Shown piece after piece: positions 1 through 64,000 of a stretch of 64,000 nucleotides of DNA. A program made the translations under genes and the position numbers. This DNA is from an uncultured Pseudomonadota bacterium (GTDB lineage Bacteria > Oederibacteriota > Muellerivitia > Muellerivitales > Muellerivitaceae). The notes under the pieces are model-generated. The model searched no databases, was not told the origin of the DNA, and worked only from the letters and a program-made list of their open reading frames with translations. The stretch is from assembly GCA_963836235.1 (NCBI GenBank), contig CAWIIP010000002.1:1152001-1216000 (forward strand), given 5' to 3'. Within the stretch, counting starts at the first letter, position 1. Each line of letters opens with the position of its first letter.

Positions 1-558
1 GTCCACCGCTATTCCTTTGGGATTCGTAAAGGTAACGGTATTGAGTTGGCCGATAAAGTTGCCTAACCCGTCATATTCAAAAACACCCGCTGCCGCGCTT
101 CCCAACACGTAAAGAATGGTCCCAGTCGAATTCACCGCTAAACACTGGGGAGAAGAAAAGCCAATAATCCCTTTTCCTTTGCCGCCGTTCCCCCATGAAG
201 TTACCAGGGTTCCGTTAGAGTTGAATTTCTTGACTTGATTATGGCCGGTATCGGAGACGTAAACAGAACCACTACCATCCACCGCTATTCCCGATGGGGT
301 ACTCAAACCCGTCCAAGGGGCAACCGTCACATAAGGCGTGGGTGTGGCCGTAACAGTGCTCGTCGCCGTGTTCGTAAATGTGGGCGTGAAAGTAAAAGTC
401 GGGGTGAAGGTGAGGGTTGGGTTAATGGCCGAAATGCCAACCACCGGTGTTTGAAAATTATCGGGGGAAGACGGGGTTTTCGTTGAGCAGGACAGGCTGA
501 GGCAAAAGGCCCCAAAGCCCAATGTGAAAAGAGGTAATAAAAACAAAAACTTTTTCAT
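1..558 (-). CDS. NHL-repeat secreted/lipoprotein with Thr-Pro-rich linker (runs off window start)
   Basis: Manual translation from ATG 558: MKKFLFLLPLFTLGFGAFCLSLSC...PTLTFTPTFTFTPT...GLSTPSGIAVDGSGSVYVSDTGHNQVKKF, an NHL repeat signature. Not in the ORF track because it is truncated. Confidence 0.8.
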   Translation of the reverse strand, partial: MKKFLFLLPLFTLGFGAFCLSLSCSTKTPSSPDNFQTPVVGISAINPTLTFTPTFTFTPTFTNTATSTVTATPTPYVTVAPWTGLSTPSGIAVDGSGSVYVSDTGHNQVKKFNSNGTLVTSWGNGGKGKGIIGFSSPQCLAVNSTGTILYVLGSAAAGVFEYDGLGNFIGQLNTVTFTNPKGIAVD

Positions 559-598
559 TCAGCCCTTCCTCGAAAAATGCCCTCAGGGGCTCGGATAA

Positions 599-1360
599 TC
601 ACTCAAAACCTAAAGTTGTCCCGATTTCAAAAATCAACCCGCTTCCCTCATCACTGGTAGGCGCCCCATTTCCAAATTGGGCCAATTGGTTATATTCGGG
701 CTGCGAACCCTTAAACTCATCAAAACTGGCCCACCTTTGGTAAGCCCCACCCACAAAAGATAGGTTAGGCGTCAAATAATATTCCGCCCCTATTCCGAGG
801 TTAAAGCCTAGGCCCGCTAAGGTTAAAGAACTGACATTCCCATATCCGTCAATGGCCGCGTTATTAATCATAATCCAGGGGAAGCTAACGCCAAAATTAA
901 GGAAAGGTTGAAGTTGCTGTTCGGTGAAAAAATATCTTTTAAAATTAACGTTCACCGAACTATAAGTGGCGGTGCCTTGATATGGCTGGGTTAGATCGAG
1001 GGAACCGCCCGAGGAGGAAGTAAGCGTTCCAGGCCCAAAAGTGGCATTGTGATTGGATTGCCAAAAGCTGAGTTCCCCCGCCCAAGCCTCTTCCCGGTGG
1101 CCAATAAGCACTCCAAACCCAAAATTCTGCGAGAGCGCCGGAATCAGGTCCACCTCATAAGCTGGCGCATCAACCCGGGAATAATTTAATCCGCTGAATT
1201 CCCCGCTGGTATTAACACTCACGGAAGTAACTACAACGCCGATATAAGTCCGGGTATGAAGGTAGTCACTGGGGCTGTCCGCGAAGACCTTTGCCGTGAA
1301 TGAAAAAGCCAGCGATAGAATCGCCAACGAGAGAATCCATGTTTTTCGGACAAGCTTCAT
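599..1360 (-). CDS. Outer-membrane beta-barrel protein
   Basis: Signal peptide, alternating beta-strand pattern (GLGFNLGIGAEYYL), C-terminal ...LGFE. Confidence 0.7.
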   Translation of the reverse strand: MKLVRKTWILSLAILSLAFSFTAKVFADSPSDYLHTRTYIGVVVTSVSVNTSGEFSGLNYSRVDAPAYEVDLIPALSQNFGFGVLIGHREEAWAGELSFWQSNHNATFGPGTLTSSSGGSLDLTQPYQGTATYSSVNVNFKRYFFTEQQLQPFLNFGVSFPWIMINNAAIDGYGNVSSLTLAGLGFNLGIGAEYYLTPNLSFVGGAYQRWASFDEFKGSQPEYNQLAQFGNGAPTSDEGSGLIFEIGTTLGFE

Positions 1361-1506
1361 TTAGTCTTCAGACCTCGTTTGCGGTTAGCTGGGCTTTCTT
1401 TGGACGAAACATCCGCCTGATTTGATACGAAGAAAGGCCGGGTTTGACAAGGGCGACATTTTAGCCGATTTATCCGACAGAAAAAGCATTTTCTTAGGGT
1501 TCTCGT

Positions 1507-2220
1507 TTAGGCTTGGAGCTTTTTTCGAGAGCCCCACCAAGCCATTAAAGCGCAAAAACCGCTTAAGGCCAAAAAAGGCCAAAAAGAAAAGGTCCGACTG
1601 CCCAGGGAAAACTTGATATAGAGATAAGGTACCCAAATCGTAATTGCCAAGAAATAAAACTTGGCCGATGCGTTAGCCGCTGGAAGCGAGGGCGGCATTT
1701 CAGGCTTCACCTCCGATTCAAATACTGGTTTTGATGACAATCCTTCCATTTTTAAGTGTCGTACTTCATCATTGATTTTATGAATGGCTTTAACATTCTC
1801 GACAACCACCCCATAAGAAATGGCGAGAGAATAAATATTGATCCCCAAAGCAGCCCAAACCAAAACTTGGTGGACCCAAACCGGAACCGCCCCTACCGAT
1901 ACTCCCCCACCCACTATTGCCGCCACCACTGAAACCAATAAAGCCAGCATCAGCATGGGATAACACCGGTTTTTATAATCCTTGGTCTTTTGGATCCAAT
2001 CAGGATTAAGGCCGTTATCCTTAACGACCTTCTTGATTGATTTCCCGCTATTGATGAAAAAACCAAAGACAAGGCATTGCAGGAAAATAATCAAGAGGGC
2101 CGTGAAACATCCCCAAAGCATGTGTAGCCCGACAGGCAATAGATGAAGATAGGCCATGGCCAGGGTGGCCAAATAAAAAAGAACAATGGTGATACTGACG
2201 CTGGCGAAAACAGTGGGCAT
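1507..2220 (-). CDS. Hypothetical multi-pass membrane protein
   Basis: 237 aa ORF with about 6 hydrophobic segments; co-oriented with ald. Confidence 0.7.
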   Translation of the reverse strand: MPTVFASVSITIVLFYLATLAMAYLHLLPVGLHMLWGCFTALLIIFLQCLVFGFFINSGKSIKKVVKDNGLNPDWIQKTKDYKNRCYPMLMLALLVSVVAAIVGGGVSVGAVPVWVHQVLVWAALGINIYSLAISYGVVVENVKAIHKINDEVRHLKMEGLSSKPVFESEVKPEMPPSLPAANASAKFYFLAITIWVPYLYIKFSLGSRTFSFWPFLALSGFCALMAWWGSRKKLQA

Positions 2221-2241
2221 GAGAAAATCCTTGGGTTGCGG

Positions 2242-3342
2242 TTATTTTTTAAACGCGGCTTTCACGGCTGGATGCACGATTTTTCCACGATCAATGTTGA
2301 GGCCATGCTGTATGGCGGGATTATTTTTGACGGCTCGTTGATAACCCCGTCCGGCGATTTCCAAAACAAAAGGTAGGGTTGAATTAGTGAGCGCATAAGT
2401 CGAGGTCATCCCTACCGCGCCGGGAATGTTGGTGACACAATAATGAACAACTCCATGTTTCGTATAAACAGGATGGCTATGCGTCGTTGGCTTTGCCGTT
2501 TCCACGCAACCACCCTGGTCGATGGCCACATCCACGATCACTGAACCCGGTTTCATCCCTCTCACCATTTCCTCCGTTACCAACCGGGGTGCTTTAGCCC
2601 CCTCAATGTAAATCGCCCCGATGAGGAGATCCGCGTCTTTGACTTCTTCCCGGATCACACGGCGGTTAGAAACAAGGGTAATCACGTTTTTGGGAAGGAT
2701 GTCCTCTAAATGCCTTAAGCGGCTGGGATTGATGTCCAATATGGTTACTCTCGCCCCTAGCCCTGCCGCGGTCTTGGCGGCGTTGGCTCCTACCACTCCA
2801 CCTCCGAGGACGACAACCTTGGCTGGCCTGACACCCGCGACCCCGCCTAATAAAATGCCCTTGCCGCCCATGGAGCGTTCCAGGTACTTTGCCCCTTCCT
2901 GGATAGCCATCTTGCCCGCGACTTCGCTCATGGGCGTCAACAAAGGATGTTCACCCGAAGCTAACCGGATCGTCTCGTAAGCGATCGCCACGGATTTGGT
3001 TTTAAGGATGGCCTTTGTCAGTGGCTGGGAAGCGGCAAAATGAAAATAGCAGAAAAGTATTTGGCCGGGGCGAATCAAGGGATATTCGGCGCTTTGGGGT
3101 TCTTTGACTTTAAGGATCATCTGCGCCCGGCGGAACAGTTCTTCTTTACGGACCGATGTTTCGGCTCCCGCGTCCTTGAATTCCACGTCGGAAATGCCGC
3201 TGCCTTGCCCGGCGCCTTTTTCAATAAGGACATGATGCCCCGCCGCCGTTAATTCTTCCACGCCGCCCGGAACAACCCCAACCCGATATTCGTTATCTTT
3301 GATTTCTTTTGGTACGCCGATAATCAACGAAAGTCTCCTCAA
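2242..3342 (-). CDS. ald: Alanine dehydrogenase
   Basis: IGVPKEIKDNEYRV N-terminus, PLLTPMSEVAG, GGGVVG Rossmann motif, DVAIDQGGC, HYCVTNIPGAV. Confidence 0.95.
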   Translation of the reverse strand: MRRLSLIIGVPKEIKDNEYRVGVVPGGVEELTAAGHHVLIEKGAGQGSGISDVEFKDAGAETSVRKEELFRRAQMILKVKEPQSAEYPLIRPGQILFCYFHFAASQPLTKAILKTKSVAIAYETIRLASGEHPLLTPMSEVAGKMAIQEGAKYLERSMGGKGILLGGVAGVRPAKVVVLGGGVVGANAAKTAAGLGARVTILDINPSRLRHLEDILPKNVITLVSNRRVIREEVKDADLLIGAIYIEGAKAPRLVTEEMVRGMKPGSVIVDVAIDQGGCVETAKPTTHSHPVYTKHGVVHYCVTNIPGAVGMTSTYALTNSTLPFVLEIAGRGYQRAVKNNPAIQHGLNIDRGKIVHPAVKAAFKK

Positions 3343-3445
3343 CGGGGTTGAACGAATCGGCAGAAAAATCCTGGTTTTTCGATTTGACGATTCTTTTAGA
3401 TAGGAAAAAGTTGGTTTAAGACTTTTTCAACAACCTGTTAAAAAC

Positions 3446-3471
3446 AAAGGCGGCCCGAAGGCCGCCTTTTT
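3446..3471. terminator. Rho-independent terminator (possibly bidirectional)
   Basis: AAAGGCGGCC-CGAA-GGCCGCCTTTTT downstream of the carbonic anhydrase gene. Confidence 0.75.
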
Positions 3472-3510
3472 CTAGCTTCAAACCCATTTCAATCAAATCC
3501 GAAATTTCGG

Positions 3511-4290
3511 TTACTGCTTGATCCACTCCACCACGCCGGTGTCCTTGTGATAAATGCAGCCCACAATCTTGAGCACATCTGATTCTTCCAGGTGCCACAG
3601 GATCGTGCTTTGTTCCCGGATATCATGCATGGTATTCAATACATTATTCTTTACGACCGCGTCCACCAGGTCCTGCCCCTCCAACCGCTTGCCGGTCTGG
3701 GCTTCGGTTTGGCTTTGCGTCTCTTCCATCTCGGCCACTCCGGGTTCCAATCGCTTATAGAGGGCCTGTTGGTTGAGAGACCGCCATTCCAACCGGGGAT
3801 GTTCGTACTCCGCGATCGCCTCCCTGAGGGCCGTGCAATCCGTGTGTCCCATCACCACCAGCACCCGACAGTTAAGCTGTTCGGCGCCATACTCAAGACT
3901 GCCCAACAGGACTTTATCGACTATATTGCCCCAAGCCCGGTTCGTGTAAAGTTCCCCCGGTTTAGTGTTGAATACGGCTTCCGGCGGGACATGGGCATCC
4001 GCGCAGCTAACAACCATAATGCGGGGAACATTTCCATGCGTCATGTGGCTCACGTGCCGTTTGTTTCCAGCAATGAGCATCTTCATCGCGTCATCCTGCT
4101 CTTTTTTTATTTCCTTTTGCGCTTGAGTGACTTTCAAATTATCGTCGGTCAGCAAGCCCCCATTCCTTTCTTCGGCCAAAAGAGGCATGGCAAATAAAAT
4201 TAACGCCGAAAAAATCCATTTCGGGTTCAGGATGCGCATCGTGACCTCCCAACGGGAATATAAAACATTATGCGGTTCTTTCTTCTTCAA
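3511..4290 (-). CDS. Beta-class carbonic anhydrase, probably exported
   Basis: CAD, GN, GSLEYG and GHTDC zinc-ligand motifs; signal-like segment from the Met near 4239. Confidence 0.8.
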   Translation of the reverse strand: MKKKEPHNVLYSRWEVTMRILNPKWIFSALILFAMPLLAEERNGGLLTDDNLKVTQAQKEIKKEQDDAMKMLIAGNKRHVSHMTHGNVPRIMVVSCADAHVPPEAVFNTKPGELYTNRAWGNIVDKVLLGSLEYGAEQLNCRVLVVMGHTDCTALREAIAEYEHPRLEWRSLNQQALYKRLEPGVAEMEETQSQTEAQTGKRLEGQDLVDAVVKNNVLNTMHDIREQSTILWHLEESDVLKIVGCIYHKDTGVVEWIKQ

Positions 4291-4501
4291 GCCTTCGGCC
4301 CCTGAAATGAAAGCCGCATAACTCTCACCACCTTGATCGGGATTTATCCGATGCTTTTAGGAAATGAGAGTAAAAGTATATTCCTTCTTTAAGTCCGGGG
4401 ACAACCTTTTAAAAGGGGATTGGGTCTTCTATTAAATTCCATTCTCTTTGGATATACTTGCGAAATATTCCAAAGTTTCTCATGAAACGAAGGAGAGCGA
4501 G

Positions 4502-4802
4502 CATGGCCATGATGGAAATCAGCGTTATCCCCTTGGGAACCGGCAAGGTTTCGGTCAGCCCTTATGTGGCCGAAATCTTCAAATACCTTCAAAAACAAAA
4601 AGGCGTCCATTTTGAGTTGAATGGTATGGGAACCACGGTTACGGGTAAGACGGAGAAGCTTTTAAAACTAGCGGCAGCCATGCACAAGATCCCTCTTTCC
4701 AAGGGCGCCAAACGCGTTTACACCGTCATTAAGTTGGACGAACGCAAGGATAAGGACCAACGCCCCATCGATAAAGTGGACTCGGTCCTCAAGAAGCTCT
4801 AA
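4502..4802 (+). CDS. MTH1187/YkoF-family thiamine-binding protein
   Basis: MEISVIPLGT...SVSPYVA...FELNGMGT...IKLDERKDK; RBS AAGGAG upstream. Confidence 0.85.
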
Positions 4803-4890
4803 AATCTCGCACCGCTGAGCTGAAAATTTCAGTCTTTTAAGTTTTTCTTTGCTTCCTTGTCTCTGTCGTTAATTTTTATTGAGGTATTCC

Positions 4891-6171
4891 ATGCTTGATC
4901 CGAAATACGTCCGTGAACATGAAGCCGACGTCCGCAAAGCTTTGGAGAACTGCAAATCCAAGGTGGACCTTTCCCTCTACTTGGACCTGGAGCGCCGCCA
5001 CCGCGACCTGACCATTTCCGTCGACAAACGCAAAGCCCGTTTAAACCAAGCCTCCGAAGAAATGGCGAGGATGAAAAAAGAGGGGAAGGACATTACTCCC
5101 TACCAGTCTAAACTCAAGGAACTCTCGGACGAGATCAAGCAAATGGATGGCGAAATCACGTCTGTCGAGAAAGACTTTCGCGAAATTGAACTCCAGGTTT
5201 GCAACCTTCCCCATGAGAGCGTGCCAGTGGGCGGCGAGGAAGCCAATCAAGAAATCCGTCGGGTAGGCGAGCCCCGCAAGATCGACTTCAAACCCAAGTC
5301 CCACGACGAGTTGGGCGTTTCCCTGGGAATTTTGGATTTCGAGAAAGCCGCCAAGGTATCCGGCGCGAGGTTTTTCAGCCTTTGGGGGATGGGCGCCAAA
5401 CTGGAACGGGCGTTGGTCAATTTCATGCTGGACCTTCACACGGCCAAGGGCTACCAGGAAATGGTAGTTCCCCACTTGGTCAATTACCAGTCCATGGAGA
5501 TGTCCGGCCAGTTTCCCAAGTTCATTGAGCAGGCCTTTGCTATTGAGAAAGATAGTTTTTATTTAATCCCAACAGCTGAAGTCTCGCTGGCGAACCTCCA
5601 TCGGGCAGAAACTTTCGCGACGGGTTCTCTTCCGAAAAAATACATGGCCTTCACCCCCTGCTACCGCCGGGAAGCCGGAAGCTATGGCAAGGACACCAAG
5701 GGCCTTATCCGCCTTCACCAGTTCAATAAGGTGGAGCTGTTCCAATTCGTGGAGCCGGACAAGAGCATGGAAGCGCTGGAAGTATTGGTCGCCGACGCCG
5801 AGGATGTTTTGAAAAAACTGGGGCTTCCTTACCGGGTCGTCGTGCTGGCTACCGGTGACAAGAGCTTCAGCTCGGTCAAGACCTACGATCTGGAAGTATG
5901 GCTGCCCAGCCAGGGCACTTTCCGTGAAATCTCCAGTTGCTCGAACTGCACCGATTTCCAGGCCCGCCGGGGCGGCATCAAGGTCAAGAAAGAGGGCGGT
6001 GGTAAGCCCGAACTGGTCCACACCCTGAATGGATCGGGCCTTGCCGTGGGCCGCACCTGGTTGGCCATCCTGGAAAATTACCAGCAAGCCGACGGGTCCG
6101 TGGTTATTCCCGAGGCTTTGCGCCCTTATATGGGCGGTTTGGATGTCATGAAGCCTTCCAAACAAGCCTAA
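4891..6171 (+). CDS. serS: Serine--tRNA ligase
   Basis: MLDPKYVRE, YLIPTAEV, CYRREAGSYGKDTKGLIRLHQFNKVE, EISSCSNC, HTLNGSGLAVGR. Confidence 0.98.
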   Translation: MLDPKYVREHEADVRKALENCKSKVDLSLYLDLERRHRDLTISVDKRKARLNQASEEMARMKKEGKDITPYQSKLKELSDEIKQMDGEITSVEKDFREIELQVCNLPHESVPVGGEEANQEIRRVGEPRKIDFKPKSHDELGVSLGILDFEKAAKVSGARFFSLWGMGAKLERALVNFMLDLHTAKGYQEMVVPHLVNYQSMEMSGQFPKFIEQAFAIEKDSFYLIPTAEVSLANLHRAETFATGSLPKKYMAFTPCYRREAGSYGKDTKGLIRLHQFNKVELFQFVEPDKSMEALEVLVADAEDVLKKLGLPYRVVVLATGDKSFSSVKTYDLEVWLPSQGTFREISSCSNCTDFQARRGGIKVKKEGGGKPELVHTLNGSGLAVGRTWLAILENYQQADGSVVIPEALRPYMGGLDVMKPSKQA

Positions 6172-6251
6172 ATCGCCGATTCCTTCCTATAACTTTTTCC
6201 AAAGCCTCTGGTACAATAATCGGCGATTAATACATCACCGGAGGAAACTTC

Positions 6252-6443
6252 GTGGCCGAAAAAATCATCAAATCCCAAACCGTTGAACCCAAAATGAGCA
6301 AAGAAGGCAAAATCACCTTGGGCGTCGGTGTCGGCGTTCTGGTGGCGGGTTATATGTTTTTGGCCACGGGATCCATGACTCTTGCCCCCTTATTAATTAT
6401 TGGTGGGCTGGTCACCGTTGGCGTGGGCATTTACAACCTCTAA
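6252..6443 (+). CDS. Small two-TM membrane protein
   Basis: GGAGG RBS, GTG start, two hydrophobic helices. Confidence 0.65.
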   Translation: MAEKIIKSQTVEPKMSKEGKITLGVGVGVLVAGYMFLATGSMTLAPLLIIGGLVTVGVGIYNL

Positions 6444-6456
6444 ACCCTAGGACTTC

Positions 6457-6981
6457 ATGCAACCCCAGTTGCCCCAACTCATCCCCAGCGAAATTTGCCT
6501 CGAATGCCCGGTGTGCTGCCGCTTTCCCGAAAAGCAGGCGGCCCTTTCCCCTTTCTTTTTTCCGGAGGAAAGAAGCCAGGCCGAATTCATCAAATCAAGA
6601 GGTTCATTTAGGGAGGCGGCCCAGGGCCAAGCCTCCAAGGCCGAACTCGTGAAGTGCGGGCATGGGTTCGCCTGTTCGTTTTTCAATCCTGAGGATCACA
6701 CGTGCCAGGTTTATGAGGCCCGTCCCCTGGATTGTTCGATGTACCCCGCGGTGATCATGCGCAGTGAGGATCACCGAAAAGTGCTGGTGGGGGCGGATAC
6801 GAAGTGTCCGGCCCTGAAGCGGCCTTTGGTGGCCGCGAAGTTGAAGAATTATTTAGATTCGATTCAGCGATACTTGGAAAGCACAACCCTGTCGTCCCTC
6901 ATTCGAAAATATCCTCAATTTATTAGCGAATTTCAGGAAGAGGTTGTGGAGGTGCGAGAGCTGTCGCTGGGAAAGGTTTAG
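6457..6981 (+). CDS. YkgJ-family cysteine-cluster protein
   Basis: CxxCxxCC ... C.FF ... CxVYEARPLDCSMYP. Confidence 0.85.
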   Translation: MQPQLPQLIPSEICLECPVCCRFPEKQAALSPFFFPEERSQAEFIKSRGSFREAAQGQASKAELVKCGHGFACSFFNPEDHTCQVYEARPLDCSMYPAVIMRSEDHRKVLVGADTKCPALKRPLVAAKLKNYLDSIQRYLESTTLSSLIRKYPQFISEFQEEVVEVRELSLGKV

Positions 6982-6985
6982 GTTT

Positions 6986-7738
6986 ATGGTCGCCACTTTA
7001 CAAAAGCTGCAACCCCCACGGGCGATGCGGTGGGTGACTCGTTGGAAATGGATTACGATTGTTTTGGTGGCTGTGGCCGTTGGCATTGCCATTCATTTTG
7101 AGCATTGGGCTTTGCGTTTTGTCTTAGTACCGATCCTCTTAGGGGTAGGTTACTGGGCTTTCACCGTTTACCGGCATCGCGGACGCATCGTGGGCGAGGG
7201 TTCCCAGGGCGAGGCTATGGTGGCCAAGGTCTTGGACGAAATGCCGATGGACGCGCGGGTTCTGCATTCCGTCCAGTTTGAATCCGGCGACAAGCCGAGG
7301 GAACTGGATCACTTGCTGATCACCCACAACACCATGTTCGTGATTGAAACTAAGTATTTGCGGGGCCGGATCGCGGGTGAGGCTTTGGACCGGGAATGGA
7401 CCCTGCACAAGCGGGCCCATAAGACCCGTTCCCGCTACAAACGGGGCTTTTACAACCCGCTCAAACAGGTGGCCACGCAGATTTACCATTTGCGCAGCCA
7501 TTTGGAATCCAACCTGTCCCCCCGTTGGGCCCAGGAATGTTCCCAAATTTGGATTCAAGGCGTGGTGGTTTTCGCCCATCCCCAGGGGGACGCCTCCGCC
7601 GTCATCAGCCATGAGCGCGGCGTCGTGGACTTGAACAGCCTTCCGCAGTACCTGGCCAATTACCGGCCGCCTTCACGGGCGCACCGGTTAAGCTACGGCC
7701 TGCGCCGCGAGATCGCGCGGGTCTTGACGGGACAATAA
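6986..7738 (+). CDS. Membrane-anchored NERD (nuclease-related) domain protein
   Basis: Two N-terminal TMs, GxxGE, ELDHLLI, FVIETK, NPLKQ. Confidence 0.85.
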   Translation: MVATLQKLQPPRAMRWVTRWKWITIVLVAVAVGIAIHFEHWALRFVLVPILLGVGYWAFTVYRHRGRIVGEGSQGEAMVAKVLDEMPMDARVLHSVQFESGDKPRELDHLLITHNTMFVIETKYLRGRIAGEALDREWTLHKRAHKTRSRYKRGFYNPLKQVATQIYHLRSHLESNLSPRWAQECSQIWIQGVVVFAHPQGDASAVISHERGVVDLNSLPQYLANYRPPSRAHRLSYGLRREIARVLTGQ

Positions 7739-7796
7739 CCAAAGATGTTCCCCGGGCGTTTCACGACTCCCGGGGTTTTATTTTCCGGATAATCCC

Positions 7797-8714
7797 TTGC
7801 CCCTTATCGAGCTTCCAAACGCGAATTTTTTTGACTCGGTGGAACCGCTGGACTCCTGCCGGGAACAGGCATCCGCCCTATTTTCCCCGGCTCCCGCTCT
7901 TTCTTCTTCCCTGCCTTCATTTCTCATGTGGCAGGATGAGTTCGCTTATGCCTTGGCCTCCAAAGAGGGCGTTTATTTCATTGTCGCCTCTTACGATAAA
8001 TACGTTTACTTGCCCGTACCACCTAACCCCTTTACGGCTGAAAATCTCAAAACCGCTTTTGATTACATGGAAAAGGTAAATGGCCCAGGCCCGGGTATTT
8101 CCCGCGTCGAGGGTTTAACCGAAGAACAAAAAAAACAAGCTGAAGAATGGCGCTTCCCCACCAGGCCCACCCTGGTGGAATATCTTTATGACCGTGGTCA
8201 ATTGGCCGGTCTTCATGGCGACGCTTACCGCGCCAAACGGGCTGAGATGAATCATTTATTAAAAGAACAATCCGTTGTCCTCAGGCCTTACCGCAGGGGC
8301 GATTTCAAGGCTTGTGGTGACTTGTTTGAGAACTGGAAAAATCAACGTCTCCCCGTCCTCAAGGGAAAGATGGGTGAAAAGATGCTCCTGTCTTCCCAAA
8401 AGGCGCATTTCCGTGCCTTGCATGAGGGTGATGATTGGGGCATGGATGCCTGGGTGGTCATCCTGGGAAACCGCCTGGCCGCCTACTCCGTGGGGGCTTC
8501 CTTGGATCCCGGCACTTATGGAATCTATATGGAGGTAACAGACTTGACGGTCAAAGGCTTGTCCGCTTATATATTCACCAACATCTGCCGCCAAGTGGAA
8601 TCCTACACTTGGATCAATAGCGGAGACGCTGAAGGGCTTCCCCGGTTGGCCGAATCCAAGCAGCACTGGCATCCAGCCCGGAAAATCCAGCTTTTCGCAA
8701 TTGACCCGAAATAA
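7797..8714 (+). CDS. DUF2156 / phosphatidylglycerol lysyltransferase C-terminal-like GNAT-fold protein
   Basis: EYLY..L..L.G..Y.AKR..NH and WINSGDAEGLPRLAESK..W.P motifs. Confidence 0.75.
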   Translation: MPLIELPNANFFDSVEPLDSCREQASALFSPAPALSSSLPSFLMWQDEFAYALASKEGVYFIVASYDKYVYLPVPPNPFTAENLKTAFDYMEKVNGPGPGISRVEGLTEEQKKQAEEWRFPTRPTLVEYLYDRGQLAGLHGDAYRAKRAEMNHLLKEQSVVLRPYRRGDFKACGDLFENWKNQRLPVLKGKMGEKMLLSSQKAHFRALHEGDDWGMDAWVVILGNRLAAYSVGASLDPGTYGIYMEVTDLTVKGLSAYIFTNICRQVESYTWINSGDAEGLPRLAESKQHWHPARKIQLFAIDPK

Positions 8715-8729
8715 TAAAGAAGGAGCCCC

Positions 8730-9272
8730 ATGGCTTCACGAATGAACATCAAATTCAAGAAAGACCATTTCCACCGCCTAAAGAACCGGAAGACTCCCGC
8801 TTCCCACCAAAAAAAAGCCGCCGCCAAATCTTCCCACCGGGCCCGCGTGGATTGGCATCAGTATTTCATGAATATCGCCACGGAAGTGGCCAGTCGCTCC
8901 ACCTGTGACCGTAAGCATGTGGGGGCTGTCATCGTGCGGGACAAGACTATTCTCTCCACCGGCTATAACGGAAGCGTTCGGGGCCTTCCCCATTGCGACG
9001 ATCAGGGACACATGATGGAGGATGGCCATTGCGTCGCCACCATCCATGCCGAGGCCAACGCTATCATCCAGGCCGCCAAGAACGGAGTTCGGGTGGATGG
9101 CGCCGATATTTACATCACCGCGTCGCCTTGCTGGAACTGTTTTAAGATCGTGGCTAACGCGGGAATTAAGAACATCTACTATGGGGAATTCTACCGGGAC
9201 GACCGCATCTTCGACGCGGCCAAACAGTTGAAAATGCTGGTCAGCCAGATCAAGATTTCTAAAACCCGCTAA
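8730..9272 (+). CDS. dCMP/deoxycytidylate deaminase (ComEB-like)
   Basis: RSTCDRKHVGAVIV, TGYNG, HAEANA, SPCWNC. Confidence 0.9.
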   Translation: MASRMNIKFKKDHFHRLKNRKTPASHQKKAAAKSSHRARVDWHQYFMNIATEVASRSTCDRKHVGAVIVRDKTILSTGYNGSVRGLPHCDDQGHMMEDGHCVATIHAEANAIIQAAKNGVRVDGADIYITASPCWNCFKIVANAGIKNIYYGEFYRDDRIFDAAKQLKMLVSQIKISKTR

Positions 9273-9276
9273 ATCT

Positions 9277-9738
9277 TCAGCCCGCAACCTTTTCGAGCGC
9301 CTGCCGCGCGTAAAATTTCAGCGGCTTCAACAAGCCCCACTTTGAGTCTTCCAAATCCTTTTCACCGAGCCATTGAATATCTTTGTGTTCCTCGATGTTC
9401 AATTTCACCTCGCCGGACTTCACCCGGGCGAAATAAACCATCCCGATATGCCAGTGCGGTTCTTTAATGAGGTGGATATCCAAGTATTGGGTATTCAGGA
9501 GGGGAATGAACCCCGCTTCCTTTTCCAACGGCGGACGCTCCCCGACCAATTCCACTTCCAAGCCGCTTTCCTCCCACGCCTCCCGGATCGCCGCGTCTTC
9601 CGGGTTTTCATCCAGCTCAATATGCCCCCCGATGGGAAGCCATCGGTTTAATTGTTTATGGAAAATGAAGAGGACTTTCCTGTCCTTGACGATAAAGATG
9701 GAAACGGTGAAATCAATTTTTTCGTGGAGATGGGGCAT
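9277..9738 (-). CDS. NUDIX hydrolase
   Basis: Nudix box GGHIELDENPEDAAIREAWEESGL. Confidence 0.92.
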   Translation of the reverse strand: MPHLHEKIDFTVSIFIVKDRKVLFIFHKQLNRWLPIGGHIELDENPEDAAIREAWEESGLEVELVGERPPLEKEAGFIPLLNTQYLDIHLIKEPHWHIGMVYFARVKSGEVKLNIEEHKDIQWLGEKDLEDSKWGLLKPLKFYARQALEKVAG

Positions 9739-9813
9739 GGGGGAATCATAACATCCGGCTCAAAAATTAATAGGGTGGGTTTTCCCCGCCTTTTTTTATT
9801 CAAAAACTTAGTT

Positions 9814-10230
9814 TTAGGGCTTGGTTCTCTTTTTCGTAATTTTTTTCGCCAGATGTTTTTTAATGGGATTCCAATAACTCTCATGCCACCCTTTGTTGAA
9901 ATGGGGAGCCTTGTGGTCCGGCACCGCCGTGTGGGTCATGGTCAAGAGGGTCCCACCGGGGGCCTTTTCAAAGGTAAGCACCAAAATCGAATCATGATCC
10001 GAGTTCTTGAATTCGGCCGTTCTCCAGGCTTGGGTGATCATCCGGCCCGGGATAATTGCCAAATTCTTCCCCCGGATATACCCGTCCCAAGCGGTAAAAG
10101 ATCCGCCCACTTTCGAGCTAACGGTGGCTTTCCCTCCCGTGGCTTCCGAGTGTTTTTTGGAATCGAGGAAGAGATTGAACAGCTCTTTCGGAGTGGCCTT
10201 AAATTTGACTTTGTGGATGATGGTTTTCAT
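9814..10230 (-). CDS. SRPBCC/AHSA1-like domain protein
   Basis: GGSFTAWDGYIRG, ITQAWR, TLLTMTH, GWHESYW. Confidence 0.85.
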   Translation of the reverse strand: MKTIIHKVKFKATPKELFNLFLDSKKHSEATGGKATVSSKVGGSFTAWDGYIRGKNLAIIPGRMITQAWRTAEFKNSDHDSILVLTFEKAPGGTLLTMTHTAVPDHKAPHFNKGWHESYWNPIKKHLAKKITKKRTKP

Positions 10231-10314
10231 TTTACCCCCTTAGTTTTGGACATTCTAAAGCCACAGCGGATAAATCCAATGTTAAACCCTCGAAAAGGTC
10301 CGGTGGGATATGGG

Positions 10315-10380
10315 TTGTGCCTTTAATAAATTTGGGTACAATATGGCCCCCTGACTTGGCTGGCGAAAAAAAGGTACAAT
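10315..10380 (+). promoter_or_regulatory. Probable tandem sigma70 promoters of the ancestral tRNA-Ser operon
   Basis: TTGTGC-16bp-TACAAT (10315-10342) and CTGACT-18bp-TACAAT (10351-10380), just upstream of the tRNA 5' fragment. Confidence 0.5.
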
Positions 10381-10413
10381 TGGGCCGGTGGGTTCGATGG
10401 ACTCACCACAAGT

Positions 10414-10454
10414 TGGAGGGTTAGTCCTAATTGGTAAGGCAGTGGACTTGAAAT
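10414..10454 (+). repeat. attL: 41-bp copy of the 5' half of tRNA-Ser(TGA)
   Basis: TGGAGGGTTAGTCCTAATTGGTAAGGCAGTGGACTTGAAAT is identical to 34751-34791 and ends just past the anticodon loop. Confidence 0.95.
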
Positions 10455-10521
10455 TTTTACCGGGACTTTTCCGACATTTCCAAAAAAATTTTTAAAAATC
10501 TCGTTGCTCTCAGCGCATTCT

Positions 10522-10564
10522 AAAAGCCTTTGCCTGTAATGATCTTACAGCAAGGGCTTTTTTT
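10522..10564 (+). terminator. Hairpin with T-tract just inside attL
   Basis: AAAAGCCTTTGC-CTGTAA...TTACAG-CAAGGGCTTTTTTT. Confidence 0.55.
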
Positions 10565-10569
10565 GTGGG

Positions 10570-10770
10570 TGACGGTCAAGTTTCCTACCTGACGGTCGAG
10601 AACCTCAAATGACGGTCATGAATGACACGGGAATGACACAGGGCGTTTTTGAAATTTTCTTGTGGTCCCCTTTCCCGCTTAACTACCACGGGCAGTGAAA
10701 GGCAATGGACAACTGTGAAGTGCCTCTTCGCGAGGCCGGACCCTTCCGGTGTGACATGGATATGACACGG
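10570..10770 (+). repeat. Putative integrase arm-type / directionality-factor binding repeats
   Basis: TGACGGTC at 10570, 10590 and 10610 (20-bp period); TGACAC pairs 11 bp apart at 10620-10642 and 10752-10770; a matching pair at 34658-34680. Confidence 0.7.
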
Positions 10771-10931
10771 AGTGCATCGGAGTTAGTTTTCAAAACCTTC
10801 TTGTGTTCATCTGTTCTCTTTAGCTACTACTCGTAGCGGGAGGCAGTGGACAATTGTGAAATGCCCTTCTCCCCTTTCGAATCGGGCCTTTTCCAACCAG
10901 CCGAGTTTAATTTGATGCTAAAATGTGTAGC

Positions 10932-11690
10932 ATGGCTACACAAAACAAAAGCAAATTGAACCGAATCTTTACGGAATGGCCCCACGGCGCGGTCATTACC
11001 CTTAAATGGTTGTCCCAAAGGGGCGTAAGCCGGTTTTTGGCCCGGACCTATGTGAAGGGCGGTTGGATAAAATCCATGGGGGCGGGAGTTTTCTTCAAGG
11101 CCGGAACCAAACCCCTTTGGTCCGACGGGCTCCATGCCATCCAGAATCAACTCAAACTTCCAATTCATGCCGGGGGCGAGACCGCTCTCTCGTGGAATGG
11201 TTACGGCCATACCGCTTCCATGGGTTCCTTGCCACCCGCCTACCTATTTGGCCCACAGGGAATAAAATTGCCCTCCTGGTTTCTCCAACACGATTGGGGG
11301 AATAAGATCCAATACCAAACCACGGATTTTTTGCCCTACAAAAAGGAATTCGGCTTTACACAGGATAGGCAAACCGGTATAACCCTGTCCTCTCCTGAAA
11401 GAGCCATGCTTGAAACCCTCTTGTTAATGCCCCAACGCATAACTTTTGAAGGCGCGGCCCATTTGATGGAAGGCCTATCCACTTTGAGACCGGATTTGAC
11501 GGCGCGCCTCCTAAGAGCTTGCCGATCCGTCAAAGTGAAGCGTTGTTTTCTCTATTTAGCCGAACAAATAAACCACACATGGTTCCATCGTCTCGACCTT
11601 TCCAAGGTGGACTTGGGCAAGGGAAAAAGGGTTGTGGTCCCAGGCGGCGAGTTTGACCGAAATTACCAAATCACAGTTCATCCCTGGTGA
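10932..11690 (+). CDS. Type IV TA AbiEi-family antitoxin/regulator (no adjacent AbiEii)
   Basis: SKLNRIFTEWPHG, YVKGGW, IHAGGETAL, SSPERAMLE, LLRACRSVKVKR, DLGKGKR. Confidence 0.85.
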   Translation: MATQNKSKLNRIFTEWPHGAVITLKWLSQRGVSRFLARTYVKGGWIKSMGAGVFFKAGTKPLWSDGLHAIQNQLKLPIHAGGETALSWNGYGHTASMGSLPPAYLFGPQGIKLPSWFLQHDWGNKIQYQTTDFLPYKKEFGFTQDRQTGITLSSPERAMLETLLLMPQRITFEGAAHLMEGLSTLRPDLTARLLRACRSVKVKRCFLYLAEQINHTWFHRLDLSKVDLGKGKRVVVPGGEFDRNYQITVHPW

Positions 11691-11769
11691 TCCATTCCGC
11701 TTGTTGTAAGAAAAATCACTACGTTTTTCTTACAATTGGGCTCATCAATTTATTAAATCATTTACGGCT

Positions 11770-14097
11770 TTAACCCATCATCCCCAATGATCGATAGGTC
11801 TTTTGCCTACGCCAGGCCATTTTCTTGAGGACCGGCACAAAATCATCCAAGTAGTCATAGACCACGGCGTTCTTCTTGCCTTCATAAGTTCGCTGAACCC
11901 TACCCAAATATTGGATAAGCTTTCCTTTGAAGGAAATGGGGAAAGCCAGGAATAGGGTATCCAGTTTGGGGCAGTCAAAACCTTCCCCAAGATATTGGCC
12001 GGTGGCCACCAGCAGGATTTCGGCGTCGGGGGTCGCTTCCATAACCTCTTGGAACACCGCCGCCCTTTCCTTTTTTCCCATGCCACCGGTTAAAAGCTTG
12101 GGTGATTTCCCCGCTTCCCTCAGCAGTTCAACCAACCTATGGCAATGCTCTTTCCGTTGGCTCAACACCAAACATTTCCGCCCTTCCGAGAGGGCTTGCG
12201 CCACATCCTCGACGACCATCCTGTCTCGGTCCTCATCCTGGGCTAAGGCCCGGAAAATCTCCTGGATGGAAAATTCTTCGCCAGCTTGCTCAAAACGGAA
12301 GTTGGTGGGCCGGATTTTAAGCGTGGTTTCCAAGCCCTCTTTGTCTTCGGCCATTCGGTAACGGAGCGGGCCGCATTGCATGAAGATCAAGTCCTGAAGC
12401 CCGTCCCGGCGGATGGGCGTGGCGGTCAACCCCAAGATATACCGGGCCGGGGCCTGTTTGATGTACTGCTCAAATGATACGGCGGGCAAAACATGACACT
12501 CGTCCACCAGGATGAAACCGTACCGGGAAAAGAATTCCCTCAAATCCTCCATCCGCTTGAGGCTCTGGATCATGGCTAAGTCCACGATGCCAGTAGAACG
12601 TTTCCTACCGCCGCCAACTTGGCCGATTTGCTTGGACTTCAATCCCAACATCTTTTTCAATTGGGCACGCCATTGGTCCAGGATCGGCTTACGGTGGGAA
12701 AGGATAAGGGTTGGTAGGTTGCGCCGGGCGACGGCGTAACAACCCATCACCGTCTTCCCTGCTCCCGGCGGGGCCACAAGAACCCCGCTTTCATACTGCA
12801 ACACCACTTTTATGGCCTTCTCTTGGTTCGCGGTTAATTCCCCTTGAAACTTAAATTTCAGGGGATCATGAGCCAACCGGGTGTCGGTTATTTCCACGTA
12901 GCTTCCAGCCTCTTCCAATATTTTTTTCAAATCCTCCAAGGTGCCACGGGGGAAGTGGAGATAGGCGGCGTCCTCTCCGTAACAGCGGATGAATCTCGGA
13001 ATCCCATAAGTGGAAAATCTCATGTTCTGGCGCTCATAGAAAACCGGGTTGTGCAGGGAAGCCAGGTGCTTAATCTGGGATAAAAGCCAAGGAGGCAATC
13101 CCGATTTTTCGACACTGACGGAAGCATCCAAGACACACCGAACCAATGCCGGAGCCGGGTATTTTTTCTTGAGGGCGGGCGAAACGGCTTTAGCCACCGT
13201 TTGAGGGCCGACTTCGATAGGCGGAATCTTTTCAAGTAACACGGACAACTGACCGGGGCTCAACCGTCGTACCGAGCTTAGGAAAGCCCATTGGTCGGGA
13301 TAGGGCTTCATCTCCGGGTCCGCTTGGTCCAAGAATTCGGTGCACCCCAATTCCCGTCGTTGCTTTTGAAGGGGCAGGGCGATCAAGTTTCCAAAACCGC
13401 CCCTTGGCATGAAGTCCTGGTTGGGGAAGAAGCGGTCATAGCTGGCTAAATCCACCTCGGCTCTTTTTTCCATGGTGTCCCGCAAGAGCCGTAAGCCCAA
13501 CTGTCGGGCGGATACGGCTTGGACGGGGGCCAAAAAGAATACCCAGGCGTGGCCGCCGTTCCCCGACCTGGATTTTTCAAGGTAGGCTGGAATGCCGTAG
13601 GAAGCGCAAGATTGCAGGTAGGCCAAAGCATCCAATTCCCAACCGGCCTTGTCGAAGTCGCAAGCCAAGAACCAGCAGGTGTTGTCTTTGAGGAGGGGAT
13701 AAACACCGATGGTCTTCTTGCCGGATAAATGATCCTGGACCACTTGATCGGTTAAGGGCAGGTACTTCTTAGGCTTTCCCTTTCCCACCCATGGATTTTC
13801 GCAAGCCGGGGAATAACCCTTTTTGCCGGTTGTCTGGTTCATCCACAATGCCGGATACACATCCTCCCGGCCCTTAAAGAGGATTCGGAAGAGGTTTATC
13901 TTCTCCTGGCTGGAAGAATGGGAATCCACCTTGGGCAGTGGTTCCGATTCCAAAGGCGGCGGCAAAGGTGCTTCCAGGGAATAATCGGCGGAGACTTCGT
14001 GAGCGGCGACGTCCGGCAGCCCTAATCGTCTTTTCAGTTCCGCGTTCTCAAGCGTTAACCGCTTGATTTCCTTAAGGGCATCTTCCAATTCAGACAT
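11770..14097 (-). CDS. AEP-like primase domain fused to SF2 DEAD/DEAH helicase (TOTE conflict-system-like architecture)
   Basis: N-terminal FKGREDVY, GVYPLL, ACDFD, SRSGNGGHAW, DRFFPNQD, GNLIALPLQ; C-terminal APPGAGKT, DECH, GLTATP, GEGFD, QYLGRVQR. Start taken at MSELEDA. Confidence 0.8.
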   Translation of the reverse strand: MSELEDALKEIKRLTLENAELKRRLGLPDVAAHEVSADYSLEAPLPPPLESEPLPKVDSHSSSQEKINLFRILFKGREDVYPALWMNQTTGKKGYSPACENPWVGKGKPKKYLPLTDQVVQDHLSGKKTIGVYPLLKDNTCWFLACDFDKAGWELDALAYLQSCASYGIPAYLEKSRSGNGGHAWVFFLAPVQAVSARQLGLRLLRDTMEKRAEVDLASYDRFFPNQDFMPRGGFGNLIALPLQKQRRELGCTEFLDQADPEMKPYPDQWAFLSSVRRLSPGQLSVLLEKIPPIEVGPQTVAKAVSPALKKKYPAPALVRCVLDASVSVEKSGLPPWLLSQIKHLASLHNPVFYERQNMRFSTYGIPRFIRCYGEDAAYLHFPRGTLEDLKKILEEAGSYVEITDTRLAHDPLKFKFQGELTANQEKAIKVVLQYESGVLVAPPGAGKTVMGCYAVARRNLPTLILSHRKPILDQWRAQLKKMLGLKSKQIGQVGGGRKRSTGIVDLAMIQSLKRMEDLREFFSRYGFILVDECHVLPAVSFEQYIKQAPARYILGLTATPIRRDGLQDLIFMQCGPLRYRMAEDKEGLETTLKIRPTNFRFEQAGEEFSIQEIFRALAQDEDRDRMVVEDVAQALSEGRKCLVLSQRKEHCHRLVELLREAGKSPKLLTGGMGKKERAAVFQEVMEATPDAEILLVATGQYLGEGFDCPKLDTLFLAFPISFKGKLIQYLGRVQRTYEGKKNAVVYDYLDDFVPVLKKMAWRRQKTYRSLGMMG

Positions 14098-14129
14098 TGG
14101 CCCCCCCCTTGGAGAAGTCACGGGAGGGA

Positions 14130-15350
14130 TTACGCGAAGTAGTTGAGCGCCTCGGCGGCCCCCGCCACAAGCACTTCCCCGTTTTCGAGTTTGTGTTTTT
14201 GCCAAACGGAGCGGTTAATGATTTGAAGCCCCCTTTTACAGGGCAAGGCCGCCAAAAAGCGGGACCAGTTTGGGGAAGGCTCGGTGTCGGAACTTTTAAC
14301 TTCCACCGGCAACCAGGGAACTCCATCCCGGACGATCAAAAAGTCAATTTCATGTTTTTGCTTGTCCCTTAGGAAAAACAGGTCAAAAACACCCTCGCCG
14401 GTATCCGTCCAGTAATTGCAAGTTTTCAAAAGGTGGCAGGCCACTAAATTTTCAAATTTGGCCGATTTATCCGGGATGAAGGAATAATCCCACAAATAAA
14501 TTTTTCCTTCCTTCCGAAGCGAACGGGGGATACTCCTCGTATAGGGCTTAATCTCAAAGAGGTAGTAAAGTTCCTTAAGATAAGACAGCCATCTTTTTGT
14601 CGTCGGTATGCTTGTTTCAAGGTCGCGTCCCAAGGAAGCCAAGCTCATCAGGGACCCAATTTTTTCCGGGAGCATCGCCGTCATCATCTCGATACGGCCC
14701 AATTCCGGCAGGTGGGAAAGATCCCGCAAGTCCTCCCTTATTACCAATTGTTCCCGGTTGTGGTGCCAAATAAGGGCTTTGTTCCGGTCCTGGGCCAATA
14801 GCGGTTCCGGGAACGGGCCGTAGGCCATTAAGGATTCCAAACGCTTCTGAACGGCCTTATTGGATCCATCCTCCCTCCCGAAAAGGGAAGACAATAATTT
14901 GTCCGGGGAAAGGACGTCCGGCCTTTCCATTTCCCTCACTGTGAATGGATGAATCCGAAAATTCAAATGACGCCCTAATAAGCTGTCGCTTCCTTTCCTG
15001 TAGACGTTCAACCTGGCGCTTCCGGTGACGAGGAAGTCGCAGGGTTTTTCGAGCGTGTCATAAACGCCTTTGAGATTGCGTTTCCAACGCCGGTCCTTAT
15101 GAATTTCATCAAGGACCACCAAGGGAATTTCCTTCCCCTTTCCCTGGGGGATAAGTGAAGACGGATTCATGGCCCAGGTACGGCGGAAAGCGATATCGTC
15201 CCAATTCTTGTAAAGCCCCGTGGCCCTTTTTTGAAGGAACATTTTCGCCAAAGTCGTTTTACCGCATTGGCGCGGTCCCGAGAGGAACGCGATCTTGTGC
15301 CCCGAAAAGGCGTACTTTTCTATTGCATGCGCGACAGACCTGTTTTTCAT
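14130..15350 (-). CDS. AAA_14 ATPase with DUF4143 C-terminal domain
   Basis: GPRQCGKTT, LDEIHK, VTGSARL, LLGR, GPFPEP, KIYLWD, FENLVA, EIDFLI...PVEVK. Confidence 0.88.
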   Translation of the reverse strand: MKNRSVAHAIEKYAFSGHKIAFLSGPRQCGKTTLAKMFLQKRATGLYKNWDDIAFRRTWAMNPSSLIPQGKGKEIPLVVLDEIHKDRRWKRNLKGVYDTLEKPCDFLVTGSARLNVYRKGSDSLLGRHLNFRIHPFTVREMERPDVLSPDKLLSSLFGREDGSNKAVQKRLESLMAYGPFPEPLLAQDRNKALIWHHNREQLVIREDLRDLSHLPELGRIEMMTAMLPEKIGSLMSLASLGRDLETSIPTTKRWLSYLKELYYLFEIKPYTRSIPRSLRKEGKIYLWDYSFIPDKSAKFENLVACHLLKTCNYWTDTGEGVFDLFFLRDKQKHEIDFLIVRDGVPWLPVEVKSSDTEPSPNWSRFLAALPCKRGLQIINRSVWQKHKLENGEVLVAGAAEALNYFA

Positions 15351-15357
15351 GATGACC

Positions 15358-15386
15358 ATTATAACGTCTGACGTTAGTTTGGTCAA
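15358..15386 (-). promoter_or_regulatory. Sigma70 promoter with operator palindrome; probably a leaderless transcript
   Basis: Minus strand TTGACC-17bp-TATAAT, ATG 7 nt downstream; palindrome TAACGTC-T-GACGTTA at 15362-15376. Confidence 0.7.
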
Positions 15387-15414
15387 AAACCCCTTTTTCA
15401 GGGGTGACCTTCAT

Positions 15415-15590
15415 GTAAGTTCGACCAAACTACGGACACTCCGCAGTATGGTCGAAAGCCTTATGAGAAAAGGGAGAGTAATATGAACAAGGGAAAGAAA
15501 GACAAGGATTTGAAGGAATTCGGGGCAAGCCTTCGTGAAGGCCTTAAATATGCGCGTGGGAAGAAGGCCAAAGTGAAGACTGAATCAATA
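15415..15590 (+). pseudogene. Remnant of a HigB/HigA-like TA pair
   Basis: ...KLRTLRSMVESLMRKGRVI* overlaps MNKGKKDKDLKEFGASLREGLKYARGKK..., which resembles the HigA-like N-terminus at 53043; cut off by a copy of the helicase 3' end. Confidence 0.5.
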
Positions 15591-15653
15591 GGTCTTTTGC
15601 CTACGCCAAGCCATTTTTTTGAGGCCAGGCACAAAGTCATCCAAGTAGTCATA
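15584..15653. repeat. 70-bp diverged copy of the helicase 3' end (11790-11859)
   Basis: Direct repeat, 6 mismatches in 70 by manual alignment. Confidence 0.85.
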
Positions 15654-15770
15654 TAAAATCTTAACTTTTCGTCTCTGGCAGGAAATATTTCCTAAAAACC
15701 TATATTTTCCTGAACAAGAAATCATGGTTAAACAGGAAATAACCAGCAATTTGGTTTAATAATCAACACT

Positions 15771-15829
15771 TGTAACATAAATAATGAACTGTAACACATA
15801 ATATGTTACAGTTCGTAAGTTGTGTTACA
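15771..15829. promoter_or_regulatory. Nested inverted-repeat operator
   Basis: GAACTGTAACA-7bp-TGTTACAGTTC (15786-15814) with outer TGTAACA/TGTTACA boxes; all symmetric about 15800. Confidence 0.75.
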
Positions 15830-15843
15830 TTTACGAGGGCTAA

Positions 15844-16833
15844 ATGCTTGTTCAAGACTTTAAAGATTACCTACAGGAAACCCTGGGTATCCAAACTCAA
15901 CCCATGCCCTGGAACAATGCCAAGGCTTTGCCTTTTCTATTACTGGACCGATACGAATTTTTCGATGTCTCCCTCCTAAAAACCCATTGTCTCTTGATGA
16001 CCCCAAAAGGTGATGAGGAAGTAACTTCCACCGTTATCCGTAAGCATTTGGAAATGGCGAAGGAAAAATGGACGAAAGACGTCATCTACGTTTCAAAAAG
16101 TTTATCTCCCATTAACCGCAAACGGCTTATCGAACATAAGGTTCCCTTTGTCGTACCGGGCAATCAACTTTACTTGCCCAATATGGGCATGGACCTTAGA
16201 GAACATTTTAAAAAAAACCACTCGGCCCCGGAAACCTATAGCCCCGCCACCCAAGTAATCGTGTTAGACGCCCTTGTCCATGGTTATAAGGAGCCTTTGA
16301 ATGTCCGCAAACTGGCAAAGAAATTAGAGTATTCCCCTATGACCCTTACCCGTGCCTTAAATGAAATTGAGAAGACGGGTGTAGGAACAGTCCAGATTAT
16401 AGGGCGGGAAAGAAAATTGAAATTCGACCTATCCAAAAGGGCTTTATGGGAAAAAGCGCTAAAATACCTTCAAACCCCAGTCAAAAGCCGGAACCTGATT
16501 TATGACAAAAATTACAAACCAGGATCTGAAAAAATCAAAGCCGGGTTGTATGCCTTGGCTCAATATTCAAACTTAGCTGAATCGAAAGAAAAGATTTATG
16601 CCCTAAGTTCGGGCCAGTACAATTCCCTCAAAAATAAAAATGAATTGTTAAATTCAAATGATGAATCCGCGCCAATGACCTGGTTGGAAATTTGGAGCTA
16701 TGATCCTAAACGCTTGTCTCAAGATGGCCTTGCGGACCCTTTCTCGCTTTATTTAAGCTTGCGAAGCGAAGGAGAAATCGATGAGCGAGTACATTCCGCG
16801 CTAGAACAAATGATGGAGAACCATGCATGGTAA
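15844..16833 (+). CDS. wHTH-containing AbiEi-like antitoxin/regulator
   Basis: RKRLIEHKVPFVVPGNQLYLP, central HTH (LAKKLEYSPMTLTRA), EIWSYDP, DPFSLYLSL..DERV; overlaps the downstream nucleotidyltransferase. Confidence 0.7.
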   Translation: MLVQDFKDYLQETLGIQTQPMPWNNAKALPFLLLDRYEFFDVSLLKTHCLLMTPKGDEEVTSTVIRKHLEMAKEKWTKDVIYVSKSLSPINRKRLIEHKVPFVVPGNQLYLPNMGMDLREHFKKNHSAPETYSPATQVIVLDALVHGYKEPLNVRKLAKKLEYSPMTLTRALNEIEKTGVGTVQIIGRERKLKFDLSKRALWEKALKYLQTPVKSRNLIYDKNYKPGSEKIKAGLYALAQYSNLAESKEKIYALSSGQYNSLKNKNELLNSNDESAPMTWLEIWSYDPKRLSQDGLADPFSLYLSLRSEGEIDERVHSALEQMMENHAW

Positions 16834-17582
16834 GAGGTCTGGATCTTTTTAAAGCGCATTTCCAGGAACATACAAATTCATTTGTCGTTATCGGAGGAAC
16901 CGCATGTTCCATCCTTCTGGAAAATGCCGGTTTAACCGCAAGGGCCACGGATGACATTGATATGGTGCTGTATGTCGAACGGCCAAACCCGGTTTTCGGA
17001 AATGCTTTTTGGGATTTCATAAAAAAAGGAAATTACGAAACATGGCAAAACAGCCCCGAGAGGAAAAACTTTTTTCGATTTTTAAAACCAATGGATTCGA
17101 AATTCCCCGAAAAAATTGAACTCCTTTCTTCGAAACCAGAAGGAATTGAACTACGTGAAAGTAGCCGTTTTACCCCCATTCCTTTTGAAGATGAGGCTTC
17201 GAGTCTTTCGGCAATATTGATGGACGATGATTACTATCAATTTCTTCAAAAAGGCCACAAAGTTATCCAAGGCCTTCCTGTGATTGGGGCCGAACAACTT
17301 ATTCCTTTAAAAGCCAAGGCCTTCTTGGATTTGACACAGCGAAAAGAACAAGGAATAAAAATAAATAGCGATGACATTAAAAAACACAAAACAGATGTAT
17401 TCCGGCTTTACCAATTATTAGCCCCGGCAGATCGCCTAGAACTTCCGGCTTCTATTAAAGCGGACATGAATCAGTTCTTACAAACTGTCAGGAAAGAGCC
17501 CTTCGATTTAAAAAATCTGAAAATTCAAACTGTTACTTTTGAAGAGGTATCGGATAATTTAAAGACCATCTACAGCCTTTAA
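16827..17582 (+). CDS. Nucleotidyltransferase (AbiEii-like toxin)
   Basis: IGGTAC, RATDDID, LKAKAFLDL, KH..DVFRL. Confidence 0.75.
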   Translation: MVRGLDLFKAHFQEHTNSFVVIGGTACSILLENAGLTARATDDIDMVLYVERPNPVFGNAFWDFIKKGNYETWQNSPERKNFFRFLKPMDSKFPEKIELLSSKPEGIELRESSRFTPIPFEDEASSLSAILMDDDYYQFLQKGHKVIQGLPVIGAEQLIPLKAKAFLDLTQRKEQGIKINSDDIKKHKTDVFRLYQLLAPADRLELPASIKADMNQFLQTVRKEPFDLKNLKIQTVTFEEVSDNLKTIYSL

Positions 17583-17750
17583 GGAGAAAAACCTTTCCAC
17601 TGGCCTCGGTCACCTTTGGAGATCCTCTAGACACCCCCTTCCCCTGAGGAGTTGCCACAAGCCCCTTTAAAACCCTAATGGAAGAAATGGCCGAAAGTTG
17701 AGCATTAATAATTTATAATTGGGCCAAATATTGCACTTTAACTTAAGGAA

Positions 17751-18533
17751 ATGCTAATGGTTGATTTTGAAGCAAAGAGCTTAATTGAATATCTTTACAA
17801 CGTAAATTTAATTGAGAAAGAATATGGAATCGATAAATGGCGGCCCAAAATGGATCACATATGGTTTCGAGGGGTTACCAACGCCGACAATCATCATTTA
17901 ATTCCAACAATTTATAGAGAGCCGATAGAATCGAAAAGTGAAAGAGAAATTAATAGGGATTTCAAATTACAATCGCGCCCTTTTACCAAATCTCAAGCAT
18001 TAAATGATTTGGAACTTTTATTTATTGGACGGCATCATGGGCTGCCTACAAGATTATTGGATTGGTCTGCCGGTTCATTAATAAGTCTTTACTTTGCTGT
18101 TCACGAATACAAAGAACCAACCGATGGAATGGTTTGGCTTTTACGTCCAAGGAAATTTAATAAACTCACCATCAATTTGAAATCCATCCCTTCAGAACAT
18201 GAGAATAAGAAAATATTTAATAATTATTTGAAACTACCCATTAAACAAGCACTGCCGATGGCAATCCGATCCTCGTTTATTACTGAAAGGATTATTTCTC
18301 AAAAAGGTTTTTTTACAATTCATGGTTCTGAAAATATTTCAATAGAGTCAATTCAAAAAGCTAACAAAAAAACAACTTTTCTAAAAAGCGTACGAATTCC
18401 TTTTAACAACAAAGTTGAGATTTTAAATCAACTTGCCAAGGCCGGTATTTCCCAAAGCACCTTGTTTCCAGATTTGGATGGTCTAAGTGCAGAAATTAGA
18501 GATCGATACAACAAAGAAAGAATTGTTAAATAA
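17751..18533 (+). CDS. FRG domain protein
   Basis: WFRG, HHGLPTRLLDWS, LYFAV, RIISQKGFFTIH, GISQSTLFPDLDG. Confidence 0.92.
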   Translation: MLMVDFEAKSLIEYLYNVNLIEKEYGIDKWRPKMDHIWFRGVTNADNHHLIPTIYREPIESKSEREINRDFKLQSRPFTKSQALNDLELLFIGRHHGLPTRLLDWSAGSLISLYFAVHEYKEPTDGMVWLLRPRKFNKLTINLKSIPSEHENKKIFNNYLKLPIKQALPMAIRSSFITERIISQKGFFTIHGSENISIESIQKANKKTTFLKSVRIPFNNKVEILNQLAKAGISQSTLFPDLDGLSAEIRDRYNKERIVK

Positions 18534-18703
18534 ATCATTCCGGAGTGTTCGAAAATCACTCTGGTCCCGGCTACCTTCGATGATCCTCGGCACACCCCTT
18601 TCCCCTTGGCGTTTTCCCTTTAATAACCTCATGGAAGAAATGGCTGAAAGTTGAGCATTAATAACTCATAATTGATTCAAATATTTAGGGGAAGGCATAA
18701 GTC

Positions 18704-19657
18704 ATGAACTTATTTATAGACACAAATATCTATTTAGACTTTTACCATTACACCGGTGAGACGCTAGAAGAATTAAAAAAACTTGTTGTTGCAATTGAAA
18801 CAAAAGCGATAAGACTATTTTTAACACCCCAAGTGTTAAATGAATTTAACCGTAATAGAGAATCGAAAATTGCAGATGCGATTAAACGATTTTCAGAACA
18901 AAAGTTGAACAATCAATTTCCTCAGATTTGTAAGGAATATAAAGAGTTTGAAAATTTAAAAATGGCAATTAAAGAATTCGAAGAAAGCAAAGATAAGATT
19001 CTGCAACAACTATACGAAGATATTAAAAACAGAACATTGGGAGCCGATAAAATCATTAACGAATTATTTAATAAATCCGAAAATATAAAGTGGACAACGG
19101 ATATTATTGCGGAATCTAAAATGAGAATGGATTTGGGAAATCCTCCCGGCAAGGATGGTTCCTATGGCGATGCTGTAAATTGGGAATTACTACTATCAGG
19201 CGTTCCTAACGAGGACTTATATTTCATAACAGACGATAAAGATTATATTTCAAAAATAAATGATAAAAACCTTGACCCGTATCTCGAAGGGGAATGGAAA
19301 TCAAAAAAGAATTCTGAAATAATTTTTTATAGACGTTTGTCCGAATTTTTTAGTAAAAAATATCCCCGTGTGAAAATGGCAAATCAAATGGAGTTAGACG
19401 GTGCTGTGGAGATGTTAATAAATAGCGGAAGTTTTTTTACAACTCATTCGGCTATTTCGAAATTAAACATTTTTGCAGATTATACAGATGATCAAGTAAA
19501 TGCAATTGTCAAAGCTAGTGTTGAAAATAGTCAAATATCCCTCATAAGGGAAGATTCTGATGTGAAAGAATTTTTAAAAATATTTGTAAAATCTTACGAA
19601 AATAAAATAGAACCTTCGTTGCTTCAAAGATTTCAACAACTGTATTTGTACCCTTAA
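18704..19657 (+). CDS. PIN-like domain protein (DUF4935-type)
   Basis: FIDTNIYL, EFNRNR, NPPG...GDAVNWELL, FITDDKDY. Confidence 0.8.
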   Translation: MNLFIDTNIYLDFYHYTGETLEELKKLVVAIETKAIRLFLTPQVLNEFNRNRESKIADAIKRFSEQKLNNQFPQICKEYKEFENLKMAIKEFEESKDKILQQLYEDIKNRTLGADKIINELFNKSENIKWTTDIIAESKMRMDLGNPPGKDGSYGDAVNWELLLSGVPNEDLYFITDDKDYISKINDKNLDPYLEGEWKSKKNSEIIFYRRLSEFFSKKYPRVKMANQMELDGAVEMLINSGSFFTTHSAISKLNIFADYTDDQVNAIVKASVENSQISLIREDSDVKEFLKIFVKSYENKIEPSLLQRFQQLYLYP

Positions 19658-19858
19658 TAGAAAATAGGAAAGCTTCCAAAACGCTATCCTATTTTCAGGG
19701 GGAAGGCATTCCCTCTGGCCTCGGCCACCTTCGGCGATCCTCGGCATAGAAACTTTTCCCAAATTAACGTTGTCAATCATCTTGCTAATACCTAGACGAA
19801 ATATGGGTGCACCACTCTCGCCTGGAAATGGGCCGTAAATTCTGAGAAAAAAATACTT

Positions 19859-20830
19859 TTATGGTAATAAAGGTTGCTGGAAGAAAGGTTGCGGCATGAA
19901 CTGTACTTGGGGAACAGCTTTCATAAATCCAGTTCCCAGGTGGTTTTCAATTATTTTAAAACGACTAGAATTACTTAAAGCAAACATTAGGCAATGATGT
20001 ATTGTTAAAACTAAGTCTTGAAAATCTCCCGGCGTTTGGATGGTTTCATTCTCTATACTTTTGATTATCAATCCCATTTCTAAACATTCTTGTTCGTGAA
20101 TGTGACGGTCGTGTCCTTTGTTTCCTTTGAAATCTGTAAGCTTTGTGACAATATTTTTTGCTTTCTTTTTTGCATCTGGATCGCCCAAAAACATATTTTG
20201 CTCTAATTGTTCTTGGACAAATTCCTCTGAGCGGTCAATGGCATTTTGGCATTGATCCAAAAATGTGGGCATATATTTTCCAATAATCGATTGCCACATA
20301 CTAATTTTGCTTGGATCGTCTTTTACTTCTTTGCAAGCTCTCTCAAATTCTTGAATTACCCCATATGCAGGTATTCCTCTTAAGTGGGGATCTATTGGTC
20401 CTAAGTTGGAATGCTTGGCCATAAATATATCTTTGCAAGAACAAGCGATCATTGTTCCGGCGGACATAGCTATTTGCGGAATGATTGCCCGTATATTTTT
20501 ACCAAACATTTTATGTAAATAATCCACTATCGATTGAGTGGCAGAACTACTGCCACCAGGAGTATGAAGAAAAAGGTCTAACCCTTTTTCCCGTTCAAGC
20601 TTGTGAATCGCCACCATAAATCCATTTTTATCTTCATCTGAAATGCTCGAATCGATTTCTGGCTTTGATAGAAAACCGGAGTAATAAACAATAATATTGC
20701 GGTTAGTCAAATTATGAAGTTGGTTTAGATACTTTATTGTGATTTCTTTTAAAGCATTGGCGGGATTAGGGTTTTGAGGGTCAACAGGATAGGCTTTTAT
20801 CTCTTCAAATACTTCATTCCAATTTGGCAT
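19859..20830 (-). CDS. S49/SDH-family ClpP-fold serine protease
   Basis: LDLFLHTPGG, AMSAGTMIA, LGPIDP, HDRHI. Confidence 0.85.
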   Translation of the reverse strand: MPNWNEVFEEIKAYPVDPQNPNPANALKEITIKYLNQLHNLTNRNIIVYYSGFLSKPEIDSSISDEDKNGFMVAIHKLEREKGLDLFLHTPGGSSSATQSIVDYLHKMFGKNIRAIIPQIAMSAGTMIACSCKDIFMAKHSNLGPIDPHLRGIPAYGVIQEFERACKEVKDDPSKISMWQSIIGKYMPTFLDQCQNAIDRSEEFVQEQLEQNMFLGDPDAKKKAKNIVTKLTDFKGNKGHDRHIHEQECLEMGLIIKSIENETIQTPGDFQDLVLTIHHCLMFALSNSSRFKIIENHLGTGFMKAVPQVQFMPQPFFQQPLLP

Positions 20831-21025
20831 TTAGAAAGTGATCGCTTCTTCGCTATTTCCAAAGATTGCAATCGATTGTATGGGCTTATAGAGCGATGGT
20901 TGTTCTAAGGATTGATTTTCTGGCAATACGTTATATGGTTGGATATAGGTGGTTTTAAAAAACTCACGATATTGCTTTTCAAAATCAGTTTGAATTTTTT
21001 CTTTTTTCTCGTCTTCTTTGCTCAT
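20831..21025 (-). CDS. Small hypothetical protein coupled to the S49 protease
   Basis: GAGGAGG RBS; its TAA stop abuts the protease ATG. Confidence 0.65.
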   Translation of the reverse strand: MSKEDEKKEKIQTDFEKQYREFFKTTYIQPYNVLPENQSLEQPSLYKPIQSIAIFGNSEEAITF

Positions 21026-21472
21026 GACCTAACCTCCTCACCAAAGTTAAGTTTTTCAACCGACGAATACTAGTATACCTATACTAAGTTTTCAATACTA
21101 GAAATCCCAAAGCCGACTTAATAGAATGCAAGATTTTGGGCAATTTATCACGGATTTTGCATATCACTTCGAAAGAGTCTCAAGTTCCTCCAACATAAAT
21201 TCAATTGGGACGCAAACCGGCTCTCGGGCGGCTATCGCCGTCGGGGTCGGTCGGCGCCTAAAAGCCAAAACGGGCCGGGCTTCGTTCCTCGCTGATCCGG
21301 CCGCACGGATGTTTTGGCTTTTCCCCCGATTCTGCTAAAAGAACACCGCACGACCCCTCGAATCCGATTTGCTATAACCAACACCTCTGTCTCTCCGTTT
21401 GGGCCCCCCAGATTTCGTGAGGGGGCCCACCCGGAGGGTGGCTCTCCTCAATTACGAACGCGGAGCCCAACC

Positions 21473-21958
21473 ATGAAAAAGGCCAGACAAGAGGAGTTGA
21501 GTTTTGAAGGGATGTTTAAGATACCCCCAACGGTTCCCCCGGTGAGCTGGGCGGAAGCCAGGTCAGACTATAAAAGGGGTCCAATAGTAGGTAGCCCCAA
21601 TGAAGCCACGGAATACTTTAAAAAGTATATCGGAGGTAAGAAAACCGAGGCCTTCCTGACAATGTACCTAGACCACCGGAATCATGTTTTGGACGTGGTT
21701 TTGAACCAGGAAGGGACCGTGGACCATACAGCCGTATATCCTCGTGAGGTCCTCAAGAAGGCCCTTGAATTGGAAGCTACAGGGATCATCTTTAGCCACA
21801 ATCACCCGGCCGGGAGCCTAGAGCCCTCCGAGGGCGATAAAGCCTTAACCCGCCAGATTTGCACCGCCGCTAGAGCCTTGGGAATCACGGTTCATGACCA
21901 TTTAATCGTGACCCATGAAGGCCATTTTTCCTTTAGACAAGCTGGGCTTCTGGCATAA
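21473..21958 (+). CDS. RadC-like JAB domain protein
   Basis: EAFLTMYLD, GTVDHTAVYPREV, HNHPAGSLEPSEGD, HDHLIV. Confidence 0.92.
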   Translation: MKKARQEELSFEGMFKIPPTVPPVSWAEARSDYKRGPIVGSPNEATEYFKKYIGGKKTEAFLTMYLDHRNHVLDVVLNQEGTVDHTAVYPREVLKKALELEATGIIFSHNHPAGSLEPSEGDKALTRQICTAARALGITVHDHLIVTHEGHFSFRQAGLLA

Positions 21959-21974
21959 ACCTCCTGAAATTTAC

Positions 21975-22007
21975 GTAAAGTCCTGAAAGGGACTTTACTG
22001 TTTTTTT
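21975..22007 (+). terminator. Rho-independent terminator after the RadC-like gene
   Basis: GTAAAGTCC-TGAAAG-GGACTTTAC followed by a T-tract. Confidence 0.75.
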
Positions 22008-22100
22008 GTTGGGCCGTTCCCTCCCAAACCCTCCCCGAAATGCCTTTAAAACCTTTTCTTTAAGAACCCCAAACCCAATTGATTGTTGTTTGGCGGTTAG

Positions 22101-24257
22101 TTGGAAGAGGATAGAATTGGTCTGGTTCTAGGCCGTTTTGGGCATGCGTCAAAGTCTAAAAATAGGCCTTTCCTTGGGGAGATTAGTATTACAACGAAAG
22201 TATTTCCTATCGATATCAGCTCCAAACATTTGGACGATGTAAAGAAACTCGGGAAAAAGAATTCTTCTACCCTTGGGTTCTTCCCAGATGGAGCATTTGA
22301 GGACCATGCCAATCGTAAAAATATAATCGTTATTACCATAAAAGACGAATTCGCTGGTTACTTGTTGTATCGGATTTCGAACAATTCTGTAACGATTGTC
22401 CATCTTTGTTTAAGTGATAAGTTTCAGGGGAAAAATTTATCTAAAAATTTAATAGATCATTTGAAAAGTGAAATGACGATGTTTCGCGGTATCCGTTTGC
22501 TTTGCCGAAAAGATTACACAACTAATAAGATTTGGCCCAAACATGGTTTTATTCCAATTGGTGAAAAAAAGGGACGAGGGAAGGAAGAAAAAACACTGAC
22601 CTGTTGGTGGTTTGATCATGGCCACCCGACCCTATTTACTTTTGCCGCCGAAAAACAGATCGAAAACAAACGAATCGGTTTCGTTGATACAAACATTCTT
22701 ATCGATTGGTTTAATGACGAGAGCGAAGAATCTAAAGCTTTGTTGGCTGATTGGTTGAAGGATGAGTTGGAACTTTGTGTAGCCGATGAAATATTGAATG
22801 AGATAGACCGTTCTGAAGATGCAGAAAAAAGAAAAATTATGAAAGAACGAGCACATAACTTAACCAGGCCCCCTTTTTCAAAAGAACTCTTCAAAACCGT
22901 ATCGAAACGAATTCGGAAACATTTTCCTGCTGAAATGTCCGAAAGCGACCAATCAGATTTAAAACATTTAGCCCAATCAATTGTTGTTAATGCGGATTTT
23001 TTTATCACCAGAGATCAAAGGCTTTTGGATTGTTCGGATAAAATAAAAGAAGAACATTCAATGGAAATTCTTCGCCCTTCGGATTTAATTGTGAAACTGA
23101 ATGAATCAAATTATCATCCGGTGCGTTTAGCGGGAACCACCTTAAGTGTTAGAAATGTATTGAGCGGCGAACAAGAAACAATCTTTGATGAATTTCGGAG
23201 CCTGGCGGACAGAGAAACCAAGAGCGGCTTTTTGGAAAAACTCAGAATATACTTATCAAATCCCGCGAACATTGTATGTTCTGTTGTTTTAGATGACACC
23301 CAGAAGTTGGCCTTTTTTGTTTTAGATCGTTCTGACAGGAATAAACTTTCAGTAAAATTTTTGCGATTTAAAAAATCCAACCTAACTTCGACACTTTTAA
23401 GCCATGTCCTTTTTAATTTTTTAAGAATTTGCGTGAACGAAAACCGTTCCAGCATTGAAATTGCCGATTCGCTTTTATCTAGCGACATTCAAAAACAACT
23501 TATAAAAGATAAATTCATTAAACATGGCAAGCACTGGTTTAAGATTATTTTTGATTTTGTCGGTAATAAAAAACAGATTAATAAAAAGGTTCGAGAATTA
23601 ATTTCTGGGAAGTCCCTCGATTTTAAGATTTTTTCCGGTCACGATAAAATCCTAAAAAATCAAAAATTCTTTAAAAGCGCCGAAGCTATATTCGAATTAC
23701 AGAAAATATTTTGGCCGTTAAAAGTGAAAAGTTCTAAAACGAATTTTTATTTAGTTCCAATAAAGCCTGGCTGGGCAAAAGATTTATTTGACGAAAATAT
23801 TGCGCGCGAAGACCTTTTCGGAGCAAAAAAGGAATTGGCCATCAGCCGGGAACAAGTTTATTATCGAGCTTCAAGACCGTCTGGAATCAAAAGTCCGGGG
23901 GGCATTTTATGGTATGTGAGCGAAGATAAGGCATATAGTGGAACGAGTTGTGTTCGGGCCTTTTCGCAATTAGAATCCGTTGAAATTTCAAAACCCAAAG
24001 AGCTGTTTAAAAAATATGCTCGTCTTGGGATATATACTTGGGATGATGTTTTGAAAACTGCCAAAGGAAGCATTCAAAATGATGTTATGGCAATGAAGTT
24101 TTGTGATACCGAGCTTTTCAAAAATCCCATTCCATTGAAGCAACTAAAAGAGATATTTTCCAAGAAAAAAATTGGTCTTCAGGTGCAATCGCCTTTGAAG
24201 ATCTCCAACAAGTTATTTGTTGAAATCTATAACTTAGGGCACGGAAAAAATGGATAA
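22101..24257 (+). CDS. GNAT acetyltransferase-PIN fusion with C-terminal PUA/EVE/ASCH-like domain
   Basis: GNAT (IVHLCL..FQGKNLS), PIN (FVDTNIL...D..HL...FFITRD), C-terminal LVPIKPGWA..LF, VYYRA, ILWYVS, VQSP. Start uncertain. Confidence 0.75.
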   Translation: MEEDRIGLVLGRFGHASKSKNRPFLGEISITTKVFPIDISSKHLDDVKKLGKKNSSTLGFFPDGAFEDHANRKNIIVITIKDEFAGYLLYRISNNSVTIVHLCLSDKFQGKNLSKNLIDHLKSEMTMFRGIRLLCRKDYTTNKIWPKHGFIPIGEKKGRGKEEKTLTCWWFDHGHPTLFTFAAEKQIENKRIGFVDTNILIDWFNDESEESKALLADWLKDELELCVADEILNEIDRSEDAEKRKIMKERAHNLTRPPFSKELFKTVSKRIRKHFPAEMSESDQSDLKHLAQSIVVNADFFITRDQRLLDCSDKIKEEHSMEILRPSDLIVKLNESNYHPVRLAGTTLSVRNVLSGEQETIFDEFRSLADRETKSGFLEKLRIYLSNPANIVCSVVLDDTQKLAFFVLDRSDRNKLSVKFLRFKKSNLTSTLLSHVLFNFLRICVNENRSSIEIADSLLSSDIQKQLIKDKFIKHGKHWFKIIFDFVGNKKQINKKVRELISGKSLDFKIFSGHDKILKNQKFFKSAEAIFELQKIFWPLKVKSSKTNFYLVPIKPGWAKDLFDENIAREDLFGAKKELAISREQVYYRASRPSGIKSPGGILWYVSEDKAYSGTSCVRAFSQLESVEISKPKELFKKYARLGIYTWDDVLKTAKGSIQNDVMAMKFCDTELFKNPIPLKQLKEIFSKKKIGLQVQSPLKISNKLFVEIYNLGHGKNG

Positions 24258-24783
24258 AAATCAGGAAACAGAACGAGTTCTCCTTTTGTCAATAAAACCC
24301 AAGTATGCCGACAGGATATTTTCTGGGGACAAAAAGGTAGAACTTCGAAGAACCAAGCCCAAACTGAAAAAGGGCGATATTGTTGCGGTTTATGTTTCCG
24401 CTCCAGTGATGGCTTTATCCGGCCAATTTGAAGTGGAAGAGGTCATACAAGAATCACCGGAGAAGTTATGGTTTGAGATCCAAAACGAAGCGGGCGTAAC
24501 GAAGTCCGAATTTGAAGATTATTATCGGGGATCAAAAATGGCTTTCGGCATCAAATTTACAGATGTTAGGAATTTTCAATACCCGGTTTCGCTTTTCAAT
24601 TTACGAAAAACTTGGCTCGGATTCAGCCCACCACAAATTTACAGATATTTGCCAAGAAGTGAATACAAACTCGTTTTTTCACGTAAAGAACTGCTAACAC
24701 TTAGAATTACTCGAATTAAAACTTATCTGCTTTCTATTTTTTATAAACCGTTCTTCTTAAGGAAACAATCTTGGCTGAACTAA
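24250..24783 (+). CDS. ASCH domain protein
   Basis: LLSIKPKYADRIFSGDKKVELRR, VYVSAPV, PPQ. Confidence 0.88.
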   Translation: MDKNQETERVLLLSIKPKYADRIFSGDKKVELRRTKPKLKKGDIVAVYVSAPVMALSGQFEVEEVIQESPEKLWFEIQNEAGVTKSEFEDYYRGSKMAFGIKFTDVRNFQYPVSLFNLRKTWLGFSPPQIYRYLPRSEYKLVFSRKELLTLRITRIKTYLLSIFYKPFFLRKQSWLN

Positions 24784-26753
24784 TCTGGGATGGAAAATAC
24801 AAAGATGGAAAAAAAGTAGCTCCAGTCCGAATTGCCCTGCCTTTTCAAACCATTGAGACTGTCAACGAAAGTACCCAAGATCGCCAAAAATCCCTTGATA
24901 TGTTTTCTGGAAACAGGGATGCCAGTTGGAAAAATCGCTTAATTTGGGGCGATAAAAAATATGTATTGCCTTCATTACTTCCGGAATTTTCGGGAAAAGT
25001 GAATCTTGTTTATATTGATCCCCCTTTTAATGTTGGCGCTGATTTTTCTTTTACTGCGGAAATACCTGATGAGCCCGATTCGGAAGAGGGAGAGCCAGCG
25101 CGATTTTTAAAAGAACCTAATGCTATCGAAGTAAAGGCGTACAGAGATACTTGGGGTGCCGGTCTTAATTCATATTTGGAGTGGTTTTATGAGACTGTTG
25201 TTTTGCTCAGAGAATTACTCTCCGAAAATGGCAGCATTTATGTTCACCTCGACTGGCATGTTGGACATTACGCTAAAGTGATCCTAGACGAGGTGTTTGG
25301 TATTGAGAGTTTTCAAAATCATATAACCTGGAAACGAAGCACTCCGAGGGGAAATGCTGGTAAAAAATATCCTGAATTAACCGACTATATTTTTTTCTAT
25401 TCTAAAACTCCAAATAACATTTGGAACGACCAATACACATCCTATCGTCCCGAGTATGTTGAAAAATATTATCAGTATAAAGACGAAAAAACAGGACGAT
25501 TTTTTCAACCAACTAGTCTGTTAGGGCACTCAGGAGTTAATCCTGTTTATGAATGGCGCGGATTAAAAAAACCGTGGAGGTATCCAAAACATCGATTAGA
25601 AGAATTGGATAAAGCTGGTTTGCTTTACTGGCCGGAAAGGGGAGATGTCCCAAGATTTAAAAGATTTTTAGACGAGCAGAAGGGGGTTCCTTTGCAATCG
25701 TTATGGGATGACATTCCGCCAGTAAACTCGCAAGCGTCGGAGGATACAAAATATTCGACTCAAAAGCCCGAAGCTTTGCTTGAACGAATTGTTAAAGCCT
25801 CATCGAATGAAAATGATTTGGTGGTGGATTGTTTTTGCGGAAGCGGCACAACTGTTTCGGTTTCAGAAAAACTTAAACGGCGTTGGATAACGTGCGATTT
25901 AGGACGTTATTCCATTCATACCGCTCGTAAGCGTCTTTTATCCATCCCGGATGTAACTCCGTTTGTTATCCAAAATCTTGGGAAATATGAGCGTCAAGCT
26001 TGGCAAGTTGCCGAGTTTCCAGAACCAGGAAAGCAAGTTGAAAAGGAATTGAAATATCGAAAGTTTATTTTGGATTTGTACAAAGCAGAACCCATTGCAG
26101 GGTTCACTTGGCTTCATGGCATCAAAAAGGATCGAATGGTTCACGTTGGCGCAGTTGATTCGCCGGTCACTTTGGCGGATGTAAAAGCTATTGCGGCAGA
26201 GACTTGGAAATCAGTTGGTAAAGGCAAGGATTCACCCAAGAAGGCAGGAGTAGATATTCTTGGATGGGACTTTGCCTTGGAAGTGAACGAAATTTCAAAA
26301 CAAATAGCTGCTGAATCCGGCGTTGAAGTTCACTTCAAAGTCATTCCTCGTGAAGTCCTCGAAAAGAAAGCTGTGGAGCAAGGTGACATCAAGTTTTTTG
26401 AGTTGGCTTCTTTGGCTGTGGATATCAAACCTAGTGGTTTGGAAGTAACCGCCAACTTAATGGATTTCGTTATACCCCCTAATGACGTTCCGGAAGATGT
26501 CCAGAAGGCTATTAAGCATTGGTCCCAATGGATTGACTATTGGGCTATAGATTGGGATTACAAAAATGATACTTTTCACAATGAATGGCAAAGTTATAGG
26601 TCTCGCCAAAACCAGAATTTAGATTTAACCACTATCCATTGCTATGAAACTCCAGGAGACTACCAAGTAGTCGTAAAGGTCATCGATATTCTCGGCAACG
26701 ACACCACCAAGCTTTTGAAAGTCCAGGTTTCCGATGCCAAAAAGAAAAAGTAA
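24771..26753 (+). CDS. Type III R-M DNA methyltransferase (Mod-like)
   Basis: LIWGD, YIDPPF, TQKPEALLERI, DCFCGSGTT. Confidence 0.9.
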   Translation: MAELIWDGKYKDGKKVAPVRIALPFQTIETVNESTQDRQKSLDMFSGNRDASWKNRLIWGDKKYVLPSLLPEFSGKVNLVYIDPPFNVGADFSFTAEIPDEPDSEEGEPARFLKEPNAIEVKAYRDTWGAGLNSYLEWFYETVVLLRELLSENGSIYVHLDWHVGHYAKVILDEVFGIESFQNHITWKRSTPRGNAGKKYPELTDYIFFYSKTPNNIWNDQYTSYRPEYVEKYYQYKDEKTGRFFQPTSLLGHSGVNPVYEWRGLKKPWRYPKHRLEELDKAGLLYWPERGDVPRFKRFLDEQKGVPLQSLWDDIPPVNSQASEDTKYSTQKPEALLERIVKASSNENDLVVDCFCGSGTTVSVSEKLKRRWITCDLGRYSIHTARKRLLSIPDVTPFVIQNLGKYERQAWQVAEFPEPGKQVEKELKYRKFILDLYKAEPIAGFTWLHGIKKDRMVHVGAVDSPVTLADVKAIAAETWKSVGKGKDSPKKAGVDILGWDFALEVNEISKQIAAESGVEVHFKVIPREVLEKKAVEQGDIKFFELASLAVDIKPSGLEVTANLMDFVIPPNDVPEDVQKAIKHWSQWIDYWAIDWDYKNDTFHNEWQSYRSRQNQNLDLTTIHCYETPGDYQVVVKVIDILGNDTTKLLKVQVSDAKKKK

Positions 26754-29298
26754 AAGAACTCCCAAAGCTCAACCTGATTTACTGGATGTTACGGCAAAGC
26801 TGAGGACTGGACCTTGCGTCCCCGCATTGAGGGAAGCCGTTAAGGCCTGGCAGGCGGGAGGCTATAAAGGCACCACCGAAACAACCCGAAGGTTACTCAA
26901 CTTTTGGTTCGAGACCGACCACAAACTGTCGAATGGTAGGCCTTTTAAGTATCACCACTCCCAGCGGGAAGCCTTCGAGACGCTTATCTTCGTTTGGGAA
27001 TACGAGAAAGTCCGTACTCGCAAGGCTCTCTTAGAACGGTACGCCACTAGCCTCAAAAATCTTCGCCTTCCAACCTATGACGAGTTCGCCCGTTATTGCA
27101 TCAAGATGGCAACGGGCTCCGGTAAGACCAAGGTAATGTCTCTGGTGGTAGCTTGGCAGTTCTTCAATGCTCAATGCGAAGAGCCGGAAGAAGCAAAACA
27201 ATATGCAAAGACCTTTCTCATCATTGCCCCCAACGTCATTGTTTTCGAGCGTCTCAAAACAGATTTTGAGGGTGGCCGAATTTTTCGGACTGACCCTATC
27301 ATCCCCAAGTTCTTTGAAATCTTTTGGGATTTTGATGCCGTCATGCGCCATGACGGTCAAAAGGCTCATAGCGAAGGAATGTTGTTTCTTTCAAATATTC
27401 AGCAGTTTTATGAGCGGTTGCAAAACATTAAATACAATGAACCGGAAGAGATGACGGCGGTTTTGGGAACCAAGCCGAGTTTGGCTAAGCTGGAGGTTTC
27501 GGATTTTTCGGAGCGCATCGGCTTGAGGGCGGGAAACTTGATGGTCATCAACGATGAAGCCCATCACACGCATGACGAAGAAAGCGAATGGAACACCATC
27601 ATCCGGCGGCTCCACCAGAAATCACCCATTGCTATGCAGGTCGATTTTTCGGCCACTCCCCGTTTTCAAAAGGGTCAACTTTTTCCTTGGATCATTTCCG
27701 ATTATCCCCTTAAACAAGCCATTCTGGACGGGATTGTCAAACGTCCATTTAAGGGAATCGCCCATATCCAAGAAGCCAAATCCAAGACGGCTAGCGTCCG
27801 CTACAAAGGATTCCTGGTAGCCGGGGTTGAGCGGTGGCGTGAATACAAAGAACAATTAGGGCCGCTCAAGAAAAAACCCATCCTATTCGTCATGCTGAAT
27901 GATACGGATGAGGCGGATGATGTAGGCGATTGGCTTCAAACTAAATACCCTAAGGAATTTGGGGAAGATAAAACCCTCGTCATCCACACGGACAAATCGG
28001 GGGAAGTCTCTAAGACCGACTTGGATAAAGCTCGCATTGCCGCCCATGAGGTCGACGACGATCAAAGTCCCGTCAATGCCATTGTCAGTGTGTTAATGCT
28101 TCGTGAAGGATGGGACGTGCAGAACGTCACAGTGGTCGTTGGATTGCGACCTTACACGGCCAAGGCCAATATCTTACCCGAACAAACCATAGGGCGGGGT
28201 TTACGGTTGATGTTCCGGGGCCATGGCAATGGTTATACCGAACGGGTGGATGTGATTGGGAACAATGCCTTTATTTCTTTCGTGGACGACCTGGAAAAAC
28301 TTGAAGACATCAAGCTGGATTCTTTCGATGTCGGTAAGGATAAACTTTCAATTGTCTCTATCATGGTTGACCCGAGCAAAAAGAAATTTGATATCGGATT
28401 GCCGCTCATATCTCCTGTCATGGTGCGAAAGAAAAGCTTGGCTGATGAAATCGCGGAATTGGATGTCATGCGGTTTCAGACTCCGAAACTCCCCATCAAG
28501 AAAGGCGATTCCGAGGAAACCACCTTCACCTACGAGGGATTCGACTACATCACGTTGGTCAAGGAAGTAGAACGGAAATACACGATTCCCGAACCCCAAA
28601 CACCCCAGGAAGTCATCGGCTACTATGCCCGGCAGATTGCCCAGGAAGTCAAACTGCCCTCTCAATTCGCGGCTTTGGTTCCGAGAATAAAAGAATTTTT
28701 TGAAAAAAAGGCTTTTGGTAGGACTGTCAATCTGGAAGAAACCGAAATCCTGAAGGCCATGACTACCAACGTTTCACAATATGTTTGCGTACAAGCTTTC
28801 AAGAAGGAACTGCAAAGCAAGATTGTATCGGAACAGACTCCAAAGATAGAAGGAAAGGACAGACTTTTGTCTGATCTAAATCCCCCATTCCCTTGGGGAA
28901 GACCGGTATATGAGAGTAAGAAAACTATTCTTAATCTTGTGCCTTGTGATAACGAATTTGAACGTACCTTTGCTAAGTTCCTGGATAAAGCGAAAGACGT
29001 GAAAGCCTTCTCTAAAATTCCTCAAAGTTTTGGTTTCTCGATCGACTACGTGGACGGCAATTATAACCAAAGAAGCTACCATCCCGACTTTGCGGCGATT
29101 GCCGAAGATGGAACCAATTGGCTTTTGGAAACAAAAGGTCAAGAAGGCGAAGAAACCAAGTTCAAGGACGCGGCGGCGGAACGTTGGTGTGAGAACGCGA
29201 CTGCATTGACAAAAAATACTTGGCGCTATAAGAAGATCCCCCAAAAGAAATTTATGGAATTAGAACCGGATTCCTTGGCGGATATCGAAGTTATTTAA
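26734..29298 (+). CDS. Type III restriction endonuclease (Res-like)
   Basis: MATGSGKT, DEAHH, FSATP, LREGWD, QTIGRGLR; C-terminal PD-(D/E)xK YHPDF...LETKG. Confidence 0.9.
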   Translation: MPKRKSKRTPKAQPDLLDVTAKLRTGPCVPALREAVKAWQAGGYKGTTETTRRLLNFWFETDHKLSNGRPFKYHHSQREAFETLIFVWEYEKVRTRKALLERYATSLKNLRLPTYDEFARYCIKMATGSGKTKVMSLVVAWQFFNAQCEEPEEAKQYAKTFLIIAPNVIVFERLKTDFEGGRIFRTDPIIPKFFEIFWDFDAVMRHDGQKAHSEGMLFLSNIQQFYERLQNIKYNEPEEMTAVLGTKPSLAKLEVSDFSERIGLRAGNLMVINDEAHHTHDEESEWNTIIRRLHQKSPIAMQVDFSATPRFQKGQLFPWIISDYPLKQAILDGIVKRPFKGIAHIQEAKSKTASVRYKGFLVAGVERWREYKEQLGPLKKKPILFVMLNDTDEADDVGDWLQTKYPKEFGEDKTLVIHTDKSGEVSKTDLDKARIAAHEVDDDQSPVNAIVSVLMLREGWDVQNVTVVVGLRPYTAKANILPEQTIGRGLRLMFRGHGNGYTERVDVIGNNAFISFVDDLEKLEDIKLDSFDVGKDKLSIVSIMVDPSKKKFDIGLPLISPVMVRKKSLADEIAELDVMRFQTPKLPIKKGDSEETTFTYEGFDYITLVKEVERKYTIPEPQTPQEVIGYYARQIAQEVKLPSQFAALVPRIKEFFEKKAFGRTVNLEETEILKAMTTNVSQYVCVQAFKKELQSKIVSEQTPKIEGKDRLLSDLNPPFPWGRPVYESKKTILNLVPCDNEFERTFAKFLDKAKDVKAFSKIPQSFGFSIDYVDGNYNQRSYHPDFAAIAEDGTNWLLETKGQEGEETKFKDAAAERWCENATALTKNTWRYKKIPQKKFMELEPDSLADIEVI

Positions 29299-29762
29299 GT
29301 TTCTCGAACGTGAGCCTGCCGTAATATCCACTCTTCTAACGCAACTCTAGGTATTAGCGTTTTGCGTCCCAGCTTGATAAAGGGAAAAGGGTCTTCCATT
29401 TCTGAAGCTCTATAAACCATGTCGTTTACAGTGGTCGTTGGCAAGCCGTAGTTTTTAAGCTCGGCGGGCCGCAAAAACACTTTCTCGGACTCGCCGAAAA
29501 GCTTCTTGTGATTAATGGTTATATTGCTGATTGGTAGGGTATAGGCCTTTTCGGGTTTGGGTTCTCGGATAGTTGGATTTTTTACGGATGTTTTCGTTGT
29601 AGTCTTTTGTTGCTTTTTGCTTTTAACTGTTGATAAGACGGATTCGGAAATATTTTGAGTTTCGAGTTTGGATTTATCATCTTCTTTTAAGTCCCATTCT
29701 TGGAGAAGATCCACAAATTCCGCCAAGCCATTCAAAGCCTCTTCAACTTCCGCCATTGTCAT
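29295..29762 (-). CDS. Protein with C-terminal excisionase-like HTH_17 domain
   Basis: C-terminal PFPFIKLGRKTLIPRVALEEWI. Confidence 0.6.
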   Translation of the reverse strand: MTMAEVEEALNGLAEFVDLLQEWDLKEDDKSKLETQNISESVLSTVKSKKQQKTTTKTSVKNPTIREPKPEKAYTLPISNITINHKKLFGESEKVFLRPAELKNYGLPTTTVNDMVYRASEMEDPFPFIKLGRKTLIPRVALEEWILRQAHVRET

Positions 29763-30034
29763 TTCCCGTTTTCCTTGTTCTTCCAGCAGCGCTTTTCCTT
29801 TCAGGAAAAGCTCGTCCGGGAATATGGAAGAGTAAGTGTGATTTTTAAATTTTTCATGTTGTGAAGTATAACCAAAAATTATTTTTTATTCTGATGTACG
29901 TTTTTGGTTTCTCCGGAAAATTCATCCCTTGAAAAATAAAAGGATTTCGGAAGTTTTGAAATCTTTTTTAATATTAATGATGTACGATATACATTGCTTT
30001 TTATTTGACGATTTTCGCGAGGAGGAATATACCA

Positions 30035-30235
30035 ATGCCCATGAAGAAAAAACGTGGACGTAAAAGTCTCGGAGGCTTACGGATCATCCTTCGGCTGACT
30101 TCCCAGGAAGTGGAACTCCTGGAAAAGCGGCAGCAGGAGACCGGCCTTAGCCGCACCGAGATGATTCGAAGGGCCATCGACCATTACTGGTCCGAGAAAC
30201 GCCACGAAACCAATTGGGAACCCCCTAAGAGATAG
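30035..30235 (+). CDS. Ribbon-helix-helix (CopG/MobC-like) protein
   Basis: GGAGG RBS; RIILRLT..EVELLE..QETGLSRTEMIRRAID. Confidence 0.75.
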   Translation: MPMKKKRGRKSLGGLRIILRLTSQEVELLEKRQQETGLSRTEMIRRAIDHYWSEKRHETNWEPPKR

Positions 30236-30295
30236 TTCGTCTCCCCAAGGCTCAAAGCTCAAGGAGATAGCGGGCTTACGGGGCGCGGGGCGGAC

Positions 30296-32089
30296 ATGAC
30301 GAAGAAAGATTGGGAGTGGTTCAACCAGCTTGTTTTACTTCCGTTGGCACTCCCCTTTATTTTTATAGGCCTCAATTTCCTCTGGCCCTTTTTCGGGGCC
30401 GAGAACCTGGACGGAGTCATCCCGGACCCGGACTTGGTCAACCGCCACTTCATGGGACCGGTTACATTGATTTTCGCCGTTCCTTACGTTCTCGTCTTCC
30501 TGTTCAGGAAGAGCGAGAACGTCCTCTTGCCAACCAAGTTGGCCGTCTGCCCCACTATGGCGATTGCTGTCCTAGACCCCCTATTTTCGACCTACAGTAA
30601 GCTTTACCTCGTTTCTGTCGCCCTCTTGAGCATCCTTGGCTTGTTCGGGCTTTTCTGGAAGACAGTCAAAAAGAAGAAAGAGGAATGGGGACCATATCCC
30701 TTAGTTCTTGATTCCAACTTAAAGAACATCCTCTCCACGTTCTCATTACATGAGAACGTCCAAATAGTCGGGGGAACCGGCACCGGCAAGACCCATTACG
30801 TCATCAAACCCTTCATCGAACAGACCATTCGACAGAACCTGGGTTGTTTCATCCTGGACGTCAAAAGCAACATGCTCCCGGACGTGGCCTATTACGCCTT
30901 CAGGGCTCATGGCCGCTTCATCCGCCATTTCACCTTGGCCGATATCTTCAATTCCCACAGCTACAATGGGCTTTACGGCAATAACCCGGACGCTATCGCC
31001 AACCGGGCTTTCGCGGCCCTCTATTACGACATCAGGGGCACCGAACCCTACTACCGGGACTTGGCCGAAACCTACCTCCACAACCTTATTGGGTTACTCA
31101 AAAAAGAGATTAAGACCCTTACCTTCCAGGACCTTCTCACCTGTACCCAGGAAGTGGATACCTTCAAGACGATTGCTTGGTTCTGCTCCAAATACCCCGA
31201 CACTCATTACGCTAGGTACTTCCAAGAGCAGTGGCTTGATAAATCCCCTAAGGATCGCCGCACGGAGCTTTCAGGCCTCTTGAACAAACTCCAAAGGTTC
31301 TGCAACAGCGAATGGTCCCATCTGCTCAATGTCCGCGAACCCGACATCAAGATGGAAGAAGTGGTGAAGCAGGGCCAGGTCTTCCTGTTTTCCCCGGACT
31401 CCGCCCGTTACCCACAAGACGCCAAGCCTCTCTGTATCCTGGCCATGATGGACTTGGCCGAGCAATTGGCCGACCGCTACAAGGTAGCGCCGGAAAAACC
31501 CTTCCGGGTTTTCCTGGACGAGTTCTACAACTTGGCTTACCCCAAGTTCATCGACTTCATCAACAAGTGCCGGGAAGCCCAGGTGAACCTCTTCTTGGCC
31601 CACCAGTCCTTGGGAGACTTGAGAGGCGTTTCCGAGGAATTCCTGGAACAGGTCATGAACACCGCTAGTAACAAGATCATCCTCCGAGTGAACGACCCGG
31701 ACACGGCGGAATCCTTCTCCCGGCAGTTTGGGACGGAACTCGACCAGGACGCCAGGGTGACTTCCTACAAGGCGGACCACACCCTGGCCGGGTATAGCGT
31801 CCCCATTACAGAAAAATTCAGGTTCCACCCCAACCGGATCAAGGAACTCAAGGTAGGTCAAGCCATCGTCAAGGCTATGGGGCAATCAGGGGTCCGTATC
31901 TTCCAAACCAACCTACGGCAGGCCGGCAAGCCGTGGGCTGGGTTCAATCCGAATACCGCCTTGGCCCATAGGGGCCGTCGCGAGGGAAACGAAACTTCGC
32001 TTACTGATTTTGTCCAAGAAGTAGCCCTGCCCGTTGGGCCGGGTACTAGGAGGACTATTGCATCCTTGGGGGAGGAATCGAATGACTAA
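30296..32089 (+). CDS. VirD4/TraD-like type IV coupling protein
   Basis: N-terminal TMs, Walker A GGTGTGKT, LDVK, Walker B FLDEF, AHQS..DL, NKIILRVND. Confidence 0.88.
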   Translation: MTKKDWEWFNQLVLLPLALPFIFIGLNFLWPFFGAENLDGVIPDPDLVNRHFMGPVTLIFAVPYVLVFLFRKSENVLLPTKLAVCPTMAIAVLDPLFSTYSKLYLVSVALLSILGLFGLFWKTVKKKKEEWGPYPLVLDSNLKNILSTFSLHENVQIVGGTGTGKTHYVIKPFIEQTIRQNLGCFILDVKSNMLPDVAYYAFRAHGRFIRHFTLADIFNSHSYNGLYGNNPDAIANRAFAALYYDIRGTEPYYRDLAETYLHNLIGLLKKEIKTLTFQDLLTCTQEVDTFKTIAWFCSKYPDTHYARYFQEQWLDKSPKDRRTELSGLLNKLQRFCNSEWSHLLNVREPDIKMEEVVKQGQVFLFSPDSARYPQDAKPLCILAMMDLAEQLADRYKVAPEKPFRVFLDEFYNLAYPKFIDFINKCREAQVNLFLAHQSLGDLRGVSEEFLEQVMNTASNKIILRVNDPDTAESFSRQFGTELDQDARVTSYKADHTLAGYSVPITEKFRFHPNRIKELKVGQAIVKAMGQSGVRIFQTNLRQAGKPWAGFNPNTALAHRGRREGNETSLTDFVQEVALPVGPGTRRTIASLGEESND

Positions 32090-32945
32090 AACCATCTCCT
32101 CCATTTCGGCCCTAGAACCCAAGGATGTTGAGACCTTGGTCTATATCCATTCCAACAAGTTCATCACGACCAAGCTCTTTCATCGGAAATTTCATCCCCA
32201 ACATTCCTATTGGACGGCTTGTCTGCACCTAAAACGCCTCATGGAGAAGGGCCTGCTTCTGAAGACTCGGAACCTTCCCAATGAGGACACTTTCTACTGC
32301 CTCACCCGTCCGGCGATGCGCCTTTTATCCGAGCTGGCCCGAATCCTTATTTCCCCGGAAGTGCGTTCCCCCCATATCAACCCCTTTGAGCGGGAGCATG
32401 ACAAACGGGTCCTCACCATGCGTATCCAGATTGAAGAGGCGGGCGGTTTGGAAGGGTTGACCTGGCTTTCAGACTACGAGATGCGGTGCGGGTTGAGGCT
32501 CGATTGGAAAAAGGCCCTGGCCGAGGGCCGGGGTTGGGCCCTCGCCGGGCAGAGACTCCACCGGGTTCACCACCGCACCCCGGACGGATACTTTGAGGGC
32601 TCCCTCGCGGGCAAAGGTTTTGCCTTTGCCTTGGAGTATGAGCATACGTCCTACAACCGGGAGAAGATGACCGCCATGGTCTTGAACCTGACCCGTGACT
32701 TCCCAGGAGCCTTCCGGCTAGTGGTCAGCCGGGACAAGGCCCATGCGTTGAGGATGATTGAGGGCCTGGAAACCTTCCTCAAGGGTGATCCCCGGAACCG
32801 GGACCTCTGGGGCTTTTCCTTCTTTGAGAAAGTAGTCCGGCTTCCCTTCATCCGGGTGCCCTGGATCAACATGATGGGCGAATACCTACCTTTCGTGAAA
32901 GACCCGATCCTGAAGGCGACCTCAACGGCGGAGGTAACGGCATGA
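32082..32945 (+). CDS. Replication-relaxation (Replic_Relax) family relaxase-like protein
   Basis: N-terminal wHTH, EHD motif, PDG...ALEYE PD-(D/E)xK-like core; directly follows the coupling protein. Confidence 0.7.
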   Translation: MTKTISSISALEPKDVETLVYIHSNKFITTKLFHRKFHPQHSYWTACLHLKRLMEKGLLLKTRNLPNEDTFYCLTRPAMRLLSELARILISPEVRSPHINPFEREHDKRVLTMRIQIEEAGGLEGLTWLSDYEMRCGLRLDWKKALAEGRGWALAGQRLHRVHHRTPDGYFEGSLAGKGFAFALEYEHTSYNREKMTAMVLNLTRDFPGAFRLVVSRDKAHALRMIEGLETFLKGDPRNRDLWGFSFFEKVVRLPFIRVPWINMMGEYLPFVKDPILKATSTAEVTA

Positions 32946-33357
32946 ACCTGAACCCAGGAAACTACCAACAGAGGTTGAAACAGAGTCAAACCCAAATCCA
33001 CATAAACGCCCGCGAAAAGGGGGGATTCGGCTCTCTTGCGACGCCAGCCCCCACTCCCCCTGCATCAAGTACAGAGTGCAGGAATACGGGAGTGGGGGCT
33101 GGCCTCTCATCCATCCGAATCCCTATAAGCGCGGGCGTGAAGAATGAAGATAAGAATCAACAGATACAGATAAAGAATACGGATACAGCGAAAGTCAAAA
33201 GCAAAGTCAACGGCAACGGCAAAACAAACACCGTGGAAAACCCCCCGGACCTATTGGCAATGAAACAGGTTTTGGGAGCGGGGTTTTCCACACCTTTCCC
33301 CGAAGGTGCCCCTTTGGGGGATCTTTATTTATTAACTTTGAAAAACGGAGGTAAAGC

Positions 33358-33615
33358 ATGACGGAACGCAGAAGAACAGGCGAACGGCGGAATCATTTAA
33401 TGACCGATCAAGAAATGGCCGAGCTGGTTTCTGTTTCCGTTAATACGGTCCGCTATTGGCGGCAAACCGGCATCCTTCCCTTCGTCCGGGTGGGCAAATA
33501 CCCCAGGATTTGGTACTCGGAATTTGAGAGGCTTTTCAAAAAACCCCTGTCCCATTGGGTATTGACGGCTGATACAATATCCAGTGCTGAGGGCAACATT
33601 AGGAGGCAGTTATGA
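33358..33615 (+). CDS. Excisionase-like HTH protein
   Basis: LMTDQEMAELVSVSVNTVRYWRQTGILPFVRVG; overlaps the integrase start. Confidence 0.8.
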   Translation: MTERRRTGERRNHLMTDQEMAELVSVSVNTVRYWRQTGILPFVRVGKYPRIWYSEFERLFKKPLSHWVLTADTISSAEGNIRRQL

Positions 33616-34715
33616 GCAAGCCTAATGTTCATGGGTTACCCCAACATCTCCGCAAGGACGGTAAGGGGTATTTCCTGGATTATTTCACTACGGAAGGAGG
33701 ATTGAGGAAGCGCAAAAGGGTCAGGTTGGGACAGATTCCGGCGTCCCAGGCCAAGCGAATTTTGGCCGAGCATACCAAGGAAATCGTGGCGGGGGAGTTC
33801 CTGCCCAGCGATAAGCCCAAGGTATCTTTCGATGAGGCGGCGGATGCGTTCCTGGCCTTTTCGGAATCCCGGAAGAAGAGTTACCGGCGGGATTTTTTCT
33901 CCGTAAAAGCCTTGAAGGCTTTTTTCGGCGGAAGGCCGCTGGACAGCCTGACCCCGAGTTTGGTCGAGGACTTCTTGAAGGAGCGCCGGAAGAAAGCCGA
34001 GGAAAAAGGGAAGACCCTGAAAGGGTCCTCCCTGAACCGGGAGATCGCCTGCCTGAAGACCATCGCCCGAAGGGCGGTGCTGGACAGGAAGATCGAACGG
34101 AATCCGGTCGAGGGTGTCAGGATGTTCCGGGAAACTTCCCGGAACCGGACACTCTCCCCGGAGGAATACCGGAGGCTTTTGGAAAACTGCTCCCCCCATT
34201 ACCGTCCCGTCGTGCAGTTGGCTTATGTCACCGGCATGAGGCGGGGTGAGATTACGGGGTTGAGATGGGACCAGGTGGACTTGAAGGAAGGCGTCATCAC
34301 CTTGAAGTCCGAGGATACCAAGACCCAGGAAGCACGGGAAATTCCGTTGGATGAGGGTTTAATGGACCTTTTCAAGCGGACACCCAAAGTCTTGGGCAGT
34401 CCCCATGTTTTCAACTTCCGGGGCCACGGCTTGAAAGACCCAAAAACGGCTTTCCTGAGGGCGTGCCAGCGTGCTAATATCACGGACTTTCATTTCCATG
34501 ATTTACGGCACTGCGCGGTCACAAACTTTCGCAAAGCCGGGGTGAGTGATTCCACGATCATGTCGATCTCAGGACACAAAACGTATGCGGTGTTTAGAAG
34601 GTATGACCGCATCGACCGGGGCGACCGAAAGGAAGCCTTGAGGCGTGTCCGGGCATTGAATGACACGGCAATGACACCGGCGGGTTTTTCGGACGCCCAA
34701 GGGTTTGGCAGTTGA
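33612..34715 (+). CDS. Tyrosine recombinase/integrase
   Basis: TGMRRGE (R), TKT (K), FHDLRH (H..R), SGH, RY (Y); adjacent to attR. Confidence 0.95.
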   Translation: MSKPNVHGLPQHLRKDGKGYFLDYFTTEGGLRKRKRVRLGQIPASQAKRILAEHTKEIVAGEFLPSDKPKVSFDEAADAFLAFSESRKKSYRRDFFSVKALKAFFGGRPLDSLTPSLVEDFLKERRKKAEEKGKTLKGSSLNREIACLKTIARRAVLDRKIERNPVEGVRMFRETSRNRTLSPEEYRRLLENCSPHYRPVVQLAYVTGMRRGEITGLRWDQVDLKEGVITLKSEDTKTQEAREIPLDEGLMDLFKRTPKVLGSPHVFNFRGHGLKDPKTAFLRACQRANITDFHFHDLRHCAVTNFRKAGVSDSTIMSISGHKTYAVFRRYDRIDRGDRKEALRRVRALNDTAMTPAGFSDAQGFGS

Positions 34716-34751
34716 GCTGAAAATGTTGTGCCGTAAGTGTTTCACGGAGAT

Positions 34752-34838
34752 GGAGGGTTAGTCCTAATTGGTAAGGCAGTGGACTTGAAATCCACCGGGG
34801 GAAACCCCTTGCAGGTTCGAGTCCTGCACCCTCCGCCA
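34752..34838 (+). tRNA. tRNA-Ser (anticodon TGA)
   Basis: Acceptor stem GGAGGGT/ACCCTCC, anticodon arm GTGGA-CTTGAAA-TCCAC, long variable arm, GTTCGAG T-loop, encoded CCA. Confidence 0.95.
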
Positions 34839-34967
34839 ATTTTTTAAAAAGGACGAGAACCGGGGTGATAGGGGCGTAGCCCCTATGTTGTTGAGGTGGG
34901 GTACACAGGGGGGAGTTCCCCTGTGAGCGCGTAAGCGCGGTTCGATGTTCTGCACCCTCCGCCAATT
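34839..34967 (+). repeat. Hairpin-rich mini-element ending in a copy of the tRNA-Ser(TGA) 3' end
   Basis: GGTTCGATGTTCTGCACCCTCCGCCAATT at 34939-34967 matches the tRNA 3' end; internal motif shared with 35247-35290. Confidence 0.75.
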
Positions 34968-35075
34968 ATTGAAATAAATAAAATTTTAAGTTCTAAATGT
35001 TTTCGTTCGATAGAACGAAGCGTGAGAGCGGCGCTCAACTCAAAATTTAGAATTTTCAAATCACGACGAATACGT

Positions 35076-35313
<238 letters not shown>

Positions 35314-35473
35314 GTATTTAGTGGTGATTGCGAAATAAACCTCTACCACTTGTGACTATTCCACAAATTACCTTTACCCCCTTTTAGGGCTATTTCCCCT
35401 CTTTTCCTTTCAAGACCGGCAAGGCTCAGGTAAAATAAGCAAAGAGAAAGTAACCTAAACCCTGGAGACACCT

Positions 35474-36016
35474 TTGAACACCTACATTCGAAACACCATG
35501 TTCTTGATTCTCTTGACCGTGGCTGTCATTTCTCTTCCGGCCTGCGGAAGCAAAAACGACATCAAAAGCGAAAAGGCTCCGGAATCAGTTTTAAATCCTG
35601 AACAAGCTCCTGTGACAGCTTCGGCTTCAAGCGAAAGTTCCGCGAGTTCCCATGTGAAAAAAGCTCACCATACAAAGATGGCCCAGTCCACCACCACTAC
35701 GGCGGCCCCTGTCAGCGCAACTGCTCCCACTCCGGCTCCCGCCCAACCAGCCCCTCAAGTTTCCATGGATACAACGACTCCGATTCAAAAGAGCGGACAT
35801 TTCCATTGGTTCTTGTGGCTGTTGGTCCTTCTGGTTCTTGGGGCTATTGGCTGGTACTTCTGGTCTAAAAACCAAGAAGAAACCCATACTCCACCGACAC
35901 AACCCATGGCACCCACGGGCGGCCTTTCGCCGGTCAGCGGTTTTACGGCGATGAAAGATGGAATCGAAGACGAGATTGAGGCCAAGCCCTCCTTCTGGTC
36001 GAAAAAAATATTCTGA
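35474..36016 (+). CDS. Hypothetical lipoprotein with Pro/Ala/Thr linker and TM segment
   Basis: Lipobox-like LPAC; hydrophobic WFLWLLVLLVLGAIGWYFW. Confidence 0.65.
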   Translation: MNTYIRNTMFLILLTVAVISLPACGSKNDIKSEKAPESVLNPEQAPVTASASSESSASSHVKKAHHTKMAQSTTTTAAPVSATAPTPAPAQPAPQVSMDTTTPIQKSGHFHWFLWLLVLLVLGAIGWYFWSKNQEETHTPPTQPMAPTGGLSPVSGFTAMKDGIEDEIEAKPSFWSKKIF

Positions 36017-36039
36017 CCTGCCTGGCGTCCTAATCTTTT

Positions 36040-36675
36040 ATGCCTTCCTTCGCTGATCCAGATAGATATGTCGAAGTCCTTCAACCCGACCGCTGCCCTC
36101 TTTGCTTTATCGTGCGCTCCTACGTTTACGAACATCTGAAATCCCTTTTGGATGAATGCGTCACCGATCCTTCCACCCGCGACCGGCTTTTTGAATCGAA
36201 AGGCTTCTGCCGCCGCCATGCCTGGCAGGGCGTCCAACAGCGGCAAGCCCTGGGGATGGGCGTCATCTATGGCAGCCTTTTGGAAAAAGGCTTAAAAGAA
36301 CTTTCCGCTCAGCCGCGTTTTTGGGAATCAAAAAAATCCAAGCCCTGTCCCATCTGCGAGTCCGAAACCAACCGGGAAAAATCCTGCGTCCAGGAATTCG
36401 CCCTTTGCTGGTCGGATTCGGAAAAATTGAGGGCCGCCTTTCAGGAACGCGGTATTCTCTGCCTTCCCCATTTAGAAAAGACCCTTACCCAAAAAATGGA
36501 TTCCACCCAAAGGAAAAACCTCCACGAAATAGGCAAAAAAGCCCTGGAAAGCCTGTCGCAAGATTTAAATGAATTCTTGAATAAACAAGACTATCATCGT
36601 TCCCAAGAGTCCTTGGGGCCGGAATGGGACGCTTGGGTTCGCGCGGTGCGAATGATCAGCGGGGAACGGGATTAA
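36040..36675 (+). CDS. DUF6062-like Cys/His-rich protein
   Basis: CPLC, GFCRRH, CPIC, LCLPH, KQDY. Confidence 0.65.
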   Translation: MPSFADPDRYVEVLQPDRCPLCFIVRSYVYEHLKSLLDECVTDPSTRDRLFESKGFCRRHAWQGVQQRQALGMGVIYGSLLEKGLKELSAQPRFWESKKSKPCPICESETNREKSCVQEFALCWSDSEKLRAAFQERGILCLPHLEKTLTQKMDSTQRKNLHEIGKKALESLSQDLNEFLNKQDYHRSQESLGPEWDAWVRAVRMISGERD

Positions 36676-36678
36676 CAG

Positions 36679-37113
36679 ATGGCAGATCCAATGTATAAAG
36701 ACAACCGGGAGTGGGGAACCACCGATTATTACTTCATTGACCTGATTGTCACTTTGGCTTCTTCGGCCAAGATTGATTTGGGCGAATTGGTGCATCCCTA
36801 TTACAAAGACAAGGATCTCAACCTTCCCCGGGCCCGCATGACGATCAACATGATCGGCTCCCTCATCAAAAAGACCGCGGGAAACCTGAACATCGAGGAA
36901 AAAAAGGTCTTGCGCGAAGTCTTGGACGACCTTCAAAAGACTTACGTGGATAAAACCAAGGAAAAGTTAAGAACGGCTCCCGCCGGACCCGCCATGCCTC
37001 CCCGTCCCTTAATTCCCACTCCTCCCCAACCCAAGAAGGACGTGAAAGAGTGGATTTCCCTGGTACAACAGGAAATCGCCAAGAAAAAACAGACCCCGCC
37101 ACCAAAAGCTTAG
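36679..37113 (+). CDS. DUF1844-like protein
   Basis: LASSA.IDLG..HP, AR.TI.MI..L..KTAGNL..EE...L..L. Confidence 0.7.
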   Translation: MADPMYKDNREWGTTDYYFIDLIVTLASSAKIDLGELVHPYYKDKDLNLPRARMTINMIGSLIKKTAGNLNIEEKKVLREVLDDLQKTYVDKTKEKLRTAPAGPAMPPRPLIPTPPQPKKDVKEWISLVQQEIAKKKQTPPPKA

Positions 37114-37190
37114 CCGCGAATTTTCGCGGCCAAGAAAAAGACCTACATCTTCTTAATTTTTTAACTGCGATCATTTGCGCCAATTCGCGG

Positions 37191-38318
37191 CTAAACGGTT
37201 TTAAGCTTTCGCCCTTTCCAATGGCCTCCGCCGAACCAAAACCACCTGATGGAATTCAATCCGATCAAGGCGAATAAGAAGCACCCTAAAGGATGAAAAA
37301 AAACCGAACCTTTATGGTAGTTGTACCTGACGGCCTGAAGCCATCGAACGCCTAAAGACATCAAGGCCATGGCCAACCCCGGCCAAAACAGGGGAAAGCT
37401 TGGCCCCATCGCGACCGCCAGGAACGGCAATACCCCATCCAAGATCAAAACAATGAAAGCGTTCGAAAAATAGAGGAGTGAAAAAGCCATCGCGGGGAAA
37501 AAGTTCTTGGAAAACCCCTCCCACACTTCCCGGGCATTGGTGTACATGCGGCAATAGGAAAAATCCGACCCATCGCCATAAACCAGCCGGTAGCCGCGCC
37601 GGACCACCTGCTTGCCGAAATTCAAATCCTCGACGATCTCGTTCTTGACCGCCTCATGGCCGCCAAAGGCCTTGTAAACCTTTTGCCGGACAAAAATAAA
37701 CTGGCCGCTGGCCCCCGCGAAACGGTTGAAGCGGCTGTTCTTGCTCAAGGACAAGCGGGCCGGGAGGAATGCAAGCAGGGTATAAGCCATGACCGGAACC
37801 ACCAGGATCTCCATCCAGGTTTGGGTGATCTGGCGGGTAAAAAGCGTGAGCACGTCGGCTTGCTTTTCTTCCGCCATCCGGACGGTACGCTTCAACATAT
37901 CGGGTAGATGCCAGGTATCGGCATCCGTGAAAAACAGCCACTCACCCTTGGCTTTGCGGGAAAGCTGGGCGCAGGCCCAGGGCTTCCCTAGCCATCCGGC
38001 GGGCAGTTCTTTGCCCCGCAAAATCTTTAGCCGCGCATTGCGCTTGGCATAAGCCTGCACTACATTGAACGTGCGGTCCGTGGAACGGTCATCGAGCACT
38101 AGGATTTCGTAGGAAGGATAATCCTGCTGGAGCATTCCTTGGATACAGGGCTCTATTCGGCTTTCCTCGTTGCGGGCGGGAATGAGAATGGAAACGAAGG
38201 GCCACTTTTTCCTGTCCGGATCGGACGGCGGCGGTTTGACGAAAAGACGGGTATTGTCCCAGGCGCAATAAAGCATATAAGCCGCGAGTAACCACCAATA
38301 GCAGGCGAGAAAGGCCAC
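37191..38318 (-). CDS. GT2 glycosyltransferase (carotenoid/hopanoid-associated type)
   Basis: SILIPARNEE, DDRSTD, GWLGKPWAC, FTDAD, GGHEAVKNEIVED, CRMY, GFSKN. Confidence 0.88.
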   Translation of the reverse strand: MAFLACYWWLLAAYMLYCAWDNTRLFVKPPPSDPDRKKWPFVSILIPARNEESRIEPCIQGMLQQDYPSYEILVLDDRSTDRTFNVVQAYAKRNARLKILRGKELPAGWLGKPWACAQLSRKAKGEWLFFTDADTWHLPDMLKRTVRMAEEKQADVLTLFTRQITQTWMEILVVPVMAYTLLAFLPARLSLSKNSRFNRFAGASGQFIFVRQKVYKAFGGHEAVKNEIVEDLNFGKQVVRRGYRLVYGDGSDFSYCRMYTNAREVWEGFSKNFFPAMAFSLLYFSNAFIVLILDGVLPFLAVAMGPSFPLFWPGLAMALMSLGVRWLQAVRYNYHKGSVFFHPLGCFLFALIGLNSIRWFWFGGGHWKGRKLKTV

Positions 38319-39467
38319 ATGAACCTCTTAACCGGAGTGAACCAGGATTTCCACCGCCCCCAAAAGGCGCCGGGGGCTTACGAATGGTGGCACTTCGACG
38401 CTACGGACGAAAAGTCCGGCTATTCCTTCTCCATCCAATTCTTCGCCGGAAACCTTTTTTCCGCCTATTATCAAGATAGCCTGAAAACCTACTGGGAAAA
38501 AACAAAATCGCCCCTTGTTGGGTCCACCCCGGCTCCAGCTTCAGATGCCCCTAATCCTCTCGATTATTGCGGAGTCACCTTTCGTATTTTCCATAAAGGG
38601 GGCTTGGTCGGCGAGAGCCTCCAGGAATTCGAGGGAACTTTCTTAAAGGCTTCGGATAAACAAGGCGCGGTTTTATTGGGGCCCAACCGTTTCAACTGGG
38701 ACGAAAGGGGCGATCCGCCTTCCTATACGGTAACGGTTCAGGCGCCGGTCAAGGGCGGTAAAAAACTCTTAAGGGCCAGGCTTTTTTTCACGCCGCTTTT
38801 GAAGGAATTTCCCTCTCTTCCCCCGAACGAAATCCATTCCACCCACACCTGGGTTCTAGCCGCGCCGCTTTGCCACGTGGAAGGAACCCTGCAGTGGGTG
38901 GATTCACAAGGAGAGTCCGAAAAAGAACAGCCTTTCGTGGGCAAGGGATATCACGACCACCATTTTGGTTCCGTTCCCCTGGACCGCTTCGTCAAGGCCT
39001 GGCATTGGGGCCGGGCTTTTCTAGGTGACGAAACACTGGTTTATTCGTTACAGATTCCAACCGAAGCGGGAGAACCACCCGAAGGATTTCTCCTTACCGC
39101 CGGCCCCTCCGGCGTCCAGTCTTGGCAAGTGGCTTTTGAGCTTTCAAAGAACCGGAGGAATTTTTTCTGGCTTCCCTATCAAAAAAATCTGGGATTCACG
39201 GATGTCCAGTCTTTAAGCGTCAACCACCGCCAAATCCTCAGTGATGGTCCGGTTTCATTGATTTTCGAGGACCAGGTTCAATGGACCGCCGACGGGAAAG
39301 CCCTCAAGGGAACAGGCATGTCGAACTATCTATACACTCCCCGTCTTTCCAACCGCTTCTTTTTCCCCATGTTGAAGGGCAAAACGATCATCGTGACGAA
39401 GGCCGTGGAAAACTCGGAGCCTCCCCCGCCTTCCGGCGACGTGACCATCAACCGTCCAACGGTATAA
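38319..39467 (+). CDS. CrtC-like carotenoid 1,2-hydratase / lipocalin-like protein
   Basis: PGAYEWWHFDA, GKGYHDHHFG, WHWGR. Confidence 0.7.
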   Translation: MNLLTGVNQDFHRPQKAPGAYEWWHFDATDEKSGYSFSIQFFAGNLFSAYYQDSLKTYWEKTKSPLVGSTPAPASDAPNPLDYCGVTFRIFHKGGLVGESLQEFEGTFLKASDKQGAVLLGPNRFNWDERGDPPSYTVTVQAPVKGGKKLLRARLFFTPLLKEFPSLPPNEIHSTHTWVLAAPLCHVEGTLQWVDSQGESEKEQPFVGKGYHDHHFGSVPLDRFVKAWHWGRAFLGDETLVYSLQIPTEAGEPPEGFLLTAGPSGVQSWQVAFELSKNRRNFFWLPYQKNLGFTDVQSLSVNHRQILSDGPVSLIFEDQVQWTADGKALKGTGMSNYLYTPRLSNRFFFPMLKGKTIIVTKAVENSEPPPPSGDVTINRPTV

Positions 39468-39479
39468 CTCAATAATGAT

Positions 39480-39760
39480 CTAAAGATTGCGAAGAATTCT
39501 TTCCAGTTCTTTTCGGTCCAAGACACGCAAAACAACCACTCCCTTTTCAGTGGGTTCGAAGAGGGACCGGTAATTCCCGGTTCTTAAGCGGTAAAGATTC
39601 TTATAACCTTCCAGTTTTTTTAACTTGGGTGGGCCGGGCCAAGGGCGGGTTTGCGGGATTTTCAGGTCGTCCAAAATTTCCCCGGCGGCGGCTTTTTCAA
39701 GGGCTTTCAAATCCCTCAAAGCACGGGGTGAAAGCTCAACCAGGAGGGGCAAATCAGAGT
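39480..39760 (-). CDS. RelE/ParE-family toxin
   Basis: VELSPRALRDLKAL...KKLEG...YRLRTGNYR...V.RVLDRKE; start approximate. Confidence 0.8.
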
Positions 39761-40008
39761 CCCAGCCGCTTGCGGGCGTCCGAAAGGGAAACCCCGCCTT
39801 TCTTGCCATATTCCTTCCTCGACTCCTCGATTTGGGCCATGAACTCTGGCTGCTTATAAACCAAATCCTCTATTTCGTCCTCGGTCAGGTGCAGCAGGAC
39901 GGCCTGGGGCTTTCCATGGTTCGTAATGACGTATTTTTCCCCTTTTTCCACGTCCTTCATCACCGAAGGGGTTTTCAAGCGCAAGTCGCGCATATTCACG
40001 AATTTCAA
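39754..40008 (-). CDS. Phd/YefM-family antitoxin
   Basis: VNMRDLR...ITNHGKPQAVL; operator palindrome TGTTACT-6bp-AGTAACA at 40021-40040. Confidence 0.85.
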   Translation of the reverse strand: MKFVNMRDLRLKTPSVMKDVEKGEKYVITNHGKPQAVLLHLTEDEIEDLVYKQPEFMAQIEESRKEYGKKGGVSLSDARKRLGL

Positions 40009-40123
40009 GGGGGACTCCTATGTTACTTATTTGAGTAACATTATTTTAAGCCCCGGCCAGACGGAAAGCAAGCGTTCGGACAGCGGATTTTTTGTCCAAC
40101 CCGGGTCCCCGTCGTGGACAACT

Positions 40124-41071
40124 TCACCCGCCGCCTTTTCGATCATACCCACATTTCCCACAAAATTTTTGGTTGTGTTGAATGGGATGCCCGCACGTGA
40201 GACACCGCATGGTTTTTAACCAATAAAAGACTAAGTAATAGAAAAGGGCAAAAAACAAAACCCCGGTCAAAATTCCAAACAATGGGTTTATGAAAAGCAT
40301 CATAAAAAGATTGAAAAAGATAACCGAAATATAAGAGGTCGTATTTAATGAATAAAAACCACCATGGAATTGTTTGATGAAGGCGGGAAGATCCATATAA
40401 CTATTCGGGGGAACAAGAGGCTGAACAGGGTATCTAATTGTGGGAAAGGACTTGTCCTCAAATTTGAGTACCTCCGGGGTGGGGGTAGGTAACAATTCCG
40501 ATGTTCCCAATTCATTTGATTCCGACGCCCGCAACAAGAAGCTAATGTTTTTATAACAAAATGGGAGACCGTCAAAAGAATTACTCCGTTCCACAACCTG
40601 ATGAACAAGTTTCATATCCAGTTTTATATTTTTTCCACCCACGGCAAGAGTGAGCGGTTTTTGAATTGGGGTTGGCACGACGGTCGGGCAGAAAAAATAA
40701 TCGTTTTTAAAATCCTTAGGGAATTGTTTCGTATGCGGTTCTGTCTTGGGGAGGATTTCGATATTGATCCCGTCAAAATTCATTCCTAAAGCAGGGCCAG
40801 CAGTGCATATTCTTAACAAGAACAACGAACCATCCTTTTTTTGGAGCCATGCGCCATAGGTGTTCTGGAGCCCGTCCTTCGTTTTGCCCAGTTGAAATTT
40901 CAGATCGCATGGAAGTTTATAGGTCGTTTGCGGGTTGGTGACGCTCTCGAATGTTTGGACAAGCAAAGGCTGGTCCGATCGGCCATGGCCCTGAATCGCG
41001 AAAATGCCACAAAGAATGATGATCAGACTCATTACGAAATAATGACGAGGCAACAGATAACGCAGCTTCAT
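40124..41071 (-). CDS. Cassette: hypothetical membrane protein with C-terminal zinc ribbon
   Basis: N- and C-terminal TMs; CLTCG...CGKCG; start uncertain (41071 or 41107). Confidence 0.7.
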   Translation of the reverse strand: MKLRYLLPRHYFVMSLIIILCGIFAIQGHGRSDQPLLVQTFESVTNPQTTYKLPCDLKFQLGKTKDGLQNTYGAWLQKKDGSLFLLRICTAGPALGMNFDGINIEILPKTEPHTKQFPKDFKNDYFFCPTVVPTPIQKPLTLAVGGKNIKLDMKLVHQVVERSNSFDGLPFCYKNISFLLRASESNELGTSELLPTPTPEVLKFEDKSFPTIRYPVQPLVPPNSYMDLPAFIKQFHGGFYSLNTTSYISVIFFNLFMMLFINPLFGILTGVLFFALFYYLVFYWLKTMRCLTCGHPIQHNQKFCGKCGYDRKGGG

Positions 41072-41176
41072 CGATACCCACTTCCTATTCAGAAACGAAA
41101 GTGCCAACTTTATTATCCTGCTGTTTACCAGATTTTACCTGTCCACTCCGGGTCCCCGTCGTGGACAACCTTGGTG

Positions 41177-41842
41177 TCATAAGCTCCAAAATTCGTAACC
41201 AAGAGAAAATAACCCATCTAGATGTTGGCCAAAACCATTGATGGATCTCCCATCATTACTTTTAAGGGTATTGTTATAAATATAACCCTCCCCTAGTTCG
41301 AGTCTTGCGTCCAAAACAAAATTACCGAGTTCAAATGAAGCGCCAAAGTCGAACCCCCAATCCAATGGGTTGTAGGAAGGAGTGGTTGACGCTGGAAAAC
41401 CGGCGGGGACCGAAGGGCTATAGAGCCCCTGTAAAAGCAAACCGGTATAGGGCCCAAACAAAAGGTTTGCTTTAAAATCCTGGATGGTCAGAACCTTTCC
41501 TTTCAGGAGGAGCGGTATTTCCAAATAGGGGAAAGGGTAACGATAACTTGGATAGTTAGGATTACTGTAGACATCTTCATCCCCTTTTAAGACATATAAA
41601 AGCTCAGGTTGGAATGATAGGAAGTCATAGATTTTTATGTCGGAAAACAACCCCACATTGAACCCATAATAACCCGCACCCCCAAAGTAAAAAGTTCCTG
41701 TTCCTCCTACAGCTGGATAAATTTGGCAATTAGTAACACCCGCCTTAACCCCCAACGTGACTGGATCGGCCCAGGAATACATGGATGAAAAAAATTGGAG
41801 GAAAAGAAAACAACTAGTAATAAATAAGCTTGGCTTCATCAT
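41177..41842 (-). CDS. Cassette: porin-family outer-membrane beta-barrel
   Basis: LGVKAG, LSFQPELLYVLKG, YLEIPLLLK, GPYTGLLL, DWG, LGYEF. Confidence 0.8.
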   Translation of the reverse strand: MMKPSLFITSCFLFLQFFSSMYSWADPVTLGVKAGVTNCQIYPAVGGTGTFYFGGAGYYGFNVGLFSDIKIYDFLSFQPELLYVLKGDEDVYSNPNYPSYRYPFPYLEIPLLLKGKVLTIQDFKANLLFGPYTGLLLQGLYSPSVPAGFPASTTPSYNPLDWGFDFGASFELGNFVLDARLELGEGYIYNNTLKSNDGRSINGFGQHLDGLFSLGYEFWSL

Positions 41843-41932
41843 GCCTCCCTATTCTGGACAACTTATCTTGCCTTTATTTTAGCTCTTTGACGGCAAAAGG
41901 GTTGTCCACGACGGGTCCCCGTCGTGGACAAG

Positions 41933-42796
41933 TTAAACAACGGCCTTGATTCGTTTCCAATCCTCTTCAATAAAACCAACCACACTGTCATCCTGATTCG
42001 ATCCGATGATCTGATGGGCATGTTTCTTTAATTCCGGCTCGGCGTTGCTCACGGCGATGCTTCGATCCGCTATCTTGAACATCTTGATATCGTTCATGTG
42101 GTCCCCAAAAACCACCAATTCCCTGTCCTGAAGTCCCATTCGCTCCTGAAGAGTGCGGATCGCCTGGTCCTTGGTTGCCCGGTGGTCGTGGATGGTCAGC
42201 CAGTGCCAACCACGACAATAGATGTCCTCAACAAAATGGGTTTCCACCCCTGACCCATGACTTTTTTGGATGGTTTTTTCCAAAGGTTGTAAGGTTTCCT
42301 CTTTCCCAATGACCGTCAGGCAAACCACATCTTGGGATTTGATGGCTTCGAAATTCCTTACCTGGAGAAGCCGATGGTCGTTATTTTTCCTACGGTCGTT
42401 CAAATAAAATTCCATCCCATCATTCTTGATCTCGCTGTAATAAAGCCGGTCATTTTCGCCGTCGAACGCGGATACGAAAGGCAGGTGTCGATGATCCAAA
42501 ATGGTTTTGAGGAGGTCTTTCACGATCTCAGGTTGGATACAGTTGATGAGCTGATGGTCACCGGTTTGGTAATCAGAAATAAAAGCGCCGTTGAATTCGA
42601 TGACCGGCAAAGCAAGGGAAAGCCCCCTTAAAACCTGGCGGATGGAAACGATGCTCCGGGCACTGGCAACGGTGAACAGAAGTCCTTCCTTCAATAAAAA
42701 CTCTAAAGTGCGCAAGGAAACATCGGACAATTTCCCATTATTGGCAAGAAGGGTTCCATCCAAGTCCGATATATATAATGGTTTCGTCGAAGTCAT
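41933..42796 (-). CDS. Cassette: Cof-type HAD-IIB hydrolase
   Basis: SDLDGTLL, ASAR, FNGA, ATK, FGDHMNDIKMF. Confidence 0.92.
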   Translation of the reverse strand: MTSTKPLYISDLDGTLLANNGKLSDVSLRTLEFLLKEGLLFTVASARSIVSIRQVLRGLSLALPVIEFNGAFISDYQTGDHQLINCIQPEIVKDLLKTILDHRHLPFVSAFDGENDRLYYSEIKNDGMEFYLNDRRKNNDHRLLQVRNFEAIKSQDVVCLTVIGKEETLQPLEKTIQKSHGSGVETHFVEDIYCRGWHWLTIHDHRATKDQAIRTLQERMGLQDRELVVFGDHMNDIKMFKIADRSIAVSNAEPELKKHAHQIIGSNQDDSVVGFIEEDWKRIKAVV

Positions 42797-42875
42797 GTCC
42801 TATTATTCTTCATCGGTTTCTTTCGCGCCAAGGATTTTCCCTTGTCCAATCTGTGTCCCCGTCGTGGACAACCAC

Positions 42876-43307
42876 TTAACCAATCTTCTTATATAAAAAG
42901 TACCGTTCGCTTCCCTTTGGGAAGTGTTTTAAGGAACCAAATCTTTTAAAACCTAATTTTCGATAAAATCCCGGAGCTTGGAAATCGAAAGTGTCCAAAT
43001 GGACATACTTGCAGCCCCTCTTTTTTGCAACTGCCTCAGCCTTATTAAGGAGTTGAGTTCCAATGTCCTTGTTCCTGTGTTTTTCATCCACCCATAACAT
43101 TTTTACAAAAAGCCAGCCCCAATAGGTGCCGCTGACCAAACCGGCGATCAATTTCCCCTTGGAGTCGATGGCCTCAAAATCCAAGTCCTTCCAATTGAAA
43201 CGGCCAATCTTTTTCGCGTTATAAGCATTGAGTTCTTGGACAACCCTATTTCGGAATTTTTTATTCGATGACGATACGGGTTTGATTGAAGCTGAAGTTC
43301 TTGTCAT
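42876..43307 (-). CDS. Cassette: GNAT N-acetyltransferase
   Basis: LWVDEKHRNKDIGTQLL, LDTFDFQAPGFYRKLGF. Confidence 0.92.
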   Translation of the reverse strand: MTRTSASIKPVSSSNKKFRNRVVQELNAYNAKKIGRFNWKDLDFEAIDSKGKLIAGLVSGTYWGWLFVKMLWVDEKHRNKDIGTQLLNKAEAVAKKRGCKYVHLDTFDFQAPGFYRKLGFKRFGSLKHFPKGSERYFLYKKIG

Positions 43308-43410
43308 GCCGCCCCTTTACGCCTTAATAAATAATCATCGCCTGAAAAGGTTGTCCACGACGGGTCCCCGTAGTGGACAGATTTTTTATATCAAAAGGGC
43401 GAATTGGAAT

Positions 43411-44544
43411 TTATTGGATTTCCCGGATCAGGTTGTTGTCCTGGTCCGCGATGTAGATTTTCCCGGAGGAATCCACCGCGATTCCATCAGGCTGGTTGAA
43501 AAGGGCCTGGTAGCAATTTCCGTTGGTTGAACCCGCGACCCCCACTTTTCCCAACAGGGTCGTCACCACGCCCCCTGGGGTAATTTCACGGATCAGGTTG
43601 TTCCACGCGTCCGTCACGTAAACATTTCCGGAGGAATCCACCGCGACCCCAAGGGGCATATTGAAAGACGCCGCGGTCCCGATTCCGTCGGCCGAGCCGG
43701 CTGACCCGGACCCCGCCAGGGTCGTCACCACGCCTCCCGGAGTGATTTTCCGGATCATGTCGTTGTAAGAATCCGCGACATAAACATTCCCCGAAGAATC
43801 GACCGCGAGTCCAACGGGATTATAAAAAGACGCGGCGGTTCCGGTTCCGTTGGTGGCCCCCCAGGCACCCGATCCCGCCAGGGTCGTCACGACGCCGCCC
43901 GGGGTAATTTTCCGGATGAGGTCGTTGGTTTGATCCGCCACATAAACGTTTCCGGAAGCATCGACGGCTATTCCCCAAGGTCCGTTGAACGAAGCGGCGG
44001 TTCCCGTTGCGTTTACCGCGCAACAAGGCCCGCCTCCGGCCAAGGTGGTCACCACCCCACCGGGGGTTATCATCCGGATCAGGTTGTTAATGGTATCCGC
44101 GACATAAACATTGCCCGAAGAATCCACCGCCAGGGCGTAGGGAGTATGAAAGGACGCGGCGGTCCCGGTGGCGTTGACGGCTCCAATCGCCCCGGACCCG
44201 GCCAAGGTCGTTACTACCCCACCTGACGTGATTTCCCGTATCAGGTTGTTGTAAGTATCCGCCACATAAACATTCCCGGAAGAATCCACGGCGGCCCCCG
44301 TAGGGAAATTGAACGACGCGGCTGTACCAGTGGCGTTGACGGCTCCAACCAACCCGGACCCCGCCAAGGTCGAAACGATTTTCCCGCTACAGGTGGGGGT
44401 AGGCGAACCTGTGGCGGTAAAGGTTTTGGTGGGAGGTGGAGCGGGAGTTGGAACGCTCAGAGGGCCTAACGTATAGGTCTTCTGGCAAGCCAGGGGGAAC
44501 AGGCCGATCAAGAGGATTACCGCGATAAGGAAAAGTCGATTCAT
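43411..44544 (-). CDS. Cassette: NHL-repeat lipoprotein
   Basis: Lipobox PLAC; six repeats of F..P.G.AVDSSGNVYVAD..N..IR.IT. Confidence 0.9.
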   Translation of the reverse strand: MNRLFLIAVILLIGLFPLACQKTYTLGPLSVPTPAPPPTKTFTATGSPTPTCSGKIVSTLAGSGLVGAVNATGTAASFNFPTGAAVDSSGNVYVADTYNNLIREITSGGVVTTLAGSGAIGAVNATGTAASFHTPYALAVDSSGNVYVADTINNLIRMITPGGVVTTLAGGGPCCAVNATGTAASFNGPWGIAVDASGNVYVADQTNDLIRKITPGGVVTTLAGSGAWGATNGTGTAASFYNPVGLAVDSSGNVYVADSYNDMIRKITPGGVVTTLAGSGSAGSADGIGTAASFNMPLGVAVDSSGNVYVTDAWNNLIREITPGGVVTTLLGKVGVAGSTNGNCYQALFNQPDGIAVDSSGKIYIADQDNNLIREIQ

Positions 44545-44638
44545 ACTTGCCTCAATTATAGAAGCGTAACGAAGATTGGATTATACCCCTTTTACCTGTC
44601 CACGATGGGTCCCCGTCGTGGACAAGTGTTTTCGTTGA

Positions 44639-44923
44639 TTAATGAGCGGCCAGATGGTGGCGTTTCTTTTTAGCTAGATAGTGCTGGTCCAATCCTTGGC
44701 GAAGGATCGATTTGATAACTGCTTGGCGGCTTACATTCATTTCGCGGACCAACCCATCCAATTCCTTAAGCATGTTTTCCGCGAAATCCACATTGACCCG
44801 GCGGATGGCCGGCATCATTTTTCCGTGGTTCGTAAAATGTTTCGAGATGTTCTCCCCTTTGTCAGCCATTTGAGCTAATTGTTCAGCCGTTGGAACTGTT
44901 TTTGCCTTATGAATGGTTTTCAT
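44639..44923 (-). CDS. Cassette: CopG/RHH antitoxin (BrnA-like partner)
   Basis: RRVNVDF..ML.ELD...VSRQAVIK; overlaps the BrnT-like gene. Confidence 0.8.
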   Translation of the reverse strand: MKTIHKAKTVPTAEQLAQMADKGENISKHFTNHGKMMPAIRRVNVDFAENMLKELDGLVREMNVSRQAVIKSILRQGLDQHYLAKKKRHHLAAH

Positions 44924-45185
44924 ATAATTTCCTTTCTTCCTTAGTGGATTTCCAAAGAGTGACTAAGTGAATGTACTCGCCATCCCGATCCGTTCTCTCT
45001 TCATAGATCACGGTATAGAGCCTTTCCCCAACCCAACCAATAGCCCGCCATTGCTCCGGTAAATCCGAACGCTGGTCAAGGTAGTAAGGGCTTTCCCAAA
45101 GCATTTGGGCTTCCTCGAAACCAATGCCACGTGCCCGGTTCCGACGAAGGCTATTGCTCTTGTTCCTGTCGAACTTAAACCGCAT
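44907..45185 (-). CDS. Cassette: BrnT-family toxin
   Basis: F.FDRNKS...GIGFEEA...AIG...R......I.L.T..KST..ER..YE; palindrome GTATAAC-T-GTTATAC at 45197-45211. Confidence 0.85.
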   Translation of the reverse strand: MRFKFDRNKSNSLRRNRARGIGFEEAQMLWESPYYLDQRSDLPEQWRAIGWVGERLYTVIYEERTDRDGEYIHLVTLWKSTKEERKLYENHS

Positions 45186-45302
45186 CTACGCTCCATGTAT
45201 AACTGTTATACCATCTATTCCTGATTACCTCAAGAAAGCATCCGGCACGAATTTAGGTGTCCACGACGGGTCCCCGTCGTGGACAGCCTTTGAATGGGTT
45301 CC

Positions 45303-47021
45303 TCATTCAAAACCATAGAATGAATAAGGAACTGATTTTGAATCTTTCACCGTGCTGTTGACATAAACTTTACCGGAATCGCTGTCGTAGAGCCAACCTA
45401 TGTTACTACCAGTGGGGACTTCCCCCTTTTTGGCCATAGTGACATAATTTCCTTCCGGGCTTTTGGCACTTGCGACAAAAGCGCTAGTGACCTGGACCAT
45501 GGGAATAACTTGGGTTCCGGATGTATCCCTGCTTTCCATCACAGCCTGTTCCAGTTTTTCGGATGAGGCCGGCCAGCGATGGTGTTTTTGATGGTATGAA
45601 TGAACCCCTATATAAATCCGCAACAAATCACAACGAGTACAAGTTTCGTTCGTTTTTTCGACCATCTGGGCAAAGCGTGGCCTAGAGAACGAACTCATCA
45701 ACCATGTTTTTCTCCAGTCATCATCACGGACATGTTCAGCGGCGGCGGGACCCATTTTGAGAGCTTTCATATATTGGACACCATAATCATATTGGGAACC
45801 CTGGTCGAATAGCAAAAAGGGCCAATAAATGATTCCAAAGAATTTGCTAATAGCATTGCCTTCGAGGGTTACATATCCCCACCAACCTAATTGGCAAAAA
45901 TCCGTCAAATAAAATTTAAACAAGTCGTTTTGCATCGCTGTAAAAAATTCAGTTCTGATCCTACTCGGCTCAATGAAAGGAAAAAGCTCCATCCCTCCTT
46001 TCCCTTTTACCTCTAAAAGCGGCAAAACTCGCTCGGCTGGAGCCACCATCATTCCCGCAACGGCCACACCTATCATTTCTCCAATTAAGGTATGGGTTTG
46101 ATCCACCATATCTGCCAATAGGAACCCCTCCTCAAGGCTGCGGACCGCACCTTGGGCATTTCCGTCCATGGCTTGCACGGTCGCCCGAAAACGGATCAAA
46201 CGCGCAAGAGACAAAAGATGTGTCATCCGTGGAATAGCGATTTGCCAAGAGGGTTTATGATTCCAGTCAATTCCCCAATCTACTCCCTTGTATTCCGTAG
46301 TGGCGTCGATCAACCGGAAAGCATCTTCATGTTCTTTCAACAACTTTCGGGCATAGGCCTTGTCCTCGGCTGTCACGAGACCCTGGGAAACCCGGTGGGT
46401 GAAATAAATCGCGAATTCATCTTCAGCCATCTTTCCAAAAAAGGGCTGGTTGGTCAGGTTGGGCTGATTTTTATGATTCCCATATTTCCGTGTGTTTTCG
46501 GAAAACCTGCCATTGGGTGCGGGGTCATCATAAATTGCCGATAGCCCTCCGAATTTACGCATGGAAGGCGAGTTCCAGGCCTCGTTGATGAGGACAACGG
46601 CGTTTTGATCGTCCGGCAGCACGGGTGCATTTGACGAGGGTTCAAGGCTGTACCCGCCTTCTATGACGTCTTTTTGTGCGATGTTCAGGGAGATTTGCCC
46701 CATATACCGCCAAAAAAAACCGCCAGCTACATAACCCAGGATCATGAATAATAAAAACGGAAGGATGGAGCTAGCGAGTGCCCGAAACCCATTTTTCTTT
46801 TTGCGGTATTTCGGGAACGATTTTCTCCACAACCAAAAAAGGAAAGGGACTGATGCCGCCAATAACAGAAGAGTGATTGCCCAAAACCAAAAGGACTTGG
46901 TATCGGACCAAGGGGTTAAGCCCGACCAAGGCATGATTTTGCCAAGCCAGAAACCCGGCAAAGTTACCAACAATAAACCAGCTACCACTGGGGGCCAGAC
47001 GGTTTTCCAAAGAGATTTCAA
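45303..47021 (-). CDS. Cassette: hypothetical membrane protein
   Basis: 572 aa, three N-terminal TMs; helical body; C-terminal YHQKHHRWP...GWLYDS segment weakly reminiscent of pseudopilin heads. Confidence 0.7.
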   Translation of the reverse strand: MKSLWKTVWPPVVAGLLLVTLPGFWLGKIMPWSGLTPWSDTKSFWFWAITLLLLAASVPFLFWLWRKSFPKYRKKKNGFRALASSILPFLLFMILGYVAGGFFWRYMGQISLNIAQKDVIEGGYSLEPSSNAPVLPDDQNAVVLINEAWNSPSMRKFGGLSAIYDDPAPNGRFSENTRKYGNHKNQPNLTNQPFFGKMAEDEFAIYFTHRVSQGLVTAEDKAYARKLLKEHEDAFRLIDATTEYKGVDWGIDWNHKPSWQIAIPRMTHLLSLARLIRFRATVQAMDGNAQGAVRSLEEGFLLADMVDQTHTLIGEMIGVAVAGMMVAPAERVLPLLEVKGKGGMELFPFIEPSRIRTEFFTAMQNDLFKFYLTDFCQLGWWGYVTLEGNAISKFFGIIYWPFLLFDQGSQYDYGVQYMKALKMGPAAAEHVRDDDWRKTWLMSSFSRPRFAQMVEKTNETCTRCDLLRIYIGVHSYHQKHHRWPASSEKLEQAVMESRDTSGTQVIPMVQVTSAFVASAKSPEGNYVTMAKKGEVPTGSNIGWLYDSDSGKVYVNSTVKDSKSVPYSFYGFE

Positions 47022-47226
47022 ATTAATATTCCCTTCTCCATTACATGCAAAAGAAAATTGTTAGAAATCCCAAAACACCTCGTTGGCCCATAATAAAGCC
47101 GCCTCGATTGGCCGGACCGGAACCGGTTTATCTCATCTTGGTCCGTTGAGATATGCTCCTGAAAACAGGGGCCATCCATTTTTCCTTGTCCACGACGGGT
47201 CCCCGTGGTGGACAACCAAAACCTAT

Positions 47227-47811
47227 TTATTTGCGATCAACCCATTTTTCCACAGATGTTGGAATATAAGCTTCCATTTCCTTAAGAAGTTGTTCCGGCT
47301 CTTGGGCCACCAATATCATTTGACGGTGTTCCTCCCTCAAAAAACGCTGGTCAACGGCGTGGTCCAAAAAATCCATCAAACGGTCGAAATAACCACGGAC
47401 GTTTAAAAAACCAACCGGTTTCGAATGGATGCCCAACTGCGCCCAGGTCAAAACTTCTGTCACTTCTTCCAATGTTCCCAGACCCCCGGGCATGGCAACG
47501 AACCCGTCCGACAATTGGAACATCTTGGTCTTTCTTTCGTGCATTGTTGGAACAACGTGAAGTTCCCCCAGGCCCTTATGGCCAACCTTTTGATTGAGTT
47601 CTTCGGTAATGACCCCAATCACTTCCCCCCCATGGCTCAAAACCGAGTTGGCGATCTCCCTCATTAGACCCACATTCGCCCCCCCATAGATAAGCGAACT
47701 ACCCCTCTGCGCCAGCCTCTTTCCCAACTCGCGGGATGCATCGACATACTCGGGGTGAGCCCCTGGGCTGGAGGCACAATTGACGCAAATTCTTTTTAGT
47801 TTTCCAGACAT
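47227..47811 (-). CDS. Cassette: LOG-family nucleotide phosphoribohydrolase
   Basis: YGGANVGLM, MHERK, PGGLGTLEE, QLGIHSKP. Confidence 0.93.
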   Translation of the reverse strand: MSGKLKRICVNCASSPGAHPEYVDASRELGKRLAQRGSSLIYGGANVGLMREIANSVLSHGGEVIGVITEELNQKVGHKGLGELHVVPTMHERKTKMFQLSDGFVAMPGGLGTLEEVTEVLTWAQLGIHSKPVGFLNVRGYFDRLMDFLDHAVDQRFLREEHRQMILVAQEPEQLLKEMEAYIPTSVEKWVDRK

Positions 47812-47888
47812 TTAAACCACCTTTATAAAAAACCATCACTTAAATTTACCTATCCAAGAAGGATCCCCGTCGTGGACAACCAAAATAT

Positions 47889-48572
47889 TTAAGCGGGGAG
47901 CAATCCTGGCAATTCCATCAAACTCTGTATAACGGGAACTTCTAAACCCGATTCCACACCCCTGCTTTTGCGGTCCAGCCAAATACCTTTCATCCCGGCT
48001 TTTTGACTGCTCCTAGCATCTGTTTCTAATCGATCTCCTACGTAAACACAATCTGTCAATGGAACTCCCGCTTGTTTCGCGGCCAATTCAAAGATGGCTT
48101 GTTCGGGTTTGGCGCAACCCACCTCACCGCTGATGATGACGGTCGAAAAATATGGTTCCAAGTCTGTCTTTCGGATTTTGGACCGGTGTTGTTCCTTTTC
48201 ACCGTTGGTGATTAGCCCTAGGGAGCGTCCTTTCAGGGACCGCAAGCATGGAAGGGAGTCGGTGAAGAGTTCCCACCGAGATTCATAGGTATCCAGGTAC
48301 ACCTGAAAACGGGCATCTGCCTCGATCTCGGAAAGAGGATGGGAAAAGATTTCCCTCACCCTACCCCTGCGGCGTTCCTCTGTAGTCAACCTCAGGAAAG
48401 GAGAATTTGACTGGAAATATTTTTCCGAAACGGTTTCCCAACGCAAAAGAAAATCTTCCAAGTCTTCCTTAAAAGAAGACCGGTAAGTTTCATAGACCTT
48501 TGTGGCCCCGGCTTTGGCTGCGGCGCTGTGGTCCAAAAGAGTATCATCGAGGTCAAAAAATACCATGGTCAT
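47889..48572 (-). CDS. Cassette: HAD-IA hydrolase
   Basis: FDLDDTL, ITNG, KPE..IF, VGDRLETD. Confidence 0.92.
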   Translation of the reverse strand: MTMVFFDLDDTLLDHSAAAKAGATKVYETYRSSFKEDLEDFLLRWETVSEKYFQSNSPFLRLTTEERRRGRVREIFSHPLSEIEADARFQVYLDTYESRWELFTDSLPCLRSLKGRSLGLITNGEKEQHRSKIRKTDLEPYFSTVIISGEVGCAKPEQAIFELAAKQAGVPLTDCVYVGDRLETDARSSQKAGMKGIWLDRKSRGVESGLEVPVIQSLMELPGLLPA

Positions 48573-48696
48573 CCTTTTATCCCTTGTCCACGACGGGTCC
48601 CCGTCGTGGACAAGGTCTGACTAACCTTTTTATTCTGTGTAGTATTTCGTGTCCAAACAAAACTTGGGATAGGAAAGATCGATTTTCGAAACACTT

Positions 48697-49095
48697 TTAA
48701 ACATGGGGAAACACCTTTCTTATCCATGCCTGCAAAACCAAAGCGTTGGTACAAGCGCATAAAACAATAATCAAAAACCAAGTAAAATATTTCCATTTAA
48801 ATTTGGAAGTGTATAAAAGAAACATTCTTATCAGCAACACATAAACGACGATGAAGCCATATAGTGGCACCGCGCTCCCTTCCAAGCTCCAATTAATTGA
48901 TAGCGCTTTATAAACAATCCGAAGAAGAATAAAGGGCGCGCTAACGAAATAGTATTGAACATTGGCGCTAATAATTTCGAGCCAGAAATAATTTGAATTG
49001 TTCAGGATTTTTACTTCTTTTGTTGCCCACAGAACAAAAGACACACCCGCAACTAAAACCATTTCACTGAGTAGTTTAGATTTATTAATATTCAT
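48697..49095 (-). CDS. Cassette: hypothetical four-TM protein
   Basis: Hydrophobic AT-rich ORF; the ORF-track start at 49194 crosses a repeat, so a downstream Met is preferred. Confidence 0.6.
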   Translation of the reverse strand: MNINKSKLLSEMVLVAGVSFVLWATKEVKILNNSNYFWLEIISANVQYYFVSAPFILLRIVYKALSINWSLEGSAVPLYGFIVVYVLLIRMFLLYTSKFKWKYFTWFLIIVLCACTNALVLQAWIRKVFPHV

Positions 49096-49237
49096 GTTTA
49101 TTAATGGTTTCCCGAGTTGGTCTCGAACTGGCCCGGCATTCATTCTCAATTTCACCTGTCCACGATGGGTCCCCGTCGTGGACAACCTTTTCACTAATTT
49201 TTAACCCCACCACAAGAATCACTTTTGAGTTTTCTAT

Positions 49238-50137
49238 CTATTCTTTATTCCAATCCCTCAGAAGAGAATCCACTTCATATTTCAAATGCCTGTTTTTTGT
49301 GCTTTTTGAAAAATCTTCCAATGATTTTTTAACATTGTCATTTTTCATCTTCGTTAAAATCAAAAGCGCTTTATCTCGCAGATCATCTTTTTGGGATTCA
49401 TCTCGCAAAACTTTTATAATCGGCGAAAGTATCAGCTTTTGAACATCCATCGAAGCGCCCGATTGTTCTAAAAGCTCCATTGCCTCTGCCGCTTTAATTG
49501 AAACTTCCGGTGTCATATTCAAAGCTTTAATGAGGATCGGCTTGGCTTTTTCGTCCACATAGTTTCGATCTTTTAAAAAGTCATATTCATAAAGCGAATT
49601 TATTTCGTACCATTCATTATTTTCCAACCACCTTTGGTAATAAGGGGTCACAGTTTTTAAATCATCCAAACGATACAAAATATACACGGCATTTTTATCT
49701 TTATTGTTTCCAGTCAAAAACTCCTTCATTTTTTCAATAATAATTTTTTTATCATTCTTTTGAAATACCGGATCATTTTTCAAAGATGAGACTAACGCAC
49801 CCAGGACATAGAACGGGGAAAGGGATTTTAAATCGGTGGGATTATTTATTAAATCCAACACAGGCCCGATGGCCCGTCGGTCCCGCGAATTTGAAATCTG
49901 TTTTAAGGCTGCCTGTTTTTCCTCTAAATTCCCATTCTTAAGTTTTTCCAATAACTCGGATAAATGAGCCTGTATTGTTTGGGCTTCGGCCCGGGTTAAT
50001 TCTTCGGTCTTAACTCGACTTAACCGTTTTTCATCTTCATTACCAACGCTCTGTTTCTCGGTTTGGCCAAAACCGGGCGGAACACTTAAAAAGGTTAGCG
50101 TTATTAAAAATAATGCATTCCTCATAATTGATTTCAT
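49238..50137 (-). CDS. Cassette: exported HEAT-repeat-like protein
   Basis: Signal peptide; helical repeats (AIGPVLDLI, AKPILIKAL, LRDKALLIL). Confidence 0.65.
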   Translation of the reverse strand: MKSIMRNALFLITLTFLSVPPGFGQTEKQSVGNEDEKRLSRVKTEELTRAEAQTIQAHLSELLEKLKNGNLEEKQAALKQISNSRDRRAIGPVLDLINNPTDLKSLSPFYVLGALVSSLKNDPVFQKNDKKIIIEKMKEFLTGNNKDKNAVYILYRLDDLKTVTPYYQRWLENNEWYEINSLYEYDFLKDRNYVDEKAKPILIKALNMTPEVSIKAAEAMELLEQSGASMDVQKLILSPIIKVLRDESQKDDLRDKALLILTKMKNDNVKKSLEDFSKSTKNRHLKYEVDSLLRDWNKE

Positions 50138-50233
50138 ATAACACCTTTCAATTTTTATGGCTTTTCACCTGTCCAATGCGGGTCCCCGTAGTGGACAGCG
50201 TTTCATCTTCCTAAACGTCAATTATTTCCTTTT

Positions 50234-50626
50234 TCATTTCTTCTTTTTAAATTCCCCTACTTTAAATATTGCTTGGGCGCAAACTGCGATAACACAATTT
50301 ATTGCAACCATTGCGATCAACAACAAGACGTCCGAATCCCCCGTTAGGGCTGGAATAATGCCAAGGTAATACAGATACAACCGTAGTCCGATCATAAACA
50401 AAGCGGAGAGCAACCAAATAAGGGTGAATTTAGAAATAAATTTTCCCTTATCATCCCTAACAAATATGAAAACCAAAAAAACCATAAGAATAAAATAAAC
50501 AATAGTGCCACCGACAAGATGATGCAATTCCTCGGATAATCCCAAGGGATCCAAAATCAAATCCGACGCCCACCAGCCGCCGGCACCGATGAATATTGCG
50601 ATTAATGTTTCTATCCAGGTTGCCAC
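50234..50626 (-). CDS. Cassette: hypothetical four-TM protein
   Basis: GTG start with AGGGG RBS; four hydrophobic segments. Confidence 0.65.
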   Translation of the reverse strand: MATWIETLIAIFIGAGGWWASDLILDPLGLSEELHHLVGGTIVYFILMVFLVFIFVRDDKGKFISKFTLIWLLSALFMIGLRLYLYYLGIIPALTGDSDVLLLIAMVAINCVIAVCAQAIFKVGEFKKKK

Positions 50627-50679
50627 TTATTCACACCCCTAGTGCTTTTCCCTGTCCACGATGGGTCCCCGCCGTGGAC

Positions 50680-50831
50680 ATGTTCCAATCCATGAACCAT
50701 TCTCCATCCATCCTTAGACCCGCGCCACAAGGATAAGCCCTCTAAAACCCAAGCAGGCCCTTCACCTTATCGGTGGCCGATTTGGCCTGGTCGGCCGTGT
50801 TGACCGCGCTTTGATAATTTTTCACTCCGGC
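50680..50831 (-). pseudogene. Diverged copy of the ParB-like gene 3' end and its downstream flank
   Basis: Matches 53569-53718; encodes AGVKNYQSAVNTADQAKSATDKVKGLLGF* versus AGVKGYQSAVNTADQAKSATDRVKSLLGF*. Confidence 0.85.
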
Positions 50832-51198
50832 TCCCCGCCGGGAACAGGCTAAGACCGGAACTGAAGGTAAAAGTTCGGGTCAAGGGGAAAAACCGGGGAG
50901 TGGGATGGGGAATTCCAAGGCAGATAAGGCAAATAGTAAAATTAATTTGACGAAATCAGCCGGTTTTTTTCAGGCCTAATTTATGTTCGATTTTTCGGAC
51001 GCGCTCTTCGAGAGTTGCATTATCAGACATGGAACGCTTTAAAATGGAGTTCATGAGAGTTTGGTAAGGGATTCCCTGTCTTTTGCCTTCCTCGATAAGC
51101 CAATGGTAAACCGACTCATCCAACCGGAAGGTTTTCTGGATCTTGGAACCTTTGGAAGCTAAGAGAGGGCCCTTATGGACCTTCGCTTTAGAAAAATC

Positions 51199-52685
51199 GT
51201 AACTGTTCAGGCCCCTTGCAGAGCAAAAGGAGATATGGCAACATCGTAGAGGATGAACGACACCCCTTCAATACCAACCAACTGTCCGAATTGTGAGCGT
51301 TTGCAGGCTAGGGTGGAAACTCTGGAATCCGAAGTCCAAGAGTTAAAAGCCTTGGTACGGGAGTTGACGGCCCGCTTACAGCAAAACTCTTCCAATTCGT
51401 CCAAACCACCCTCTTGCGATAGTCCTTTTCAAAAATCCCAACAATCGAAGCCCAAGAGTGACCGAAAACCAGGTGGCCAACCGGGACACATGGGATGCAC
51501 CCGAAAGCCGTTTCCCAAGGAAATGGTGACAGATGTACAGATTCACTTGCCCCTGAAATGCGGGGAATGCGGCCATGAACTGGCCAAACGGGCTGGGAAG
51601 AGAGACCCCGAACCTCAAGTGCATCAAGTGGTGGAAATCCCACCGTTCAAGCCGGAGGTGATCGAACACCAAGTCCAGGGCCGGTGTTGTTCTTCCTGCG
51701 GGAAGGTAACCTGGGGAATGCTGCCGGAGGACGTTCGGGGAAGTTTCGGACCTCGGTTAACGGGGTTGATCGCCTTCTTCAGTGGCCGGTGCCAAATGAG
51801 TAAACGGGTGGTTCAGGAGGTTTTGGAAGGGTTGTTAGGAGTGCGGATGGCCCTGGGAAGCTTGAGCGCCAAGGAACGAGAAGTCAGTGAAGCCCTGAGA
51901 GAATCCTGGGTGGAAGCAAAAGAAGCGGTACGGCAGTCGGCGGTGAAGAATGCGGATGAGACGGGATGGTACCTGAGCGGGAAATTGAAATGGCTCTGGG
52001 TTGGCACAACGCCGCGGGTGGCGGTTTTTGAGGTTCAGGAGCACCGGAACCAGGAAGCGATGAAGGAATTGCTGGGTGAGAAGGCGAAAGGGATAGTTGG
52101 GAGCGACCGGTTCGGAGCCTACACACCGATCCCCTTGGAGCAAAGGCAGTTGTGCTGGGCCCATTTCAAGAGGGACTTACAGGGATTGATCGAGTCGGGG
52201 GAAGAGAAAGGCCAAAGGATCGGGAAAGGCTGTCTTCGGACACTGAAGGCGGTGTTTGAGGCGTGGGGGAAATACGAGGATGAGAAGGTGGGCCGAAAGG
52301 GCTTGCGACGAAGACTAGAACCACTAAAGACACGATTAGCCCGATGGTTAAAGCGGGGCCGGGAAGGTCCGGCGGACAGTACCAGCCGCCTTTGTGGGCG
52401 GGTTCTAAAACTCTATGAAGCTTACTGGACCTTCATGAGGGTGGAAGGGGTTGAACCGACGAACAACCTGGCGGAGCGGGACCTTCGGACGGCTGTTTTA
52501 TGGCGCAAGCGCAGCTATGGAAATCGGAGCCGGGAAGGGTGCCGGTTCACGGAACGCGTACTGACGGCAGTACAGACGCTTCGAAAGCAAAAGCGGAATG
52601 TGTTGGATTATCTGGCTGAGGCGGTGCTGGCCCACCGGGCAGGAAGATTGGCGCCCTCGTTAGTGTCCTTGGCCTGAACAGATAC
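51199..52685 (+). mobile_element. IS66-family insertion sequence, single-ORF type, 1487 bp
   Basis: TIRs GTAACTGTTCAGGCC / GGCCTGAACAGATAC; 8-bp TSD GAAAAATC at 51191-51198 and 52686-52693. Confidence 0.93.
51253..52677 (+). CDS. IS66-family transposase
   Basis: NSSNSSKPPS, GGQPGH, zinc finger, ADETGW, SDRF, QLCWAH, TNNLAERDLR. Confidence 0.93.
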   Translation: MNDTPSIPTNCPNCERLQARVETLESEVQELKALVRELTARLQQNSSNSSKPPSCDSPFQKSQQSKPKSDRKPGGQPGHMGCTRKPFPKEMVTDVQIHLPLKCGECGHELAKRAGKRDPEPQVHQVVEIPPFKPEVIEHQVQGRCCSSCGKVTWGMLPEDVRGSFGPRLTGLIAFFSGRCQMSKRVVQEVLEGLLGVRMALGSLSAKEREVSEALRESWVEAKEAVRQSAVKNADETGWYLSGKLKWLWVGTTPRVAVFEVQEHRNQEAMKELLGEKAKGIVGSDRFGAYTPIPLEQRQLCWAHFKRDLQGLIESGEEKGQRIGKGCLRTLKAVFEAWGKYEDEKVGRKGLRRRLEPLKTRLARWLKRGREGPADSTSRLCGRVLKLYEAYWTFMRVEGVEPTNNLAERDLRTAVLWRKRSYGNRSREGCRFTERVLTAVQTLRKQKRNVLDYLAEAVLAHRAGRLAPSLVSLA

Positions 52686-52743
52686 GAAAAATCATATTCT
52701 TTTTTCATAGTTTTCCCGTTCCTTTCGCGTGGCTTTTCTGGCC

Positions 52744-53043
52744 TTAGCGTATTTCCGAAATCAATTCTGGATGGGATTTAAGAATGCGGATCAGTTTTGA
52801 CGCGGAACCACTGGGCCGTCGAATGCCCTGTTCCCAATGTTCAACGGCATTAGCACTTGCGCCCACAACTCCCGCAAACCCGGCTTGGGTCAAATGCAAA
52901 GCTTTACGAACGCCTTTCACTTCATCAGCGGTAGCCGGTTTTGGCCGGTAGCTTTCCCGCATCCCGTGAAGTTTCTTGCCTTTTTTGATCTCGATGGATT
53001 GCTTGAGGCTCTTCCGCATCAGCTTGAAGTCTTTATCGTTCAT
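52744..53043 (-). CDS. HigA-like XRE HTH antitoxin
   Basis: VRKALHLTQAGFAGVVG...VEHWEQGIRRPSG. Confidence 0.85.
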   Translation of the reverse strand: MNDKDFKLMRKSLKQSIEIKKGKKLHGMRESYRPKPATADEVKGVRKALHLTQAGFAGVVGASANAVEHWEQGIRRPSGSASKLIRILKSHPELISEIR

Positions 53044-53460
53044 TTCTTACCTCCTGTTTTCCCTTTGCCCAAAGCCTGCCGCAAATCTTGGACTAGGATC
53101 TTTTCTTGTCCGGCTGTTAGATCCGGAGCCTTTCGCTTATCGATGATGAAAAAGAGGTAAATGTCATCAGGCTCATCGAAAAAGTACCAAACCCGGTAAC
53201 CACCGCTATTCCCCTGTGGCGAACCCACCAGGTGAGCCACACGACTTGGGTGTGCCCGATCAAAATTTTAAAAAGATCGGGTGCCCTTCGGGCCTCTTGG
53301 TTGAGGCAACGCGCAACTTATGAATGCCACCCCCTAAAAGCTTCCCGCCAGCGGGGTTGTTGTTGATGGCTTCTTCAATCGCGACTTGTAAACCATCCTC
53401 ACGAATGGCGTCGATCAGTTTTGAATAGATAGGCGACTGGATAAAATGGTGTCGTTCCAT
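53040..53460 (-). pseudogene. HigB/RelE-family toxin frameshifted by a 73-bp insertion
   Basis: Deleting 53211-53283 joins GGIHKLRVASTKRPEG to NSGGYRVWYFF...DKRKAPDLT in frame; operator palindrome TCCTACA-T-TGTAGGA at 53480-53494. Confidence 0.8.
53211..53283. repeat. ~70-bp structured mini-element, copy 1 (copy 2 at 55342-55409)
   Basis: CCCCTGTGGCGAACCCACCAGGTGAGCCACACGACTTGGGTGTGC versus CCCCTGTGCTGAACCCACCGGGTGAAGCACATGCCTTGGGTGTGC, each followed by a different hairpin. Confidence 0.8.
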
Positions 53461-53628
53461 TACCCATCCTTTTAATATATCCTACATTGTAGGACTTTTT
53501 GGAAAACAGTCAAGATTCACTTAAACCGGCTGATAAAGGTTGTCCACGACGGAGCCCCGACGCAGACAATGTTCCAATCCATCAACCATTTTCCATCCAT
53601 CCTTAGGCCCGCGCCACAAGGATAACCC

Positions 53629-55299
53629 CTAAAACCCCAGCAGGCTCTTCACCCTATCAGTAGCCGATTTCGCCTGGTCGGCCGTGTTGACCGCGCTTTG
53701 ATAACCCTTCACTCCGGCACCTATTTGGGCTAACACGTCTCCCCCTTTTGCGGGGGTGGGGTTACCCGAAGAGTTGGGCGCTTGCTTGGTCTGTACCGAG
53801 CCCGTTTGTGTGGCTCCGGTTCCTCCGCCACTCTGGCTCGGCACAACCAAGGCTTGTCCCCCGGCTTGAGGGCCGGGGGACAGGTGACCCGAAACAACCT
53901 GGCTTGCCGGGGCTGAGTTGGAAACAATCCTCCCTATTCCCCCTTGGCCTTGAAAGGTCGGGCGGGTGGCGGATGGGCTCAACCAGGAGTATAAGATCCC
54001 AGTCCAAAATCTATTCATCAACCGGCCCGTGAGATTGATGAGGGTGCTTCCCACGAACAGAAAAAGAACAAGGGTGAGCAATGTCGCCAAAGTGGGGTTC
54101 TTGATGCCCAACCCCGCGAAGAGGCCCCGGGCCCGGTGGAAAAGCCGGGTCAACCCGGGTAAAAGCCGGTTCATCAATGGGGAAGGTATATGAAGCTTCT
54201 TCCCCAATTCGTGGCCCGCGATAGTGGTTGCGACCTGGGAATGGAGGTCCGGCTTCGCCGAGTTAGAAGTGAGGAGTTGGGAGTTAGGAGTTGAACCGGC
54301 TTTAGCCCCTTTACCACCGCCCGTCTCCCCAACCGCCTTCACAGGAGAAACACCCCTCACCCTACCCTCTCCCGCAAGGGGCGAGGGGTTTACCACCGAG
54401 CCCCCTTTTGTGGCTCCGGTACCTACGCCACTCTGGCTCGGCGCAACCACCCGTTGTCCGCTATCGCGGCCAAGGGCGATAGAACCCATCGAAGCTTGTC
54501 CCCCGACTTGAGGGTCCGGGGACAGGTGGGCTTGTCCAAAGGCTTCCGGGGGGTTGCCGGCCGAAACCCACTTCACCAGCGCCTTCACCTGGGGGCCACT
54601 CATTTCACGGGACAGGATGACCGGTAGGGTCTTCTCCACCAGGGCCTGAGCCTCCTGGAGGGTCCGCTTATTCCAGAGGCTGGCCAGCGGAAACGCGACT
54701 TTCTCTAAAAGACCCCATTTTTCCTCATTTTTCGATGGGCCTTTTTTCAGGGGTTTTTCAACATTCCGGAACGGTTCCGGATTGCCATTATTCCCCTTAT
54801 TTTTAGATGGGTCTTCCAGCAAACTTTCCCGGATCAAACTCCGGGAGGCGGGGTTAAGAACCGCTAGCAGGCTTCGCGCCCGCCGAACCCAGGTGCTATC
54901 CACTCCCTCAAGGGCCCCAATCGCCTCATCGGTCAGCCTCGAACCCGGCGCGAAATAATTTTCCCAACTCTCGTACTCTTCCAGCCAATTCAGGGCCTCA
55001 CTCCGGTTGGACGTACGGGCCAGCCGTTTGGCCTCTTCCAGGCTGACGTGGAAAATCTCGGCTTCAATCAGGGGTATCCCCAGCTGCCGGTAAACCGTCA
55101 AGCGCCTCTGGCCCGCGATGACGGACTTTCCATCCCCTCCCCAAACCCAAATCCGGGGGATGGTGCCCCCCGCCTCCACGTGGGCTTTCAGGGCGGCCAA
55201 ACCCGGCACGGACATGGTCTTGCGGGGGTTCCAATCGGGCACCTCCAACCCATCCGTAGGCAAAAAGCGGATATTGGCAGGCTTGGGTTCTTGATCCAT
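53629..55299 (-). CDS. ParB/Spo0J-like protein with low-complexity linker and C-terminal TM segment
   Basis: NPRK, IAGQRRL (GxRR), HTH LTDEAIGALEGVDSTWVRRARSLL, hydrophobic TLATLLTLVLFLFVGSTLI; RBS AAGGGAG before ATG 55299. Confidence 0.75.
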   Translation of the reverse strand: MDQEPKPANIRFLPTDGLEVPDWNPRKTMSVPGLAALKAHVEAGGTIPRIWVWGGDGKSVIAGQRRLTVYRQLGIPLIEAEIFHVSLEEAKRLARTSNRSEALNWLEEYESWENYFAPGSRLTDEAIGALEGVDSTWVRRARSLLAVLNPASRSLIRESLLEDPSKNKGNNGNPEPFRNVEKPLKKGPSKNEEKWGLLEKVAFPLASLWNKRTLQEAQALVEKTLPVILSREMSGPQVKALVKWVSAGNPPEAFGQAHLSPDPQVGGQASMGSIALGRDSGQRVVAPSQSGVGTGATKGGSVVNPSPLAGEGRVRGVSPVKAVGETGGGKGAKAGSTPNSQLLTSNSAKPDLHSQVATTIAGHELGKKLHIPSPLMNRLLPGLTRLFHRARGLFAGLGIKNPTLATLLTLVLFLFVGSTLINLTGRLMNRFWTGILYSWLSPSATRPTFQGQGGIGRIVSNSAPASQVVSGHLSPGPQAGGQALVVPSQSGGGTGATQTGSVQTKQAPNSSGNPTPAKGGDVLAQIGAGVKGYQSAVNTADQAKSATDRVKSLLGF

Positions 55300-55603
55300 A
55301 GAGTTCTCCCTTAAATAATTTAAATTGCGGTCATTGCGAGGCCCCTGTGCTGAACCCACCGGGTGAAGCACATGCCTTGGGTGTGCTGATGCCCAAACAG
55401 GCATCAGCTCTAGGCCATGCGAATAGCAGGGCGTTTACGCCGCGGCAACCTCGGGTTAGAACGGCATATGGGAGAAAACTACCGAATTCTTTTTTGGATT
55501 TCCAGCGTTCTTTTGAAAAAAGGGGTTTGGGGGGAGGGAAAAGGGCCGGAAGTGGACAGTCTTTGGGCAGGTTTTAACCTAGTTTTAGGACTTAAATTAC
55601 AAA

Positions 55604-56383
55604 CTACAGGTCAAAGCCTTTTTTGCGCCTCAATTCGGCTAAACCTTCCAAGGTTTTTTGGGAACCAGGATAATTTCCCACTCTGACTACAGGGATCGAT
55701 AGCACCCCATTGGATTTGAGTCGCAAGCGCAAATAAGGTTCAGGAATTTGATGGCTTTGAACTCCAACATTAAACCGATAACCCCCTGCCGCAAAAGAAG
55801 CCAAGTTTGTTCCCCCTGGCCCTTTCCCCCTACCAGGGAGATGAACAAATTCGCTAAATATGTCTTTCGGATCAACTCGCAGAATAAATATCGGATAAAT
55901 ATTGTCGTCAAGTTGTAGAACATCCTTATAAACATTTTTCATTCTTTCAAAATGCTTCTCTCCAAGGAGTCCAGTTCCCTCATCCGTCTTGGCCATATAC
56001 CCTCTCATCACAACGCCAAGAACAAATTTTTGAAGTTTCTTAAAATTTACCCCTTCTAAAACAAAACATTTTCGATAAGTCCATTCAGTATCCGGAATCA
56101 ACGTCTCTTTCGCATCCGCTACATTGGGAATGGTTGACTTAGGATTTTTAAAGCCAAAAACCTTACTTGCGTAACGATCATCATCAGAAAAAGTTTCTTC
56201 ACAATCTCGACAGATGAAAGATTTTTTTGTTCCACTTTGGACTGGTTTTGCTTCCTCCTTACGTAAATCGACACTTGCGTATTTACCTTGTTTCCCATAG
56301 GTGAGTTTGAAGAGCCATTCTGGAACCACATGGCTATTGGGGTGAAATTTTTCAACGACTTTTTCGCAAAATGGACATTTCAT
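55604..56383 (-). CDS. Hypothetical protein with HNH-like zinc-binding N-terminus
   Basis: MKCPFC...NSHVVPEW...ICRDCEETFS. Confidence 0.55.
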   Translation of the reverse strand: MKCPFCEKVVEKFHPNSHVVPEWLFKLTYGKQGKYASVDLRKEEAKPVQSGTKKSFICRDCEETFSDDDRYASKVFGFKNPKSTIPNVADAKETLIPDTEWTYRKCFVLEGVNFKKLQKFVLGVVMRGYMAKTDEGTGLLGEKHFERMKNVYKDVLQLDDNIYPIFILRVDPKDIFSEFVHLPGRGKGPGGTNLASFAAGGYRFNVGVQSHQIPEPYLRLRLKSNGVLSIPVVRVGNYPGSQKTLEGLAELRRKKGFDL

Positions 56384-56387
56384 CGTT

Positions 56388-56789
56388 TTAAGCTTTGGTA
56401 TCGTCGAAGGGCATGGCAACTACCTGAAATTCGTCCTCATAAACAATATACCCAACTCTTTTTTCCCGAATCATTCGAACTGTTATTCCATGATTCTTTA
56501 AAAGCTCGGCCAATTCTCTCATTTTCGAAATGTGCTCTTTAGCACTGTCTTTGAACCAACTAAGTGCTTTTTCCTTGGCATTTGGATTTCTAGAACGAGT
56601 GAATTTGGTAGGTGTTTTTAAGTTTTTTCCAAACCATTGGGTCAGAGCAGTAAATTGTCCTTGTTCTATATAACTTAATTTTTGATCGTCACTCAATTTA
56701 TAACCGGTAGCAAACAATCCTTGAAGACGATTAGAGTCTTCCACCTTTTCATTAACGACAAATCTCAAGTACATATAACCAACCTTCAT
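56388..56789 (-). CDS. Conserved hypothetical protein
   Basis: 133 aa ORF (YLRFV...WF..NL..P...ALSWFK...GYIVYEDEFQVVA). Confidence 0.65.
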   Translation of the reverse strand: MKVGYMYLRFVVNEKVEDSNRLQGLFATGYKLSDDQKLSYIEQGQFTALTQWFGKNLKTPTKFTRSRNPNAKEKALSWFKDSAKEHISKMRELAELLKNHGITVRMIREKRVGYIVYEDEFQVVAMPFDDTKA

Positions 56790-57558
56790 TTCACCCTGAG
56801 TTAAAAATGTACACGCCTGTCCACTTTGTTCTCGGTGTCTTCAATAATCTAATGGGAAAGACTTAGAACGAATGGAACTTATTTTCAATGAATGCCAGTA
56901 ACGCGGACATAATTTTATAAACAATTCCTGCCGTAACAAAAGCAAGATATCCACCAAGTTTTGATGCGTAACTTGTTTTGAATAATTTTAATGAGTTGGC
57001 CGCTTTCATAACTAGAAACATACACTTTTGATTTCAAAAGCCAAGTGAGTATTTTTTAAAAATATAATATTTTAGTCTTATTCACAAACCATCCACAAAA
57101 TAATTTCACTTGTTCACAATCGAAGTATTAAAAACAATTATTATTTGTATAACTTCCTGATGAAAGGCACTAAAGCGGCACAGTTTAACGTTGGTGTTTA
57201 AAACATTGCGGTGAAAATCGCTGGCATTGTGCGATGCCATAGCAAAGTTGGTGGGTAGTTATTATCTAAGTGGATAGCAAGGCACTAACTAACGAGTTAT
57301 TCAACGGCCTTTATTCTTCTTCATATTGCTTGGAGTAGCTTCGGGCGGTCTAAAAAATACTTCTAATCTTAAATAACCAGCTGTCGAGCCATTTCAGAAA
57401 TGATTCCATTGCCTCACCGGAAATGAAGTTGAATTCATATTTCCTATGATCATTATGAATATTAATTTGTTTGGCATGAACAGATTGAAAGAATAAAGGG
57501 TCAGGCTGGGGTTCCCTTTCTTGTGCTCCAAATGGTTTCCCTTAGTTTAATGCCCTAT

Positions 57559-58251
57559 TCAAAACCTGACGCTCTCGTTTCTGGAAGCTCCCCGATTGGC
57601 CGGACCGTCGGTTAGGTCCTTCCCCTTTTCTTGGCCTGCCGCTGACGCAGATCCCGGCGGGTGCGCAAGGAATAAAGGGGTTTTCCAGCGCCGCTCGACC
57701 GTCGAGATGAGCAACGGGTAAATGATCGCGTGCCGGGCGGGCCAAATGGCCGCCATGTACAGGCGGGTCAAGACGCCCCGTGACTTGATATACACGGCCA
57801 GCTCGGACGCGGAACCCGGCGCGCAGCTGACGTGCATCAGCGCGTGCACGGTGTCGTTCGAGAGTTCCCACAGGGCCTCCTGGTCGAACCGGTACACCGG
57901 TCTTACCTTCGCGGCGGGTAACGGCGACGGCTCGTCGGGCCCGAAGCGGTTGCTCGCCCGGTCTGAGGCGTTGAGGCGCTCGGCGACGAAGCGTTCGGCG
58001 CACCCGGGAATGGGTTTGCTGTCCGGCGTTGAGTCCCATCCCATCGCCCGGCCGATCGCGACCCGCATCCGGAATAGGGGCGTACGCTCGACCGAGCGAA
58101 GCGCCTGCCAGAAGACCTCGAGGAAGGCGTCGAAGCCGCGGACCTGATCAAGCCGCACCTCGAAGCGCCATACGTCGATCAGCTCGAAATCCGCGGCAAG
58201 GCTGTGCACGCGCCACGGGTGGGCGAAGTGCGCCTGCTGGTTGAGCTTCAT
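57559..58251 (-). CDS. DUF2867-like protein, high-GC
   Basis: PWRVHSLAADFELIDVW, ELSNDTVHALMH, AVYIKSRG..YMAAIWPARH.IIYP; AAGGAG RBS; the C-terminus reads through a duplicated segment. Confidence 0.7.
   Translation of the reverse strand: MKLNQQAHFAHPWRVHSLAADFELIDVWRFEVRLDQVRGFDAFLEVFWQALRSVERTPLFRMRVAIGRAMGWDSTPDSKPIPGCAERFVAERLNASDRASNRFGPDEPSPLPAAKVRPVYRFDQEALWELSNDTVHALMHVSCAPGSASELAVYIKSRGVLTRLYMAAIWPARHAIIYPLLISTVERRWKTPLFLAHPPGSASAAGQEKGKDLTDGPANRGASRNESVRF
57585..57667. repeat. 83-bp diverged direct repeat of 59541-59623
   Basis: Copy of the 3' end and downstream flank of the gene at 59568-60140. Confidence 0.85.
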
Positions 58252-58277
58252 GCGCGGCTCCTTGACGGCCAATCATT

Positions 58278-59495
58278 CTACTTTGGTTGGATGGAGTACC
58301 ATGAAATACCCAAAGCCCCAGGATGCCAGTTGATCGTGACCGGATCCCCAACCTGGTATTGGGAGTAGGTCTTCTTACCAACCACGTATGACTTCCTATC
58401 CGTAACAGGCCCCCATGGGCTCAAGACGAACCAAAAGGAAGTATATTTACCATGGGTAATATCCTTGCCCAACAAAGTGGTTGGATAAGGAGTCGAGTCA
58501 GCAAAGTCCCAACAAGAGTTCAAATTGAGAGTGCCGGAAAAAGCGCAAATCCAGCAAAACATGAAGGAAAGAAACAAATTACTGAAGGAATTTCTCGCCT
58601 CCTGAACTCCGCACCACAAAACACCCGCAAGGACAAAGGCATAGAGAAAGTTAATAATCCAAAAAACCGTCCAGCCTAAAATTCTATCGATGAAAGCCCC
58701 GGATAAAAAAACAGGGAAAATGGAAAGAACGAACAAGGCGAAGGCAATGCTTGGAAAGGGGTTGCTCATTTTCGCAAAAGCCGTCACCTTGCCTTGATAA
58801 GTCCACAAGACGTAAATGCAGGAAAGGGGTAAAAGAGAAAGAAGCGTCGAGGAAACGACGCGGTGTCCTGGATCGATCAAAGCTTCGAATAAGATCGCCA
58901 TGGTGAATACGAAAATAGCCAAATTGAACAAAAGCGTGAAGTTTTTTATTTTCCAAAAGTTGGCCTTTCTCTCTTCCGTAGTGGACCCAAAGCTCGAATT
59001 GGAATCGATGAGGTCACTCTCCTGTTTTCTCTTTAAACCCATGACACTCCCATAAGTGGCTTGGGCCAAACCCTTCAGTTCATCCCCCTCGATCAGACCG
59101 GTTTGGATCGTGAGTAGGGTTTTCTCGTTTTTTGACATAAAACGCAGGGTACCCCGGTCCATCAAACAAATTTCCAAGTCGGTAACCGATATGGATTTTG
59201 TCCTGAAAAAACCCACTACTTTCACAAGGGGCCCGTCCCAAGTCACGCAATAACAAAAGGCTCCCCTGATCAAAAAAACACTGGTCACCCACAGGGGCAA
59301 AGCGATCAAGCCAAAGATGAGAAAGTTGGAATCGCAAGAACCCGCCACAGAGAAAAAAGGGTACATCGCGAAAAAGGCGCTGAGTAAGGCGAGGAACACA
59401 CCAAATCCGATCCATCCGATGCGGGTGGATGGGGTGAAACGGTAGGTTTTGAGTTCCCTATTTTTTCTGGGATCTTCTGGATTAAAGGTCGACAA
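58278..59495 (-). CDS. Hypothetical multi-pass membrane protein
   Basis: 405 aa, about 7 TMs, C-terminal PGALGISWY; GGAGG RBS. Confidence 0.7.
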   Translation of the reverse strand: MSTFNPEDPRKNRELKTYRFTPSTRIGWIGFGVFLALLSAFFAMYPFFSVAGSCDSNFLIFGLIALPLWVTSVFLIRGAFCYCVTWDGPLVKVVGFFRTKSISVTDLEICLMDRGTLRFMSKNEKTLLTIQTGLIEGDELKGLAQATYGSVMGLKRKQESDLIDSNSSFGSTTEERKANFWKIKNFTLLFNLAIFVFTMAILFEALIDPGHRVVSSTLLSLLPLSCIYVLWTYQGKVTAFAKMSNPFPSIAFALFVLSIFPVFLSGAFIDRILGWTVFWIINFLYAFVLAGVLWCGVQEARNSFSNLFLSFMFCWICAFSGTLNLNSCWDFADSTPYPTTLLGKDITHGKYTSFWFVLSPWGPVTDRKSYVVGKKTYSQYQVGDPVTINWHPGALGISWYSIQPK

Positions 59496-59567
59496 AAAAA
59501 CACCTCCTTGCTATTTAAAACCCGATATCTAACCTTCTTAAAGCTCCCCACTTGGCCGGACTATCGG

Positions 59568-60140
59568 TTAGGCCCTTCCCCTTTTCTTGGCCTGTCGCTT
59601 ACGCAGATCCCGGCGCGTGCGCACGATGGCGAACCACAGAATGAGCTCCCAAGCGCTATAAATACTGTTTAACAGGATGATGAGGGTCGAAACCGCGAGC
59701 ACGCCGAAGGGCGTATGTCCCATCCAAAAGGCGGCGCCGCAGCCCGTGAACCCGAGATACACCGCCAACGGCACGATGAAGCCGGACAGCCAATCCGCCA
59801 TCCCCAAATCGTTGAATTGGCGTTGGGCGGTGCTCAAACCCCGGTGGACCCCGGCGAGAACCATCAGGCTCAACAGGCCGACACCCGTCAAAAGACCGCC
59901 GAAAAGGGCGGTCTGCATCCCGGGCATGAGCGCTATGCCCGCGATGACGACTACCTGGACGAAATGGAGGATGGTGGGGTCGAGAAAAGCGCGCGCGATC
60001 GGCATGTTTTTTTCGTCGATGAGGTGCGCGCCGAAGGTGACGGCCACGAACATCAAGCCGATCAGCGTGAAGGCGCCGGTACCCACGAGCAGGTAAAAAT
60101 CGTGCCAGGACGTGAGGATCGTTTCAAAAGACGGGGTCAT
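59568..60140 (-). CDS. Hypothetical membrane protein
   Basis: WHDFYLLVGTGAFTLIGLMFVAVT...AWEL; five TMs. Confidence 0.7.
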   Translation of the reverse strand: MTPSFETILTSWHDFYLLVGTGAFTLIGLMFVAVTFGAHLIDEKNMPIARAFLDPTILHFVQVVVIAGIALMPGMQTALFGGLLTGVGLLSLMVLAGVHRGLSTAQRQFNDLGMADWLSGFIVPLAVYLGFTGCGAAFWMGHTPFGVLAVSTLIILLNSIYSAWELILWFAIVRTRRDLRKRQAKKRGRA

Positions 60141-60152
60141 GGGGTCTCCTAA

Positions 60153-60452
60153 TCAAGGCAAAGGCCGCCTTTTCTTCCAATAACCCGGCTTTCGGGATAA
60201 GTGTCCAACCGCGATAACGACGCATTGGTTGCCGGCGGGTCGATAGTAGATGCCGTAGGGAAACCATTTTAACAGACAGCGGCGTAACGACGGCGGGGCG
60301 ACGAGTGTCCAGGCTTCCGGATGGGTCTTAATCCGTTGAAGCCCATCCTGAACGGCCTCAAGAAACCTTTCTTCCAACCCCGGAAGTTGGGCTTGGTAAT
60401 ACCTGGCGGAGTCGAGAATATCCGACTTCGCGGCCGGAAGAATAATCATCAT
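60153..60452 (-). CDS. ParE/RelE-family toxin
   Basis: A..DI..SARYY....GL..RF...RRCLLKWFPYGIYY...VIAVGHLSRKPGYW. Confidence 0.85.
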   Translation of the reverse strand: MMIILPAAKSDILDSARYYQAQLPGLEERFLEAVQDGLQRIKTHPEAWTLVAPPSLRRCLLKWFPYGIYYRPAGNQCVVIAVGHLSRKPGYWKKRRPLP

Positions 60453-60805
60453 TTATTTTTGAGCTGCCTTCGGATTTGGGCGATGGCCTTGTCGGCCGGA
60501 ATGGCCTTGGTTTTACCATCCAGAAAATCCTGGTAACGCCTTTCACATTCGGCGATCCAGGCTTTAAGAACCTCCGGGTCATCCGCCATATAGGCCACCG
60601 CGGATTCGGCAGCTTGCGGCGGGGCACCCTTGGTCCGGTTCCTTCGGTGGCGGTACAGGTCTTCGTCGAAAGTTTCCTCTTTCAAGTCGCTCATTAAGGC
60701 CACCGGTTTTCCATGGGAAGTCAGGATGATTTCCTTCTCTTTTTTCAGCTGGTTCAAGACGGCACGCGGATGGTTTCGGACGTCGCGCAAAGGCACGAAT
60801 TTCAT
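60449..60805 (-). CDS. Antitoxin: Phd/YefM domain fused to an addiction-module domain
   Basis: N-terminal ILTSHGKPVALM; C-terminal AWIAECERRYQDFLDGKTKAIP. Confidence 0.75.
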   Translation of the reverse strand: MKFVPLRDVRNHPRAVLNQLKKEKEIILTSHGKPVALMSDLKEETFDEDLYRHRRNRTKGAPPQAAESAVAYMADDPEVLKAWIAECERRYQDFLDGKTKAIPADKAIAQIRRQLKNK

Positions 60806-60880
60806 GGGCCTCTCCTGTAGTCAAAATGTAGCTCAATTGTAGTCAAACCAGGGAGTGCCTTCAAGGAAACCCCTGGTAAT

Positions 60881-60913
60881 AAAAAAAGGGAACCCCTTTC
60901 GGGATTCCCCTTT
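60881..60913 (-). terminator. Rho-independent terminator after ahpC
   Basis: Hairpin with A-tract on + (U-tract on -). Confidence 0.7.
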
Positions 60914-60930
60914 AAAAACAAACTCCAAAC

Positions 60931-61452
60931 TTAGTTGATCGTCTTTTCTCCCGGAGTCCAGCCGCAGCCCGTCAGCTTGCCGGTCTCAAAGGCCGCCAAG
61001 GTGCGGATGGTCTCTTCCACGTTACGGCCGACGGCCGTGTCGTTCACGGTGGAATGCTTCAAATTCCCCTCGGGGTCGATGACGAAGGTGCCGCGCAAGG
61101 CGATGCCCTTATCCTCGATCAAGACGCCGTAGGCGCGGGAAATATGGTGGGCGGTGTCCGCCAAATGGGGGAACTTCAGCTTGCCCAGGCCGGCTTCCTG
61201 CCAGGCCTTGTGGCTGTAGACGCTGTCGGTGGAGGCCGTGATGACTTCGGCGCCCATCTTCTTGAACTCCTCGTACTTCTCGTTGAAGGCTTTGATTTCC
61301 GTCGGGCACACGAAGGTGAAATCGAGGGGGTAAAAGAACAAAACCACCCACTTCCCCTTATAGTCCGAAAGCTTCACTTCCTTAAACTCGCCATTCGGCA
61401 TTACCGCTTGTCCCTGAAAATCAGGGGCTTTTTGTCCCACTTGAACTGGCAT
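60931..61452 (-). CDS. ahpC: 2-Cys peroxiredoxin
   Basis: FFYPLDFTFVCPTE, ALRGTFVIDPEG, VGRNVEE. Confidence 0.93.
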   Translation of the reverse strand: MPVQVGQKAPDFQGQAVMPNGEFKEVKLSDYKGKWVVLFFYPLDFTFVCPTEIKAFNEKYEEFKKMGAEVITASTDSVYSHKAWQEAGLGKLKFPHLADTAHHISRAYGVLIEDKGIALRGTFVIDPEGNLKHSTVNDTAVGRNVEETIRTLAAFETGKLTGCGWTPGEKTIN

Positions 61453-61761
61453 CGCACGGCCTCCTTTTGATTTAACTTTTCACTGCTTTTGAGAGAGCTG
61501 TAGTATCCAAATCTCACCTACCCGGTTCAAGACCTTCTACAAAATAATTGCTCTTCCATCAGTATTTAAACCTAAAAACGGCAGTCGGGCCGCAAATCAG
61601 CGTAAATTTTCGCGGATTTAAAAGGCAAACCAAAAGAACTTCAAGAAAAGGCATCTCACCTTTTGGGTGAGGATTGGTGAATATTGTTTTTGTTTTAAAA
61701 TCAGCGTCAATTTGCGCAAATCCGCGGCAAATGGCTTTTTTTGATTTTTTGTTCGGAGTTC

Positions 61762-62772
61762 TTACTTCAACAGGGTTTGTTCAACGGGCCTTCGGTGGGT
61801 ATGGGGCCATTTCTTGTTTTCGGGCTGGCCAAAACGGACCAGCAAAACCGGCTCTTCCCCTTCCGCCGCCCCAAACCTTTGCCTTAATTCCGCGTGGCAA
61901 AATTCCAGGGAAATCGGAAGGTGGAGGATTTGGAAACCCAATTCCATTTCATTCAAAGTCAGCAATATCCTCTGCGTCCACCGGCCCGCGTTTAAATATC
62001 CCAGGGGACCCGGATTCCGGGTCGTCATCAACAAAAAGGCGGGGGCTTCGATCCCATGTCCCTGGCGCAGGAGCGCCTGCCGGGCGACTTCCTGGATTTC
62101 CTTCCCTAAAGCCAAGTACCTCAAAAAAGCGAAGCGAGCCTTCACCGAGATCGGCAGTCCGATGTGGGCCACCGGCAGACCTTCCGGCCCATTGGTTTTC
62201 GGGGTAATCCACCGGGCGCCTTCTTGGACCATAGCGGTTTTTCGGGAACCCTCGTGGGAAAGGTCGTGAAGAAGCAGGGACAACTCCTTGCGTTTCGCTT
62301 CCTCCGTCATGTAATGAATTTTTTCCTGGTCGGAAAAAGCCGGGAGGACCCAAAGCCGTTCCAAATGAATGTCCGCCACCGAGCCCGGTTTGTAGGCGCC
62401 CGCGTGGGAATGGCGGATCAGCAAAGTGGAAAAGAGGGGCTCGGGCATCACTTCCGAAACGGGCTTTAGTTCCAAGCGCGCGGCGGGAAAAAGTTTTTTT
62501 CCCGAGAGCCCTTGGGGAAAAAGCTTTTCATGGACTTCATATCCCAAGGCGGGGCCGGCGAGAACGATATTCTCCAGGCAAGCGCCCAAGGCCAGGTACA
62601 ACTCCCTTTGGCCGGGGTCCAATTCCAAGGGCCGGGCCCGCGCTTCATCCGGATAAACCTCGATCGCGCCGTCGGAGGCGCTAAGGGAAAACTTCCAGGG
62701 CTGGCTGTTATAAATGGAAGGGGCCAGAACGGCATATTCCAAAAGCCGCCGTTGGATTTTGTCGTAGCTCAT
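61762..62772 (-). CDS. Acg-like nitroreductase-family protein
   Basis: LAPSIYNSQPWKF, DP..RE...LGACLEN, AGR..QRILL, LLVRFG. Confidence 0.8.
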   Translation of the reverse strand: MSYDKIQRRLLEYAVLAPSIYNSQPWKFSLSASDGAIEVYPDEARARPLELDPGQRELYLALGACLENIVLAGPALGYEVHEKLFPQGLSGKKLFPAARLELKPVSEVMPEPLFSTLLIRHSHAGAYKPGSVADIHLERLWVLPAFSDQEKIHYMTEEAKRKELSLLLHDLSHEGSRKTAMVQEGARWITPKTNGPEGLPVAHIGLPISVKARFAFLRYLALGKEIQEVARQALLRQGHGIEAPAFLLMTTRNPGPLGYLNAGRWTQRILLTLNEMELGFQILHLPISLEFCHAELRQRFGAAEGEEPVLLVRFGQPENKKWPHTHRRPVEQTLLK

Positions 62773-62871
62773 CGTAAATCCCCGTTCAAAACGAGTTTGA
62801 AAGCGGCCCAAAGTCGGGGTTGGACTTTTTCCCCCGGCTGTTACAATAGTCCAAGACGAACAAGGAATCCA

Positions 62872-63309
62872 ATGCCCAACGACGATACTCAAATTAAAAT
62901 GCTGACCCTGGAGGAGGCCAATGCCCTTCTCCCCCAGATCCGCCTGACCTTGAAGTCCCTGCGGGAAATGCGTTCGGGTATTTTACGCACCCAGGCCCAG
63001 ATTGAGATTGAGGAAATGACGAATACCGCCTCTGAGGGGGAGCTGACCCCCCGGGGCAAGGCCGCCGTGACCAAGCAAATGGAGGCTTTTCACCAGCAAA
63101 CCCGTCAATTCGAGGAAAGATTGGAACAGCTGTTTCAATCGGGCGCCCACTTGAAGGACCTGGATAAGGGATTGGTTGATTTTTACTCCCGCCGCGGCAC
63201 AGAGATCATTTTTCTCTGTTGGATAGAAGGCGAGGAGGAAATCGGCCATTGGCATACCCTCCAGGGCGGTTTCCCCAGCCGCAAACCCCTCGACCATCCC
63301 CGCTTCTAA
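62872..63309 (+). CDS. DUF2203-like protein
   Basis: TLEEANALLP, LKDLDKGLVDF, LCWIEGE..I.HWH...GGF..RKPL. Confidence 0.8.
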   Translation: MPNDDTQIKMLTLEEANALLPQIRLTLKSLREMRSGILRTQAQIEIEEMTNTASEGELTPRGKAAVTKQMEAFHQQTRQFEERLEQLFQSGAHLKDLDKGLVDFYSRRGTEIIFLCWIEGEEEIGHWHTLQGGFPSRKPLDHPRF

Positions 63310-63425
63310 AACCCTGAAAAACCGGGCTTATTTGTTCCCCTCTTTTAACGCGCTCGCCTATTCATTCAAAATCATTTGTGTTAATTTGTCCGTCCGACGC
63401 CGTTTATCCCACGAAGGAGCCTTTC

Positions 63426-64000
63426 ATGTCCAAACCCTTTGACCAAGCCGATACCCTAGCGATTAATACCATTCGGATGCTGGCCGTGGACGCCACCGCC
63501 AAGGCCAATTCGGGCCATCCCGGCATGCCCATGGGCATGGCCGCCGTCGCCCACGTGCTTTGGAGCCGCCACCTGAAACATTCGCCTTCCAACCCCCATT
63601 GGACGGACCGGGACCGTTTCGTGCTGTCCGCCGGCCACGGTTCCATGCTGATCTACTCCCTTCTTCACTTACACGGCTACAACCTGTCCCTGGAAGAGCT
63701 AAAAAATTTCCGCCAATGGGGCAGCAAAACCCCCGGCCATCCCGAATATGGCCACACCGAGGGCGTGGAAACCACCACCGGCCCCTTGGGACAGGGCATC
63801 GCCACCGCCGTGGGTTTCGCCATGGGAGAGAGGATCATGGCCGCCCGCTTCGGGGACGAACTGGTGAACCATAAAACCTGGGTCATCGCCTCCGACGGCG
63901 ACCTGCAGGAAGGCGTGTCCCACGAGGCTTGCTCGCTGGCCGGACATTTGAAGCTGGCCAACCTCAAGGTGATTTACGACGACAACCATATTTCCATCGA
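63426..64000 (+). CDS. tkt: Transketolase (runs off window end)
   Basis: [60 protein letters not shown]. Confidence 0.96.

Follow-up and report, generated by a model that had tools for sequence, protein, structure and literature searches.

Chromosomal arrays of mobile single-gene cassettes sharing a 28-bp inverted-arm site in an uncultured bacterial lineage

The window, the whole stretch of 64,000 nucleotides that was analysed, contains a 21.4-kb island (39476–60877) that is found in the genome under study (G000) and is absent at the syntenic locus of the relatives examined. Its limits are a terminator hairpin before AhpC and, at the other end, the stop codon that closes a conserved 382-aa gene; it includes a cassette array and about 7 kb of other accessory genes, with a ParE-type toxin-antitoxin (TA) pair at both ends. 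An Rfam search across the window at gathering thresholds returned two tRNAs and nothing else.

The array is punctuated by a 28-bp site, TGTCCACGACG-GGTCCC-CGTCGTGGACA, in which 11-bp inverted arms flank an asymmetric 6-bp spacer; the consensus is a perfect inverted repeat with the ends TGTCCAC/GTGGACA. There are 14 copies between 40093 and 53568, all in the plus orientation. At three or fewer mismatches to the 28-mer 11 plus-strand sites are found, compared with none expected (100 shuffles); a search with the outer arms only adds three more (42843, 47851 and 50170), and the site at 53541 is recovered at six or fewer mismatches. The spacer is unaltered in 11 of the 14 copies, the exceptions being those at 42843 (TGTCCC), 47851 (GATCCC) and 53541 (GAGCCC). 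From the last site to position 64000 there is no additional full or half site. The array contains 19 promoter-like motifs, without enrichment (versus 15.9 +/- 4.3).

Sites are numbered here from the left, and all twelve cassettes are on the minus strand. The leftmost unit (39480–40092, also minus) codes for a ParE-type toxin (39480–39809; Pfam ParE_toxin) with an upstream small ORF, and has a site on its right side only; in a low-depth contig of sequencing run X3 the sequence from 39481 onward follows directly on a site. Site 1 (40093–40120; three mismatches, all in the inner left arm) is followed by cassette 1 (40121–41139), coding for a 327-aa protein with a C-terminal zinc ribbon (40124–41107), and site 2 (41140–41167) by cassette 2 (41168–41902), with an outer-membrane beta-barrel protein (OMP) gene (41177–41842; Pfam OMP_b-brl_2). 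A perfect site 3 (41903–41930) precedes the Cof-type HAD hydrolase (41933–42796) of cassette 3 (41931–42842), and site 4 (42843–42870), which has a degenerate left arm, precedes the GNAT acetyltransferase (42876–43307) of cassette 4 (42871–43351), which has a 75% copy in G001:C6. Site 5 (43352–43379; right-arm variant GTAGTGG) and site 6 (44597–44624; left-arm variant CGATG) enclose cassette 5 (43380–44596), an NHL-repeat protein gene (43411–44544). Cassette 6 (44625–45257) carries a BrnT toxin (44907–45185) and an RHH antitoxin (44639–44923) and ends at a perfect site 7 (45258–45285), beyond which cassette 7 (45286–47186) codes for a 572-aa protein with no Pfam family (45303–47021).

Site 8 (47187–47214) leads into cassette 8 (47215–47850), with a LOG / lysine-decarboxylase-like protein gene (47227–47811), and site 9 (47851–47878), also with a degenerate left arm, into cassette 9 (47879–48584), with a HAD hydrolase gene (47889–48572). 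Site 10 (48585–48612) is perfect and is followed by cassette 10 (48613–49156), a small ORF with no Pfam family (48697–49122); site 11 (49157–49184) by cassette 11 (49185–50169), coding for a 299-aa protein (49238–50137) with a weak HEAT_2 match alone; and site 12 (50170–50197; left-arm variant CAATGCG) by cassette 12 (50198–50652), coding for a 130-aa protein with no Pfam family (50234–50626). Between site 13 (50653–50680) and site 14 (53541–53568), where the left arm is intact but the spacer and right arm are decayed and the array ends, lies a composite interval (50681–53540) with a rightwards-transcribed IS66-family transposase gene (51253–52677, plus strand), an MqsA-like antitoxin gene (52744–53043, minus) and small ORFs. 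The transposase gene interrupts a conserved element, and in relatives the sequences on either side of the IS are joined without a gap (G001:C9:259665–259961).

A preliminary description of this DNA had reported 14 same-orientation copies at 40093–53568 with GGTCCC intact in 11, delimiting twelve intervals that each hold one minus-strand gene or TA operon of unrelated cargo; the sites are reproduced here, and gene calls and Pfam matches bear out the intervals. It had also placed stop and start codons tight to the sites, and we find gene ends 2–3 bp from a site (41933 versus 41930; 40124 versus 40120) and a start codon 12 bp from the next (48572 versus 48585); on the coding strand, each cassette gene begins a short way past a site, which is 12–70 bp upstream of the start. 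Its view that attC-type ends are absent and that the arms are unlike classical dif stands, as does its statement that no recombinase is visible in the array. The thirteenth interval, which it read as TA relics, does contain such relics, but the IS66-family transposase had been overlooked.

The G000 genome has 67 sites in total, 61 of them in 12 arrays of a single orientation each. All 12 arrays have their sites as direct repeats and are chromosomal, on contigs of 0.33–2.05 Mb; the longest ORF runs in the same direction in 40 of the 45 array intervals, with a median interval of 912 bp. This distribution is the reverse of the REP-like scatter that the preliminary description had named as speaking against its reading, and its expectation that copies would cluster in arrays holds for the genome. 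Among the 67 sites the spacer and right arm, including the bases adjoining the spacer, are best conserved (1.4–2.0 bits); the inner left arm is variable and the right arm fixed in the site alignment, and conservation is limited to the 28 bp and a weak T-tract, with no conserved flanks otherwise. The genomes compared are records labelled candidate division FCPU426. Of 24 other genomes in the family, 18 contain the 28-mer at three or fewer mismatches, as does the one sister-family genome, and none of 15 genomes from eight other families of the phylum does; a reversed-pattern control gave no match in any genome searched. The 28-mer is identical across at least 13 genera, in which core genes are 74–78% identical. 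One relative, G021, has about 50 pattern matches at this threshold (28 forward and 22 reverse, most sites scoring on both strands). Relaxed scans for other spacer lengths returned merely a few decayed site copies, and viral contigs searched for the site gave no match.

Group II introns and IS110-family elements are found inserted adjoining sites and are the commonest gene families near them (11 and 8 loci, respectively); of 370 sites, 17 directly adjoin an end resembling that of a group II intron, and IS110-family ORFs lie about 70–220 bp from a site in five of nine members of their cluster (L041, L065, L084, L104 and L123).

The locus of the island is empty in all five relatives, which represent five genera (G001, G018, G021, G023 and G005), and the flanking core genes abut. 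None of these empty loci has a site at six or fewer mismatches, so the island did not enter via a pre-existing site. Several cassettes recur elsewhere. The OMP cassette has a 97% identical copy in another genus (G018:C40), although the flanking core genes are about 74% identical; homology begins within the site, and the left flank is unrelated right up to it. The NHL cassette is present twice in G000, the second copy being in a different array (C4:57529–58801), and this duplicate keeps the arm variants of its sites, GTAGTGG of site 5 at C4:58774 and CGATG of site 6 at C4:57529. Site-flanked copies of the BrnT/RHH cassette (82–87%) occur in G023:C38, G001:C9 and G005:C25, a 75% copy of cassette 7 in G005:C83 starts at a site, cassette 8 has 80% copies in G023:C39 and G018:C83, and cassette 9 has an 85% copy in G018:C37 with a site on both sides. 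Among nine homologous cassette copies in the fetched loci, six have sites at both ends, two at one end and one at neither. The array intervals behave as mobile cassettes whose content is exchanged between arrays and genera, and the fixed gene order that the preliminary description had set against its proposal is not what the relatives contain.

Contigs from sequencing runs of one study, covering 0.20, 0.14 and 0.05 of the stretch, include an alternative junction. A Logan contig of run X1 joins 41148 to 48594, that is, the left arm of site 2 to the right flank of site 10, with 20 shared letters and 99 letters on the shorter side, at a low depth (2.57) and in a single study. Logan contigs are built with 31-letter words, and if that length applies a repeat-induced misjoin would need more than the 20 letters shared. 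An alternative site-to-site junction exists in an environmental population. Uncovered parts of the stretch and weaker joints (47198 to 50681, with a side of 20, and joints inside the NHL gene in run X3) were not counted as evidence, and no circular cassette was seen.

Homology between cassette copies is lost within the site itself, in the range from position 11 to position 19. In left-flank-only pairs (13 pairs, 9 families) the mismatch at positions 7–10 is 0, 0, 0.08 and 0.08, compared with 0.37–0.57 in random pairs, whereas in right-flank-only pairs (21 pairs, 16 families) these positions are random-like (0.14–0.57) and position 20 has a mismatch of 0 versus 0.21. Variants of each arm keep to the flank on their own side, left with left and right with right, and the crossover therefore falls between positions 11 and 19 of the 28; this range includes the spacer, invariant bases prevent finer mapping, and its right-hand limit is set by few informative pairs because right-arm variation is low. 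A first-pass mapping in which position 10 appeared linked to neither flank was rejected, as its pairs were dominated by the sites abutting group II intron-like ends.

We consider it very probable that the cassettes move by site-specific recombination at the 28-bp sites, which have the inverted arms and the asymmetric 6–8-bp overlap, identical between partners, of tyrosine-recombinase core sites. It is improbable that the palindrome is instead a REP-like or structural repeat (an RNA or ssDNA hairpin, or protein-binding punctuation) whose positions coincide with cassette boundaries through short-homology recombination. REP/BIME elements with RAYT are likewise short, abundant and intergenic palindromes, REPs are targeted by IS110-family elements (IS621, ISPpu), group IIC introns target stem-loops, and the site consensus here is a perfect 11-bp inverted repeat by which group II introns and IS110-family elements insert. 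The longest stretch over which sites are identical also overlaps the crossover range, and homology-driven exchange would therefore be compatible with the breaks. However, homology alone fails to explain the best-conserved asymmetric spacer and the one orientation per array, 61 of 67 copies are clustered in accessory arrays and not dispersed near core genes, and an identical 28-mer across so many genera counts against a structural repeat. Paired arm positions have no compensatory covariation (T10 with A19 in 18 of 94 sites versus C10 with A19 in 38 of 220), and none of the three Y1-transposase genes (Y1_Tnp) has a site within 10 kb. The sites are also not intrinsic terminators with a GC-rich hairpin and U-tract on the transcribed strand; one of 14 is flagged as such, on the strand antisense to the genes.

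The layout, the co-oriented genes, the cargo (TA pairs, GNAT, HAD and unknowns) and the targeting by introns and IS110 elements recall chromosomal integrons, but it is highly improbable that the arrays are a CALIN, an ordinary integron remnant, whose attC sites are unusually short and whose IntI is encoded elsewhere: the site is 28 bp, has neither RYYYAAC/GTTRRRY ends nor hairpin covariation, and has a central crossover, not one six bases from the end at a G|TT boundary. The best match to the IntI model (TIGR02249) in G000 scores 40.9 bits against a cut-off of 265, and no genome among 32 of the order has a match at E<=1e-40, although the model is also silent in 14 control genomes, so its sensitivity is undemonstrated. 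Within these searches neither the genome nor the order has an integron integrase. Least probable of all is a chiefly regulatory role, in which a DNA-binding protein particular to the lineage would use the site as its operator and silence or co-regulate the accessory genes. The site has a symmetry of the dimer-binding type and lies at that short distance upstream of each start codon, but such a role leaves the homology breaks, the travel of arm variants, the uniform orientation and the asymmetric conserved spacer unexplained, and operator and mobility roles are mutually compatible.

As to the enzyme that would act in site-specific recombination, G000 has eight tyrosine recombinases, among them the one divergent Xer-like protein of the lineage (353 aa, encoded outside the window at C1:328837–329895). 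It is the sole recombinase present in nearly all site-bearing genomes, with orthologues in 23 of 24 family genomes (the exception is 63% complete) and in the sister family, and in none of 15 genomes of other families at E<=1e-30; it is a candidate for the motif-associated recombinase envisaged by the preliminary description. The link between recombinase and site is drawn from one phylogenetic split, that of the order from all other families of the phylum, and the same pattern would be given by any gene specific to the order. The best solved relatives of the protein are P. abyssi XerA and E. coli XerD, and it aligns to XerA over the conserved tyrosine-recombinase motifs (GLRVSE, LRHSF, GHS and a tyrosine near the end), which we take to hold the catalytic residues. 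Canonical XerD exceeds the curated cut-off in nine genomes of the other families, together with a second Xer, and in none of the site-bearing order, a lineage without canonical XerC/XerD; classical dif-like sequences are present in four of five XerCD-bearing relatives searched, and no convincing classical dif core was found in G000. In G017, which is 97% complete, the Xer-like gene is in two pieces and there is no site, even with the relaxed pattern.

The Xer-like gene adjoins no array, and the closest site is about 41 kb away. A dif-like palindrome lies beside xerS and xerH genes; none was found beside this one. In site-poor genomes the isolated sites are in unrelated contexts without a common syntenic position, and therefore no conserved primary dif copy was identified among them. 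By GC skew the origin would lie near C2:0.9 Mb and the terminus possibly near C1:0.14 Mb, where there is no site. The other recombinases fit worse: a 425-aa tyrosine recombinase is patchy (7 of 24 family genomes), and the ICE-type integrase paralogues are missing from 4 of 24 family genomes at E<=1e-20 and present in site-less families. IS110-family transposases were considered as the cassette enzyme and rejected, as G000 has none.

Site-specific recombination by an enzyme other than the Xer-like protein (a serine recombinase cutting the central TC, an ICE-type integrase or an unrecognised protein) we regard as unlikely. Small serine recombinase crossover sites (res site I, hix) are of a similar inverted-arm type, which the 28-bp site also fits, and a 278-aa protein with Resolvase and Recombinase domains stops 35 bp short of the opening site of the array at C2:164698. 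Of about 107 site-centred loci, 3 have homologues of it close to sites, and these contexts are not syntenic. But it adjoins one of the 12 G000 arrays only, is about half the length of a full-length paralogue in G000 (515 aa), and may be a truncated copy. An ICE-type integrase gene lies 5.4 kb from the array in the window, but its neighbours are tRNA-Ser genes and a TraG-like gene, an arrangement typical of integrative elements, and G021 has one copy of this integrase for its roughly 50 pattern matches.

We think it likely that the array in the window belongs to a set of 12 on the chromosome, each made up of mobile single-gene cassettes bounded by the same 28-bp core site, with a Xer-like enzyme as the candidate agent. 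Recombination would be conservative and site-specific, with strand exchange in the central spacer: a cassette would leave as a circle carrying a single hybrid site, and could integrate again wherever another copy of the site is present. Direct repeats are the invariable product when a circle inserts, which would account for the uniform site orientation of each array and for one gene per interval. The enzyme is probably a tyrosine recombinase bound as a dimer to the two arms, and the Xer-like protein is the best candidate for this role, with somewhat less than an even chance of being the right one; the site would then be a multiplied dif-like site, and the arrays integron-like structures made of Xer/dif parts. 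More tentatively, and as a possibility somewhat short of even chances, this may be a gene-capture platform that arose independently of integrons, in which a single Xer-like enzyme and a palindromic 28-bp site replaced XerC/XerD and classical dif, and the site then multiplied as a universal cassette junction, with the housekeeping recombinase excising and re-inserting cassettes and passing them between genera in a dozen Xer-driven arrays per genome.

The host lineage is uncultured and from soil and peat. Its genomes reach an integron-like outcome, in that they have numerous arrays with one gene to a unit and TA pairs, and cassettes pass between genera, but the site is a minimal one of 28 bp and there is neither IntI nor attC. 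Should the only Xer of the lineage be the enzyme, it would follow that an enzyme of chromosome maintenance can be recruited to run a general gene-cassette platform, and that Acinetobacter dif modules are not the oddity of one genus. A short defined site and a single candidate recombinase make a directly testable system that could become a compact recombination tool. Literature searches returned no account of the site, nor of direct-repeat cassette arrays of the Xer type, and for FCPU426 no genome-biology paper bearing on the arrays. Surveys of the IntegronFinder type, as set out in PMC4889954, search for attC sites and IntI, and should not detect these arrays.

The arrays have parallels in described systems. 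Integrons are the textbook bacterial system for storing and shuffling promoter-poor single genes and are defined by IntI and a folded attC; IS1111 elements target attC. As in integrons and CALINs, a recombination site follows each unit of the arrays, the units being co-oriented, unrelated and mostly single accessory genes or TA pairs; the content is variable, cassettes are common to different arrays and taxa, and there are several integrase-less arrays per genome. In contrast, integrons use IntI and folded 55–140-bp attC sites with R''/R' ends where these arrays have a 28-bp double-stranded-type core site and no IntI, and no attI or Pc platform was seen in the arrays. Single-recombinase Xer systems (XerH/difH, XerS/difSL and archaeal XerA/dif) pair one Xer-type enzyme with a nearly palindromic 28–31-bp site, as expected here, but there dif is a single chromosomal site, whereas the candidate site here has up to about 70 copies that delimit cassettes. 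Group II introns that target integron sites are described in PMC3001079, and a single xer gene with its cognate dif in H. pylori in PMC3325230.

Acinetobacter dif modules, as passages of PMC6449649 describe them, are small accessory modules including TA pairs between 28-bp 11-6-11 sites with one arm better conserved; the host Xer is encoded elsewhere and insertion sequences specialise on the sites (passages of PMC6449649; PMC10132070). The arrays share with these modules the 28-bp 11-6-11 site and its more conserved arm, but the pdif arms resemble classical dif around a variable 6-bp centre, whereas here the arms are unrelated to dif (by inspection) and the centre is best conserved. Acinetobacter modules are on plasmids, with sites in inverted orientation, and depend on XerC/XerD; the arrays here are chromosomal, with all sites as direct repeats, in a lineage with one Xer-like enzyme and no XerC/XerD. 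The system is close in logic to integrons and to Acinetobacter dif modules, yet is a distinct variant of the cassette platform.

The array at 40093–53568 consists of 14 co-oriented copies of a 28-bp palindrome with 11-bp arms and a 6-bp spacer, and three pattern scans together recover this set. Eleven window copies of TGTCCACGACG-GGTCCC-CGTCGTGGACA are found at three or fewer mismatches, all in plus orientation (chance expectation 0 in 100 dinucleotide-preserving shuffles); a search with the outer arms only gives extra copies at 42843, 47851, and 50170, and a scan at six or fewer mismatches, for which about 0.03 chance copies are estimated in 4 Mb on both strands, gives a further copy at 53541. 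The spacer GGTCCC is unchanged in 11 of the 14 copies, and twelve intervals each hold a single minus-strand gene or one toxin-antitoxin pair, as the preliminary description had stated. The minus-strand cargo includes a zinc-ribbon protein, an outer-membrane beta-barrel (OMP), two HAD hydrolases, a GNAT protein, an NHL-repeat protein, a BrnT/RHH pair, a LOG protein, and four genes without a Pfam family.

The thirteenth interval is indeed a composite with toxin-antitoxin relics, but it also carries an IS66-family transposase gene (51253–52677, plus strand; domains DDE_Tnp_IS66, DUF6444, and zf-IS66) that had gone unmentioned. The transposase interrupts a conserved element of about 300 bp, the halves of which (50952–51201 and 52686–52743) are contiguous in five relatives, one of the same genus (G001) and the others from four other genera (G018, G021, G023, and G005). 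The right flanks of sites 13 and 14 (50681–50750 and 53569–53640) are about 90% alike, and this interval therefore probably starts with the remnant 3' end of a gene resembling the neighboring putative 591-aa ORF (53629–55404, without a Pfam family). Within that ORF are two local 11-6-11 palindromes (53855–53882 and 54497–54524) of the form TGTCCCCCGGC-TTGAGG-GCCGGGGGACA, the only two in this genome (G000), with outer TGTCC/GGACA in common with the main site. A GC-rich 43-bp hairpin-type repeat at 54348–54391 (CCCCTC...GAGGGG) belongs to a separate repeat family, with two copies in G000 and dozens of 95–100% identical copies in G005 and G018. A ParE-type toxin unit stands at either end of the 21.4-kb island around the array, ParE alone at the left (39480–39809) and Phd/YefM with ParE at the right (60153–60805).

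The G000 genome (3.97 Mb in five contigs, about 50% G+C), in which the window occupies C2:1152001–1216000, has 67 copies of the site; a REP-like scatter was looked for, and instead 61 of the 67 are clustered in 12 arrays of 2–14 sites. Orientation is uniform within every array, the median interval is 912 bp, and in 40 of the 45 intervals holding an ORF the longest one is oriented to the site as the window genes are. The other arrays carry cargo similar to that of the window array, including an AraC regulator, a peroxiredoxin, a PIN toxin, a BrnA antitoxin, LysM/DUF3108, pirin-like, NHL, and SUFU-like proteins, a glycosyltransferase, and an IS4-like transposase. At three or fewer mismatches, 18 of the 24 other family genomes, spanning 13 genera, contain the 28-mer, and the one sister-family genome has a single copy; at this threshold the 28-mer is absent from all 15 genomes of eight other families of the phylum, and a reversed-pattern control has no matches in any of the 41 genomes. 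With the variable positions left free, at least one copy is found in four of five family genomes negative before, the exception being G017. Named public records with the site, among the matches listed, almost all carry the label candidate division FCPU426, and come from bog, palsa, and soil.

Site-specific recombination at these sites very probably mobilizes the cassettes, and the earlier interpretation of a cassette platform is supported by empty loci, cassettes recurring elsewhere, and a central crossover. The genes at 37.2–39.47 kb directly adjoin the AhpC gene (60.88–61.5 kb) in the five relatives, and the entire 39476–60877 region is thus specific to G000; at these empty loci, which contain no site, a stop codon borders the junction on one side and a terminator hairpin on the other. 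Gene content between sites is not fixed: with the island absent at the syntenic locus in all five, for eight of the 13 intervals nucleotide-level homologues exist elsewhere in at least one of these genomes, and none at the syntenic locus. The G018 copy of the OMP cassette is 97% identical, against about 74% for the flanking core genes of that genome, and the two copies are unrelated to the left of the site and identical to the right of it. Of nine homologous cassette copies inspected in the fetched loci, six have sites at both ends, two at one end, and one at neither. The NHL cassette (43380–44596) has a second G000 copy in another array (C4:56841–58801), which keeps the rare right-arm GTAGTGG and left-arm CGATG variants and has different outer flanks.

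Parts of the stretch also occur, as contigs only, in three soil-metagenome runs of one study. In one run (X1), a contig connects 41148 with 48594, skipping 7445 bp; its junction runs from the site 2 left arm, CTC variant included, into the right flank of site 10, with 20 letters fitting both sides and 99 letters on the shorter side. Metagenome contigs of this kind are assembled with 31-letter words, and if that is the case here, the 20 shared letters are insufficient for a repeat-induced misjoin. The junction, from one low-depth contig, is supporting evidence and not proof.

Judged from the alignment of its copies, the site looks like one bound as double-stranded DNA, with one half-site strict and the other relaxed. 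Across 67 aligned copies, positions 11–18 (the spacer and neighboring bases) and the right arm hold 1.0–2.0 bits per position, and left-arm positions 7–10 hold 0.6–1.1 bits; the right arm is constant across sites and the inner left arm variable, with a few alternative versions (CACGAYG, CACTCCG, and CAATSCG). Beyond the 28 bp there is weak conservation only, at a T-tract (-6 to -3) and an A at +29. No covariation of paired arm positions was found, with A19, for instance, accompanying T10 in 18 of 94 sites and C10 in 38 of 220, so the palindrome is not preserved as a hairpin through compensatory change. Only one of the 14 window sites resembles an intrinsic terminator, and it does so on the strand antisense to the genes.

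The position of the crossover was mapped by all-pair comparison of 370 unique sites from G000 and 126 fetched loci, at a flank identity of at least 90% and after removal of 17 sites that adjoin a group II intron-like end. Those 17 sites were the source of a signal that position 10 is linked to neither flank, which was rejected. Where a pair has only the left flank in common (13 pairs, 9 families), mismatch at positions 7–10 is 0, 0, 0.08, and 0.08, compared to 0.37–0.57 in random pairs. Where only the right flank is common to both (21 pairs, 16 families), these positions resemble those of random pairs (0.14–0.57), and position 20 has a mismatch of 0, versus 0.21. Rare variants point the same way and agree with a central exchange, position 11 following the left flank and positions 18 and 19 the right, each in a single family. 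Arm variants track their own flanks, which places the exchange between positions 11 and 19 with the spacer inside, the right-hand limit being set by few informative pairs.

Other elements use the site as well. The most recurrent ORF families at about 120 site-centered loci are group II intron reverse transcriptases (12 ORFs, 11 loci) and, jointly with them, IS110-family transposases (9 ORFs, 8 loci), five of the latter nine lying about 70–220 bp from a site. Intron ends adjoin complete sites in either orientation, and two of the three G000 intron copies are beside sites. Introns against or inside sites include those at 6551–8061 of a locus from G018 contig C40 (L127) and at C1:223031–224771 and C2:1476170–1478284 in G000; half a site alone is left beside the intron in L127 and at C1:223031. 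IS110 relatives target attC sites, and both introns and IS110 relatives target REPs. Targeting of this kind indicates that the site is a recognizable, abundant, and safe target, and does not tell models apart. One published account likewise describes group II introns targeting integron attC sites (PMC3001079).

The array has no recombinase gene of its own, as previously recognized, and the G000 inventory comprises eight tyrosine and two serine recombinases, with three Y1 transposases, none of them near sites, and no IS110-type enzyme. An integron integrase is absent from G000 (best score 40.9 bits against a cut-off of 265) and has no matches in 32 genomes of the order. The nearest tyrosine recombinase (33612–34715) is beside a TraG-like coupling protein gene and two tRNA-Ser genes and is one of six G000 paralogues, 57–70% identical; its family is missing (E<=1e-20) in four of 24 family genomes, is found in four families without the site, and is represented once in the site-rich G021. 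It forms part of an integrative module (30296–35167) with synteny in five genera, containing a TraG/VirD4-like coupling protein, two unknown ORFs, the integrase, tRNA-Ser(TGA), and tRNA-Ser(GCT); upstream is an 854-aa ResIII/DEAD helicase with a C-terminal endonuclease domain, type III restriction-like (26734–29298). A 425-aa recombinase has a patchy distribution (7 of 24 family genomes). Other tyrosine recombinases occur as tandem pairs in several genomes with the site, such as those on G018:C97, G023:C34, and G005:C26.

We tentatively favor a 353-aa Xer-like tyrosine recombinase (C1:328837–329895) as the enzyme. It scores 169 bits against the XerC model, under its cut-off, and its closest solved relatives are Pyrococcus abyssi XerA and E. 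coli XerD, with which the conserved catalytic motifs align. Of the 24 family genomes, 23 have an orthologue (56–79% identical), as does the sister family; the family genome without one is 63% complete. No orthologue is found in 15 genomes of other families (E<=1e-30). Those other families have a canonical XerD above its curated cut-off in nine genomes, plus a second Xer-type gene, and none of the genomes in the order with the site has a match above the XerD cut-off. Classical dif-like cores, sought with a motif of the CATAAT-N-TTATGTTAA type, are found in four of five XerCD-bearing relatives searched, and no convincing one is found in G000. We infer that the lineage exchanged XerC/XerD and the classical dif for a single Xer-like enzyme. 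Binding of a near-palindromic site is to be expected of such an enzyme, and the only conserved candidate for that site is the 28-bp palindrome.

This link depends on a single phylogenetic split, and any order-specific gene would therefore correlate as well. Against the Xer-like protein, the nearest site is 41 kb from its gene, no palindrome is adjacent to it, G017 holds the gene with no detectable site even when variable positions are left free, and a search for a conserved primary site copy was unsuccessful. A 278-aa serine recombinase with Resolvase and Recombinase domains (C2:163827–164663; positions 6828–7664 of locus L161) remains an alternative cassette enzyme. Its gene ends 35 bp short of a three-site array at C2:164698, whose first site is degenerate. 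The protein is about half the length of its full-length paralogue (515 aa), and its homologues are near sites in three of about 107 site-centered loci (L035, L074, and L033), non-syntenic, with 56–81% protein identity and unrelated flanks; it may instead be part of an element targeting the site.

The literature searched, mostly at abstract level, holds no account of this site and none of Xer-type direct-repeat cassette arrays. Unlike REPs, the copies are clustered, without covariation, and without linkage to a RAYT-type gene. The array system is an integron-like platform in function, although it differs from integrons in three of the four criteria tested, namely IntI, attC architecture, and crossover position. 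The 11-6-11 geometry and unequally conserved arms are like those of Acinetobacter pdif, as described in one account (PMC6449649), but the arrays here lie on the chromosome, with sites that are without exception direct repeats and whose sequence is unrelated to dif. The center is variable in the Acinetobacter sites according to the same account (PMC6449649) and conserved here, as expected if any site has to be capable of recombining with any other.

Follow-up and report, generated by a model that had tools for sequence, protein, structure and literature searches.

Beside an array of cassette-like genes in a 64,000-nucleotide stretch of bacterial DNA (hereafter the window) stands a gene for a ParB-like protein with a predicted membrane anchor, which raises the question of whether the protein acts on the array or the gene belongs to what the array carries. 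The ORF runs from 55299 to 53629, and its ATG start at 55299 agrees with the N-termini of aligned homologues.

Fold and predicted topology

The gene and the segments of its product are as follows.

53629..55299, minus strand: ParB-like gene P0001, 556 aa (ORF and translation)
54820..55275, minus strand: ParB/Srx N-domain and HTH, residues 9-160 (PDB sequence and profile matches, AF2, Foldseek)
54550..54726, minus strand: family-specific helical subdomain, residues 192-250, EAQALVEK...VKALVKWV...PE.F (AF2, homologue alignment)
53980..54183, minus strand: amphipathic basic helix 373-396 and TM helix 402-440 (AF2, Kyte-Doolittle)
53641..53742, minus strand: conserved C-terminal helix, residues 520-553, ending in LGF, predicted to be extracytoplasmic (AF2, homologue alignment)

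The N terminus begins straight with the ParB domain, which carries NPRK at residues 24-27, GQRR at 63-66 and TSN at 96-98, with the HTH helices at 124-147. The fold is established by PDB sequence and profile searches, PHROGs and Foldseek, Pfam alone remaining below threshold (ParB_N, PF02195; E = 0.083, 13.4 bits, cutoff 26.3). ParB 7bnk is matched over residues 10-149 (phmmer against the PDB, E = 2e-5), PHROGs returns a ParB-like match (3.7e-7), and the family profile reaches ParB at 1e-13 and Noc at 1.3e-12 in the PDB. The AF2 model, with pLDDT mostly 65-92 across residues 9-160, matches ParB, Noc and KorB chains over ~240 columns with E values down to 2.9e-9, and Foldseek gives a probability of 1.00 to ParB, Noc, KorB and sulfiredoxin. 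The best sequence and structure matches are ParB/Spo0J entries (7bnk/7bnr, 1vz0, 4umk and 6sdk); Noc of Bacillus/Geobacillus (7nfu/7ol9, E ~5e-9) shares the N-domain and HTH fold, as does KorB of RK2, a ParB-like CTPase repressor (8qa8/8qa9). Helices 124-131 and 135-147 are predicted, and residues 121-149 align with the ParB HTH (AF2; HMMER alignment), so that both the ParB-type N-domain (NPRK, GQRR) and the HTH of a preliminary description of this locus are borne out. No further domains were found with Pfam, NCBIfam or PADLOC, which gave weak ParB, Noc and methyltransferase-N (ParB-like) matches. The NCBIfam Noc model (TIGR04285), at 5e-4 and 19.5 bits against a cutoff of 315, separates the protein from Noc, and ESM Atlas yielded generic ParB clusters alone (0.86-0.87, lead level 0.9).

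GQRR, the box II arginine patch, aligns with GERR of M. xanthus ParB, and homologues carry GQRR, GERR or GETR. In box III of that protein, ENLQR, the Asn serves CTP binding and the Glu hydrolysis; in the HMMER alignment the Asn falls on N98 and the Glu on S97, and the family profile compared with the PDB has the consensus 'tsN'. N24 occupies the place of Q52 of M. xanthus ParB and S97 that of E93, which we take to be hydrolysis residues, the PDB titles naming the mutants only. With ParB/Spo0J the window protein shares the GxRR patch and the box III Asn, with GQRR in place of GERR; from Noc it departs in having S97 for the catalytic Glu.

Past the HTH, the helical subdomain (helices 192-211, 214-230 and 235-246; pLDDT 58-86) is kept among aligned homologues and is also common to the distant paralogue P0156. 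Residues 162-197, 259-362 and 439-507 fall below pLDDT 50 and are disordered in the model, consistent with the long low-complexity linker described earlier. The TM helix described with it holds as a prediction: a hydrophobic 19-mer at 398-416 (54052-54108; Kyte-Doolittle score 1.66) overlaps the predicted helix, which is modelled together with the amphipathic basic helix at pLDDT 68-88. As modelled, the protein is a single-pass membrane-anchored relative of ParB and Noc. PDB and Foldseek matches stop by about residue 250, no canonical C-terminal dimerisation domain being found, and the C terminus past this point includes the TM helix and a low-complexity tail. Separately, a complex prediction with two copies of residues 1-260 scored 0.33 against a mark of 0.42 and is given no weight in either direction.

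Noc, a CTP switch related to ParB, attaches to the membrane as well as to its NBS sites (PMC8429893). The same joining of membrane association with DNA binding is predicted for the window protein, but Noc uses an N-terminal amphipathic helix, whereas the window protein would have an integral TM helix C-terminal to its DNA-binding part and an extracytoplasmic tail, with no NBS or parS and no canonical C-terminal dimerisation domain detected. The TM anchor likewise distinguishes it from ParB/Spo0J and from KorB, the latter differing also in that no KorA-like partner is seen here and the context is chromosomal. By analogy, the predicted topology resembles that of ToxR and CadC, in which one TM helix joins a DNA-binding domain in the cytoplasm to an extracytoplasmic part, although here that domain is ParB-type and not a winged helix.

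The cassette array and the gene at its edge

The array and the sequences around the gene comprise the following features.

40092..50681, plus strand: array context with 13 well-conserved 30-bp sites in one orientation (sequence, repeat and ORF scans)
50652..50847, plus strand: duplicate unit of an intact site (50652-50681), a copy (50682-50834) and a pseudo-site junction (50818-50847) (repeat alignment)
53540..53569, plus strand: gene-proximal array-type site, decayed, TTGTCCACGACGGAGCCCCGACGCAGACAA, 59 nt downstream of the stop codon
55342..55386, minus strand: relic of a toxin-gene fragment, upstream of where the ParB-like gene starts and 84% identical to 53211-53255 in the 53040-53240 ORF
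55552..55559, plus strand: isolated half-site GTGGACAG upstream of the gene (motif scan)
56817..56824, minus strand: second isolated half-site upstream of the gene (motif scan)

Each of the 13 sites lies 1-83 nt past the stop codon of a minus-strand ORF (GNAT, two HAD, LOG, NHL, OMP and others), and the array site is a 30-bp 14+2+14 palindrome, TTGTCCACGACGGG TC CCCGTCGTGGACAA. At up to three mismatches there are 12 site matches against none in 100 shuffles, which places the array far beyond chance. The outer arms are indeed 14 bp apart, as first described, but no spacer separates them, the whole 30 bp being palindromic. The likeness to parS that had been suggested is weak, since the 8-nt arm TTGTCCAC is only loosely like the half-site TGTTNCAC and the arms stand 14 bp apart instead of abutting. 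Canonical parS (TGTTNCACGTGAAACA) is not above chance in the window (two matches at up to three mismatches, 1.41 expected), with none near the gene; both matches are the two strands of one site, 18787-18802, outside the array. None of the 63 ORFs of at least 100 aa scanned across the window matches a ParA-type family, in agreement with the earlier statement that no parA is adjacent; the absence of a ParA partner is shared with Noc and, like that of parS above chance, sets the protein apart from ParB/Spo0J.

The array resembles integrons and CALINs in that its ORFs are co-oriented, seem to lack promoters and have a conserved imperfect palindrome behind each of them, and in the presence of TA cassettes. 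Between 37 and 64 kb no recombinase was found but an IS66 transposase, and the only integrase in the window lies at 33612-34715, beside tRNA-Ser; an array with no nearby integrase matches the CALIN concept (PMC4889954). Read from the sequence, the sites differ from attC in being 30-bp 14+2+14 palindromes without the R''-L''...L'-R' layout and in the placing of the AAC/GTT cores. The ParB-like gene differs from intI in lacking a tyrosine-recombinase (Phage_integrase) domain and in being co-directional with the cassettes, not divergent. The region from 40 to 61.5 kb is a GC mosaic of 33-66%. A promoter and terminator scan around the gene stayed at chance level, except for TTGACT-16-TACAAT (53513-53486) upstream of the toxin-like ORF.

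Within the sites, the best-kept part is one arm including the inner stem, the centre is fixed and asymmetric, and the pseudo-site junction shows strand exchange at the conserved arm/inner stem region. These are features of a recombination site, not of an operator. The lack of a tyrosine or serine recombinase within 37-64 kb, together with the site or half-site sequences that flank the gene, would suit a ParB-like protein that itself moves cassettes, its ParB fold nicking the palindromes or processing them as hairpins. Neither a nuclease nor a recombinase domain is detected in the protein, however, homologues exist without sites, and a host-encoded recombinase may sit elsewhere on the 2.05-Mb contig, which makes such an activity highly improbable.

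The gene is co-oriented with the cassettes, and the nearest site begins 59 nt from its stop codon, matching the ~60 bp reported at first. This site is the most degenerate full-length copy, with five mismatches to the consensus and a gene-side arm of GCAGACAA, not GTGGACAA. That it might be inverted relative to the others was considered and rejected, as the aligned duplicate copy shows the same orientation and a decayed arm. The duplicate of the 3' end of the gene and its site stands 2.9 kb away, at the recombination junction, and its copied part repeats the 59-nt spacer together with ~94 nt from the end of the ParB-like ORF (89-94% identical). Upstream of the gene, the stretch from 55.3 to 62 kb has no further intact site and no other repeated palindrome, but GTGGACAR, with only four matches outside the array in 64 kb, has two of them within 1.5 kb directly upstream. 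The 53040-53240 ORF, to part of which the upstream relic corresponds, matches phrog_5869.

We then inspected three homologue loci from two genomes. The homologue at L002, 41% identical to the window protein and from another, distant genome, is preceded by two array-type sites (7368-7397 and 9760-9789; the latter 166 nt away), both in the window's orientation relative to the gene; the homologues at L001 and L003 have no array-type site within ±10 kb. (An NHL cassette of the window is 60% identical to an NHL gene beside the L003 homologue; as a link between the loci this was set aside, and it is taken as a lineage-wide protein type.) Homologues had been expected to be followed consistently by the site, but in this very small sample one locus of three has sites, and these lie upstream. 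In L002 the homologue lies 3' of a single, site-flanked cassette; in the window, by contrast, the gene occupies the array's 5' end. The position of a platform gene, which the preliminary description compared with that of intI, is therefore not sustained: the two loci show opposite array ends, the gene has site relics on either side, and a duplicate exists of its 3' end and site. Given the bracketing relics and the duplicate at a recombination junction, the gene looks more like cargo at the array edge than a dedicated platform gene.

Dyads embedded in the coding sequence

Four palindromic elements, none assigned to a strand, lie within the gene itself.

54749..54798: dyad within the codons of the disordered KNKGNN loop; core TCCGGAAC-N-GTTCCGGA (54765-54781), outer AGGGG...CCCCT
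54496..54525: intragenic 30-bp dyad 1 (TTGTCC-N18-GGACAG), encoding HLSPDPQVGGQ (repeat, geometry and fold scans)
53854..53883: intragenic 30-bp dyad 2 (TTGTCC-N18-GGACAG), encoding HLSPGPQAGGQ (fold z = -4.6)
54365..54388: REP-like GC-rich palindrome CCCTCTCCC GCAA GGGGCGAGGGG in the linker (PSPLAGEGRV) (sequence)

The loop dyad occurs once in the 64-kb window and so gives no regulon. Its position is palindromic in L001 and L002 too, but with different arms: 6 of the 13 stem pairs change on both sides, paired cells reach 93.8% compared with 24-50% for slid controls, and DNA fold z-scores are -3.9, -5.3 and -3.0. A codon-level reverse-complement pattern is present in 9 of 11 [KE]NKGNN members, and the L002 loop dyad reads ATTGTCCAAC C GTTGGACAAT, its arms (TTGTCCAAC) resembling those of the array. 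Dyads 1 and 2 have the length and outer pentamers of the array sites, and a compensatory pair alters both residues between them (G/A in dyad 2, D/V in dyad 1). In 23 of 155 family proteins the HL..PQ..Q motif that they encode is palindromic at the codon level, with compensated variants; its inner codons covary in other members, so TGTCC is not universal. Covarying dyads in disordered coding loops across the family are a new finding, and they are better candidates for a cognate site than the array sites. A candidate dyad site inside the gene has a parallel in B. subtilis, where parS lies inside spo0J, and the single central base of the loop dyad has one in the palindromic operator of KorB, a regulator of mobile DNA.

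These dyads bear on whether the protein recognises the 30-bp array sites (TGTCC-N18-GGACA) and acts at the membrane to tether, compact or regulate the array or circles excised from it. Matches to TGTCC-N14-24-GGACA in the window have exactly N18 in 14 of 15 cases (12 array sites and 2 inside the ParB-like gene; 0.61 expected), and such recognition would agree with this geometry, with the L002 loop-dyad arms, with the adjacency and shared orientation of gene and array in the window, and with the two homologous sites directly upstream of the L002 homologue. The proposed link between gene and site type accordingly keeps the L002 sites and the two internal dyads on its side; it loses ground on the site-less L001 and L003 loci and the decay of the nearest site. 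The opposite positions of the gene in the two positive loci, the recombination-site character of the array sites, the dissimilarity of the window loop dyad to the array arms and the variable TGTCC also speak against it, and we consider a dedicated array-binding role doubtful.

The embedded dyads could also act as RNA or be tolerated REP-like insertions, which would weigh against binding of the protein to its own dyad. The protein would then be a ToxR/CadC-style membrane one-component regulator, or another ParB-fold protein with its regulon elsewhere, the palindromes RNA hairpins or tolerated REP-like elements and the array position incidental. The linker does include a translated, bona fide REP-like element, of a type that is intergenic in L001 and L002; all dyads fall within segments of pLDDT <50; several paralogues occur per genome; and a C-terminal PDZ match in the L003 relative, below cutoff (E = 3.9e-4), suggests extracytoplasmic sensing. 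Among homologues 30-55% identical, the dyads nevertheless stay at a fixed position and covary, unlike random REP invasion, and the TGTCCCC...GGGGACA element is found nowhere else in the window. We judge this explanation unlikely.

An unnamed family and its possible role

A word-indexed search returned 12 homologues of the ParB-like protein, and the family profile search 119 cluster representatives at E<=1e-30, rising to 281 at <=1e-10. PF02195 is matched at E<=1e-4 by 40 of 65 scanned members, with no other Pfam domain. A TM-like segment follows the ParB domain in 78 of 101 family proteins of at least 450 aa, a set biased towards this outcome since the search profile itself includes the TM, and an L[GP]F C-terminal end is present in 25 of the 101. 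At least three paralogues lie within one MAG (two in L001, one in L002). P0002, a DUF2867::ParB-like chimera without residues 1-111, shows the gene decaying in a relative. On plasmids, tblastn with residues 1-260 found no family members, giving one weak Noc match on a Clostridioides plasmid. Among the papers listed in literature searches (in one of them 10 of 35 hits, none on bacteria or mobile elements) only that on Noc was relevant, and none treated ParB proteins with a TM anchor, a ParB role in integrons or cassette arrays, or the site sequence. We assign the protein to an undescribed family without a name.

We lean, tentatively, towards reading the protein as a Noc-like tether at the membrane, or a regulator, with its cognate site a dyad in its own coding sequence and its gene accessory cargo at the edge of the array. 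The cytoplasmic part would comprise the ParB N-domain and HTH, keeping the GxRR patch and box III Asn without the catalytic Glu, followed by the helical subdomain, disordered linker, TM helix, low-complexity extracytoplasmic tail and conserved C-terminal helix predicted by the model. A dimer, if dimerisation is assumed, would load on a dyad-symmetric DNA site with CTP bound and slow or no hydrolysis, and may hold or silence neighbouring DNA at the inner membrane in the manner of Noc or KorB. The likeliest cognate site would be found among the covarying dyads of the protein's disordered coding loops rather than in the recombination-type palindrome of the array. The gene would be accessory DNA travelling in or at the edge of a site-bounded cassette region, neither array recombinase nor fixed platform gene.

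The geometry of dyads 1 and 2 and the arms of the L002 loop dyad fit a true array-site link better than pure hitch-hiking. In the boldest reading, which we regard as distinctly unlikely, these proteins are membrane-anchored ParB-like CTP clamps that carry their own loading dyads within disordered coding loops and are coupled in some lineages to non-integron cassettes; there they would recognise the TGTCC-N18-GGACA hairpin or dyad architecture common to the cassette junctions and hold the array or excised circles at the membrane. If true, they would be accessory factors of ParB type, serving either to recombine cassettes or to silence them. The recurrence of the site type beside a homologue in a second genome makes the connection between the family and an apparently integrase-less array a concrete question. 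Dyads written into a protein's own disordered loops are unusual and offer directly testable candidate binding sites. Known ParB-fold CTP switches either are soluble clamps, as ParB and KorB are, or bind the membrane peripherally, as Noc does, and an integral-membrane branch of at least 100 50%-identity clusters, with no Pfam domain but ParB_N, would widen the repertoire of the ParB fold.

The ParB-like protein and its family

The ParB-like ORF runs on the minus strand from 55299 to 53629 and translates to a protein of 556 aa (P0001), with a start that agrees with the N-termini of aligned homologues. While the Pfam ParB_N match is sub-threshold (E = 0.083), the ParB fold is established by several other comparisons. 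A phmmer search of the PDB matched M. xanthus ParB (7bnk; E = 2e-5, residues 10–149), the family profile matched ParB (1e-13) and Noc (1.3e-12) in the PDB, and PHROGs returned 'ParB-like partition protein' (3.7e-7). Foldseek aligned the AlphaFold2 model (mean pLDDT 58; 65–92 at residues 1–160 and 58–86 at 200–260) over ~240 columns to chains of ParB, Noc and KorB, the best at E = 2.9e-9. The domain order given in the preliminary description, a ParB-type N-terminal domain, an HTH, a long linker and a TM helix, is borne out:

Residues 24–27, NPRK
Residues 63–66, GQRR
Residues 124–147, HTH helices
Residues 162–197, 259–362 and 439–507, predicted disorder (AlphaFold2 model)
Residues 373–396, predicted basic amphipathic helix, N-terminal to the hydrophobic helix
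Residues 402–440, hydrophobic helix (19-mer 398–416, Kyte–Doolittle 1.66)

Functional roles are ascribed to the Asn and Glu of ParB box III; in the alignment the Asn is retained as N98 and the Glu position is occupied by S97. The reported lack of parA also holds, with no ParA-type match among the 63 ORFs of at least 100 aa scanned in the window.

A word-indexed search brought up 12 relatives; an exhaustive profile search widened the set to 119 cluster representatives (E ≤ 1e-30), or 281 when the cutoff was relaxed to 1e-10. ParB_N was matched at E ≤ 1e-4 by 40 of 65 scanned members, and no scanned member matched another Pfam domain at that threshold. Among the 101 members of at least 450 aa, a set biased by a query profile that itself includes the TM and tail, 78 have a TM-like 19-mer C-terminal to the ParB domain, and an L[GP]F terminus occurs in 25. 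Locus L001 encodes a second, distant member, P0156 (13292–15265, minus strand; 22% identity, ParB_N E = 1.7e-7), convergent to the first L001 family gene and 1.4 kb away; its hydrophobic stretch, as read off the translation, apparently lies N-terminal to the ParB domain. Our literature search found no description of such a ParB-like family. The closest functional analogue is Noc, a membrane-binding, ParB-like CTP switch (PMC8429893).

Dyads embedded in the coding sequence

An invariant KNKGNN motif sits in a disordered loop, and the DNA that encodes it forms a dyad in the window and in two homologue loci:

Window, 54749–54798, TCCGGAAC-N-GTTCCGGA, outer AGGGG...CCCCT
L001, ~10505–10545, GATGTTTCCGAAC-A-GTTCGGAAACATC
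L002, ~10517–10550, ATTGTCCAAC-C-GTTGGACAAT

In the alignment of these three sequences, 93.8% of cells pair, against 24–50% in slid controls, and 6 of 13 stem pairs are altered on both sides; fold z-scores range from -3.0 to -5.3. Of 11 [KE]NKGNN members compared as peptides, 9 keep a reverse-complement codon pattern (background compatibility 0.166 per pair) while the residue pairs themselves vary (EF/QL, SG/PR/VH/VD, VN/IN).

The DNA for a second motif, HL-x-x-[GDA]-PQ-[AVG]-x-x-Q, is a 12+6+12 dyad, present in two copies in the gene:

53854–53883, HL-PQ dyad
54496–54525, HL-PQ dyad

The two copies differ at one compensatory pair, and both encoded residues change with it. The element, compensated variants included, occurs in 23 of 155 family proteins, and 29 of 342 PQ positions are at least 3/4 compatible, versus 1.6% at other positions. 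The embedded dyads appear to be under DNA- or RNA-level constraint, and they are present at every disordered junction of the protein. In the window, the HL-PQ dyads are identical to the array sites in length and in their outer TGTCC/GGACA pentamers, and the spacing is N18 in 14 of 15 TGTCC-N14-24-GGACA matches. This common geometry, like the arms of the L002 loop dyad, lends some weight to the earlier proposal that the protein binds the array sites and tethers cassettes to the membrane or regulates them.

A REP-like GC-rich palindrome of the type CCCTCTCCC...GGGGAGAGGG is translated in frame within the linker (54365–54388), and palindromes of this type also lie between genes in the related MAG:

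L001, 6530–6602
L002, 12017–12098, 18319–18424 and 20482–20531

Array sites and a probable mobile mosaic

Thirteen well-conserved 30-bp sites lie at 40092–50681 in a single orientation, each 1–83 nt past the stop of a minus-strand ORF, with a nearly invariant arm on the stop-codon side and a variable far arm. The cargo is mixed (GNAT, two HAD, LOG, NHL, OMP barrel), and GC content fluctuates between 33% and 66% over ~40–61.5 kb. The preliminary description likened the outer arms to parS half-sites 14 bp apart. That spacer is itself palindromic, so the whole site is a 14+2+14 palindrome, and canonical parS does not occur above chance in the window. The cassette NHL-repeat protein (43411–44544, minus strand) consists of 162-nt tandem units and is 60% identical to the product of an NHL gene (L003 12361–13797, minus strand) that adjoins the ParB-like gene of a candidate division FCPU426 MAG, a likeness that may bear on the lineage of the window.

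Between 37 and 64 kb, no recombinase domain was found besides an IS66 transposase (51253–52677). The only integrase in the window belongs to a defence/mobility island that adjoins two tRNA-Ser genes:

~10900–34840, AbiEi, TOTE-type AEP-helicase, AAA/DUF4143, PIN proteins, RadC, type III-like methylase with Res helicase-endonuclease, TraG/TraD-like coupling protein
33612–34715, tyrosine integrase

A site does adjoin the ParB-like gene as described, at 53540–53569, 59 nt past the stop codon, but it is decayed, with 5 mismatches and its gene-proximal arm lost. The intact site belongs to a duplicate at 50652–50834 (89–94% identity) of the last ~94 nt of the gene, the 59-nt spacer and the site. This duplicate terminates at a pseudo-site (50818–50847), where gene homology breaks within site-arm-like sequence, a break that we read as the footprint of strand exchange at array-type sites. 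A 2.7-kb segment (50848–53539) separates the duplicated units:

51253–52677, plus strand, IS66-family transposase
52744–53043, minus strand, MqsA/HTH-type antitoxin
53040–53460, minus strand, two 66-aa ORFs resembling a split toxin gene
53513–53486, sigma-70-like promoter match

Of the four GTGGACAR octamers that the window has outside the array, two lie upstream of the ParB-like gene, as does a relic, 45 nt long, of a toxin-type ORF. A DUF2867 gene (57559–58272) lies 2.3 kb upstream, and the metagenomic protein P0002 (637 aa, 55% identical, without residues 1–111) is a chimera of a DUF2867-protein N-terminus and the ParB-like protein from residue ~112 on, which implies that a relative has the same gene order, together with a deletion and decay. 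Given the duplicated 3′ end and site, the upstream relic and octamers, and this chimera, the gene looks more like a component of a mobile mosaic than like a fixed platform.

Homologue loci and proposed role

A scan of genome contigs gave three homologue loci in two genomes. The L001 homologue (43% identity) and the L003 homologue (27% identity, 850 aa, weak PDZ match) have no array-type sites within ±10 kb. At L002, which lies in the MAG that also holds L001, the homologue (41% identity) is accompanied by two clear array-type sites, oriented relative to the gene as in the window:

L002 7368–7397, site beside an IS110-family transposase gene
L002 9760–9789, site between an NHL/EPTP-like gene (54 nt past its stop) and the ParB-like gene (166 nt ahead of its start)

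These two sites indicate that the site type is conserved across distant genomes. A site adjoins a family member in 2 of 4 loci, window included, and arrays do not consistently follow the homologues, as the L002 sites lie upstream. The ParB-like gene is downstream of a cassette in L002 versus upstream of the array in the window, an opposite placement that undercuts the suggested platform position and fits a cassette-like 'gene between sites' better.

Within L002 6224–7397, the IS110-family (DEDD) transposase gene directly adjoins its site, an arrangement that brings to mind IS1111/IS110 elements, which are reported to target attC or REP-type sequences. The homologues at L001 9842–11859 and L002 9956–11849 are each split into two overlapping frames, either by frameshift or by assembly error within the low-complexity region.

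The sites beside the L002 homologue lend further weight to the proposal that the protein binds the array sites and tethers or regulates the cassettes, which is nevertheless rather unlikely. The polarity of the sites, their conservation in one arm, the strand-exchange footprint at the junction, the decay of the site nearest the gene and the homologues that lack sites argue that the array palindromes are recombination sites with the ParB-like gene as cargo at their edge. Genes of the ParB family are known to contain their own sites; together with the constraint on the embedded dyads and their position at disordered junctions, this ranks those dyads first as the most likely candidate cognate sites of the ParB-like protein, which may, like Noc or KorB, tether adjacent DNA to the membrane or silence it.
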